Shown here piece by piece: positions 1-64,000 of a stretch of DNA of 64,000 nt. The DNA lies in NCBI RefSeq assembly GCF_964213995.1, contig NC_135809.1:108996001-109060000 (forward strand). The letters run 5' to 3'. The stretch's first letter is position 1, and each line of letters starts with the position of its first letter. The position numbers and the translations under genes were made by a program. The stretch is from Mustelus asterias. Its lineage: Eukaryota. A model generated the notes under the pieces. That model was not told the DNA's origin. It searched no databases and saw nothing but the letters and a program-made list of their open reading frames with translations.

Positions 1-915
1 GGAGGGTGTGTTTGGTGATCGTAACACGCTGAAGGTGGCAAAAATGAGGTAGAATGACCCATTGAATGTGGAGGCATGTGGGTTGGAATGTAAGAACATG
101 GGAATCCTATTGTGGTTCTCGGTGGAAAGGACAGAAAGTGAAAGCAGAAATGTAAGAAATGGAATGGACACCTCAGTTGTGGAAAAAGGAGGCATAGTGT
201 CGGGTTGGTATCAAAGTTGGCATTGTTTGTATAGATGCCATGGAGACAGAAAAACTGGGAGAATGGAATGGAATCCTTACAAAAAAGCCAGGTGGAGGAA
301 GTGTAGTTTCTTTCTCTGAACTCTGTTTCTCACTCCACAGATGCTGCCTGACCTGTTGAATATTTCCAGCTTTTTCTGATTTTATTTCAAATGTCCATCT
401 TCTACAATATTTTACGTCTGTATTAACATTTACCATTGTGAAGGATAATAGTAAAATCCACTTGTTGCTGCTTAGAAAAAGCACAAATCGACTGCAGTAA
501 TCAATACTCTAGTGTGGGATGGTGTGTATCAAAGTCTGGCTTCACAGCTCTGCCTAATCTTAATTCCCATCAAATTCTAGATAAATCCATTTCTGATAGG
601 GATTGCTGGATAACATCTATATGTCATACACAGATGTACAGCATTAGCAAAATTTTAGCTTCTACATTGTTGCTAATGTGGAATTATTGAAGTATATTCA
701 TGATTTGTAAACTACTATCTCTATGAGCCTTGCAGGAAGGATATATAGATATAGTTAATTTTATATTGAAAATAACAATACCTCTGCTAGTTAATAAGAT
801 AACTAATCATGTTGTGAATATGGTTGATATTTTTCAGCAGTTGCGTCTTTTCTGCTCATTGTCTTTTCGAAATAATCTCATTAAAAAATCTCTGCAGTGC
901 TCGGAAATTATTAAA

Positions 916-2500
916 TAAAAAGAGCTCTTGAGATGCAGAGTGATCTGGGTGACCTTGTGAATGAATTGCAAATCATGTATGCAGGTCCAGCAAGTAATTA
1001 GGAAAGCTAATAGAATGCTGCGATTTACTGTGTGGGAATTTGATGACAAAAGTAGGGTGGTTATGCTTCAGTTGTACAGAGCATTGATGAGACCACATCT
1101 GGAGTATGGTGTACAGCATTGATCTCTTTACTTAAGGTAAGATGTAAATACATTAGAAGCAATTCAGAGCAAATTTACTAGACCTGCCAGGAATGGATGG
1201 GCTGTCTTATAAGGAGAGATGGGATAGGTTAGGTTTGTATCCACTAGAGTTCAGAAGAGTAAGAGGCAACTTGTTCAAAACCTTTAAGGTCCTGAGGGGT
1301 ATTGACAGGATGAATGTGGAGAGGATGTTTCTTCGTGTCAGTGAATCTAGAACTGGGGTCACTGTTTAAGTGCAAAGGGTGACATGGTCAAAATGTCGCG
1401 AGAGGCCAAAAATGAAACCTCATGATACCTTTGTCCCTGCCCACCGCCCCACACCCTCTCCATTGATTTAATGCAGTTCATGTGCAGGAAGGTCAGTAAG
1501 CTCATTTAAAAGCATTTAAATATCATTAGCGGACTTCCTCGCTGTACTGTCCCACCACATTTGGTATTTCCCTTTGGTGAGGTTTACAACATTTCTAGAC
1601 CAAGATGAACCAGGCAAAGAGGCCTACGGGGGCGCACAGGTAAGTGCAACCCCCTGGGGGGAGAGGGATATTTCCAGGCAGTACCCTGGCAGTGCCCTGG
1701 TACTGTCCCTGGGTGGCAATGCTGGGACAATGCCAGGAGCAGTGCCAGGCGGCAGTGCTGAGGGGGGGTGGGCTTCCTCTGGGGAGGTCCTTGGGGGGAT
1801 TCCCTGTATCTGTGGGATGGGTGCATCACTGTGTGTCTGCTGGAGGGAGGTAAGGTCCCTTGTGGGGCAGGGAGCTCTCTGTGTCTGTGGGGAAGATCTT
1901 TGCTTTTATTTCTAGTGTTAGATCGGGGTGCCCTCCATTAATGCCAACATTAAGTGCATTTAAATGGTCATTGGATAAACATATGGATGATATTGGAATA
2001 GTGTAGGTTAGATGGGCTTTAGATTGTTTTCACTGGTCGGTGCAACATCGAGGGCCGAAGGGCCTGTACTGCACTGTAATGTTCTATGTTCTATCTCTGG
2101 AAAGCCAATGTTTCAATGGTGAGGGACTCGCCTCTGGCATTTTTTTCCTCAAAGTGTTGGAAAATATGACAACAAAAGCCAGCTGTGCAGCACATGACTT
2201 TTCTTGTCTGAGCCTGAACTTTGTTACAAAAATGGAAATTTCAGCCCAAGATGTCACTCATTAAGGAGGAATGTTTTCTCTCAGAGGGTTGTGAGTCTCT
2301 GGAACTTTCTTTCTCAATAGCAGTGGAAGCAGAATCTTTGAATATTTTTAAGGCAGCGTTAGGTGGATTCTTGATTAACAAGGTGTTGAAAGGCTAACAA
2401 GGGTGGGCAGCAATGTGGTGTTGAAGTTACAATCAGATCAGCCATGATCTTATTGAATGACGGAGCAGGTTCATGGGGATCAGTGGTCTTCTTCTGCTCC
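916..2500 (+). mobile_element. CR1 LINE 3' fragment interrupted by a GC-rich MITE-like insert (~1380-2230)
   Basis: Degenerate RPHLEY and RRVRG-like coding sequence and a CR1 3' tail. Confidence 0.65.
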
Positions 2501-3954
2501 GAATTTGCATATTTGTAATTGCATGTGCCTGGTGGACTTTAACTGGTGTTTCAGCTGTTGCCCTTTGCCAGTGTTGTACAGACTTGTGTGTTTTAACCTC
2601 TGTAGTGAATAAAGACACAAAGTCGACTTTAAATACTTAAACACAATATTCTGTAGCTACTTAAACAACAGTAAATACTTGCAATTCATAAACCAAATAC
2701 CCATTACCTGTTACTTTACTCAATTTAAGATTGATTCCAACTTGCAATTAAAACCTGGCCAGAGTTTTGTTGTCACACGGTATTAGCCCTTTGGTCACTT
2801 CTTCTTGGAGATGTTGTCTCTCCTTGTGAGCTTGGTCCCCGGGTTCTTCACTCTGCCTTCTGAACAAGCTCTTTGTGTTAGCACAGTTAAAACTCCAAAA
2901 GTTCCTTGGTAACCAGCCAATGAATTGATCAGAAACCCCAATTGCATGATTCGATTAGGCCAATCAAATACAGCCAGAGTAGTGGTATTGGTCACTTCAG
3001 ACCCCACCATACCTAGGCTCCTTAAGTGCATATTGTTTACATTGCATAAAATACGAAGGACAGAAGAAAGTATTGTATTGAAAGTAGAACTTATTATAAT
3101 GTGAATTTCATTTTACACTTGTGCAAGTTCTTGGAAACATAACAGGAACAGAAGTAGGTAATTCAGATCCTTGAGCTTGTTCTTCCATTCAATACGATCA
3201 TGGCTGATCTTCTCATGGCCTCAACTCCAATTTCCTATCTGTTCTCCATAATCCTTCAATCCATTACTAATTAAAAATCTGTCTTAACTCCACTGTAAAT
3301 TTACTCAACATCCCAGTATCCACCGCACTCTGAGGTAGTAAACTCCACAGATTCTTTGAGAGAAGTAATTTCTCCTCATCTCTGTTTTAAATCAGAATAC
3401 GAAGGCATAGGACTAATAGTAAAAGTAAGTGCGAAGCAATTTACCAAAAATTATGGCCTATGTCAGAATTTTCAAGTAACAAAAGAGTGTCAAATTACAT
3501 TTTCCATATAAGATAAAATTAAATAACTTCCATCTACATATTGTTTCTCTGTTCAATTGCTTAAAGCATTATTGAAATAGTTGTTTAGATTTTAAAACCT
3601 GTGTGAACATGAGATGAGGCATTAAGACAGCACGACATGGCATTCACAGTGACTTTATTTGAAAGCGCAATTTGGTATTGTTACTGCCCTTTGCTTCATC
3701 TGAAAGTATTTACTTTTGTTAAGTTACAGTGGGCAGATTTTCAAGATAATCAGATTAATGATTAATATTTGGACTGCATTGTTTCCTTATCTGAAATTGA
3801 CTTTTGCTCTAAATTGTATTGCAATGTTGACTCAGTACAATTTGGTTATGTGCAAATGTGCAAATGTGTCTTTTAGACAAAACCATGTAGTATTATTTCA
3901 GTGGCATATTTCATTGGCTGTTTTCATGACTTTTTTAAAAATCTTTTTTTAAAG

Positions 3955-4293
3955 ACACAATAAACCTGGAGATATTTCAAAGCCCATTGAAAGTACTATT
4001 AAATGAAGATGTTCTCCTGAAGTGCAAGGTAACTGGCTACGTTGGTGACACCATTGACCCACAAACTGTTGGAGTCCAATGGATGCTCGAGGGGCAGACA
4101 GAAGTGTATTATTTCATTGGAGGCAATCATGAGCCAAAGCGACCTGGAGCAAACATTTCTGATAATGATTTATTGAAGGGAGATGTTTCACTGTACCTTT
4201 CAAAAGTACAGTTGGCAGATGAAGGAAGATACACTTGCAAAGTCATCATAACTCCTGAAAGTGCAGAACAGACTTCAGCAATGCAGGTCTTAG
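3955..4293 (+). CDS. NCR3LG1: Exon: IgV domain, B7-H6-like
   Basis: tttaaag|AC...TTAG|gtaagt, 339 nt. Encodes LLKCKV...VQWML...VYYFIGGNHEPKRPGANIS...GDVSLYLSKVQLADEGRYTCKVIITP, which follows the human B7-H6 V pattern (FFGDHQEAFRPGA...GDASLRL...GEYRCEVVVTP, from memory). Confidence 0.9.
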
Positions 4294-7200
4294 GTAAGTG
4301 TCTAAAAAAAACACAGCGGTACCTTTTTGCTAAATGATAACAAATCTATAATTAATGATTCTTTTCTCAGAGTCACTCTTGCCTATAACCCCATAACTTT
4401 GCCATAAACATGGAAGAAAGCTTATTTAGGGACATATTTCTGCACCACTTCCTGTGGAAGCTGCACGGCATAGCAGGGCCTTGCCAGTCAGAGCCTTCTA
4501 CTGCCTTCTCGGCCTTGCCCCTTGCCTGAGGTGTGATCCTCAGGTAAAATCACCCACCAGTCAGCTCTCCGCCTCAAAGGGGAGTGCAGCCTATGGTCAT
4601 ATGGGACTATGGTGATTTTAGTTTTACTGCTTAACCCCATTATACATGTGTAGTGGGAGGGTCACAAAATTTAAATATGCCCTGCCTGTGTGTTCATTGC
4701 TGTGGAGGTATCTCAGGTGCTTACATTCACTCTGAGGTTGAATGCTGACACATTGTCACACAGATCTGTGTTCAAGAGATTGCTGCTTCTGCATTTCCAT
4801 CAGCTTCCTTTATAAGAAACAATTTAAGAAAATATCTCATTTACATTGCTGAGGGCTTGATCAGACTCAATCTACATTTAGAGAACACAAACTGCATACA
4901 GCATGTCGTTTTTCCTCTTTTTATAGCGAGCAACAATATCTTGACCTGCTACTGGGGAAAGGAAGCCAAAATGATCAATGTTGGGAATTTCCAGATAAGG
5001 TTATGAACTTATGGGCCCAATTTTACCATCAGGTTGCACCCGTTTTCGGGCGCGAAAACTTGATAAAGTCGGGTGAGAGGCGAGTAGCGTGATCCGCACC
5101 GGCCTCCGTGCCAGTTCCCCCTTTACCAAGGCCCGAAAATGGACGCGATCGCAACGGCCATTGAAATGCGTTTGCATGCATTTAAATTGACTTAATGGGC
5201 TGCATGCCCAACTTTACCAGAATGTCCCCCTTTACCACCACGTTTGCCCATCCAGAATCGGCAAGAAACAGACATGCTCCATAGAAGTCCGATTCGGGCG
5301 CTCCAGTTAGTGAGGAGGTAGGTGCCTAGCATCCGACGGCTCTCTGCATGAGATCGGCGTGGGGAGGGAGGGGCGGTGAAGGGGGGTCAGCTGCCTTTTT
5401 GCCTGAGATCAATGGTGGGGGAAAAGGAGGGGTGTCCACTGCCACTCTGCCTGAGATCGGTGCGGGGGGGGCCAACGATCGGTCTGGGTGGCGGGGGGGT
5501 TGGGTGGCAGATTAGGGGGTCAATAATGTTGTGGGGGTGGGGCAATGTCTGTTGGGGCCAGGAGGTGGCATTATGCGGCCCCAGAGGGATGTGGCAGGGG
5601 AGCAGCATTCTACCCTTTTTTTGAGCATGCGCAGTTGGAGGCACCGATCAGAGCTGCAGCGTTTCGGGTGCGTTGAGCTCCGCCCACAGGCTTGTGCAGC
5701 ACGATTCGGACTTGCTGATATTTTTGCAGGCAGGGTGCCTATGGGGGCGCCTGAGAACAGGTCTAAAAGTCGGATCTGAAACACTCCCAGTTTCAAGTCC
5801 GCCCAGCATTTAGAATCAAAATGGTAAAATAGGACCCTAAACGTGGTAAAGTCGGGCATGGGGCCAGTAATGCGATCCGTGCCCGGGTCCGCGCAGATGG
5901 CCTCTTTATCAAGACCCGGGAATGGCCGAGATCCGATTTGCGCCCAAAACGGGCGCAACGGCGATTTAAATGTATTTGCATGCATTTAAATTGAATTAAT
6001 GAACTGCCCATCCAAATTTATCAGAATTTCCCCCTTTAACCACCGCATTCGCCAATCCGGAATCAGACCGAAATGGACATGATAAATAAGAGTCTGTTTT
6101 GGACGCTCCAGCTGCTGAAGAGGTGTGTTCAGAGCTTCCAATGGCTCTTTGATTCAGATCGGTGGTGAGGAGGGGTAGGCGGGTCAGATCATTCTTTGGT
6201 GAGGGGGTGGGGAGGGAGGAGGAGGCGGGTCAGATGTACCTCTGCGGGGTGGGGGGGGGTGGAGGGGAGGGAGGCCAGATCATTCTCTTGGGGGGGGGGG
6301 GGGGTTAAGGGAGGAGGGAGGCCAGATCATTGTCTGGTGGGGGGGGTGGGGGCAGGTAAGATGTATCTCTGGTGGGCGGGGGAGGCCCGATCGCTCACTG
6401 GTGTCGGGGGGAGGGAGGGAAGGCCAGATGGATCTCTGGTGAACAAGGGGGGCGGGGGGGGGGGGGGGGGGGCCGCGATCAGTCTGGGTAGCGGGGGTGG
6501 GTGGATAAGGGGACAATTATGTTGTGGGGGTGGGGTGATGTCTGTGGGGGCCATTGCTCCTGCTTTTCGCTCCCGGGCCGCTTTCTCCGCTTTTTGCGGC
6601 CCAGGAGCGATCTGACACAGGTGCGCTTTTTCAAATTTTTTTCCAACTGCGTATGCGCAGTTCAGAGCTCCGATCGTTTCAGACGTGCTAAGCCCCACCC
6701 ACAGTGTGATTCAGAATCCCGATTTTTTTTTTTCAGGCTAAGTGCGTATGGGGACACCTGAGAGCAGATTTCCAAGTCAGATCTGAATTGCGCCCAGATT
6801 CAGCACTTAGAATGAAAATGGTAAAATCGGGCCCTATGTCTCTGTTTCCTCTGATTTGAAAATAAAGCCTGAAAAAAGACTAAGCTTCCAATTCGTAAAG
6901 TTCCATTTCAAACCAGAAGTCGTTTTGTTTGTTGGAAATTCAATGACTTGGTGGCACCACAAAGTTGGATTCAAACTTGAAAGGCTCCATTTGAGAATGC
7001 AGAAAGGGAAAGGAAAGGATTTGGTTCAAATCTTAAGATTTGCATTTTCTGGTTTTGTAGTAACTTACCTGTAAAGCACTACCTCGCCAGCAGATTGCTG
7101 TTGTGTAATTAACCTACACAATCTGCACTAAATTTATATTTGCTTTCCACACAGCACGACCAAATGTTCACTTATCCACACAATCCATTACAATTCAGAG

Positions 7201-10200
7201 TGGTTCAGAGGGCTCTGTGAGATGTGACGTTACTGGATTTTATCCTCAACAGTTGGACATCAGCTGGATCAAGATATCAAAGTGGAGAACAGAAAATGTT
7301 TCATCAGAAAGTTACACAAAACATTTTGTCAACAATAGTGACAAAACGTTTAATGTTTCCAGTCAGCTGAGGATTCGAGCAACAATGAAAGATGATGGTG
7401 ATAAGTACCGATGTGTGGTGGCGCATTCAACATTTCCTGATGGTTTCACAATTGAATCTGTGCTCAGTGTGACAAGTGAGTTCTGCTATGGAAGAAATGT
7501 GAGTGCGAGGGGAGGGTGGAAGGAAGGAGAGGAGGAGGGGTGAGTGAGTGAAGGAGGGGTGGGTGAAAGGAGGGAAGGAAATAGGCATGGTGGATACATG
7601 ACAGAAAGGGTGATAAGGGAATGAGAAAGAGAGAGTGGCTAGTATTTCATTAATCCTTTAATATTTTAATGACTAATTCATTAGTTATCCATTACAGAGA
7701 GGCAATGGCCGAGTGGTATTATCGCTAGACTATTCATCCAGAAACTCAGCTAATATTCTGGGGACCCGGGTTCAAATCCAGCCATGGCAGATGGAATTAG
7801 AATTTTAAAAATATCTGGAATTAAGAATCTACTGATGACCACGTAACCATTGTCAACTGTCGGAAAAACCAAACTGGTTCACTAATGTTCTCAGGGAAGG
7901 AAAACTGCCAGCTTTACCTGTTCTGGCCTCATATGACTCCAGAGCCACAGCAATGTGATTGACTCTCAAACTGCCCTCAGGTAACTAGGGATGGGCAATA
8001 AATGTTGGAAAGCCAGCGAAGCCCATGTTCCATGAATGAATAAAAAAAGTGCTGGACAATAAGGACAGAGTGGAAGTGTGGCAGAGAATTAAAATGATAG
8101 GTGAGTCAGGGTCATACTTGTGGATTTTTTTACAATGTTCTTAAGACCTGTGGATGTTATTTATTGCCCATCCTGAATAGCCCTTGAGAAGGGCACTTTC
8201 ATCAACTGCTGCAGTCCATCTGGTACAGCTACCCCCACAGTGCACTTGGGTGGGAAGCTCCAGGATTTTATGACTGTGAACGAAAAGCAATGTATTTATG
8301 AGTCAGGATACTGTGTGAGTTGGAGAGGAGTTTGCAGGTGGTGATGTTCTCTTGTGTCTGCTGTCTTTGTTCTTCTAGATGGTAGAGGTAATGGTCTGGA
8401 AGGTGTCGCTAAATGATCCTTGCTGCTGTGAATCCTGTGGATGGTACACAATGTTGCCATTGTGTGGATTGGTGGTTGGAGTGAAAATCTCAGGTGGTGG
8501 ATGTTGCCAATCACTCAGGCTGCATTGTCCTAGATGGTATTTAGGGCATCACGGTGGCACAATGGTTAACACTGCTGACTCACAGCACCAGGAACACAGA
8601 TTTGATTTCGGCTTTGGGTGACTGTGGAGTTTGTATGTTCTCCCTGTGTCTGCGTGGGTTTCCTTCAGGTCTCTGGTTTCCTTACACAGTCCAAAGATGT
8701 GCAGGGTAGGTGGAATGGCCATACTAAATTGCCCTTAGTGTCCATTGATGTGGAGGTTAGGGGGATTAGCCATGGTAAATGTGCATGTATACGGGATAGG
8801 CCGGAGGAGAGGGCCTGGATAAGATGCTCTTGCAGAGAGTCGGTGCAGATTCAATGGACCAAATGTCCTCTTTCTGCACTGTAGGGTTTCTATGGTTCTG
8901 TGGTGTCAAGCTTGTTGAGTGTTGTTGGAAATGCAATCTCCAGGCAAGTATTTGGCAACTCCCTGGCAACGTTCCAGCGAGTATCTCATCACACTCTTGA
9001 CTTGTGCCTTTTACAAGATGGACAGGAGGTGTGTTGCTTGCCACAGATTTGTCACGATTAGATTCTCTCTTGTTGGAATTGGTTATAGCCTGTCACGTGT
9101 GACAAAAATGTTACTTGCCACTTATCAGTCCAATCCTCAATTTTGTCCATGCCTCTTTTCACACTGATGTGGACTGCTTCATTATCATAATTAATGGAAT
9201 GGAATTGTTTTGCAATCATCAGTGAATTTGTTTGTTTCTGATGTTATAATGAATGGAAAATCATTGATGAAGGTATTGAAGATGGTTGGGCCTTGGGCAC
9301 TACCCACAGGAACACCTGCATTGATGGCATGGGATTGGAATGATTGACTTCCAAAAACCATAACAATCATTCTTTATGTTGGATATGACCAGTGAGAGTT
9401 TACCCCCAATCTTCATTGACTTGATTTTCTGAGGACTTCTTGATGCCACACAGTCAGATAATCCAAAGTATTCAGTAACCCCACCTCCACCACCTTCTGA
9501 GGCAGAGAGTTCCAAAGCCACACAATCCTTTGACAGAAAACAATTCTCATCTTTGTCCCAAAATGGAAACCCCTAACTTTAATAAGCAGTTCTTGCTAGT
9601 TCTGGACTCATCCACAAGAGGAAACATCCTTTCCATGTGCACCTTGTCAAGCCCATTCAGGGTCTTTAATATTTCAATCAAGTCACCCCTTACTCTTCTA
9701 AACTCCAGTGGAAATAAGCCCAATCTGTCTAACTTTTTCTCATTAGACAACATGCTCATTCCAGGCATCAATCAGGTATTTCTTTCGATACCAACCAAGT
9801 AAACGAACTCAAACTAACTTAGGGACAAAGTAAAAGGGGCGGCTCCCCAAAGGGAAGGGGGAACAGCCTGAACCAAAATCAAAGTCGAAAGGAAACTTAA
9901 AACGTCAAACCAAAAGGTGATTATCGGGGTCGATAATACACCCCAGCCCCTGTGATGCCCAATGGGCGCTGAAGGCGTTGACTGCGCCCATGGACACTGC
10001 ATGCTCCCTCTCCAGGGACACCTGGCCGCGAATGTAGCCGCGGTAGAGGGGCAGACAGTCAGGAGCATCAGTCAGATAAACATCATCTGAAACACCTCCA
10101 ACGCATTCACATCTTTCCTTAAATAAGGAGCCCAAAACTGCACAGTAATTGAGATGCGGAATGAGGTTTTCCCAGAAATTGGCAAAGGCCTTTAGCAGGC

Positions 10201-13200
10201 ATGTTTTAATGAGTTATCCTTATCCAATGGACATGCAGGTGTGTCTCCACCCACTCGTGCTGGCCATGAATGGAGAGGGATCAGACTTCATCAAGCTTAC
10301 AGCTTGAGGTTCCTTCTTGCTTCTGTTCTTTTCCTAAGTCTGTTCTTCAAAACTCCAAAATTTATCATTTTGAACTGATTAAAACACATGCATTTCTGCA
10401 CATAGGCACTGACCATAGGCATATCATCTAAACTGGTTTATTATCAGCTACCTGACCTTCAGACATTTCTCCTCCGCCTTTTTGACTCCATTTCGTATCT
10501 GGTTTCTGTCCATTTGATCAATTTGAATGAATCCGGTTGACTTTATCACCCTTGTAAAATCAAAGACATTTGTTCCAAATAAAGAGAGCAATCCATATAC
10601 TTAGTCTGGAGTTAAAAACCTTCTGTTCTGAAGTTAGCCATATTTCCCATTTGTCCTTTCTTTGCTTGGTCATTTTGCATTAGACAATAGCTCGCCAGCT
10701 ACAAACCTAGCTTAATTCATCAAGCTAGTGAGATCCTACTGCCATCTCACAATGGGTCCCATAATTTCTTGAATGACCCAAGAGATGCTGGAAATCTGTG
10801 GAGAGAGAAACAGAGTTAACATTTCTATTTTTATTTACAGATGTTGCCAGACCTGTTAAGTTTACCCAGCATTTTCTGTTTTATATCCTATGTACTATGT
10901 CCTTTGTACCTAGTCTGGGATGGTGATAGTGTGATCTGATTAAAGTACTATAAATTTCATTGTTTCTTCCTTGGATTTATGTTCTGCTGTTATGGCTGTG
11001 TATGAACTTTGTAGATCTCAGCTTTGAGTTTGCTGGGTTTGTTCACAATTGAGTCCATTCAGACTCTGCTCTCTTTCAGCTTCATCCTTTACTGTTTCAA
11101 CATTGTCCAAATAGAACATTTATATTTATTTTTCCTTCCTACACATCGCATGTCAACTGATTATTAGGTTAGTAGAGTCTGGATAACCCTCAGGCTTGCC
11201 CCTAATGATCAATTGCATGCTTTTACAAACCATTAAGTTTAGATTGATGGGCCTGCAGTTTTCTATTATTGTTTCGTGACTCTTTTTGGTTATTGCAGGC
11301 ACCAGATTATTTTGTTTCAATCTTCTGATAACCTCTCTAATTCTATGAACTCCATCATGATGATTACAATTATCTCACAAAACTGTTCCCTAATCTCCCT
11401 GAGCACTCTGAGATAAATATCAGTTATCTTTTTTGACTTATTTACTTTAAGCACTTTTAACATTTCTAAGTCATCCATCTGATTTTTACCTCCTTCATTT
11501 GAAATGTCCATCTTTGGGGACTGCAAGTTGCTCATGCCTTCCCTTGTGAATACTTGAAGGAAGTAGTGTTGTATAGTTTACATTTTAATTCTCCTGTTTA
11601 GTCTTTATTCGAATTGTCTTCTGTGCTCTGACCATTGTCCTGAGGAACTGAGTGTTAAAACCAAATCTGCTTGAGCACCCTGTTAAATATTATAGCTTTC
11701 CTAATGCTTTAAATCAATTAAAATATCTATTTGTTTTTATGCTCTTAAACTCTACAGAATCAAGTAATCGTTCACATGTTATTGCAGCCATAATCGGTGT
11801 TATGGTATTATGTATAACACTTGCCTTTGGGATTTTTATTTGGAGAAGGTGTTCAAAAGGTAAGACATTAGTTTAATCTTATAAGTGAAAAAAATTGTAA
11901 CCAATTTAGGCTATGGAGTTGGAAGCAATGTCAGCATTTATTGTCCATCCCTCCTTGCCTCATAAAGATGCTCGTGAACCTTCATTTTGAACTCCTGAAG
12001 TCATCTGATGATGAAGCTTCCCATAATGCTCTTGGTTAGGGTGCTCTAAAATTTTAGCCGATGATGATAAAGAAACACAACATCATAATCACGTCATGAT
12101 TGGTGATTTAGGAGGGAACATGAAGATGTGAGTTTATGGATTTGGAAGATATTGCTGAAGACACCATTGCGAGTTGCGACAGTTCAAATTCTAGATAGTA
12201 AACAGGACTGCTGGTAGAGTGGGTGGATCTTTAAACGTTGTTATCATGGTGGTTATGGTCAGAATGATTGAGGAGCAGGCTGTGTGGTTGCATTAATTTT
12301 TCAAAAGCTCAATCCTCCAGTTATATTTGAGGAGGCATAAACTTGGCATTTAAGCCAATTTCTCCTTTTATCACGGCTTGCTTTATTTCAACAATACAGT
12401 TTAAAATTCTTCAACATTATTTAAATGAATGAATGTATATAAACCAGGTATGGCTCAGTCAGTGGCAGCACTATCTCTATGGCAGAAAGTTGAGGTTTCA
12501 AGCAGCACTCCAGAGACTTGATTGGAAAATCAAGTCCTGATGTTGTGCCCAATGTTTATGCCTCAATTAACATCACTTAAAAACATAGACTGTGATTTTC
12601 CTTTTGGAGAGCTGCATCGCTCAACTGTGTTTGAGGTTCAGTGGGAAGGGCCTGTATGCCGACTGGAAATTTTCATTTGGCATCAGCAGAATGGCTTTAA
12701 TAGGCCCCTAAATGGGCTTAACAGGCTATCCATCCACCACTTGTAAGAGTATGATGGCAGGCTGATTGCTAGTGGGAAATAATTGTCTGTCTTCCTCTGA
12801 TCCCATCTCCAAACCTAATTAAAAACTAGTAACCTACAATTGGCTAATTCTGGAATGACCACATGATGCATTGCATTTAAAGAAATTATGTTAACAGTGC
12901 TTTTGGGTTTATTGTGATTTATGGATTTATTGTGTTCACATCAAGTGAGGTATTATTGTTTGTAAGAAGATTTTCCCATTAATATGACAATATGCAGCCA
13001 GGACATGCTTTCAATATATCTTTCAGCCATTACAAATCGACACCACTACTCTCCATGCCCCTCCTCTGCCATCCCTTCCCTCTAATCCCATTTCCATCTC
13101 ATGCATTTTCATTCTTCTAGGTGAATTTTTCTATATCATAGTCTTTCTCCCATGCCATTTCCATCCTCTGCAACTCGATTCCTTGCATGCCATCCCCTTC

Positions 13201-16200
13201 TTCCCAAGTCTCCAATTCTATTGTCATGCATCTTTCCGATGCCATCCCCTCTCTACCATGGCATTGTCATCCCATTCCATTCTGTCCTTTCCATGTCACC
13301 ACTCCAGTGCCATCACCTTCCTCCCACTTCTCCTATGCCATCCCCATCCCAGGCATTCCATCTTTCCAATTCCTTCCCCTTGCAATTCCCTCGCACCCAA
13401 GGCACCCTCCTCCCATCTCAAGCCATTTCATCCTTTCCATGTCACAGCTTCAATGCTATCCTCTCCCTCTCATTCCTCCCATGCCATCCTGATCCCAAGC
13501 CATTTCATTCATTTCATGCCATCCTCTCATCACCCCTCCAAGCCAAACCCATCCCATGGATTTATATCAGTATATTTGATGTAGTGTAAATGGAGGAATA
13601 TGAATGAAGACTACTTGCAAATTCAATTTTGGTATTTATTAATTAAGGACACTTTCTATTTCAAAATTTTATTATATGAGGAAATGCTGAAGATCAAGGA
13701 GAAATTGATTGGAGTTTAAGTGGCCAGGCAACTAGCATGAAAATACCAATCTTTTCAAACATGTGCCTTTTGACTGTTTCTTAATTTTTACTTCAGTAAT
13801 TATAAAGGTGCAAGTCTATTTAAAAAATGTTTATTTGTAGGGTGCATTTCTCTTTTAACATAATCAAAAAAAGTGACTGGTTGAAGTTTATGAATATTTC
13901 CAAAGGCAGGGAAGTGCTGTGGTTTGGGGAAAAGTTCCAGAGAACAAGGATGCATCAAAGTTTAACACAACCAATGTTGGTATTTAGTAAAGTCTGAGCA
14001 GTGGTGACCATTTACTGATTTCTTTGGATTGATCACCACAATGAAAAGCTTGGACTCAGGGTACAATTCTCCCATCTGGGACTAAGTCCCATGATGGGGG
14101 CAGGGATGGGGAGTATCTGCCATTGCAGAGGCCAACAGAAAGCAGAAAGGACGGGAGGAGGATATTTTGGGTGAGAAGGGGGTGGCATGGGGGATGGGAT
14201 CAGAAAGATGGGTGGCAGTGGCATTGGAGAAATGGGAAAGAATAAAAGAAAAAAATGCATTTTCTTCAGGGTTACTTTTCAGTTTGTCAGTCAGATGTTT
14301 CCAATTTCTACAGTTAAGACATTAATTCCTAAAACGAAAAGTTGTATTGTAAAACATATAAATTTTGAATGAGATATTCACAACAAAGTATTAGGTTGAA
14401 CACTTAAATCTTCATTATTTTATGTAATGTTTAATTTCTCATATATTTATATTCCATCCAGGCCAAAATCAAGATGATGAAGAAAAGCAATCATTTCTGA
14501 AGAAAAAGTCACCTGACTCTGGAACAGCATTGTGTGCTGGGCCAGGTACACCAGAAACTGAAACTAGTAAGCCATTAACCATTTGTACCATCCATTATCT
14601 TTCATTTATCCACCTGAATCCCTATTTATCTGTTATTCAGGTAAAACTTAAGTTTACATTTGAAGTTTCAATTCTCCAGGTTCAATGACATAAGGGCACT
14701 CAAATTTAATACACAGGGCCACACAAATTCGGAGCAGGAGTAGGTCACTCGGCCCTTTGAACCTGCTCCAGCGTTTGATAAAATCATGGCTGATCTGATT
14801 GTAACCTCAACTCCACATTCCTGCCTGCCCCTGTTAACCTTTCACCCCTTGCTTATCAGGAATCTATTTAACTCGGCCTTACAAATATTCAAAGACTGTT
14901 TCCACCATCTTTTCAGGAAGGGACTTCCAAAGACCCATGATTCTTTCAGAGAAAACATTTCTCCTCAGTTCTGTCTTAAATGGGCCACACTTTATTTTTA
15001 AACAGTGAGCCAGACCAATCAGACTAAAGTTATCGAGGTGTTGCTGCTGCGAAACATATTTAATGTCAGTGTCATGTTGGGAGAAATAGCAACCCACAGG
15101 TTTCCATCTCAGTGATTTGGAATCTCACCACTGACGATTATAAGAATGTAATCAGATGGCTCTTATTTTGTGTCTTCTGATACACTGGGTATGAGTTCTA
15201 ATTTTTAGTTTTTATAATCATGTCAGGATTTTACCAGTTCTCTGATTTGGAACAAATCTTATGTTTCTGCTCCATAAATGACGATCAACAAAACTATCAA
15301 ATTCCGATGAAAAACTTCAAAAAAGGTCATGGCAGAAATCTCTTGTTTAGAAATCCCAGATAGCTGTGGCACGGCCTCTTGATAAATTTGATTATTGAAG
15401 TGGTTATATGTCTGTTTAAGAAGTGCCACAACGCCTGGATTTTTCTGGCATACCGTGGATCCCAAGATCAGCACCAAATGTGTGAGCCCAAGTTGGTGGG
15501 AGGCAGGGCAGCAGAGACTATTTTACTAGCCTCAGTTCCTGATCTGCTGGCTCAACTCACAGCTACTATTACAAGTGACCAGTACTGAGGCTGCAAGAGG
15601 AAAGAAAAGGCAACTTCATGTTGAACTGCCCTCACAGTAGTGGTGATTTGATTTGATTTGATTTATTATTGTCACATGTATTAGTATACAGTGAAAAGTA
15701 TTGTTTGTTGCGTGCTATACAGACAAAGCACCCCGTACATAGAGAAGGAAAGAAGAGGGTGGAGAATGTAGTGTTACAGTCATAGCTAGAGTGTAGAGAA
15801 AGATCAACTTAATATGAGTTAGGTCCATTCAAAAGTGTGATGGCAGCAAGGAAGCAGCTGTTCCTGAGTCGGTTGGTATGTGACCTCAGACTTCTGTATC
15901 GTTTTCCCGATGGACGAAGATGGAAGAGAGTAGGTCCGGCGTCCCTAGGGTCCTTGATTATGCTGCTTGCTTTTCTGAGGCAGCGGGAAGTATACACAGC
16001 GTCAAATGATGGGAGACTGGTTTGCGTGATGGACTGGGCTTTGTTCAAGACCTTTTGTAGTTTCTTGTGGTCTCGGATAGAGCAGGAGCCATACCAAGTT
16101 GTGATACAACCGGGAACTTTTATTTCTATGTCAGGACCAGGAGAGCAGGCCCTGTGATTGGAAGGAATATGGCAGCCTCAGGGTGGCAAAGTGGCCATTG

Positions 16201-19200
16201 CCAATGATGGGCTACTCAGTGGGCCATGGAGTGGTTCAACTGGAAGGCCTCCCTCAAAGCTGCTGGGAGACTGCCTCAATTTCCCTGTACCATTCCCAGG
16301 TCAGAGATACTTTCTTCCCTTCTCTTTCGTTTGCCCTATAATTTCCTCATTTTCTCTCAGTTCTTCCACCCAGCCTTTCAGTTCATGCTCAGCGTTACAC
16401 ATAGAACATAGAACAGTACAGCACAGAACAGGCCCTTCGGCCCACGATGTTGTGCCGAGCTTTATCTGAAGCCAAGATCAAGCTATCCCACTCCCTATCA
16501 TCCTGGTGTGCTCCATGTGCCTATCCAATAACCGCTTAAATGTTCCTAAAGTGTCTGACTGCACTATCACTGCAGGCAGTCCTTTCCACACCTCAACCAC
16601 TCTCTGCGGAAAGAACCTACCTCTGATATCCTTCCTATATCTCCCACCATGAAACCTATAGTTATGCCCCCTTGTAATAGCTCCATCCACCCGAGGAAAT
16701 AGTCTTTGAACGTTCACTCTATCTATCCCCTTCATCATTTTATAAACCTCTATTAAGTCTCCCCTCAGCCTCCTCCGCTCCAGAGAGAACAGCCCTAGCT
16801 CCCTCAACCTTTCCTCATAAGACCTACCCTCCAAACCAGGCAGCATCCTGGTAAATCTCCTCTGCACTCTTTCCAGCACTTCCACATCCTTCTTATAGTG
16901 AGGTGACCAGAACTGCACACAATATTCCAAATGTGGTCTCACCAAGGTCCTGTACAGTTGTAGCATAACCGCACGGCTCTTAAACTCCAACCCCCTGTTA
17001 ATAAAAGCAAACACACTATAGGCCTTCTTCACAGCTCTATCCACTTCAGTGGCAACCTTTAGAGATCTGTGGATATGGACCCCAAATCTCTCTGTTCCTC
17101 CACAGTCTTCAGAACCATACCTTTGACCCTGTAATCCACATTTAAATTAGTCCTACCAAAATGAATCGCCTCACATTTATCAGGGTTAAACTCCATTTGC
17201 CATTTTTCAGCCCAGCTTTGCATCCTATCTATGTCTCTTTGCAGCCTACAACAGCCCTGCACCTCATCCACTACTCCACCAATCTTGGTGTCATCAGCAA
17301 ATTCACTGATACACCCTTCAGCCCCCTCCTCTAAGTCATTAATAAAAATCACAAAGAGCAGAGGACCAAGCACTGATCCCTGCGGCACTCCGCTAGCAAC
17401 CTGCCTCCAGTCCAAAAATTTTCCATCCACCACACCCACTTTCGAGCATTATCTACTCAGGGTTCATGCTCAGCAGTCTATCCAAGTTCATGCTATCATT
17501 GTCTACACAAATTAATGCTAACACCTTCTATCTATTTATCTTTTTCACTTTTCCTCACTCAGTTCATATCTCTCCTCAAGCCCAAACTCTCCTCTCTCTT
17601 CAACCTGGTTCAATTTAAGTTTCTTCTTTACTTGGCTCCTTCCTGTTACCTGAAGCTGCTGCAGACAGTTAATGAAACACGCTCAATGTTAATGTGCTAT
17701 TAATGAAAACAAAGCTAATGTGAGAATTCATCCTCTTGACAGGCAGCAGAGTTCTATCCCTGTGTACATTAGCAATATCAGGTCGCAAACATGGCCAAGA
17801 CAGAGGGCCCAGATACAAGCTGCTTTTCAAACTTGTGCCCAACTGCAAAACTCTTTGTGCACGGAATGTGTTGTGTCACTGAGGAAATCAAGTGTCAGGG
17901 AAAATGGACATGAGGAATGTTATGGTTCAGGTCAAGTGTTTTATGGAGCCCATCTGGATCTTAAGTTTTGCATCTTTAATTTGGCTTGGATATTCAAATG
18001 ATCCACATTTTATCAAACAAAGTTTATTAAGAATATAGTTAACATGTATAATAAGAAAATTAGCAATAACTCTTATCAATTATAAACAAGAAACAATACA
18101 ATCACTATATTGTATAACCCTATAACTATAATGTATAAACTCAGAACAGTTTGAAGTCAGAACAGCTTCCCAAAACACCAGGGACTCTGTAGGCAAGACA
18201 CCAACAGTTCCCCGTTCAGAAAGACGAGATCTTGCTTTCAACCAAACCGCAGAATTTCCAAAACCAGGGAGAGAAAGACTTCTTTTCAGCTTGATGTCCC
18301 TTCTAAAACAAAAACTCAAACTAAACAACAGCTCAAACTGAAAGGAAAGAACTCCTGTCACCTGACCTGCTAACCAAGTTTTTTCCTAACAATGCAGAGT
18401 CATAAACATCCCAGAAAAAATAAACAAACCCCTGTTTAAGCAGCAATAAAAGGCCTCTCGTAGACAGCCTGACAACAATGGGAAAAACAAACTGAAAAAG
18501 TTTGCTTACAGCTGCAGAATTCATCCTTAAATAAACACACTTCTTAAAGGTACAGTAACGTCACAGGAATGTCATGTCAGCCATGATTTATTGAATGGTG
18601 GAGCAATCTTGAGAGGCCAAATGGCCTTCTCCTGTTCCCATTTCTTATGGTCCCATGGTCAGCATTTATACTGTTTTCCACCTGTCTATGACGCAATATC
18701 CTAAACATTTCTCACAAATGCATTGGCTGGGATCTTCCAGCCCTTCATTGGTGGATCCACTGTGGAGGATACAGAACGCCAGTCAAAAGACCATTGGCTT
18801 TCAATACGATTGGAAGATCCCAGTGACATGGCAATAACAAAGCAATGGGCTTAAGGAAAAACTATTGGTTCTGGATTAACTCAGAAATACAGAAGATGTA
18901 ATCTTTGAAGACTACAAATTTCACATTACTGTATTTTATATTTTTATAACAAAGTTTTGGAATTTCATCAATGCTCTTTCAGTCTACTTGATAAGGGAAA
19001 ATTAATGTTCAGCATGAGAAACAATTCAGCATTCATCCAAAAGCGTTTATTGTAGTCTCAGTCTCAGAAATAAGAACATCTCTCCTTTGATACAGGTGTG
19101 TTGGGGGCGATTTTTCCCAAAAGAATTCTAAGTGTCGAATTTGCATAAAAACTGGAGTAAATCATACTGTTTTTTTCAATGGGAGTTTAAAAAAGAATCT

Positions 19201-22200
19201 CCCACACTCTGCACTGCAGAGTGCACTAGCGCGATTCATTTCAAAAACCAGTGGGCGGGGAGTATTCCCGCTGGAGAGGCCGGCAGCATAACGCTGAATG
19301 GGTCACTGTGCATGCGCCAATTTGTCAGTGCTGCAACCCTGCAATGCCAGCCATGCGACATCCCCCCCACCACTGGTAGCCTTAATGTCCCGCCTCCCCC
19401 ATCACCCACGTCCCCGGCAGTCCCAAAAGCCCACACCCCACGAATGCTGCCCCCTCCTCCCCCCCCCTCCCCGACTCCCCCTTGTGCATGAATTAGCGCA
19501 AAAGGCTAGAAATTAGATACAACAAGTAATCTGGAAAGCTAATAGAATGTTATTGCTTATTGCACGTGGGTAGGTGGGAATTTGGAGTTGTGTTTAGTCA
19601 GATCATTCATAAACTTACCGAATGTTAGAGCATGCTTAAAGGGCTGAGTGGTCCACAATGAAGAAAAAAATGTGTGCAAACTTATCATTTATTCACTCAT
19701 GAGCTGAGGCAACCTGTGGCAACATTGACACATCATACATTTATTGGCATCTTAAATTGCTTTGAGGTGGTGAGAATGATCCTTCAAAAGCACTGCAGTC
19801 TGTGTAGTGAAGGTACATTCACACTTTCCTACTTATCTCTGCATCATCAGAAAACTTAATGACAAATTTATATGAATTATAAAACGTTGAGGCAACAACA
19901 TTGGGGGCGGGGAATGGGGGGTGGGGGGGCATTGCTCGAGGTCTTCATCCCAGTGATGGGAAGTCAACGGGCAAATATTTCCAAGTCAGCATTGTGTAAA
20001 TCTTGGAGCAGCAGTTCCTGTGATGATGTTCCCATGCACCTGCTGTCCTAGTTCTTCTAAATGGCCATTGTTGCACATTTAACAGCAATTGAGAATGAAT
20101 TAAAAATAGTCCAATTGTTCATTATTGTTTCCATCAATTCAGTTTGTAATTTGTATCTAAACAAGAATTTTTAGGACAGAATTGATCAAATAAGTTTCTG
20201 TCACATGAATGCCTTTTGTTTTATAGTTGCGTTAACAATCGGTGATATGAAGAAACCGGACAAAATTATAGCTGGTGAGAAAACCAATCTGAGTTGGGAC
20301 GTTTCTGTGTTCAGTCCAAGGGAGGTGACAAATTTTGTCACATCTGTGAAGAGGAAAGGGGAGCAGGAAGCAAAGAAGTTATTTCACTGGGAAATCCCAC
20401 TGGACAAATTCAAAGGACCATTTGCAGTAACTCTCCCTCTCAACAATGTATCAGATTTATGTGAGAAAGATGATTCCTTCAGTGCTGAGATACCAGAATT
20501 ACAACGCGAATCTGATGGTTCTTTCTGCATTCCGTGTTCCATTACATTGTGTCCTGATGTATCTAAGGATGATGGTGCTGAGTTAATCTTTGAAATTAAA
20601 CAGGAAGGTACTGAGGAACCTTGGACTAAAAGCACAGTACTGAAGGTCACTGCAGGTAATTTCGGTACTTTGTACATCATACAAACTCTTGCAAACATGA
20701 TTGTGAAATCTTAAGCGGGAGATCATGACACCAACATAAAAACAGTTTTTGATGTTAACCCTTTCAATATGATGATGAAAATTAATAAGTCCTGCATAGA
20801 TTTGATGATTGGAACCATAGTCTAATGATTTGGTCAGAAGTTACTTGCTGTTTTCAATCAGGGTTCATTGGCCTTTGGCAGCTTTACATTCAAGCTCTGT
20901 GGGATAATGTGCAGGATCTCAAATATGTCCAGTGTGGTATGCACAGTAACTATTACTGACCCCAGGCACCCCAGATCTCTTCCACCTTCTTTTGTTGGCG
21001 AAAAGATACTAATCTCTGAGATCACGTACCAACCAACTCAAGAACAGCTTCTTTCCTGCTGCCATCAGACTTTTGAATGGACCTACCATATATTAAGTTG
21101 ATCTCTCTCTAAACCCTATGATTGTAACACTATTGGTGGGATTTTCTGCTCTTGCTCGCCCTGAAACCGGAAAATCCCACCCAAAGTCAATGAACGTTTC
21201 CATGGTCCACCCCTCACCCACTCCGATTCCCAAGGTGGGCAGGATGGTAAAATTCTCCCATATATTCTGCACCCTCTCCTTTCCTTAGAATCATAGAATC
21301 ATACAGAGCAGGAGAGGCCCTTCGTCCCTTCGAGTCCGCACCGACACATTAGAAACACCTGAACTCCCTCCTAATGCCATCTGCCAGCACTTGGCCCATA
21401 GCCCTGAATGTTATGATGTGCCAAATGCTCATCCAGATACTTTTTAAAGGATGTGAGGCAACCCGCCTCTACCACTCTCCCAGGCAGCGCATTCCAGACC
21501 ATCACCATCTTCTGGGTAAAAGTTTTTCTTTACAACCCCCCTAAACCTATGCCCCCTGGCGACTGACCCTTTAACTAAGGGAAACAGCTGCTTCTTATCC
21601 GATCTGTTCATGTCTCTCATAATCTTGTATACCTCAGTCAGGTCACCCCTCAGTCTTCTCTGCTCCAATGAAAACAACCCAAGCCAACCCAACCTCTCTT
21701 CATAACCTAAAATGCTCCATCCCAGGCAGCATCCTGGTGAATCACCTCTGCCCCACTTCCAGTGCAATCACATCCTTCCAATAATGTGGTGACCAGAACT
21801 GCATGCAGTATTCTAGCTGTGGCTAAAGTTTTATACAGCTCCAACATCACTTCCTTGGTTTTGTAATCTATGCATCGATTGATAAAGGCAAGTGTCCCAT
21901 ATGCCTTTTTCATTACCCTATCAACATGCCCTTCCGCCTTCAGAGATCTGTGGACAAACACACCAAGTCCCTTTGTCCCACAGAACTTCCTACCATTCAC
22001 TGAGTACTTCTTTGTCAAGTTACTCCTTCCTAAGTGTATCACCTCACACTTTTCAGAGTTAAATTTCATCTGCCACTTATCTGCCCATTTGACCATTCTG
22101 TCTATATATTCTTGTAGCCCAAGACACTCCGCCTCACTGTTAACCACCCGTCCAATCTTTGTGTCATCTGCAAATTTACTAATCTTACCACCGCCTCCCG

Positions 22201-25200
22201 CCCCCCGACATAGTCATCAATGTAATTTATATAAATGACGAATAATGGGGGCCTAACACAGTTCCCTGTGGTACGTCACTGGACACTGCCTTCCAGTCAC
22301 TAAAGTAGCCTTCTGTCATCATCTTCTGTCTCCTTCAACAGAGCCAATTTTGAATCCACTCATGTGGGACCTTGTCAAGGGCTTTGCTGAAATCCATACT
22401 AACTACGTCGACTGCACTACCCTCGTCTATACACCTGGTGACCTCCTCACAAAACTCAATCAAATTTGTTTGGCATTACCTCCATCTGACGAAGCCGTGC
22501 TGACTATCCCTAATCAAGCTTCACCTCTCCAAGTGGAGATAGATGCTCTCCTTCAGAAATTTCTCTCATGGTTTCCCTACCACTGACATGGTCCTTCACT
22601 ATGTATGGTATGCTTTGTCTGTATAGCACGCAAGAAACAATACTTTTCACTGTATGCTAATACATGTGACAATAATAAATCAAATCAGAATCAAATCCGT
22701 GACTGTGAATTTGGAACCTGTCTTGAAGAAGCATTATTTGACTAAATGAAACAAAATATAACTGATTGATGGTGTGGAATGTAGGAGAGTGTTCCAGTCA
22801 GCAAAATACTCACTTTGTCATCGGTAAACAGATTTATTTCAGGTTGTCACCCTTAACACGCTAATGGGAGCAAGAGATGATGGAAGCAATAAATGTAATG
22901 GAATGCCTTATGTTCTATTGAAAGAGGGGGAAACAATTGAGCTTCAAATATTCTTAGAAATATTAGCTACATCATTCAGTTATCTTGTCTGCCAGTCAGA
23001 AGGAAATATGTTGATGTTCTGCTCCATGATTTTGAGTAATTGTCTTGACTGACACCTCATATATATTTGATGCAACAATGCAATAACACAGTCATCCTCA
23101 TATTTGTACAAGAAAAAGTTATTTTTTTCAAATATTTGATTTAATTTTGATTTGATTTATTATTGTGACATATATTAACATACAGTGAAAAGTATTATTT
23201 CTTGCACGCTATGCAAACAAAGCATACCGTTCATGGAGAAGGAAACGGGAGAGTGCAGAATGTAATGTTACAGTCACAGCTAGGGTGTAGAGAAAGATCA
23301 ACTTAGTGCAAGGTAGGTTCATTCAAAAGTCTGACCACAGCAGGGAAGAAGCTGTTCTTGAGTCGGTTGGTATGTGACCTCAGACTTGAAATCAAATTTG
23401 ATTCCATTTTTCAAATTATGTAGCCCTTATGTATTTCAGCCTTTATGTATCCTGAAATTAGTTACATCGTTCAAAATCTTCCAGTCAGAAGGAAGTGTGC
23501 CGATGTTTCAGTTCAAGACATTGAACAAAAACCTTAACTGAAACCATGTGCATATTTGATGGAATGAGTTTTGTTAAATACAGAAATTGATTGCAGTTTC
23601 TGATTCAAGCGTTGTATCCTGACATTGAAGTAGGTTACTTTTACAACAAATACGATCCAGTAAATAAAATTGCTCATACAATTTGCACACAATTTTATCA
23701 CAAAACTGAGCATTTTTGCCAAATCTCTTCTAAATTCATGTTATCCAAAAAAACATCAGAGTACCTTCTGCTCCATTATATTACCAGTTTACACTATCAT
23801 ATGTTTTGTTTCATCTCACTTCAACAGGCACCTCTTCAAATTGCTCAAGCAATACTCCAAGTGAAATGGGAGTTCAACAGGACGGGAATGAAGGAACAGG
23901 GAAACCGGACACTGCAGGTGGGTTGATGATCTGGTCCACGATTTTCAGCAAATCTCTTGACTGAAACCTAGTACAGATTTGATGGAATGATGCAGTCACA
24001 AAGTCATCCTCACATTTATATTTAACTAAAGTTCCTTTTGTTAAATAAAGAAATTGATTGAATTTCCTGATTCGAATACCACTGATGTATCCTGACATTG
24101 AATTATGTTACTTTTTCGATGAATAAAATCGAGGGAAGAAGATTGCTTGTAAATGCTTTGGCAAATTGTATAACGAAACTGAACAATCCTGGCAATTCTA
24201 ATTGAAACTAATTGTCTGAGAGATATTCACAGCAGAAAGAAAAAACAACTAATAGTCCATTCTGTCTGTGAGAAAAAGTGTTGCATAAAAATTGGGATGC
24301 TTAATGAAGTACTTATCTGAGAAATAGGGATATTTATCCACAGATGAAAAGCATTGAGCTCAGCTTAATTCACATTTATTATTTTCTTATTCCCAAAACA
24401 ATCATCACTGTACTTTCTGCTCATTTGTGCTAATGGTTTACACTCTCATGTCATCTCGTGTTCAACTGGAATTGACAGATGCCTCGTCAAATGGACCAAA
24501 CAATACTCTGAGTGAAACGGGCAAACAAAAGTTTGAGAATGAAGGAACAACGAATCCAGACAATGCAGGTGGGTTGATGTTCCTGTCCAGGATTTTTTGC
24601 AAATATCTTGACTGAAACCTGGTGTATATTTGATGGAAATGTACAACTCACAGTCATCATCACATTTGTATAAGATAATGCTGTGTTTCTTAAGTATAGA
24701 AATTGATTGAATTTTCTGATTCAAATGCCACTGATGTATCCTGACATTGATGTATCTTACTTTTACAACGAATAAGACCAAGGAAAAAAATTGCTCGGAA
24801 ACTTCACGGCAAATTGAATAACAACACTGAGCAATTCTGCCAATATTATTTCAAACTGAGGTATCTACGGGGGCAGTAAGAAAAAATGACTGACAGTTCA
24901 TACTCAGTGTATGAGAAGATATTGCATAAAAGTTGCCCCTTGGTATCCAGAGATGTGTAGGTTCTGTAGATCAACCATGGTAAATATGCGGGGTTACAGG
25001 AATAAGTTTTAGGGTGGAGGGGAGGGCCTGGGTAAGATGATCTTTCGGAGAGTCAGTACAGACTTAATGGGCCGAATGGCCTCCTTCTACACTTTGGGGA
25101 TTCTGTAGTTATCAATGGGGAATTAGGGTCTTGATGAAGCAGTCTTCAGAGAAATGTGTAGCGCATGTGTAGTGGTCCCGATCTGTCAGACTCCCCGTTT

Positions 25201-28200
25201 TCTGGCCAGCCCAGGACCCCTGCAGTGCTGACCTCCAGCGCCCTCCCCACGGCCCGATCACGGCCCCCACAACAATTCCCAGGCCAACTCTGATTCCCCA
25301 CTGTCCCAAAGCACCCGGATGCACAGCCCACCAGCCCCCCCAGCAGTGGCGATCCCACCACTCCCCCTCCACCCAACAGACCCACCTCCGCCCGCTGATA
25401 CCCCTCCAGAGGCAGGCTCCCCCCCGCCCCGCCCTCTGGCAGAGCACCACCCCCCAGCCCGCCCCAATTGCTGCCCTCCCTCCATCCCAGACTGATCCTT
25501 TCTGCAGAGTGGCAGCGGGAACCCCACCCCCACCGATTGCCTCTCAGCCCACCCACAGTAGGCCACGCCTCTTGGCACTGCCCAATGCCCGGTGGGCAGT
25601 GCCAAGGTGCCCCATGGCCATGGACTTTGTCCCTTGGGCAGTGCCAAGGGGCACCGGCTGGCACTGCCAAGGTGCCCATGCCTAGGGGCACTAATCCCCG
25701 CCGCCACTCCTTCATTTCGGCAGGGTCTCCGGCTAGTTCCCCGAACATAGGGAGCTAGTGTAAACCCCGCCAGAATAAAGTACTCCTGGCGGGGTGGGAG
25801 ATTCAATTGGGACCTGAAAGTTCCCAATAATGAACTGCTAAACATATTTAAAATACATTTAAGACAGATTCAAATTACTTACCCGCCTTCCTGCCGGTTT
25901 CCAATGTGGTCTGACCGGTAACTGTTCGCCGGCTCTGGGAGATGCGCAATGCGTTCCCAGCGCATGCGCAAATCCCAGTACAAGGCCGGCGACACGCATC
26001 TCCCACTGCGACCAGCCAGAAAGGTTGCGGGTCACGATGGGAGAATCACCACCGGGAGTTCCACAGAATCAGAATGAAGCAAATGCTTTGACTGAAACCA
26101 GAATATGTTTGATGAAATGCTGCAACACACAGGCCAGAATTTTACCTGCACGCCCGTCCCAATTCTGGAGGCGGGCAATGCTTGGAGAACGGCATTCTCC
26201 ATTGGCCTCGACCGGGATCATATGAAACTCGGGTGGACGTGCTGGTAAAATTCTGCCCACACTCATCAACATATTTGTATCAGATAAAGCAGCTTTTGTT
26301 ATATGTAGAAATTGATTGAATTTCCTGATTCGAGTACCACTGAGGTATCCTGATATTGAAGTATGTTACTTCTCGATGAATGAAATTGAGGGGAAACAAT
26401 TGCCTGTAAATGCGTGTGTAAAACGAAACTGAACAGTCCTGCCAATCCTAATTGAAACTAATTGTCTGAGAGATATTCACAGCAGAAAGATAAAACAACT
26501 AATAGTCCATTCTGTCTGTGAGTAAATGTGTTGCATAGAAATTGGGATGCTTAATGAAGTACTTATCTGAGAAATAGGGATATTTATCCATGGATTAAAA
26601 GCATTGAGCTCAGCTTAATTCACATTTATTATTTTCTTATTCCCAAAACAATCATCACTGTAATTTCTGCTCATTTGTGCTAATGGTTTACACACTCATA
26701 TAATCTCGTGTTCAACTAGAATTGACAGATGCCTCGTCAAACGGTCCAAACGACACTCCGAGTGAAATGGGTGAACAAAAGTTTGGGAATGAAGGAACAA
26801 CAAATCCGGATACTACAGGTGGGTTGATGTTCCCGTCTCGGATTTTTTGCCAATGTCTTGACTGAAACCTAGTACATATTTGATGGAAATGTACAACTCA
26901 CAGTCATCATCACATTTGTATAAGATAATGCTGCATTTCTTAAGTATAGAAATTGATTGAATTTTCTGATTTGAATGCCACTGATGTATCCTGACATTGA
27001 AGTATCTTACTTTTACAACGAATAAGACGAAGGAAAAAGATTGCTCGAAACTTCTCGGCAAATTGTATAACAACACTGAGCAATTCTGCCAATACTAATT
27101 CAAACTAATTGCATGAGATTTATACGGGAGCAGTAAGAAAAAATGACTGACAATTCATACTCAGTGTAAGAGAAAATATTGCATAAAAGTTGCCTCTTAG
27201 TGTTCAGAGATGTGTAGGTTAGATAGATTAACCATGGTAAATATACTGGGGTTACAGGAATAATGTCTACGATGGAGTGGAGGGCCTGGGTTTCGGAGAG
27301 TCAGTGCAGACTTAATGGGCCGAATGGCCTCCTTCTACACTATACTTATCTATGGAGAATTAGGGTCCTGATGAAGCACCCTTCAGAGAAATAGGAATGT
27401 CTATCGGTGGATAAAAAACATTGAGCTGAGCTAAATTCACGTCTATTGTTTGCAAATTGGCCAAAACAATTTTCTCTGTCCTCCCTGCTCCATTATAGAA
27501 TGAGTTCACACTGCCCTGTAATTTTGTGTTCATTTAGAAACAACAAATGCCTCTTCAGGCAGTCCAAGCAGTTCTCAGTTTGAAACAGCAGTTCCACAGA
27601 ATCAAAAGGAAGTAACAATAAATCCGGATGCTGAAGGTGGGTTTATGTTCCCGTCCAGGAATTTGAGCAAATGTTTTGACTGAAACCAGTACATATTTGA
27701 TGAAATGCTGCAACACACAATCATCAACATATTTGTATCAGATAAAGCAGCTTTTGTTAAGTATAGAAATTGATTGAATTTTCTGATTCGAACATCAGGC
27801 AGTACTCCAATTGAAATGGGGGCCGCGATTCTCCCAAAAATGCTGAATTGGTGGGAAAACTGTTCTAAATCCCGACTGTTTCGTCAGTTCAGTTTCTCAC
27901 CCGAATCTCTGCACTCTGTGCACTGCCGAGGTCCCAGTTGTGATTATCATTAAAAAACTGGGGGGGCCTATTCACGCTGGAGTCTGACAGTTCTGGAACT
28001 CTGCGCATGTGTAGTGGTCCCGATCTGTCAGACTCCCCATTTGCTGGCCAGCCCGATCGTTGGCCAGCCCGGGACCCCTGCAGGGCTGACCTCCAGCGCC
28101 CCCCCCACGGCCCGATCATGGCCCCCACAACAATTCCCAGGCCAACTCTGATCCCCCACTGTCCCAAAGCACCCGGATGCACAGCCCACCAGCCCCCCCC

Positions 28201-31200
28201 AGCAGTGGCGATCCCACCACTCCCCCTCCACCCAGCAGACCCACCCCCGCCCGCTGATACCCCTCCAGAGGCAGGCTCCCCCCCCCGCCCCGCCCTCTGG
28301 CAGAGCACCACCCCCCAGCCCGCCCCAATCGCTGCCCTCCCTCCATCCCAGACTGATCCTTTCTGCAGAGTGGCAGCGGGAACCCCACCCCCACCGATTG
28401 CCTCTCAGCCCACCCACAGTAGGCCACGCCTCTTGGCACTGCCCAGTGCCCGGTGGGCAGTGCCAAGGTGCCCCATGGCCATGGACTTTGTCCCTTGGGC
28501 AGTGCCAAGGGGCACCGGCTGGCACTGCCAAGGTGCCCATGCCCGGGGCACTAATCCCCGCCGCCACTCCTTCATTTCGGCGGGGTCTCCGGCTAGTTCC
28601 CCGAACATAGAGAGCTAGTGTAAACCCCGCCAGAATAAAGTACTCCTGGCGGGGTGGGAGATTCAATTGGGCCCTGAAAAATCCCGATAATGAACTGCTA
28701 AACATATTTAAAATACGTTTAAAACAGATTCAAATTACTTACCCGCCTTCCAGCTGGTTTCCAACGTGGTCTGACCGGTAACTGTTCGCCGGCTCTGGGA
28801 GATGCGCAATGCGTTCCCGGCGCATGCGCAAATCCCGGTACAAGGCCGGAGACACGCATCTCCCACTGCGACCAGCCAGAAAGGTTGCGGGTCACGATGG
28901 GAGAATCACCACCGGGAGTTCCACAGAATCAGAATAAAGCAAATGCTTTGACTAAAACCAGAATATGTTTGACGAAATGCTGCAACACACAGGCCAGAAT
29001 TTTACCTGCACGCCCGCCCCGATTCTGGAGGCGGGCAATGCTTGGAGAACGGCATTCTCCATTGGCCTCGGCCGGGATCATATGAAACTCGGGTGGACGT
29101 GCTGGTAAAATGCTGCCCACACTCATCAACATATTTGTATCAGATAAAGCAGCTTTTGTTATATGTAGAAATTGATTGAATTTCCTGATTCGAGTACCAC
29201 TGAGGTATCCTGATATTGAAGTATGTTACTTCTCGATGAATGAAATTGAGGGGAAACAATCGCCTGTAAATGCGTGTGCATAACGAAACTGAACATTCCT
29301 GCCAATCCTAATTGAAACTAATTGTCTGAGAGATATTCACAGCAGAAAGATAAAACAACTAATAGTCCATTCTGTCTGTGAGTAAATGTGTTGCATAGAA
29401 ATTGGGATGCTTAATGAAGTACTTATCTGAGAAATAGGGATATTTATCCATGGATTAAAAGCATTGAGCTCAGCTTAATTCACATTTATTATTTTCTTAT
29501 TCCCAAAACAATCATCACTGTAATTTCTGCTCATTTGTGCTAATGGTTTACACTCTCATATAATCTCGTGTTCAACTAGAATTGACAGATGCCTCGTCAA
29601 ACGGTCCAAACGACACTCCGAGTGAAATGGGTGAACAAAAGTTTGGGAATGAAGGAACAACAAATCCGGATACTACAGGTGGGTTGATGTTCCCGTCGAG
29701 TATTTTTTGCCAATGTCTTGACTGAAACCTAGTACATATTTGATGGAAAGGTACAACACACAGTCATCATCACATTTGTATAAGATAATGCTGCATTTCC
29801 AAAGTATAGAAATTGATTGAATTTTCTGATTTGAATGCCACTGATGTATCCTGACATTGATGTATCTTACTTTTACAACGAATAAGACGAAGGAAAAAAA
29901 TTGCTCGAACCTTCTCGGCAAATTGTATAACAACACTGAGCAATTCTGCCAATACGAATTCAAACTAATTGTATGAGATTTATACGGGAGCAGTAAGAAA
30001 AAATGACAGACAATTCATACTCCGTTTAAGAGAAAATATTGCATAAAAGTTGCCTCTTCGTGTCCAGAGATGTGTAGGTTAGGTAGATTAACCATGGTAA
30101 ATATGCTGGGGTTACAGGAATAATTGAAATGGGGGCTGCGATTCTCCCAAAAATGCTGAATTGGCAGGAAAACTGTTCTAAATCTCGACTGTTTTGTCAA
30201 TTCAGCTTGTCACCCGAATCTCCGCACTCTGTGCACTGCAGAGGTCCTGTCGTAATTATCATTAAAAACCCAGACAGGGCCTATTCGCGTGGGAGTTTGA
30301 CAGTTCTGGAACTCTGCGCATGTGCAGTGGTCCCAATCTGTCAGTCTCCCTGCTTGCTGGTCCACTCGATCCAGGCCAGCCCGGGACCCATGCAGTGCTG
30401 CTCCTCTCGACCCCCCACAATAATTCCCAGGCCAACCCTGACATCTTCCCCCCCCCACCTCACCCCCATGACCCGCAGCACCCCGATGCACAGTCCACCC
30501 ACCCCCCAGCAGTGATGATCCCATCACCCCCTCACCCCAGCAGAACCCCCCTGCTGATTCCCCCGGGGTCAGACATCCCCAGAGGCAGGGCTCCCCCCCC
30601 CCCTGCAGTCCACACCCTCCAGCTCGCCCCACTTGCTGCGCTCCCTCCATCCTGGAATAATCCTGTCTGCAGAGCGACAGCGGGACCCCCCACCCCCACC
30701 GATTGCCCCAGGCCCTGCTCACAGTAGGCCACGCCCCCTTGACACTGCCCAATACCCAGTGGGCAGTGCAAAGGAACCCCTTGGGCATGGGCACTTTGCC
30801 CCTTGGGCAATGCCAGGGGGCACTGGCTGGCACTGCCAGGGTCCCCATGCTCAGGGGGCATCACCACCCACTGCCTGACTCCCTGGGATGCCCTGATTGC
30901 ACCCCCTTTGTTCCGGCGGAGTCTCCCGCTAGTTCCCCGAACGTGGGGAGCTCGTGTAAACCCCGCCGGAATAAAGTACTCCTAGCGGGATGGGAGATTC
31001 AATTGGGACCTGAAAATTCCCGATAATGAACTGCTAAACATATTTAAAATACATTTCAAACAGATTCAAATTACATACCTGTCTTCCTGCCGGTTTCCAG
31101 TGTGGTCTGACCGGTGACTGTTTGCCGGCTTTGGGAGATGTGCATGTGTTCCCGGTGCATGCGCAAATCCCGGTACAAGGCCGGCGATGCGCATCTCCCA

Positions 31201-34200
31201 TTGCGACCAGCCAGAAAAGTTGCGGGTCGTGATGGGAGAATCGTGGCCAGGAGTTCCACAGAATCAGAATGAAGCAAATGCTTTGACTGAAACCAGAACA
31301 TGTTTGATGAAATGCTGCAACACACAGGCCAGAATTTTACCTGCTCGCCCGTCCCAATTCTGGAGGCCTTTCAGTTCATGCTCAGCGCTACCCACCCATT
31401 TTCTAGCATTATCTACTCAGGGTTCATGCTCAGCAGTCTATCCAAGTTCATGCTCTCATTGTCTACATATATTAGTGCTAACACCTTCTATCTACTTATC
31501 TTTTTCACTTTTCCTCACTTAGTTCATATCTCTCCTCAAGCCCAAACTCTCCTCTCTCTTTCACCGAGTTCAGTTTAAGTTTCTTCTTTACTTGGCTCCT
31601 TCCTGTTACCTGAAACTGCTGCAGACTGTGAATGAAACAAGCTGAATGTTAATGAAAACAAAGTTCATGTGAAAGTTCATCCTCTTGGCAGGCAGCAGAG
31701 TTCTATCCCTGTGCACAGCAGCAGTAAGAAGTCTCACAACACCAGGTTAAAGTCCAACAGGTTTATTTGGTAGCAAATACCATAAGCTTTCGGAGCAATG
31801 CTCCTTCGTCAGATGGAGTGGTCTCTGTCCATCTGACGAAGGAGCATTGCTCCGAAAGCTTATGGTATTTGCTACCAAATACACCTGTTGGACTTTAACC
31901 TGGTGTTGTGAGACTTCTTACTGTGCTTACCCCAGTCCAACGCCGGCATCTCCACATCACAGCAGCAGCATCAGGTGGCAAACTTGGCCAAGGCAGAAGG
32001 CCCAAATAAAAGCTGCTTTTCAAACTTGTGCCCAACTGCAAAACACTTTGTGCATGGAATGTGTTGTGTCAGTAAGGAAATCAAGGGTCAGGGGAGAAGG
32101 GCAGCAGAATGGACATGAGGAATGTTATGGTTCAGGTCAGAAACTCCAAAGTGTTATGGAACCCACCTGGATCATACGTTTTGCATCTTGAATTTGGCTA
32201 GGATAAGCGTGATATGTTTTAAATGACCCACTCGGGAGCATTTATCAAACAAAGTATATTTAAGAATATAGTTGACATGTATAGTAAGAAAATTAGCAAG
32301 AACTCTTATCAATTATAAACAAGAAACAAAACAACCACTATAATGTATCATCTTAACAAATATATCTAATTTATTAGAATCAAACAAATCCCAGAGACAA
32401 AAAACCCTTTTCACAGGTTTAACACAGCAAAGACTAATGCTCATGTAATACTGGACTTGAGATCTTTGGATGAAGTCTCTCGTTCTTTGGATAGATTCAG
32501 AACAGTTTGAAGTCAGAACATCTTCCCAAAACACCAGGGACTCTAGGCAAGCCACCAACAGCTGATTCCCCCCTTCAGAAAGGCAAGATTTTCCTTCAGC
32601 TAACCAGCAAAATTTCCAAAACCAGGGAAAGGGAGACTTCTTTTCAGCTTGATGTCCCTTCTAAAACTCAAACTAAGCAGCAGCTCAAACTGAAAGGAAA
32701 GAACTCCTGTCACCTGACCTGCTAACCAAGTTTTTTCTTAACAATGCAGAGTCATAAACATCCCAGTAAAAATAAACAAACCCCTGTTTAAGCAGCAATA
32801 AAATGACTCGTGCAGACAGCCTGAGAACAATGGGAAAAGCAAACTGAAAAAATTTGCTTACAACTGCAGAGTACATGATTTAAAAAAACACTTCTTAAAG
32901 GTACTCTAACATGAGGCGAATGTCAGGACAGCCATGATCTATTGAATGGTGGGGCATTTTGCCACTTGGGCAGTGTCAGGGAATCCAGGTTGGGACTGCC
33001 AAGATGCCAATGCCAAGGGGGTACCCCCTTGGCGCCCAATCCTCTGGGGGGCCTTGATTGCCCCCTCTTCACTTCAGCTGGATCAGGCTGCTAACTCCAG
33101 ATTGATGGGAGCTATAGTGGTCCCTGATGGAGTGAAATATTCCTGGGCCTGGAGATTTCAATCCCGGGCCTGCGAATTGCATTCAAATTACATTAAAATT
33201 CGGGCTGCATAAATTATTCAGCTCCACGCCTATTTCCATCACGGAGCTGATGGCGTCAGAAATCCAGCACTGGGAGACGTACTCAAGGCTGGATGCCCAG
33301 TGCGGATTGCACTATTCAGCCGCCGCTTGAATCTCCTGGCTCGCTGCGCTGAGAATCACACCTGTTATATTTTAAAATTGGCCAATTGCATTATCATTCC
33401 TGTTTCTGCACCTTTACACAATGTACACAATGCCCTTTAGATTGTTTATATTTATTTTGTGCATTAATGAAGGATCACAGGCTCCCTGCACAAAAGACAA
33501 AAGCAGTACTGAAAAAAGAAAGTAAGGTGCCATTCCCTGTGTAACTGCATCATCACATGACATCACCTACTAACCACACCATCAGCTTCTTGTTGCACAA
33601 CACACCACACGTCCGTCACTCACCCAATAGCACTCCCGGACACTGAGGACATATATCGGACATCAAGATACTCCTCAATCTTCCACTCACACACCTATCA
33701 ATGAAGCTACTAATCTGTTACCCATTTCTTGTGATCTCCAGAGACCTCCAGCTATTCACCTGTGGCAGGCACATCACCCAAGCATGTCATTGCACAATCA
33801 CTGCTGTTCTTCACCCATTATTGCAAGGCAAGGGCACAGAGCTGGGAGGCATAAGGATATCTGCACCTCCTGAGCTGTGCGGAGGTGATGGTTCTCTGCA
33901 TCATGCAGTATTGCAGCATCAGGAGGCCTAGCTGCTGATGAACTGTCTCTTGTGTTTGGAACAGGTCAAGAATTGAATGAAATGCAGGGAGTTAATGGCA
34001 ATCAGGGGAAATCTCTTCACTGTTTGGAGTAATACCTGGGGCAAAGGAGATGGTTATGGTGGATGGAGATCAATCATCTCCGCTCCAGAACTTCACTGCA
34101 GGAGTTCCTCAGGGTAGTGTCCTAGGCCCAACTATCTTCAGCTACTTCATCAATGACCTTCTTCCATCACAAGGTCAGAAATGAGGATGATCATAACTGA

Positions 34201-37200
34201 TTGCACCGTTCGTGACTCCACAGATTCTGAAGCAGCTCATGTCCAAATGCAGCAAGGCATGGACAATATTCAAGCATGGGCTGATAAGTAACATTTGTGC
34301 CACGTAAGTGCCAGGAAATGACTATCTCCAACAAGAGACGATCTAACCATCAGTCCTTGACATTTAATGGTGTACCATAGCTGAATCCCCCACTATCGAG
34401 AGCTTGGGGATTACCGTTGACCAGAAACTGAACTGGACTAGCCACATACTGAGGCTACCAGAACAGGTCAAAGGCTAGAAATCCTGTGGTGAGTAACTCA
34501 CCTCCTGACTTCCCCAAAATCTCCATCTACAAGGCAAAAGTTAAGAGTATACTGAAGTACTGTGCACTTGCTTGGATGAGTACAGCTCCAACAATACTGA
34601 AGAAGCTCGACATCATCCAGAACAAAGCAGCTCATTTGACTGACATCCATTCTACAAACATTCACGTCCTCCACCACTGACTTGCAGTGACAGCCTTGTG
34701 TATGTTGTGCCTGCCGCACAGTCTGTTTTAACCCTTATACGATGGACATAGAATTGCGAGTAGACTTCTTGTTAGTACAATAATATTTATTTAAAACACA
34801 CGATCAATAATCACCAACACAACCAACAATAAGTTATCTTACAGAAAATACTAAAGTTCAAGTCCAATACGAGACCTTGACTTAACTTTGCGTGACTGGC
34901 AGGTACCCAAGCAGATATTGGCCTTTATCTGTGTGCTGGTCTCTGTAGTCCTCTGCATAGTCTGGTCCTTTGGTCTGGTCTGGTCTGGTACTCTGGCTCT
35001 GGTCTTCCTTCCTTTTCGGGTGTGGTGGCACTCCTCGTGCTGATCATTGCTGGTGACGGTCACCATTGTCACTCGTTCGTGGGGTCAGAGAGAGAGACAG
35101 AGCTTCTGTTGTGCCGCAGCTTTTATCCATCCTTGGTTTCATGTCCTTTTTAGGTGGTCTCCTGATTCTTGTCAATCAATCAATCGATCGAGGCTTGATC
35201 ACCCTGATCGATAAGAGTCCAATCAGATGCTGCCATACTGATCTGTGGGTGTGTACCCAACGGCCATGCCTGTAGGTGCTGGAGGCACATCGGTCACATA
35301 CTTCCCTCCCAAATAAGGGGTTAAGGCTCCCCTTTGTCTGGTAAACAAGTATGTTTGACCAGAAAGTTTCCATTGTCTTTGGGATGGCCTATTTCCTGTG
35401 TATTCAGTCGTCTGAGTTGCAGCCTGTTTATCTCTGTCTTTTAAGCTGCAGTCTGCTGTTTCAATTATCCCAGCATGCTCTGTAAATCACCATTTTATGT
35501 GGCCCGTTTGGCCACATGTACCATCTGCAAGACTCCTGAGACAGCACTTTCCAAACCCATAGCCAGCACCATCTAGAATGACAAGGGTAATAGACACATA
35601 AGAATCAATGCTGGGGCACCAACTTTTTATAATTGATGTAAATGATTTGCATGAAGAGATCAAAAGTATTGTTGCTAACTTTGCTGATGATGTAGATATA
35701 AGTTGGAAAGTAAATTGGGAGGAGAATATAAGAAGGCTACAAAAGGATGCAGATATGTTAGATGTGTCGGCAACGATCTGGTAAATGGAGGAGATTATGG
35801 GAAAATGTGTAATTGTCCATTTTGGAAGGAATTGTAACAAGGAAGCACATTATTCAAATGTTAAGAGATTGCAAAGCTCTGGGATGCAGAGGGATCAGGG
35901 TGTCCTGGTGCATGAATTAGTGCAAAAGGTTAGAAATTAGGTACAACAAGTAATCAGGAAAGCAAATAGAACTTTATTGCTTATTGCAAGTGGGTAGGTG
36001 TGAATTTGGAGTTGAACTTAAAATCAGATCAGTCATGGACTTACTGAATGTTGGAGCAGGCTTGAAGGGCTGAGTGGCCCTCAATGAAGAAAAAAATAAG
36101 GTGTGCAAACTTGTCATTTATTCACTCATGGGCTGTGGCAACATTGACTCATCATTCATTTATTGGCATCTGAAAGCTTAATGACAATTTTTAATGAATT
36201 ATAAAAAGTTGAGGCACCAGTGACAGTGGGAAGTGGAGGGTAGGGGTGCGGGGGGCTCTAGGTTTTCATCCCAGTGATGGGAAGTCAACAGGCAAATATT
36301 TCCAAGTCAGCATTGTGTAAACCTTGGAGCAGCAGTAATGATGTTCCCATGCACCTGCTGTCCTAGTTCTTCTCAATGGTCATCGTTGCACATTTAACAG
36401 CAATTGAGAATGAATTAAAAAGTCTAATTGTTCATTATTCTTTCCATCAATTCAGTTTGTAATTTGTATCTAAACAAGAATGCTTAGAAGAGAATTGGAA
36501 CAAATACGTTTCTGTCACATGAATGCCTTTTGTTTTATAGTTGCGTTAATAATTGGTGATATGAAGAAACCAGACAAAATTATCGCTGGTGAGAAAACCA
36601 ATCTGAGTTGGAAAGTTTCTGTGTTCAGTCCAAGGGAGGTGAAGAATTTTGTCACATCTGTGAAGAGGAAAGGGGAGCAGGAAGCAAAGAAGTTATTTCA
36701 CTGGAAAATCCCACTGGACAAATTCACAGGACCATTTGGAGTAACTCTCCCTCTCAACAATGTATTACATTTATGTGAGAAGGATGATTCCTTCAGTGCT
36801 GAGACACCAGAATTACAACGCGAATCTGATGGTTCTTTCTGCATTCTGTGTTCCATTACATTGTGTCCTGATGTATCTAAGGATGATGGTGCTGAGTTAA
36901 TCTTTGAAGTTCAACAGGAAGGTACTGAGGAACCTTGGACTAAAAGCACAGTACTGAAGGTCACTGCAGGTAATTTCAGTATTTTGTACATCATGCAAAC
37001 TCTTGCAAGCATGATTATGAAATTCTTGAGTGGGAGATCATGACACCAACATAAAAGCAGTTTTTAATGTTATCCCCTTCAATATGATGATGAAAATTAG
37101 CAAGTCCTGCATAGTTTAGGTGATTGGAACCACAATTTAATGATTTGGTCAGACGTTACTCGCTGTTTTCAATCAGGGGTCATTGGCCTTTGGCTGCTTT

Positions 37201-40200
37201 ACATTCAAACTCTGTGGGATAATGTGGAGGGCCTCAGATATGTCCACTGAGGTATGCACAATAATTATTACTGACCCCAGGCACCCCAGGCCTCTTCCAC
37301 CTTCTTTTGTTGGCGAAAAGATACTAATCTCTGAGATCACGTACCAACCAACTCAAGAACAGCTTCTTCCCTGCTGCCATCAGACTTTTGAAAGGACCTA
37401 CCATATATTAAGTTGATCTCTCTCTGAACCCTAGCTATGATTGTAACACCATGGGTGGGATTTTCAGGTCTCGCTCGCCCTGAACCCAGAAAATCCCTTT
37501 CTATGGTCCGCCCCTCACCTGCTCTGATTCCCGTGGTGGGCGGGACAGTAAAATTCACCCATATATTCTGCACCTTCTCCTTTCCATAGAATCATACAGA
37601 GCAGAAGAGGCCCTTCGGCCCATCCAATCCGCACCAACACATTAGAAACTCCTGAACTCCCACCTAATGCCATCTGCCTGCACTTGGCCCATAGCCTTGA
37701 ATGTTATGATGTGCCATATGCTCATCCAGATACTTTTTAAAGGATGTGAGGCAACCTGCCTCTACCACCGTCCCAGGCAGCGCATTCCAGACCATCACCA
37801 CGTTCTGAGTAAAAGTTTTTCTTCACATTCCCCCCTAATCCTACTCACCTTGATGCCCCTCACCTTGAACTTATATCCCCTTGTGACTGACCCTTCAACT
37901 AAGGGGAACAGCTGCTCCTTATGCACTCTATCCATGTCTCCCATGGTCTTGTACACCCCAATCAGGTCGCTCCTTAGTCTTCTCTGCTGCAACCAAAACA
38001 ACCCAAGTCTATCCAACTTCTCTTCATAGCTTAAAAGTTCCATCATGCAGCATCCTTGTATATCTCCTCCGCACCCCCTCCATTGCAATCACATCCTTCC
38101 TATAATGTGGCGACCAGAACTGCACGCAGTACTCTAGCTGTGGCCTCACCAAAGTTCTATACAACTCCAAGATGATTTCCCTGCTTTTGTAATCTATATC
38201 TCAATTGATAAAGGCAAGTGTCCCATATGCCTTTTTCACCACCTACTAACATGCCCTTTCGTCTTCAGAGATCTGTGGACAAACATGCCATGGTCCCTTT
38301 GTTCCACAGAACTTCCTAATGTCTTACCATTCATTGAGTACTTCTTTGTCAAGTTACTCCTTCCAACGTATATCACCTCACACTTTTTAGGGTAAAATTC
38401 CATCTTGCCACTTATCTGCACATTTGACCATTCTGCCTATATCAAGCTTTGCCTCTGCAAGTGGATATACATGCTCTCCTTGAGACATTTCTCCAATAGT
38501 TTCCCTACCATTGACATGGTCCTTCTCCAGGAATGGTATGCTTTGTCTGTATAGCACGCAAGAAACAATACTTTTCACTGTATACTAATACACGTGACAA
38601 CAATAAATCAAATCAAAATCAAATCAGTGATTGTGAATTTGGAAGCTGCCCTCGAAGAAGCATTATTTGACTAAATGAAACAAAATATAACTGATTGAAG
38701 GTGTGGAATGTAGGAGAGTGTTCCAGTCAGCAAAATACTCACTTTGACATCGGTGAACAGGTTTATTTCAGGTTGTCACCCTTAACGCGCTAATGGGATC
38801 AAGAGATGATGGAAGCAATAAATGTAATAAAATACCTTAAGTTCTGTTGAAAGAGGGGGAAACAATTGAGCTTCAAGTATTCTTAGAAATATTAGCTACA
38901 TCATTCAGTTATCTTGTCTGCCAGTCAGAAGGAAATGTGAGGTTCTGCTCCACGATTTTGAGTAATTGTCTTGACTGACACCTAGTATATATTTGATGCA
39001 ATAATGAATGCAGTCACACAGTCATCCTCATATTTGTCCAAGATAAAGCTCCTTTTTTAAAATATCAAATTTGATTCAATTTTTCAAATAGAATGTCCTT
39101 ATGTATCCTGAAATTGAAATATCTTACTTTTACAATGATTATGTCACAGGAAAATATTTTGCTCATGAATTCTGGGACAAATTGTATGAGAAGGTTGTGC
39201 AATGTTGGCAATAATAATTGAAACTAATTGCTTGAGGTATATTCAGGGCAGGAGGAGAAACCAAATAGAACAAAATATAATTTATTGATTCAGTGGAATA
39301 TAGGAGACTGTTCCAGTTAGCAAAAGCCTCATTCTGTCTGATGTTTACACATTTCTTTCAAGATTGTCATCCTGAACAAAATAATGGTTGTAATGGACAG
39401 AATAAACGTGATGGGATGCATTTTGTTCCATTGAAATAGGGGGAAAGAATTCTATCTCATCGAGGCTTTGATCTGCACATTGTGGCTTCAAGTATTCTGA
39501 GAAATATTGGCTACATCATTCAAAATCTCCCAGTCAGAAGGAAATGTGTTGATGTTCCAGTCCAAGACATTGAGAAAAACCCTTGACTGAAACCATATTT
39601 GATGGAATGGTAGTTTTGTTAAATACAGAAATTGATAGAATTTTCTTATTCAAATGCCACTGATGTATCCTCTCATTGAAGTGGGTTACTTTTACAACAA
39701 ATAAGATCCAAGAAATAAAATTGTTCATAAAGTTGTGGACAAATTGTATCGCAAAACTGAATAATTTTGCCAAAGCTAATTTGAACTAATTGTCTGAGGT
39801 ATACTCCCAGCAGTAAAAAAAAATGACTGACAGTTAATACTCTGAGAAGAAAACATAGCATCAGGCTTCGGGTTCTTAATGCTGCACTTATCTGAGAAAG
39901 ATGAATATCTGTCCATGGATAAGAAAATATTGAGCTCATCTAATTTCATGTACATTGTTTGCACGTTATACAAAAAAAATCAGTGTACCTTCTGCTCCAT
40001 TATGCTATGAGTTTACAGTATCATATGTTTTGTTTCATCCCGATTTAACAGACACCTCTCCAAACATTCCCAACAATATTCCGAGTGAAATGGAAGTTCA
40101 ACAGGACGCGAATCAAGGAACAGGGAATCCGGACACTGCAGGTGGGTTGATGATCAGGTCCACGACTTGCAGCAAATATCTTGACTGAAACCTGGTACAT

Positions 40201-43200
40201 ATTTGATAGGATGATGCAGTCACACAGTCATCCTCATATTTATATTTAACTAAAGTTCCTTTTGTTAAATATAGAAATTGATTGAATTTTCTGATGCGAA
40301 CACCACTGAGGTATCCTGACATTGAAATACCTTTTCCGATTAATGAAATCAAGGGGAAAAAATCGCCTGTAAACACGTTGGCAAATTGTATAAGAAAACT
40401 GAACAATTCTGCCAATCCTAATTGAAATTAATTGTCTGAGGTATATTCAGTCAAATTGACGGCCGCTCCAGACCCCCAGTGAAGATTTATGTAGCATTTC
40501 CCAGTCAGCTGTCCACACCTGTGTCAAGGGGGTCACATATACCCGGGCTGGCCAGTGTATCAAATTTGGCCTGGACCAGGCCCAGCAGGAAGCCCGGGCT
40601 GCAGGATTCACAGCCATTGCAGCGATACCTAATGTGCAGGGGGCTATAAACTGCACCCACATTGCACTCAATGCCTCGTTTCAGAATCCACAAAGTTCCA
40701 TCAATAGAAAGGGGTTCCACTCCCTAAATGTCCAATTGGTTTGTGACCACAAGATGAACATCATGCGCGTCTGCACCAGACACCCCGGCAGTATGCATGA
40801 CAGTTTTATTCTAAGGTGATCAGACATTCCGGAGGCCTTTGAGGAGGAGCCCAGGGTGCAGGGATGGCTCATGGGTGACATGGGGTACCCGCTTCGGACT
40901 TGGCTGAAGACGCCTGCGTGGAGGCCTGAGACTGAGATGGAGACCCGGTATAATGAGGCCCAACTTGCCACCCGCTCTATAGTGGAGAGGTGAATAGGGC
41001 TCATGAAAGTGTGGTTCAGGTGCCAGGACCGCTCTGGCGGGGCCCTACAACTCAGCCCCCTGATTTCTTCCCGCATTGTGGTGGTGTACTGTGCCCTACA
41101 CAACCTGGTGCAGCAGAGCGGTGACCTTTTAGAGGAGGAGGAGGACATGGAGGTTGACCAGCTGGGTGTCACTGGGGAGGAGGCCACCCAGCAGGAGGAG
41201 GAGAAAGAGCAGGAGGGCCATACCGAGCAACACCACCCAGTTGCTGGAGGGTTGGCAGCAAGAATCAGGCATTCGAGGGCAGCGAGGAAGGTCCTGATCA
41301 CCAGGCGCTTTGCTTACTAGGGGCCTGCGTTTCTGCACGTGGGTTCCATTTCCACCCCCCCCCCCCCACCCCCACCCCCACCACCACCACCAAAGTCCTT
41401 CTATCTCCTGCAACATTGTAACACCAAAGTGGTGGGCCTGGATATGCTGTGTTAGTGAGTTTCTTTGGCAGGCAGGAGGGTGATGACAACTCGTTAAGCA
41501 CCATTATGATGATGCCTTGGTGCAATCTGATGAAGGGGAGGCAATGGCCTTGTGGTATTATTGCAGAACTATTAATCTAGAAACTCCGCTAATGTTCTGG
41601 GGACCTGGGTTCGAATCCCACCATGGCCGCTGGTGGAATTTGAATTCAATAAAAAATATTTGGAGTTAAGAATTTACTGATGACCATGAAACCATTGTCG
41701 ATTGTCGGAAAAACCCATCTGGTTCACTAATGTCCTTTAGAAGAGTCTGCCGTCCTTACCCGGTCTGGCCTACATGTGACTCCAGAGCCATAGCAATGTG
41801 GTTGCTTCTCAATTGCCCTCTGAAATGGCCTAGCAAGCCACTCAGTTCAAGGGCAACAAGGAATGGGCAATAAATGCTGGCCTGCCAGTGACACCCATAT
41901 CCCACGAATGAATTAAAAAAAACTCGTCTGACTCCTACCTGAGATCTGCATGCACACTGACACCTGGGCCCACGTCTGTGTAGTGGGTAAAGGATCAGTG
42001 AACTCCCATAAAGGACCCCGGGGTGGGTGCGGTGGGGGAGGAAAGGGAATTGCTCATGGGTTCTGAGAAACCAATGGCTTTTCTCAGTGACACAGCGTTG
42101 AGGAACCTCCCCAACTGACATCAACATGAAGGATCCTTCCAGCGACTGTCGAGGATAGAGGATCCCTGTTTGAGGCAAATCTGAGACAAATTAGTCACAG
42201 GTGGGTGGTGAAAAAACATTTATTGATTACAATAAAAATATCTAACATAAAAACGTGTGAACAGAAAACATAAAGGTGCTTAATAATCTACCTAACAAGT
42301 GCAGCCCTTCACCCATGCTATCTTAGTACAACTACAACTTACTAAATTTACAGATCAGCTGCAGGTAGTTTGGGAGAGCATTCCAGCAAGTTAAATGCAT
42401 TTTGCTTATTAGTATTGCGGGGAAGGCAAGTGAGCACTTGCAGGTGCGTTGATGGGGGGGTTGGGCGATCTGCGCCTCTGTCATGATTGGGGGCAGGGGA
42501 GAGAGAGGGAGGTGTCATACAGCCATCAGAGTCAGTGGGAGATGGGGACTATGTGCAGGTGGGTCTGGGGTGGAGGCTGATGCCACTGTGCCTGTGATCG
42601 GTACGGGGACTGGGGGGGTGCAATTGGTCTGGGTGACGGGGGGTGGGGGATAAGGGGGTCAGTAATGTTGGGGAGGAGGGCGATGTCCGTCAGGGCCAGG
42701 GGAGGCATTATCCGGCACGGGAGGAATGTGACAGATAGGGGAGCAGCATTATTTTTTTTTCGCATGCGTAGTTGGAGGCTCCGATCGGAGCGGCAGGGTT
42801 TCGGGCGCGTTAAGCCCCGCCCACAGACTTCTGCAGCGAGAATCAGGCTCGCTGATGATTTTGCAGGCAGAGTACGTATGGGGGAAGGCAAAAAATGGGC
42901 CCAAAAGACGGATCTTAAGCTCCCCTAGTTTCAAGTCCACCCAGCACTTAAGACAAAAAATGGTAAAATAGTGCCTAAAGTTCTGAAACCGAATGACCCT
43001 TTGTCAGAGCTGAAGACAATACAAAGTAGGATGCAGCAAAAGGACAGCGGCTGCTGAAGATGGAAGAAATTGACGAAGATGTCATAGACACACAAACAAA
43101 GAGAATGTAAATGGTGGTGATCATGGCTAAGAAGGGTGCTGATAGCTAAGAAGGGGAGGTTGGTCATGTTGGTGTTTCGGTGCATCTGCTGCCTTTGTTG

Positions 43201-46200
43201 TTATAGATCTCAGTAGTTGCGAACTTGGGAGCTGCCCTTGAAGAAGTTGTATTCGACCAAATAAAACAACGTATAATTTATTGATGGTGTGGAATGTAGA
43301 AGACTATTCCAGTTAGCAATAGCCTAAACTTGTCATTAGGTCAACAGAATTCCTTCAAGGTTGTGACCCTTAACAAACTAATGGTGCAATAGATGGTGCA
43401 CGCAATAAATGTGATGAAATGCTTTACGTATCATTGAAAGACATGGAAAGAATTGTTTCTCGCTGAGGCATTGATCTGAAAATTGTGGCTTCAAGTTTTC
43501 TTTGACACATTAGCTAAATCATTTAGAAATGTTGTCTGCCAGCCAGAAGGAAATGGGCGCTTACCTCCTCACTAACCCTCATTGATGGCACGCCCGAATT
43601 GGACATATATGGAGCATGTCTGTTTCGCATCGCTTCTGGATGGGCCAACACGGTGGTAAAGGGGGAAGTGCCGGTAAAGTTGGGTGTGCAGCCCTTTAAG
43701 TCAATTTAAATGCATGCAAATTGATTTAAATGGCCGTTGTGCCCATTTCGTGCGCCGTGCCGATCGTGGCCATTTTTGGGCCTTGGTAAAGAGGGAACTG
43801 GCGTGGAGGCTGGCGCAGATCGCACTACTCATCTCATGCCCGACTTCACCGGGTTTTCTGGCCCGAAAACGGGCGCAACACGATCGTAAAATCGGGCCCG
43901 TTTTCTGCCAATCAGAAGGAAATGGGTTGATGTTTTAGTCCAGGATATTGAGTAAATGTTTTGACTGCAACCTGGTACATTTTTGTGATGGAATGATGCA
44001 GTTAGACAATCATCCTCATATTTGCATTGGATAAAGCTCCTTTTTTCAAATACAGAAACTGATTTCCATTTCCAATTAGAATGCCCCTTGATATGTCCTG
44101 ACATTGAAGTACCTTTCGTTCACAATTGCTCATGAATTCCAGGGCAAATGGTATAACAAAGTTGTGTAATTTTGCCAATATTATTTGAAACAAATTGAGC
44201 TGTATTGAGGGATAGCAGTTAATACTGACTGTGAGGAAATTAAAAATGCGTAATTCTTGGGATCCTTAATGTAGCACTTACCTAAGAAATAGGAATATCT
44301 AACCGTAGATAAAGAAGCAAGGAGGTCAACTAAATTCATGTGCAATATTTGCATTTTAGCCAAAAGCCTTACCACTGTACTAATTTTTAAAAGCGGCATC
44401 TCAGCCTTTTGGCTAAGATGCAAATGAGATCAAGCCTTGGAGGAGGTGCAATGCCTACTCCAATCAGCTTGAATCATGTAGATCAAGCCCAAGATAGGAG
44501 GTGAGAGTGCTGTCTTGTCAGCTTGGATCGGGAATGTCTCAACTTGTTGAGACTCTGAATTGGACTTGATTTGATTGAATTGGAATAAAAATTTTAAAAA
44601 AGAATCCCTGTTATCTAGTGACAGCATTCCTGGACACACAAAGACACAGGGAAGGGCAGAATTGCTGTTCTCTCTGTCTATGACAGAGAGTGAAGACAGA
44701 AGCTCTGTACTCTCTAATTGTAAATCCAGCAACTCTGCTGAGGAGCAGATTGTGGGCAACTCCTGCATTGAAGTAATAGTTGTGACAGTCCATATGGTGT
44801 AGGTTTGATGCGCATCAATTGGACACGAGGCACGAAGCTTCGGTAAAAGAAGGCTTTTATTAACTAACAATGGAACTAACAGAACTTTAACACACTATCC
44901 CAGACTGAAGAGGTCCCGCCCGAGCAGGGGGTCTTATACCTCTCCCAGGAGGCGGAGCCCGACTGGGATGTGCCACAACAGTAACAACCACAGGTGTATC
45001 AATCCCACCCTAGCCCAACAACAACATTAGAACAACCCAACAACAACATTAGAACAACCCCACAGTGGGAACCAACGATGGTTCACCACAAGGTTATCCA
45101 AAGACCTTTGGGGATGTTGTTAGAGGTTTTCAGCCCTGTCACAATGTAGGATTGGGGCACATCTTTCCAAGACAGGAATTTGTCAGACGTAAAGGGGAGT
45201 TTAAAAGCAAATTACTGCGGGTTTTGGAATCTGAACCAGAAACAGAAATGGCACGAAATCTCCACAGGTCTGATAGCATCTGTGGAGAGAGAACAGAGCT
45301 AATGTTTTGAGTCTGGATGATCCTTTGTCAGAGCTGAAGGCAATCGAAAGTAGCATGCAATTTATACTGTTGTGGGGAGGGGTGGGGGAGACTCGTGGGG
45401 GCTGGATAGAGAGCCAGCGCATGATGAAGACGGGAGAAATTGACAAAGATGTCATAGACAGAAAAATATAGGGAATGTAAATGGTGGTGATCATGGCTAA
45501 GAAGGGTGCTAAAAACTCAGAAGGGGAGGTTGGTCATGTTGGTGTTTCGGTGTACCTGCTGCCCTTGTTGTTATGGATCTCAGTAGCTGTGAACTTGGAA
45601 GCTGCCCTTGAAGAAGTTGTATTCGACCAAATAAATCAAAGTATTATTTATCGATGGTGTGGAATGTAGGAGAGTATTCCAGTTAGCAATAGCCTGAACC
45701 TGTCATCAGGTCACCAGAATTTCTTCAAAATTGTAACCCTATTAAACTAATGGGTGCAATGGATGGTGGACGTAATGAATGTGATGAAATGCATTACGTG
45801 CTATTGAAAGACAGGGAAGGAATTGTTTCTCACTGAGTTATTGGTCTGAAAATGTGGCTTCAAGTATCCTTAGACAGATTAGCTAAGTCATTCAGAAATG
45901 TTGCTGCCAGCCAGAAGTCAATGGGTTGATGTTCCAAACCAGGATATTGAGTAAATGTCTTGACTGAAACCTGGTACATTTTTGTGATGGAATGATGCAG
46001 TTACACAGTCATCCTCATATTTGCATTGGATAAAGCTCCTTTTTTAAAGTACAGAAACTGATTACATTCTCTAATTAGAATGCCTCTGATGTGTCCTGAC
46101 ATTTAAGTACCTTCCTATTACAATGTTTATGATCCAGGAAAATATTTTGCTCTTGAATTCCAGGGCAAATGGTATCACAAAGTTGTGTAATTTTACAAAT

Positions 46201-49200
46201 AATATTTGAAACAAATTGCCTGAGCTATATTGAGAGATAGCAGTTAATACTGACTATGAGGAAATAAAAAATGCGTAATGCTTAGGATCCTTAATGCAGC
46301 ACTTATCTAAGAAATAGGAATCTCTTGAAGAAGCGAGGAGGTCATCTCAATTCATGTGCAATATTTGCATTTTAGCCAAAAGCTTTATCACTGTACTTTC
46401 TACTCCCTAACACAGTGAGTTGACATTATTCAGATTTTATGTATTTGTTCATGATATGGGGAACCATGTATAACATTAAGTTTAATTTATATTTGTATTT
46501 ATGTGTTAAAACAGGTTCTAGTTACATTCAGGTTTTTCTGAGTTATGGTGCTGGGGAGTCTGGAAGCATTAATTGTATTTTCAGGAAAATAGAGGTAGTT
46601 TAGATGGTCTACATTTGTATTGTTAAATATTAGAAATGTGGCGTAATTTTAAGTGGGTTTAATTTAGTCTTGCTGTGTTAGAAAGTACAGAACTCGAGTT
46701 AGATTCATGTAAGGCATTTTTTTTGCATCAGGGGTTTTTGGTTGTGCTTCTTTGTGATGGAGAGGATGACAATATGAAAACATGCTGGGAGAAGCATAAC
46801 ATTGTAGATTTGCAACCAGGGGCATGTTAATGGTAGGAAGGCTTTTTAATTGTTGTTTTTGCTGAATTCGTTAGCAGTTGGATTCACAAAGCTAAAGAGG
46901 GAATGTATTTTAAGGCTTTGCTCATAGGAAAACCATACCATGGAGTAATATTTAAGAAAACAAGTGCAGGAAACTTAATGAACTGCTAGTTTAAGGAGCA
47001 TGGAGAAATGAAGAGAAGGTTCCAAGAAGATTGAAGCTGAAGAAACATAGATGAACTGCCGTTGGGAACAGAACACTATTTATGGAAGTAAAAATCAGAG
47101 ACAACCTGATAAGTTTGGCTACAAACAATCCACAGATCTGAAGAAATCATAAGATTTGGTATCCTTATTTCCAGTGTTTGAAGCAACAGTATTGTGTTGG
47201 GGACTGAGTACCTGAGATTGTGTAAAAGCATGTAAGACAATGGAAATCTGAAAGGAGAGGTGGAATCCTTGTGCTAGTTTCCTTGTTAAAATGTGGAGTG
47301 GAAACTTTGTTTGAAAGGCAGTTGGAAAACCTGAAGTGGATTCTTAATGCAAACAGGTGATTGAAAGTTTTGAAAGAAGATTTTAAAGCATGTCTTTTTT
47401 GGAGTGGAGTTTGGAAACACTCATATGACAATCATCTGGAGGGAACTTGAGGAAAAAAACAAGGAAGATCAGTTGAGTGAGACCGGCCATTTGATTTCAT
47501 CTTTGAATATTGTACACATTTGTAAAGCTGATGGGGGAGTACGGGAGTATTATATTATAATCAAACTTTTCCTGTCTAATAAATCACATTTTTCTTGCTG
47601 TTAAAAAACTGATTAGTAGACCTGTGATGATGTTCCTCCATGTTTTCTAAAAAAAAGTAAAAGTTAGAATCTTTTGAGCCAGAGTTTCATTCTGGGATCT
47701 TGCCATCAACAGTAACACCAACTGAGATTGTAACAGTGAACGTGCACTTGCGATGAGATTTTGCAACCCATGAAGTGTAGAAAGGAGTTTGTAGTTCAGA
47801 ATATGTAGGAACAAAAAATAAGTGGAAGCAGGAATCCCTGTTATTTAGTGACACACAAATCCCTGTTACTTGGCACACAAAGACACAGGGAAAGTCAAAA
47901 TTGCTGTTCTCTCTGTCTATATGACAGAGAGTGAAGACAGAGGCTCTGTACTCTCTGATTGTAAATCCAGCAACTCTGCTGGGGAGCAGATTGTGTGGAA
48001 CTCCTGTGTTGAAGTAATAGTCCATATGGCGTAGGTTTATCCAAAGAGATCTTGGGGATGTTGTTACAGGATTCTAGCCCTATGACAATGTAGGAATGGG
48101 CACATCTTTCCAACTCAGGAATGTGTCAGATGTAGAGGGGAGGTTAAAGTTACTGCGGACTCTGGAATCTGAACTAGCAACAGAAAATGCTGGGAAATCT
48201 CCGCGGGGGTTGGGGGTCATGGCGGCTGGATAGAGAGCCAGCAGTTTGTGGAGACATGAGAAATTGACAAAGATGTCATAGACACAAAAACATAGGGAAT
48301 GTAAATAAAAAACCTAAAACTAAATGGTGGTGAACTAAAAGTAAATGGTTAAGAAGTGTGATGATAACTTAGAATGAGAGATTGCTTGTGTTGCTGTTTT
48401 AGTACACCTGTTGCCCTTGCTTTTCTATATGTCAGTGGTTGTGAACTTGGAAGCTCTCCTTGGAGAAGCAGGATATGACCAAAAAGAACAAAATATAATT
48501 TATTGATGATGTGGAATTTAGGAGAGTGTTCCAGTTAGTCAAAGCCAAATTTTCTCATAAGTCAACAGATTTCTTTCAAGGTTGTGACACTTAACAAAGT
48601 AATGGGTGCCATAAATAGTGGGTGCAATAAATGTGATGAAGTGCATCATTTACTACTGAAATAGGGAGAAAGAATTATTTCTCACTGAGGCATTAATCTG
48701 TACATTGTGGCTTCAAGTATTCTTAGAAATATTAGCAGTGCAATGAACTTAGGAGAAAAACAATAAGTAGAAACACATATTTCTGTTGCCTAGTGACAGG
48801 GTTCCAGGGATACACAAAAACCCAGGGAAGGACAGATAGGCAGTTTTTCATATCTACAAGCCAGAGAATGAAGACAGAAGTTCTAAACTCTCTGATGATA
48901 AATCCTGTAACGCTGCTGGGGAACAGATTGTGGGGAACGAAATGTGATGAAGTAATTGTGAGCTCAGATTGTGGTTTCTTGATGCAGTTTGGAACTGAGC
49001 CAATCCAAGCAAGAAACCTTGGTGTTGAGATAGTGGCAAATCTTCACTGCGATTTTCTGTAAGGATATTCCTGGGATAAGGGAAACAGTGTGAATTTGGA
49101 ACATGTTCTCGTGTTTGTTTTGAAAACTTGCCAACCATTTTATGTAGTGTAATATTATTCATTGTTCATTTGCAAAAAACATTTTATTTCCATAGAATCC

Positions 49201-52200
49201 TTACAGTGCAGAAGGAGGCCATTTGGTCCATCGAGTCTGCACTGACCAGCATCCCACCCAGGCCCTATCCCCGCAATCCCCGCGTATTTACCCTGCTAAT
49301 CCCCCTGACACGAAGGGACAATTTAGCATGGCCAATCTTTGGACGTCTTTGGGATGTGGGAGGAAACCGGAGCACCCGGCGGAAACGCACACAGACATGG
49401 GAGAACGTGCAATTGGGCCGAACGCTGGTAAAGGGGGAATTGATGGTAAAGTTGGGCGCGCGCTTCATTAAGTCAATTTAAATGCATGCGCCGGCCGATT
49501 TGGGCACACACCGGAACGGCGCTCGAATCGGCCGTTGGTAAAGGCGCGATCCGCTAGGAATCGGGTGCGGATCGCGGCATAGGCTCAACGGGCGCGAAGC
49601 TTTGGTAAAATCGGGGCCCATTGTGTCACCATACCACCCATTGTTATAAAACGCACTGGAACTTTTATAAAATTAACTGACAATGAAGGAACGGGCAAAT
49701 ATTTCCAAATCAGAATTGTGTCAGACTTAGAAGATAAGTTGCGATTGTTGGTGTTTCAATGCACGTTCTGCCCTTGTTCCTCTAGATGTCAGTGGTTGTG
49801 AATTTGGAGGCTGTCCTCGAAGAAGCAGTACTGGACCAACTAAACCAAAATATAATTTATTGATTATGTGGAATGTAGGAGACTGTTCTAGTTAGCAAAA
49901 TCCTTGTTTTGCATCAGGCCAGCAGATTTAGTTCAAGGTTGGACCCTTAACGAACCAATTAGTGCAATAGATGGTGGTGGCAATAAATGTGATGAAATAC
50001 CTTGGGGGGGGAGGGGTGGGGGGGCGATTCTCTCAGAAAAATTCTAATGTTGAATTCATGGGAAAACTGGAGTAATTCATGCTGTTTTTTTTTCAGTGGG
50101 AGTTCAGACAAGAATCTCCCACACTGTGCAATGCAGAAGCCACCAGCGTGAATCTCATTAGATTTCAGGGGGTGGTGCCTATTCCTGTCCGGAGGCGCCG
50201 AAACCAGCAGGCCTCTGCACATACGCAGTGGCTCTGACCTGTCAACCACCCACTTTCTGGCCAGCTCGATCACTGGCCAGACCGGGACCCCCGGGATGCA
50301 GCCCCCCTGACCATTCCTGGGCCCCACCCCCCACCCCACCCAGACCGTCCCGATCTCCAACCCTAGCAGGCAGACCCCCCCATCCCCAGTTGACCCCTTC
50401 TCCCCGCAGGCAGACCTGCCCCTGGTAGCCCCCACCCCTCACCTGCCCCAATTGTCCTCCCTCCTTCCCCCACTGATTCCCATGCAGAGTGGCATCGAAA
50501 CCCCCCCCACCTCCACTGATTGCCCCCTAAGCCCCGTCCCTATCAGGTCCACACCCCTATTAGACACTGCTCATTGTCACAATGCCCCATGCCCAATAGG
50601 CAGTACCAAGGTGCCTGCTGGGCATGGGCATTTTGCCCCTTGGGCAGTGCCATGGAGCACAGGCTGGCACTGCCAAGGTGCCCATGCCCAGGGGGCACCA
50701 CCCCCCACCGCCTGACCACTTGGGGGGGTCCCGATTGCTCCCCCCCCCCCCTTCATTCCAGCCGGGTGGTTCTGATAGCTTCCCGAAAGTGGGGACCTAC
50801 TGCAAACCTTGCTAGAGTCAAATACTCTGGTGGGGTGGAAGAGGTTAGCGGGCCTGGAGAATTCAGTCCGAGGCCCACTAATCACATGGAAATAACATTA
50901 AAAATAAATGTAAATAACTTACCTGGTGTTCCCGCCAGTTTCCAGCGCAGATCTGACATCACCAGAAATCCAGCGCTTGGAGATGCATGCACAGCGGGAA
51001 TGCATGCATGAATCCTTTGCATGCCCGGACGTGAGATTCTCCCACTGCGCTGCACTAGAAAACTAGCACAGTGGGGTGGGAGAATCACGCCCTTATGTTC
51101 TATTGAAATGCAGGAAATATTTTTTACTCACTGAGCCACTGATCTGTACATTGTGGCTTCAAGTATTCTTAGAAATATTAACTGCCCCATTCAGAAACCG
51201 TTCCACAGAATCAGAATGAAGCAAATGCTTTGACTGAAACCAGAACATGTTTGATGAAATGCTGCAACACACAGGCCAGAATTTTACCTGCACGCCTGTC
51301 CCGATTCTGGAGGCCTTTCAGTTCATGCTCAGCGCTACCCACCCACTTTCTAGCATTATCTACACAGGGTTCATGCTCAGCAGTCTGTCCAAGTTCATGC
51401 TCTCATTGTCTACATATATTAGTGCTAACACCTTCTATCTACTTATCTTTTTCTCTTTTCCTCACTTAGTTCAGATCTCTCCTCAAGCCCAAACTCTCCT
51501 CTCTCTTCCACCTAGTTAAGTTTAAGTTTCTTCTTTACTTGGCTCCTTCCTGTTACCTGAAACTGCTGCAGACTGTGAATGAAACAAGCTCAATGTTAAT
51601 GAAAACAAAGCTAATGTGAAAGTTCATCCTCTTGGCAGGCAGCAGAATTCCATCCCTGTGTACAGCAGCAGCATCAGGTGGCAAACATGGCCAAGGCAGA
51701 AGGCCCAAATAAAAGCTGCTTTTCAAACTTGTGCCCAACTGCAAAACATTTTGTGCATGGAGTGTGTTGTGTCAGTAAGGAAATCAAGGGTCAGGGGAGA
51801 AGGGCAGCAGGATAGACATGAGGAATGTTATGGTTCAGGTCAGAAACTCCAAAGTGTTTTATGGAACCCACCTGAATCATAAGTTTTGCATCTTGAATTT
51901 GGCTAGGATAAGATATGTTTTAAATGACCCACTCGGGAGCATTTATCAAACAAAGTATATTTAAGAATATAGTTGACATGTATAGTGAGAAAATTAGCAA
52001 GAACTCTTATCAATTATAAACAAGAAACAAAACAACCACTATAATGTATAATCTTAACAAATATATCTAATGTATTAGAATCAAACAAATCCTAGAGACA
52101 AAAAACCCATTTCACAGGTTTAACACAGCAAAGACTAATGCTCATGTAATACTGGACTTGAGATCTTTGGATGAAGTCTCTAGTTCTTTGGATAGATTCA

Positions 52201-55200
52201 GAACAGTTTGAAGTCAGAACATCTTCCCAAAACACCAGGGACTCTAGGCAAGCCACCAACAGCTGATTTCCCCCCTCAGAAAGGCAAGATCTTGCTTTCA
52301 GCTAACCAGCAAAATTTCCAAAACCAGGGAAAGGGAGACTTCTTTTCAGCTTGATGTCCCTTCTAAAACTCAAACTAAACAGCAGCTCAAACTGAAAGGA
52401 AAGAACTCCTGTCACCTGACCTGCTAACCAAGTTTTTTTTACTAACAATGCAGTCATAAACATCCCAGGAAAAATATACAAACCCCTGTTTAAGCAGCAA
52501 TAAAATGACTCGTGCAGACAGCCTGAGAATAATGGGAAAAACAAACTGAAAAAATTTGCTTACAACTGCAGAGTACATGATTTAAAAGAACATTTCTTAA
52601 AGGTACACTAACATCACGCGAATGTCAGGACAGCCATGATCTATTGAATGGTGGGGCAAGCTTGAAGGTCCAAAAGGCCTTCTCCTGTTCCTATTTCTTA
52701 TGGTCCCATGGTCAGCATTTATACTGTTTTCCACCTGTCTGAGACACAATATCCTAAACATTTCTCCCAAATGCATTGGCTGGGATTTTCCGGCCCTGCC
52801 TTGGTGGATCCACTGTGGAGGATACGGAATGCCAGTCCAAACATCATTGGCTTTCTGTACACTTGGAAGATCCCAGTGACATGGCAATAGCAAAGCAATG
52901 GGCTTAGGGAAAAACTATTGGTTCTGGATTAAATCTGAAATACAGAAGGAGTAATTTTTGAATACTACAAATTTCACATTACTGTATTTTATATTTTTAT
53001 AACCAAGTTTTGGAATTTCATCAATGCTGTTCCAGTCTACTTGATAAGGGAAAATTAATGTTCACCATGAGAAACAATTCAGCATTCATCCAAAGGCCTT
53101 TAACGCAGCCTCAGTCTCTGAAATAAGAACATCTCTCCTTTGATACAGATGTGTTGGGGGCGATTCTCCCAAAAACATTCTAAGTGTTGAATTTGCATAT
53201 AAACTGGAGTAAGTCACGCTAAAGTTTAAAAAAGAATCTCCCACACTCTGTGCACTGCAGAGTGCACGAGAACGATTCTCATCAAAAACCAGTAGGTGGG
53301 GACTATTCCCGCAGGAGAGGCTGGCAGCAGAATGCTGATCTGTCAGCCCCGCGACCCTGCAATGCTGGCCATGCGACCCCCACCTCACCGGCATCCTCGA
53401 TCTCCCACCTTCCCCATCCCCGCTCCCCTTCCCCTAAAGTCCCAAAGCCACCCTCCCCCCAGCCCCGCTGTGCCTACCACCACCTTCCCACCCCGGCACT
53501 GCCAACCACCCAGCAGGCTGCTCCCATCCTGATGGCTGGCCTCCCTCTCTTCCCCCACCGATCCTGGCTGCAGAGTGGCAGCATGATCCCCCACCTTCAA
53601 TAGGCCCTAATAGGCAGTAACAATGTGCCCTCTGGGCATTAGCACTTTGCCCTTTGGGCAGTGTCAGGGGGTCCAGGTTGGGAGTGCCAAGGTGCCAATG
53701 CCAAGGGGGCACCCCCTTGGCACCCAACCCTCTGGGGGACCTTGATTGCACCCTCTTCACTCCAGCTGGAACAGGCCACTCGCTCCAGATTGGTGGGAGC
53801 TATAGTGGTCCCTGCTGGAGTGAAATATTCTTGGGCCCGGCGATTTCAATCCCGGGCCTGCATTCAAATTACATTAAAATTAGGGCTGCATAAATTATTC
53901 AGCTCCACGCCTATTTCCAGCACGGAGCTGATGGCATCAGAAATCCAGCACTGGGAGACGCGCTCAAGGCTGGATGCCCAGTGCGGATTGTACTATTCAG
54001 CCGCCGCTTGAATCTCCTGGCTCGCTGCGCTGAGAATCACCCCTGTTATATTTTAATATTGGCCAATTGCATTATCATTCCTGTTTCTGCACCTTTACAC
54101 AATGTACACAATGCCCTTTAGATTGTTTATATTTCTTTTGTACATTAATGAAGGATCACAGGCTCCCTGCACAAAAGACAAAAGCAGTACTGAAAAAAGA
54201 AAGTCAGATGTCATTCCCTGTGTAACTGCATCACCACATGACATCACTGACTAACCACACCATCAGCTTCTTGTTGCACAACACACCACACGTCCGTCAC
54301 TCACCCAATAGCACTTCCTGACACTGAGGACATCTATCGGACATCAAGATACTTCTCAATCTTCCACTCTCACACCTATCAATGAAGCTACTAATCTGTT
54401 ACCCATTTCTTGTGATCTCCAGAGACCTCCAGCTATTCACCTGTGGCAGGCACATCACCCAAGCATGTCATTGCACAATCACTGCTGTTCTTCACTCATT
54501 ATTGCAGGGCAAGGGCACAGAGCTGGGAGGCACAAGGATATCTACACCTCCTGAGCTGTGGGGAGATGATGGTTCTCTGCATCATGCAGCATTGCAGCAT
54601 CAGGAGGCCTAGCTGCTGATGAACTGTCTCTTGTGTTTGGAACAGGTCAAGAATTGAATGAAATGCAGGGAGTTAATGGCAATCAGGGGAAATCTCTTCA
54701 CTGTTTGGAGTAATACCTGGGGCAAAGGAAGATGGTTATGGTGGATGGAGATCAATCATCTCAGCTCCAGAACTTGACCGCAGGAGTTCCTCAGGGTAGT
54801 GTCCTAGGCCCAACTATCTTCAGCTACTTCATCAATGACCTTCTTCCATCACAAGGTCAGAAATGAGGATGATCATAGCTGATTGCACCGTTCGTGACTC
54901 CACAGATTCTGAAGCAGTTCATGTCCAAATGCAGCAAGGCGTGGACAATATTCAAGCATGGGCTGATAAGTGGCAAGTAACATTTGTGCCACGTAAGTGC
55001 CAGGAAATGACTACCTCCAACAAGAAATCATAGAAATCATAGAAACCCTACAGTACAGAAAGAGACCATTCGGCCCATCGAGTCTGCACCGACCACAATC
55101 CCACCCAGGCCCTATCCCCGTATCCCTACATATTTTACTCGCTAATCCCTCTAATCTACGCATCCCAGGACACTAAGGGGCAATTTTTAGCATGGCCAAT

Positions 55201-58200
55201 CAACCTAACCTGCACATCTTTGGACTGTGGGAAGAAACCGGAGCACCCGGAGGAAACCCACGCAGACACGAGGAGAATGTGCAAACTCCACACAGACAGT
55301 GACCCAAGCCGGGAATCGAACCCAGCTCCCTGGAGCTGTGAAGCAGCAGTGCTAACCACTGTGCTACCGTGCCGCCCAAGAGAGGATCTAACCATTAGTC
55401 CTTGACATTCAATGGTGTACCATAGCTGAATCCCCCACTATGGAGAGCTTGGGGATTACAGTTGACCAGAAACTAAACTGGACTAGCCACATACTGAGGC
55501 TACCAGACCAGGTCAAAGGCTAGAAATCCTGTGGTGAGTAACTCACCTCCTGACTTCCCCAAAACCTGTCCACCATCTACAAGGCAAAAGTTAAGAGTAT
55601 ATTGGAGTACTGTACACTTGCTTGGATGAGTACAGCTCCAACAATACTGAAGAAGCTCGACATCATCCAGGACAAAGCAGCTTATTTGACTGACATCCAT
55701 TCTACAAACATTCACTTCCTCCACCACTGACTTGTAGTGACAACCTTGTGTATGTTGTGCCTGCCGCACAGTCTGTTTTAACCCTTATATGATGGACAAA
55801 GAATTGCGAGTAGACTTCTTGTTAGTACAATAATATTTAAAACACACGATCAATAATCACCCACCAAACCAACAATAAGTTATCTTACAGAAAATACTAA
55901 AGTTCAAGTCCAATACGAGACCTTGACTTAACTTTGCGTGACTGGCAAGTACCCAAGCAGATGTTGGCCTTTATCTGTGTGCTGCTCTCTGTAGTCCTCT
56001 GCATAGTCTGGTCCTTTGGTCTGGTCTGGCACTCTGGCTCTGGTCTTCCTTCCTTCTTGGATGTGGTGGCTCTCCTCGTGCTGATCGTTGCTGGTGACGG
56101 TCACCGTTGTCACTCGTTCGTGGGGTCAGAGAGAGAGAGACAGAGCTTCTGTTGTGCCGCAGCTTTTATCCATCCTCGGTTTCGTGTCCTTTTTGGGTGG
56201 TCTCCTGATTCTTGTCAATCAATCGATCGGGGCTTGATCACCCTGATCGATAAGAGTCCAATCAGATGCTGCTATACTGATCTGTGGGTGTGTACCCAAC
56301 GGCCATGCCTGTAGGTGCTGGAGGCACATAGGTCACATACTTCCCTCCCAAATATGGGGTTAAGGCTCCCCTTTGTCTGGTAAACAAGTATGTTTGACCA
56401 GAAAGTTTCCATTGTCTTTGGGATGGCCTATTTCCTGTGTATTCAGTCGTCTGAGTTGCAGCCTGTTAATCTCTGTCTTTTAAGCTGCAGTCTGCTGTTT
56501 CAATTATCCCAGCATGCTCTGTAAATCACCATTTTATGTGGCCCGTTTGGCCACATGTACCATCTACAAGACTCCTGCAGGAACTCACCAAGGCTCCTGA
56601 GACAGCACTTTCCAAACCCATAGCCAGCACCATCTAGAATGACAAGGGTAATAGACACATAAGAATCAATGCTGGGGTACCAACTTTTTATAATTGATGT
56701 AAATGATTTGCATGAAGAGATCAAAAGTATTGTTGCTAAGTTTGCTGATGATGTAGATATAAGTCGGAAAGTAAGTTGGAGGAGAATATAACAAAGCTAC
56801 AAAAGGATGTAGATAAGTTAGATGAGTTGGCAACGATCTGGTAAATGGAGGAGAATATGGGAAAATGTGCAATTGTCCATTTTGGAAGGAATTGTAACAA
56901 GGAAGCACATTATTCAAATGTTAAGAGATTGCAAAGCTCTGGGATGCAGAGGGATCAGTGTGTCCTTGTGCATGAATTAGTGCAAAAGGTTAGAAATTAG
57001 GTACGACAAGTAATCAGGAAAGCAAATAGAACTTTATTGCTTATTGCAAGTGGGTAGGTGTGAATTTGGAGTTGAATTTAAAATCAGATCAGTCATGGAC
57101 TTACTGAATGTTGGAGCAGGCTTGAAGGGCTGAGTGGCCCTCAATGAAGAAAAAAATAAGGTGTGCAAACTTATCATTTATTCACTCATGGGCTGTGGCA
57201 ACCTGTGGCAACATTGACTCATCATACATTTATTGGCATCTGAAAGTTTAATGACAATTTTTTATGAATTTGTGGTAAACCATCGTTGGTTCCCACTGGA
57301 TAGTACTGAGCCAGGGTCTGGCCAGTACTACAAGTATGTACATATGTTGCTGTTGGGCTAGGGATGGGTTGTGCTACTTGTTGCTGCTGGGGTTAGGGTG
57401 GGGTTGTTACACCTTTGTATTGTAGTGTTGTGGTACATCCCAGTCGGGCTCCGCCTCCTGGGAGAGGTATAAAGGTTCCTGCTCTGGCTGGGACCCCTCA
57501 GTCTAGGATCATGTATATAATTGTTAGCTGCTTTGTTACAGCAAATAAAAGCCGGAGTCTGTCATCATCTGTGGTGACCGCTGCGGAGGCTGCCAGGTAG
57601 TCTTCGAAACACTTCAGCCAGTGGTCGAAGGTGTTAGAGGTGCCCACCGCACGTGGATCTAGTGTAAGGCGTTCCGGCTTCAGTATCTGCTCCATACTCT
57701 CTTTTTTTTTCTTCGACGAGAGTTTATTTAAAGCAAATAAAATTGATGCGCGTTATCATACACGAGGCAAATAAAAGCCTTTATTTCCTGAGCATCAAGC
57801 CTCGTGTATGATAACGCGCATCAATTTTATTTGCTGTAAATAAACTCTCATCGAAGAAAAAAAAAGAGAGTATGGAGCAGATACTGAAGCCGGAACGCCT
57901 TACACTAGATCCACGTGCGGTGGGCACCTCTAACACCTTCGACCACTGGCTGAAGTGTTTCGAAGACTACCTGGCAGCCTCCGCAGCGGTCACCACAGAT
58001 GATGACAGACTCCGGGTCCTCCATGCGAGGGTAAGCGACACTGTCTACCTCACGATCCGTGCGGCCATCGATTATACAAAGGCCCTCGAGCTTCTGAAGA
58101 AGCGCTATATCAAACCGCCCAACGAAATACACGCTCGTTACCTCTTAGCCACTCGACGACGGCAGTCTGGCGAAACGATGGAGGAATACGCGAACGAGCT

Positions 58201-61200
58201 CCTACAGCTAGCCAGGGGCTGTAACTGCAAAGTTGTGTCGGCTGAGCAGAGTATGAACGACCTCGCCCGAGATGCGTTTGTGGCGGGAGTCGGATCGTCG
58301 TACATTCGACTTAAACTACTGGAGAAAGGTAACCTTGACCTTACCCAGGCATTAGAGCTAGCGGAGATGCTGGAGGCAGCCTCCAAAAGCCTAGTATTGT
58401 ATCCTGAAGACCACGTGGAGACAACGTGGCAGGAGCAGTCGCCAATCCTTCCTCGTCCCTCGGGTTCGAAATGCTGCGTAATGGCGTGCTCACACTCGGG
58501 CCAGACGACGGCAGCAGCTCCGGGCGGCTCGCGGTGTTACTTCTGTGGGGGAGCGAAGCATACTCGGCAACGGTGTCCCGCTAAAGCTGTGTTGTGCTCC
58601 GCCTGCGGTAAGAAGGGGCACTATTCGAAAGTGTGCCGATCTAAATCTAGGAACGGCAGTGCGGCCTGCGATTCCTCAGAGCCCGGTTCTTCGTCGTCAA
58701 AATCATCGAGGGTTTCGCCCACGTGCGAGGCCAGGACGACGCCATTACGGTCGACAGAGTCGGAGATGTGTGACCACCAGGGGTCGCTGAGTTTGGCGCC
58801 ATCACCCACGTGCGACCTATGGGAGCGGCCATGTTGGTCGGCACCGACCGCGAACGACCAGCAGGGGTCATCCTCGTCGATTTCAGCTGCCTGCAGTGGC
58901 GCTCATGAACCAACGGTGGCGTCGATCATCCTGGACCAGGCCAAGCCTCATAGACTTGACAAATCTATGATGAACATCCAGGTAAATGACCACTTGATTT
59001 ATTGTCTGTTTGACAGCGGGAGCACTGAGAGCTTTATCCACCCAGACATTGTGAAGCGGTGTGGACTCCGGATTCAACCTGTCAAACAGACAATTTCTAT
59101 GGCATCGAGGTCCCGGTCTGTCACCGTGCTAGGGAGTTGCGTGGTAACTTTAATGGTGCAAGGCACAGTTTACGAGCGTTTCAAGCTCCTAGTGTTGCCG
59201 TACCTTTGCGCGCCAATACTTCTCGGACTTAACTTCATGGTCCACTTGAGGAGTGTAACCCTACAGTACGGTGGGCTACTCCCTTCACTGTAGTCTCTCG
59301 ACGCTGAAGATCACCATACCCTCCCTGTTCCAGAATCTTGTGCCAGGCTGCAAGCCCATTGCGACTAAGAGTAGGCGTTACAGCGCTGAGGATCGGATCT
59401 TCATTCGATCTGAGGTTCAGCGGCTCCTCAAAGAAAGGATCATACAACCCAGCGCTAGTCCGTGGAGAGCGCAGGTCGTGGTGGTCAAGAGCGGGAACAA
59501 ACCCCGGATGGTCATTAACTATAGTCAGACCATTAATCGATACACGCAGCTGGATGCGTATCCCCTCCCGCGCATATCTGACATGGTCAATCAGATTGCG
59601 CAGTACCGGGTGTTCTCCACCATAGACCTCAAGTCTGCCTATCACCAACTCCCCATTCGCCCAGAGGACCGACAATACACGGCTTTTGAGGCGGATTGTC
59701 GCTTGTATCACTTTCTCAGGGTTCCCTTTGTTGTCACCAATGGGGTCTCGGTCTTCCAGCGTGCTATGGACCGAATGGTGGACTAGAACGGGCTGCGGGC
59801 TACCTTCCCGTACCTGGATAATGTCACCATCTGCGGCCATGACCAGCAGGACCACGACACGAATCTCCTGAATTTCCTACGCACTGCATCTCGCCTGAAC
59901 CTGACCTACAACAGGAAGAAGTGTGTGTTTCGTACGCGCCGTTTAGTCATCCTAGGATACGTGGTGGAAAACGGGGTCATTGGCCCTGATCCAGACCGTA
60001 TGCGCCCCCTTTCTGAACTTCCCTTACCCACTAGTGCAAAAGCACTGAGAAGATGCTGAGGCTTCTTCTCTTATTATGCGCAGTGGGTTCCCAATTACGC
60101 GGACAAAGCCCGTCCGCTCATTAAGTCCACTACTTTTCCCCTAACGCCAGAGGCCCGATTGGCCTTCGATAAATTAAAAGCCGACATCGCGAAAGCTACG
60201 ATGCACGCTGTTGATGAGTCCATCCCCTTTCAGGTGGAGAGTGATGCATCTGATTTCGCCCTGGCCGCCACACTTAACCAGGCGGGCAGGCCCGTCGCGT
60301 TTTTTTCCCGCACCCTCCAAGGCCCCGGAATCCGGCATTCAGCGGTGGAAAAGGAAGCCCAGGCCATTGTGGAGGCCGTCAGGCACTGGCACCATTACTT
60401 GGCGGGAAAACGGTTCACCCTGATCACGGACCAGCGGTCCGTGGCGTTCATGTTTAATAACACGCAGAGGGGCAAGATCAAGAATGACAAGATCTTGCGG
60501 TGGAGAATTGAACTCTCCACCTATAACTATGACATCATGTATCGTCCAGGGAAACTCAATGAGCCCTCGGATGCCCTCTCGCGTGGAACATGCGCCAGTA
60601 TACAGGAGGACCGTTTGCAGGCTCTCCATTATGACCTATGCCATCCTGGGGTCACTCGGCTCTACCACTTTATAAAAGCCCGCAATCTGCCCTACTCGGT
60701 GGAGGACGTCAGGTCCATAACAAGAAGCTGTCGGGTATGCGCGGAATGCAAACCGCACTTTTACCGACCTGACCGGGCACATTTAGTCAAGGCCACTCGT
60801 CCCTTCGAGAGACTGAGTGTCAATTTTAAGGGCCCCCTTCCCTCAACAGATCGGAATGTGTACTTCCTCAACATCATTGACGAGTACTCTAGATTCCCTT
60901 TTGTTGTTCCCTGCTCTGATACATCCGCTGCCATGGTTATCAAGGCATTCCGTGATCGTTTTACCCTGTTCGGGTACCCTGGCTACATTCACAGCGACAG
61001 GGGCTCGTCGTTCATGAGCAATGACTTGAGGCAATACCTGTTCTCATATGGGATTGCCTCTAGTAGGACCACGAGCTACAACCCTAGGGGTAACGGACAG
61101 GTGGAACATGAGAATGCTACAGTCTGGAAGGCTGTCTTACCGGCGTTGAAGTCAAAAAGCCTTCCAGTCTCCCGTTGGCAAGAGGTGCTCCCTGATGTGC

Positions 61201-62963
61201 TCTATTCTATTCGCTCACTCCTGTGTACGGCAACCAATGCTACTCCCCATGAGAGGATGTTTTCATTCCCTCGGAAGTCTTCCTCGGGGACCTCATTACC
61301 ATCTTGGTTGACGTACTCAGGACCCGTCCTCCTGCGGCGACATGTAAGGGCCCGCAAGTCCGACCCGTTGGTCGAACAGGTCCATCTCCTCCACGCCAAC
61401 CCTCAGTATGCCTATGTGGCATACCCTGACGGGCGAGAGGACAAGGTCTCGATCCGAGACCTGGCGCCAGCAGGGGACGTAGCAACCCCTGTCGCTCCCA
61501 TACCCCCTGTTACAAACCCCTTAACTCTTGTTTCCCCCCCGGACACGGTGCGGGCAGCATCGGGACCATTGCTTAGCCCTTTTACTCCCGTGTACAGCTT
61601 GCCTGAGTCCAGAGGATGGTCGCCACTTCAGGGCGTGTCGGGACACCATGGATTACTGTCACCTCAGGGTCAACCAGCCTGTGAGTCTGTGGATTAACAG
61701 CTGGACATCGCCTTGGGGAGAATGCCACCGCAAGTGCCTACTCCGGTGTCACCGCCGGTATTGAGGAGGTCACAACGACAGTGCGGTCCCCCTGACCATC
61801 TGAACTTATAGACTGATGTCAAATTATTCTGTTTTTGTACCCCGCCGGCCTTTGTTCTCAAAGGAGGGGTGAATGTGGTGAACCATCGTTGGTTCCCACT
61901 GGATAGTACTGAGCCAGGGTCTGGCCAGTACTACAAGTATGTACATATGTTGCTGTTGTGCTACTTGTTGCTGTTGGGGTTAGGGTGGGGTTGTTACACC
62001 TTTGTATTGTAGTGTTGTGGTACATCCCAGTCGGGCTCCGCCTCCTGGGAGAGGTATAAAGGTCCCTGCTCTGGCTGGGACCCCTCAGTCTGGGATCGTG
62101 TATATAATTGGTAGCTGCTTTGTTACAGCAAATAATAGCCCTTATTTCCTGAGCATCAAGCCTCGTGTATGATAACGCGCATCAGAATTATAAAAAGTTG
62201 AGGCACCAGTGACAGTGGGAAGTGGAGGGGGAGGGGTGCGGGGGGCTCTAGGTTCTCATCCCAGTGATGGGAAGTCAACGGGCAAATATTTCCAAGTCAG
62301 CATTGTGTAAATCTTGGAGCAGCCGTAATGATGTTCCCATGCACCTGCTGTCCTAGTTCTTCTAAATGGCCACCGTTGCACATTTAACAGCAATTGAGAA
62401 TGAATTAAAAATAGTCTAATTGTTCATTATTCTTTCCATCAATTCAGTTTGTAATTTGTATCTATAAACAAGAAGGCTGAGAAGAGAATTGGAACAAATA
62501 AGTTTCTGTCACATGAATGCCTTTTGTTTTATAGTTGCGTTAATAATTGGTGATATGAAGAAACCAGAAAAAATTATCGCTGGTGAGAAAATCAATCTGA
62601 GTTGGAAAGTTTCTGTGTTCAGTCCAAGGGAGGTGAATAATTTTGTCACATCTGTGAAGAGGAAAGGGGAGCAGGAAGCAAAGAAGTTATTTCACTGGAA
62701 AATCCCACTGGACAAATTCACAGGACCATTTGCAGTAACTGTCCCTCTCAACAATGTATCACATTTATTTGAGAAAGATGATTCCTTCAGTGCTGAGACA
62801 CCAGAATTACAACGCGAATCTGATGGTTCTTTCTGCATTCCATGTTCCATTACATTGTGTCCTGATGTATCTAAGGATGATGGTGCTGAGTTAATCTTTG
62901 AAGTTAAACAGGAAGGTACTGAGGAACCTTGGACTAAAAGCACAGTACTGAAGGTCACTGCAG
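3955..62963 (+). CDS. NCR3LG1: B7-H6/NCR3LG1-like type I membrane IgSF gene (spliced, partial at both ends): V-C1-TM-linker-[cytoIg + repeat exons]xN
   Basis: 13 predicted exons, each with AG/GT boundaries, phase 1-1 and length divisible by 3, giving one uninterrupted frame. The V domain matches the B7-H6 pattern. The symbol is meant as 'NCR3LG1-like'; orthology is untested. Confidence 0.75.
5013..6834. mobile_element. Composite of two Harbinger-type non-autonomous elements
   Basis: TIRs gggcccaattttacca / tggtaaaatcgggccc; internal end at 5837; TAT on both flanks. Related fragments at 43558-43899 and ~49410-49619. Confidence 0.75.
7155..7475 (+). CDS. NCR3LG1: Exon: IgC1-set domain
   Basis: ccacacag|CA...ACAA|gtgagt, 321 nt. 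C1 motifs CDVTGFYP, ISW, NSDKTFNVSSQL, KYRCVVAH. Confidence 0.9.
7697..8048 (+). mobile_element. tRNA-derived Deu-type SINE (copy 41535-41922)
   Basis: A box tggccgagtgg, B box ggttcaaatcc, ggttcactaatg core, gaatgaataaaaa tail. Confidence 0.75.
8544..8900 (+). mobile_element. HE1/V-SINE-like tRNA SINE
   Basis: cacggtggcacaatggtta head, ctgcgtgggtttcc core, CR1-like tail. Confidence 0.75.
9778..10068 (-). mobile_element. L1-clade (Tx1-like) ORF2 C-terminus and 3' UTR nested in a CR1 fragment (~9480-10160)
   Basis: DCLPLYRGYIRGQVSLEREHAVS...W motif; flanks catcaatcaggta / catcagtcagata. Confidence 0.6.
11758..11859 (+). CDS. NCR3LG1: Exon: transmembrane segment
   Basis: ctctacag|AA...AAAG|gtaaga, 102 nt. 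VIAAIIGVMVLCITLAFGIFIW followed by RRCSK (positive-inside rule). Confidence 0.85.
13050..13560. repeat. C/T-rich low-complexity tract (ccat-rich)
   Basis: Pyrimidine-rich composition gives spurious Pro/Ser/His ORFs in all three frames. Confidence 0.7.
14462..14566 (+). CDS. Exon: juxtamembrane cytoplasmic linker GQNQDDEEKQSFLKKKSPDSGTALCAGPGTPETET
   Basis: ccatccag|GC...ACTA|gtaagc, 105 nt, open in phase 1. An alternative donor CCAG|gtacac at 14545 is also in frame. Confidence 0.7.
15645..16110 (-). mobile_element. Rex1/Babar LINE 3' end (other fragments ~20966-21130, 22600-22697, 23148-23388, 37272-37448, 63266-63443)
   Basis: YTSRCLRKASSIIKD...PSGKRYRS...RLRNS and (aaatc)n tail. Confidence 0.8.
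16399..17432 (-). mobile_element. Young CR1 LINE 3' portion, private to module A
   Basis: GVPQGSVLGP, FADDTK, LVRPHLEYCVQFWSP; (tgttcta)n tail. Confidence 0.9.
17918..18565 (-). mobile_element. Solo LTR (copies at ~32123-32916 and ~51826-52618)
   Basis: TGT...ACA termini, TSD GGAA, AATAAA on the minus strand. Present in all three modules. Confidence 0.75.
20227..20655 (+). CDS. Exon: cysteine-less C1-like Ig domain, copy 1 (predicted cytoplasmic)
   Basis: ttttatag|TT...GCAG|gtaatt, 429 nt, open. Motifs NLSWDVSVFSP, SDGSF, SKDDGAELIFEI and VLKVT parallel the C1 exon. Confidence 0.75.
21134..21260. mobile_element. Short MITE (copies ~26131-26258, 28991-29118, 37453-37560, 63447-63572)
   Basis: gg...atttt(a/c)c ... 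ggtaaaatt...ccc termini. Confidence 0.6.
21287..22590 (-). mobile_element. CR1 LINE fragment (paralogs ~37587-38510 and ~63597-64000)
   Basis: RT-derived ORF remnants and tagaatca tail. Confidence 0.85.
23828..23917 (+). CDS. 90-nt repeat exon GTSSNCSSNTPSEMGVQQDGNEGTGKPDTA
   Basis: tcaacag|GC...GCAG|gtgggt, phase 1-1, open. Confidence 0.65.
24479..24568 (+). CDS. 90-nt repeat exon DASSNGPNNTLSETGKQKFENEGTTNPDNA
   Basis: ttgacag|AT...GCAG|gtgggt, phase 1-1; 651 nt after the previous exon. Confidence 0.65.
26729..26818 (+). CDS. 90-nt repeat exon DASSNGPNDTPSEMGEQKFGNEGTTNPDTT
   Basis: ttgacag|AT...ACAG|gtgggt, phase 1-1. Confidence 0.62.
27538..27636 (+). CDS. 99-nt repeat exon ETTNASSGSPSSSQFETAVPQNQKEVTINPDAE (shifted acceptor)
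   Basis: The ancestral acceptor reads caacaa. An upstream catttag| 9 nt earlier keeps the frame. Donor GAAG|gtgggt. Confidence 0.5.
27820..28913. mobile_element. GC-rich MITE family with TIR gg(c)gcgattctccc...gggagaatc (copies ~19104-19490, 25161-26053, 30133-31248, 50021-51092, 53156-54043)
   Basis: Terminal inverted repeats and shared internal gggcagtgccaagg blocks; no coding capacity. Confidence 0.75.
29589..29678 (+). CDS. 90-nt repeat exon, duplicate of 26729-26818
   Basis: Same sequence and splice sites at an offset of 2860 nt. Confidence 0.6.
31722..31959. mobile_element. Penelope-like element end: 96-bp inverted repeat with minimal hammerhead core
   Basis: Arms 31722-31817 and 31828-31923 (95/96). 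CTGACGA-stem-GAAA at 31833-31857. Empty site at ~51660. Confidence 0.8.
33980..36080 (+). mobile_element. Degenerate CR1-superfamily LINE fragments (paralog ~54660-57140)
   Basis: ggagttcctcagggtagtgtcctaggccc (GVPQGSVLGP) and FADD-like remnants. Confidence 0.7.
34703..35516 (-). mobile_element. Solo LTR inserted in a LINE (copy at 55753-56555)
   Basis: TGT...ACA termini, TSD TGTA; orientation inferred from a minus-strand AATAAA. Confidence 0.75.
36541..36969 (+). CDS. Exon: cysteine-less C1-like Ig domain, copy 2
   Basis: ttttatag|TT...GCAG|gtaatt, 429 nt, open; 12 aa differences from copy 1 by manual count. Confidence 0.7.
40052..40141 (+). CDS. 90-nt repeat exon DTSPNIPNNIPSEMEVQQDANQGTGNPDTA
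   Basis: ttaacag|AC...GCAG|gtgggt; paralog of the 23828 exon in the second module. Confidence 0.62.
40447..42975 (+). mobile_element. 5'-truncated PIF/Harbinger DNA transposon
   Basis: Transposase remnant followed by the right end atggtaaaatagtgcc|taa, which is shared with the MITE at 5013-6834. Confidence 0.8.
40450..41320 (+). pseudogene. Harbinger/HARBI1-like DDE transposase remnant
   Basis: VQGAINCTHI, NRKGFHSLNVQLVCD, PGSMHDSFIL, WLMGDMGYPL, YNEA...RSIVER, CALHN; two in-frame TGA stops. Confidence 0.88.
44391..44601 (+). mobile_element. SINE-like insert headed by U2 snRNA-like sequence
   Basis: 44399-44419 TCTCAGCCTTTTGGCTAAGAT matches U2 nt 7-27 at 20/21 (U2 sequence from memory). 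Hairpin gtctcaac/gttgagac; AATAAA at 44584 plus an A-rich tail. Confidence 0.6.
44806..45090 (-). mobile_element. Solo LTR related to the Gypsy LTR at 57271
   Basis: Reverse complement begins tgtggtgaaccatcgttggttcccactg and shares catcccagtcgggctccgcctcctgggagaggtataa. TSD AGGTT; empty site at ~48030. Confidence 0.9.
46452..47735 (+). mobile_element. Possible LTR-like element
   Basis: Interrupts the repeat unit, ends gattgtaaca, AATAAA at ~47578. No TSD found. Confidence 0.4.
55026..55377 (-). mobile_element. Young HE1/V-SINE-like element (fragment also ~49190-49410)
   Basis: Intact A/B boxes on the minus strand, short aaga duplication, absent from module B (~34335). Confidence 0.85.
57872..59293 (+). 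pseudogene. Gypsy gag-protease ORF
   Basis: Two CCHC knuckles (CYFCGGAKH...C; CSACGKKGH...C) and protease motif LFDSGS. The frame shifts before RT. Confidence 0.9.
59292..61697 (+). pseudogene. Gypsy pol (RT-RNaseH-integrase) with in-frame stops
   Basis: IDLKSAYHQ, YLDNVTI, ESDASD and HHCC motifs. Stops TAG 59784 and TGA 60057. Integrase VNFKGP has N at the usual first catalytic D. Confidence 0.9.
62535..62963 (+). CDS. Exon: cysteine-less C1-like Ig domain, copy 3
   Basis: ttttatag|TT...GCAG|gtaatt, 429 nt, open; 9 aa differences from copy 2 by manual count. Confidence 0.68.
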
Positions 62964-64000
62964 GTAATTTCAGTATTTTGTACATCATACAAACTCTTGC
63001 AAACATGATTGTGAAATTCTTGAGTGGGAGATCATGACACCAACATAAAAACAGTTTTTAATGTTATTCCCTGCAATATGATGATGAAAATTAGCAAGTC
63101 CTGCATAGATTTGATGATTGGAACCACAGTTTAATTATTTAGTCTGAAGTTACTTGCTGTTTTCAATCAGGGTTCATTGGCCTTTGGCAGCTTTACATTC
63201 AAACTCTGTGGGATAATGTGGAGGGCCTCAGATATGTCCACTGAGGTATGCACAATAATTATTACTGACCCCAGGCACCCCAGACCTCTTCCACCTTCTT
63301 TCATCGGGAAAAAGATACAAAACTCTGAGATCACTTACCAACCAACTCAAGAACAGCTTCTTCCCTGCTGCCATCAGACTTTTGAAAGGACCTACCATAT
63401 ATTAAAAAGATCTCTCTCTAAACCCTAGCTATGATTGTAACACAATGGATGGGATTTTCAGTTCTCGCTCGCCCTGAACCCAGAAAATCCCGCCCGAGGT
63501 CAATGGGCGTTTCTATGGTCCGCCCCTCACCTGCTCTGATCCCGTGGCGGGCGGGACAGTAAAGTTCGCCCATATATTCCGCACCTTCTCCTTTCCATAG
63601 AATCATAGAATCATACAGAGCAGAAGAGGCCCATCCAATCCCACCTAATGCCATCTGCCAGAACTTGGCCCAAAGCCCTGAATGTCATGATGTGCCAAAT
63701 GCTCCTTCAGATACTTTTTAAAGGATGTGAGGCAACCCGTCTCTACCACCTGTACAACTCCAAGATGATTTCCCTGCTTTTGTAATCTGTATCTCAATTG
63801 ATAAAGGCAAGTGTCCCATATGCCTTTTTCACCACCTACTAACATGCCCTTTTGTCTTCAGAGATCTGTGGACAAACATGCCATGGTCCCTTTGTTCCAC
63901 AGAACTTCCTAATGTCCTATAATTCATTGAGTACTTCTTTGTCAAGTTACTCCTTCCAAAGTGTATCAGCTCACACTTTTTAGGGTAAAATTCCATCTGC

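Follow-up and report, generated by a model that had tools for sequence, protein, structure and literature searches.

A C1-derived immunoglobulin domain behind the membrane of B7-H6-like proteins, repeated in tandem in a shark and ray subfamily

In Mustelus asterias, an exon at positions 20227-20655 of the stretch of DNA analysed here (64,000 nucleotides of contig NC_135809.1, positions 108,996,001 to 109,060,000 of the forward strand; hereafter, the window) encodes a predicted immunoglobulin (Ig) domain that follows the transmembrane (TM) segment of a B7-H6-like protein and that is C1-derived and of the B7-H6 type, yet fails the strict features of the C1-set. The domain type is old: from chimaera to alligator, B7-H6-like proteins carry it as the first domain behind the membrane (IC1), and sharks and rays have built a subfamily that repeats IC1 only. 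C1-set domains are a hallmark of extracellular adaptive-immune molecules, and a position behind the membrane is unusual for a domain of the antibody type.

The exon, which, like all exons of the window listed below, lies on the plus strand, comprises 429 nt, or 143 codons, in phase 1, with a clean acceptor (...ttatag/TTGCG) and a clean donor (GCAG/gtaatt), and its domain is contained letter for letter in the public model P0008 (Mustelus asterias LOC144499271). On the window, P0008 runs in the order V, C1, TM, linker, domain, short Ser/Asn/Pro-rich linker exons and a second copy of the domain; the signal-peptide exon is located some 1 kb upstream of the window. Specifically, exon mapping places the V-set exon of the ectodomain at 3955-4293; it is followed by a canonical extracellular C1-set exon of 321 nt, or 107 codons, at 7155-7475, with both Cys and the Trp present (Pfam C1-set, E = 7.9e-14), by a TM exon of 102 nt, phase 1-1, at 11758-11859, after which come basic residues (WRRCSK), and by a juxtamembrane cytoplasmic linker exon at 14462-14566, which is joined to exon 20227-20655 in one contig of a relative. 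An earlier, sequence-only reading had set the 143 codons of the inner exon against the 107 codons of the C1 exon and had placed the domain after the TM segment; the sizes, all the motifs that it quoted and the post-TM position are confirmed by this layout.

The window contains three IC1-type copies, the second and third of which had escaped that reading. Copies 2 (36541-36969) and 3 (62535-62963) are each 92% identical to copy 1, and copy 3, which is missing from P0008, has an open frame and intact splice sites. Linker exons with approximate ends are found at 23827-23916 (Ser/Asn/Pro-rich, by tblastn), 24478-24567, 27537-27635 and 40051-40140; copies related to the linker at 24478-24567 also occur at 26728-26811 and 29588-29671 and are absent from the public gene model. 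P0008 ends shortly after 40140, and copy 3 together with the next linker exons (L009:2081-2809), which are likewise intact, may belong to a longer or alternative isoform. In the genome, at least 8 matches to the domain were found, all inside ~330 kb of one contig. The copies are embedded in recent, transposon-rich multi-kilobase duplications with 84-96% identity, and divergence is about 4% of sites among the exon copies, against 7-9% in the flanking intron. The dN/dS ratios among the three copies range from 0.7 to 1.2, being derived from very few changes (9-13.5 nonsynonymous and 2-5 synonymous), and strong constraint over so brief a period is not evident from them. An LTR-retroelement-like insertion (57271-62140) lies immediately upstream of copy 3, with direct repeats (57271-57553 and 61874-62140), an inverted segment (57552-58015) and a gag-protease frame (57815-59290; Pfam gag-asp_proteas), and fragments of a Harbinger-type transposase (Pfam DDE_Tnp_4) are seen at 40460-41317.

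The ectodomain identifies the gene as B7-H6-like. Its best match in the PDB is human B7-H6 (E = 2e-28), the next being CD276 (E = 1e-11), and a family profile likewise places B7-H6 first (4e-63 vs 8e-55); a signal peptide, an ectodomain of V and C1, and a single TM segment, all features of B7-H6 (NCR3LG1), are present. Synteny through the Kir-channel family is uninformative: human NCR3LG1 is located in the KCNJ11 neighbourhood, and on the shark contig a gene for some Kir channel lies ~11 Mb off. Like the shark protein, human B7-H6 (NCR3LG1; PDB 3PV6, 4ZSO) is, according to PMC6514059, a type I membrane protein with a V and C ectodomain, which serves as a ligand of NKp30, and PMC13262535 groups NCR3LG1 away from the other B7 ligands and closer to tapasin. 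The shark gene differs from its human counterpart in having C1-derived domains behind the membrane. The tail of human B7-H6 contains a retroviral Gag-like segment.

The gene is a member of a tandem cluster of five B7-H6-like genes in ~390 kb (G000:C9:108995006-109382422), of which two have IC1-only repeats (3 and 2 copies) and three have a string of different post-TM C1 domains with IC1 as the first; one gene is inverted. The non-mammalian multi-domain NCR3LG1-like models (for example, P0022, P0059, P0106 and P0145) have the same ectodomain as the window's gene and share with it the long IC1, including the insertion, Trp54 and the loss of the F-strand Cys. They differ in that their post-TM part strings together C1 domains of several kinds (IC1 to IC4-7), whereas the subfamily of the window's gene has IC1 only, connected by low-complexity linkers, and in that this shark and ray subfamily has additionally replaced the B-strand Cys by Trp (13/13 repeats).

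A profile search of 1.84 billion representatives retrieved 223 proteins, and the statements that follow refer to the best 150 listed, many of the weaker ones matching through repeated short C1 stretches. The names known for 30 of the 150 cover chimaera, sharks, rays, coelacanth, lungfish, reedfish, caecilian, newts, frogs, alligator and snake, with no teleost, bird or mammal among these 30; three clusters of multi-domain NCR3LG1-like proteins carry the name NCR3LG1 at NCBI. In a 71-row tree with a midpoint root, the window's three copies fall within a clade of 19 rows (support 100/100) that consists of IC1-only proteins of sharks and rays, and this clade is nested in one of 29 rows, which includes tandem repeats from chimaera and is separate from the gene's own extracellular C1. 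The number of domain copies per protein ranges from 1 to 8, the maximum being found in other sharks. A recent derivation of the inner domain from the C1 exon of the same gene, the origin that the sequence-only reading would suggest, is rejected by this tree, which has a midpoint root and several long branches: there, the domain clusters with the first inner domains that paralogs carry throughout the jawed vertebrates.

Is the inner domain indeed a C1 domain by descent? We consider an Ig fold of C1 descent virtually certain for the domain of exon 20227-20655 (hereafter, the query). In direct searches, the query had no Pfam C1-set match, no Pfam V-set match and, by phmmer, no Ig match in the PDB; a BLASTP comparison with the C1 exon of its own gene gave E = 0.15 and a profile-profile comparison with C1 gave a probability of 25% (E = 7.6e-4), neither of which is significant; a profile of 8 sequences reached a best E of 0.19 in the PDB, mostly with Ig constant regions; and a search of the ESM Atlas yielded nothing significant (best score 0.84). 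The similarity to C1 becomes significant only transitively, because the paralogous IC1 links the query to the C1-set: the query profile matches the paralog IC1 profile with a probability of 99.3%, the IC1 profile matches the profile of extracellular C1 with a probability of 94.7%, and one paralog IC1 (L008, P0017), which retains the B-strand Cys, the C-strand Trp and the conserved His, narrowly clears the cut-off of Pfam C1-set, with 21.1 bits against 21. Thus, the significant C1-set homology that had been anticipated holds through the paralogs and not in direct comparison, and the descent from a C1 domain of the B7-H6 type stands.

The predicted structures lead to the same conclusion. The AlphaFold2 model of the query, built with a 68-row alignment, is a beta sandwich (pLDDT 91.8, pTM 0.84), as had been expected from the sequence, in which strands C and C' form a long hairpin, the insert at ~56-83 is modelled with less certainty, and strands B and E span 19-27 and 99-107; a Pfam match to PH_29 (E = 0.063) was rejected given this Ig sandwich. 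In a VIA search with the query model, the best 50 matches listed are all Ig-fold chains, as judged by titles and ranges. V-set domains lead (Z 10.6, rmsd 2.7, 113 aligned), RAGE residues 120-231 are found at Z 9.6, and the C1 domain of B7-H6 comes at rank 49 (Z 9.4, rmsd 2.3, 98 aligned), so the query's own search does not single out C1, with V leading within about 1 Z. The model of the paralog IC1 (pLDDT 88.5), compared with 48,161 solved chains, has as its top match the C1 domain of human B7-H6 (Z 13.2, rmsd 1.6, 97 aligned), followed by the C1 domains of MHC class II and SIRP. A V-set origin, which the top Foldseek and VIA matches of the query might indicate, is considered unlikely on account of this C1-first ranking, and the V-likeness of the query is read as convergence through the insertion.

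With the C1-set (PF07654, represented here by Ig and TCR constant domains, MHC alpha3/beta2, tapasin and SIRP), the query shares the ABED/CFG sandwich, the F-x-P motif after strand B, the DG-x-F motif before strand E and the arrangement of one phase-1 exon per domain. In Ig and MHC molecules, C1 domains pair with one another via the ABED face. The query differs from the C1-set in that the disulfide Cys pair and the C-strand Trp are missing, Gln stands in place of the conserved His, the domain is longer by 34 residues and has a long C' strand, and it is placed behind the membrane. The canonical positions of the query are occupied by Trp23 in strand B, Thr38 at the site of the C-strand Trp and Phe121 in strand F, which bears out the three replacements reported earlier (B-strand Cys to Trp, F-strand Cys to Phe, and loss of the C-strand Trp). 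Counted from the B-strand position, the DG/DK motif is 73 residues away in the query vs 39 in the C1 exon, so that the insertion, previously put at about 35 residues, amounts to 34.

The proposal that the Cys pair was exchanged for bulky aromatics as an adaptation to the cytosol did not survive comparison across the family. Among 68 aligned domains, the pair of Trp and Phe occurs in only 2, both of them copies of this gene; the F-strand site is Val, Ile or Leu in 58 and Cys in 4, and the B-strand site is still Cys in 42 and Trp in 14, the latter residue being found in all 13 repeats of the shark subfamily. As judged from this alignment, Cys loss proceeded stepwise, with the F-strand Cys lost first and family-wide and the B-strand Cys replaced by Trp later, in the shark subfamily. 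The Trp of strand C' (Trp54), kept in 62/68 domains, likely replaces the lost C-strand Trp in packing. Positions conserved throughout the family mostly hold hydrophobic residues, Pro or Gly, and the polar His15, Arg42, Asp110 and Asp114 are retained in 50-58 of the 68 domains. The cysteines of strand E and its vicinity, previously regarded as new, are of two kinds: Cys103, in strand E, is conserved in 53/68 domains and, by this distribution, ancient, whereas Cys100 (7/68) and Cys108 (5/68) are variable.

The domain of the window's gene is, very probably, cytosolic. Among 111 proteins with a full-length domain match (isoforms included), the domain comes after the TM segment in 92 and before it in none, and 19 have no detected TM segment. 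N-glycan sequons show enrichment ahead of the TM segment in the 53 representatives with a single TM (162 vs 98+-10 in shuffled sequences) and none behind it (177 vs 166+-13), and in these proteins the average number of Lys/Arg residues is 2.9 after the TM segment vs 1.55 before it. Both Cys are present in 102/107 domains before the TM segment vs 181/321 after it (counted among 669 short-C1 profile matches in the 150 representatives, for single-TM proteins with both Cys columns filled), a difference for which P = 5e-16 overstates the case, the domains being related; it agrees with the earlier suggestion that the need for a disulfide is relaxed behind the membrane. Still, a post-TM position is not always a cytosolic one, because 181 of the 321 post-TM domains keep both Cys and some paralog models are devoid of the TM exon. 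In 3 of the 4 isoform pairs of multi-domain paralogs that were compared as gene models (P0018/P0221, P0019/P0222 and P0185/P0188), the difference is exactly the TM segment, and in three further multi-domain gene models (P0032, P0060 and P0079) the extracellular C1 leads straight into IC1; in such forms, the inner Ig domains would become part of a secreted product.

For the window's gene, the transcript data consist of contigs of a relative from runs guessed to be RNA. One such contig spans exactly 20227-20655, with 17 differences, and is joined to the linker exon, the short side being 28 letters; in another, the end of one copy is separated by 177 other letters from the beginning of the following copy. 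The splice from the TM exon to the linker was not seen in these contigs, which is uninformative because the TM exon is almost uncovered at 94% likeness. One contig (run X5) comprises the linker end, the domain, 87 other letters and the linker start (window 14459-14564 and 20227-20655), and represents either a tandem repeat unit that includes the linker 14462-14566 or a circular transcript. Logan contigs of 3.2-3.6 kb that represent the multi-domain type of paralog encode entire proteins of 944-958 residues, among them P0027, which has V, C1, TM and inner domains in a single frame.

Any functional interpretation has to accommodate the exon structure, the order behind the TM segment, the copy number, the family range and the loss of the F-strand Cys that are observed here, along with the composition of the tail, which in the window's protein contains no Tyr in 451 residues; an ITIM was found in none of the 13 tails of the subfamily. 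A folded domain that recurs along flexible acidic linkers is how avidity-based docking platforms are usually built, and we see an about even chance that the inner domains make up a tyrosine-free, multivalent cytosolic module for docking or clustering. The V domain would engage an NKp30-type receptor on lymphocytes, as assumed from human B7-H6, the repeated inner domains on their linkers would bind a cytosolic partner or each other, and ligand engagement would thereby be coupled to clustering, trafficking or reverse signalling, with no tyrosine motifs needed. Titin, obscurin and APEG-1 similarly employ disulfide-independent Ig folds, in tandem and inside the cell, for protein binding; unlike the window's protein, they are soluble muscle proteins with Ig domains of another set, the I-set, and are not tails of immune ligands.

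We rank docking or clustering, at this roughly even probability, ahead of the following possibilities, which are considered in order of decreasing probability. The cytosolic C1-derived repeats could act as decoys or sensors that bind pathogen proteins attacking B7-H6 or the C1 domains of the MHC type, host-pathogen conflict then driving both the copy number and the surface sequence. The dense cluster of five genes with lineage-specific repeat numbers, the dN/dS ratios near 1 and the down-regulation of human B7-H6 by herpesviruses (PMC6514059) are what such a conflict would predict; however, the pathogen partner is hypothetical, the substitution counts behind the ratios are tiny, and the near identity of the repeats within a species fits homogenisation rather than diversification, so we consider this reading unlikely. 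Still less probable is a purely structural role, the domain being a stable spacer or an element of retention or stability that was duplicated along with its segment, with little selection on copy number. The recent transposon-rich duplications, the variable copy number and the mostly hydrophobic, Pro or Gly nature of the conserved positions speak for it, and it is opposed by the persistence of the domain type from chimaera to reptiles, the retention of the four polar residues and the lower divergence of the exon copies as compared to the flanking intron.

We rate as slightly more doubtful yet the possibility of a dual topology, whereby the domain is of importance chiefly in secreted isoforms, which would arise by skipping of the in-frame TM exon, and the membrane form carries it as a passenger. 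The TM exon of the window's gene, with its 102 nt and phase 1-1, could be skipped in this manner, as it seems to be in the paralog models described above. Yet those isoforms are gene models, no TM-less form was found in the IC1-only subfamily (a TM segment is present in 14/16 proteins, and the other 2 are fragments without the N-terminal part), and neither the sequons, which are not enriched behind the TM segment, nor the F-strand Cys, kept in just 4/68 domains, point to a life outside the cytosol. Finally, the sequence-only reading had considered a redox, metal or acylation switch made of the cysteines, to which an ancestral pair of the B-strand and E-strand Cys could be added; both are present together in 34/68 domains, and positions 23 and 103 would lie side by side according to the strand ranges of the model. 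This we deem highly improbable: the two Cys show no covariation (Fisher P = 0.55), the B-strand site is Trp in the query, which makes the pair impossible there, and Cys100 and Cys108 vary even inside the shark subfamily (5/13 and 8/13).

The docking or clustering reading can be extended, tentatively and with rather less than even confidence, to a scenario in which the ancestral B7-H6 of jawed vertebrates was two-sided, displaying C1-set domains outside as well as behind the membrane. In sharks and rays, evolution would have turned the first inner domain into a disulfide-free, tandem cytosolic module, by which an NK-cell ligand would signal back into the cell that displays it, or sense pathogens within that cell, independently of tyrosines; some paralogs may switch between cytosol and secretion by skipping the TM exon. 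A C1-set lineage retained behind the membrane in groups as far apart as chimaeras and reptiles, and amplified in sharks, would revise the picture of the ancestral function of B7-H6. Furthermore, the family offers a natural series for the stepwise loss of the disulfide in an Ig constant domain, and its inner domain, being small and well modelled, makes it possible to test whether an NK-cell ligand signals in reverse.

In our literature searches, no account of cytoplasmic Ig domains in B7-H6-like proteins came up, although earlier work on B7-H6 evolution may mention them; the accessible parts of PMC12227049, PMC9321927, PMC10751288, PMC11599192 and PMC3964593 do not mention the architecture. The multi-domain architecture may already be in print, possibly in a paper that deals with intracellular Ig domains of B7-H6-like proteins, and this is less likely for the IC1-only tandem subfamily and the stepwise Cys loss.

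Two minor observations concern the wider family. In the cluster, an orphan V exon (G000:C9:109118121-109118486), which is 69% identical to the V exon of the window's gene and has no C1 exon found nearby, is possibly the relic of a sixth gene. Among the retrieved proteins, P0035, P0036, P0043 and P0045 are 1,700-2,150 residues long and contain 15-19 matched stretches each; P0035 comes from a frog, and proteins of this type suggest that amphibians possess very long C1 arrays.
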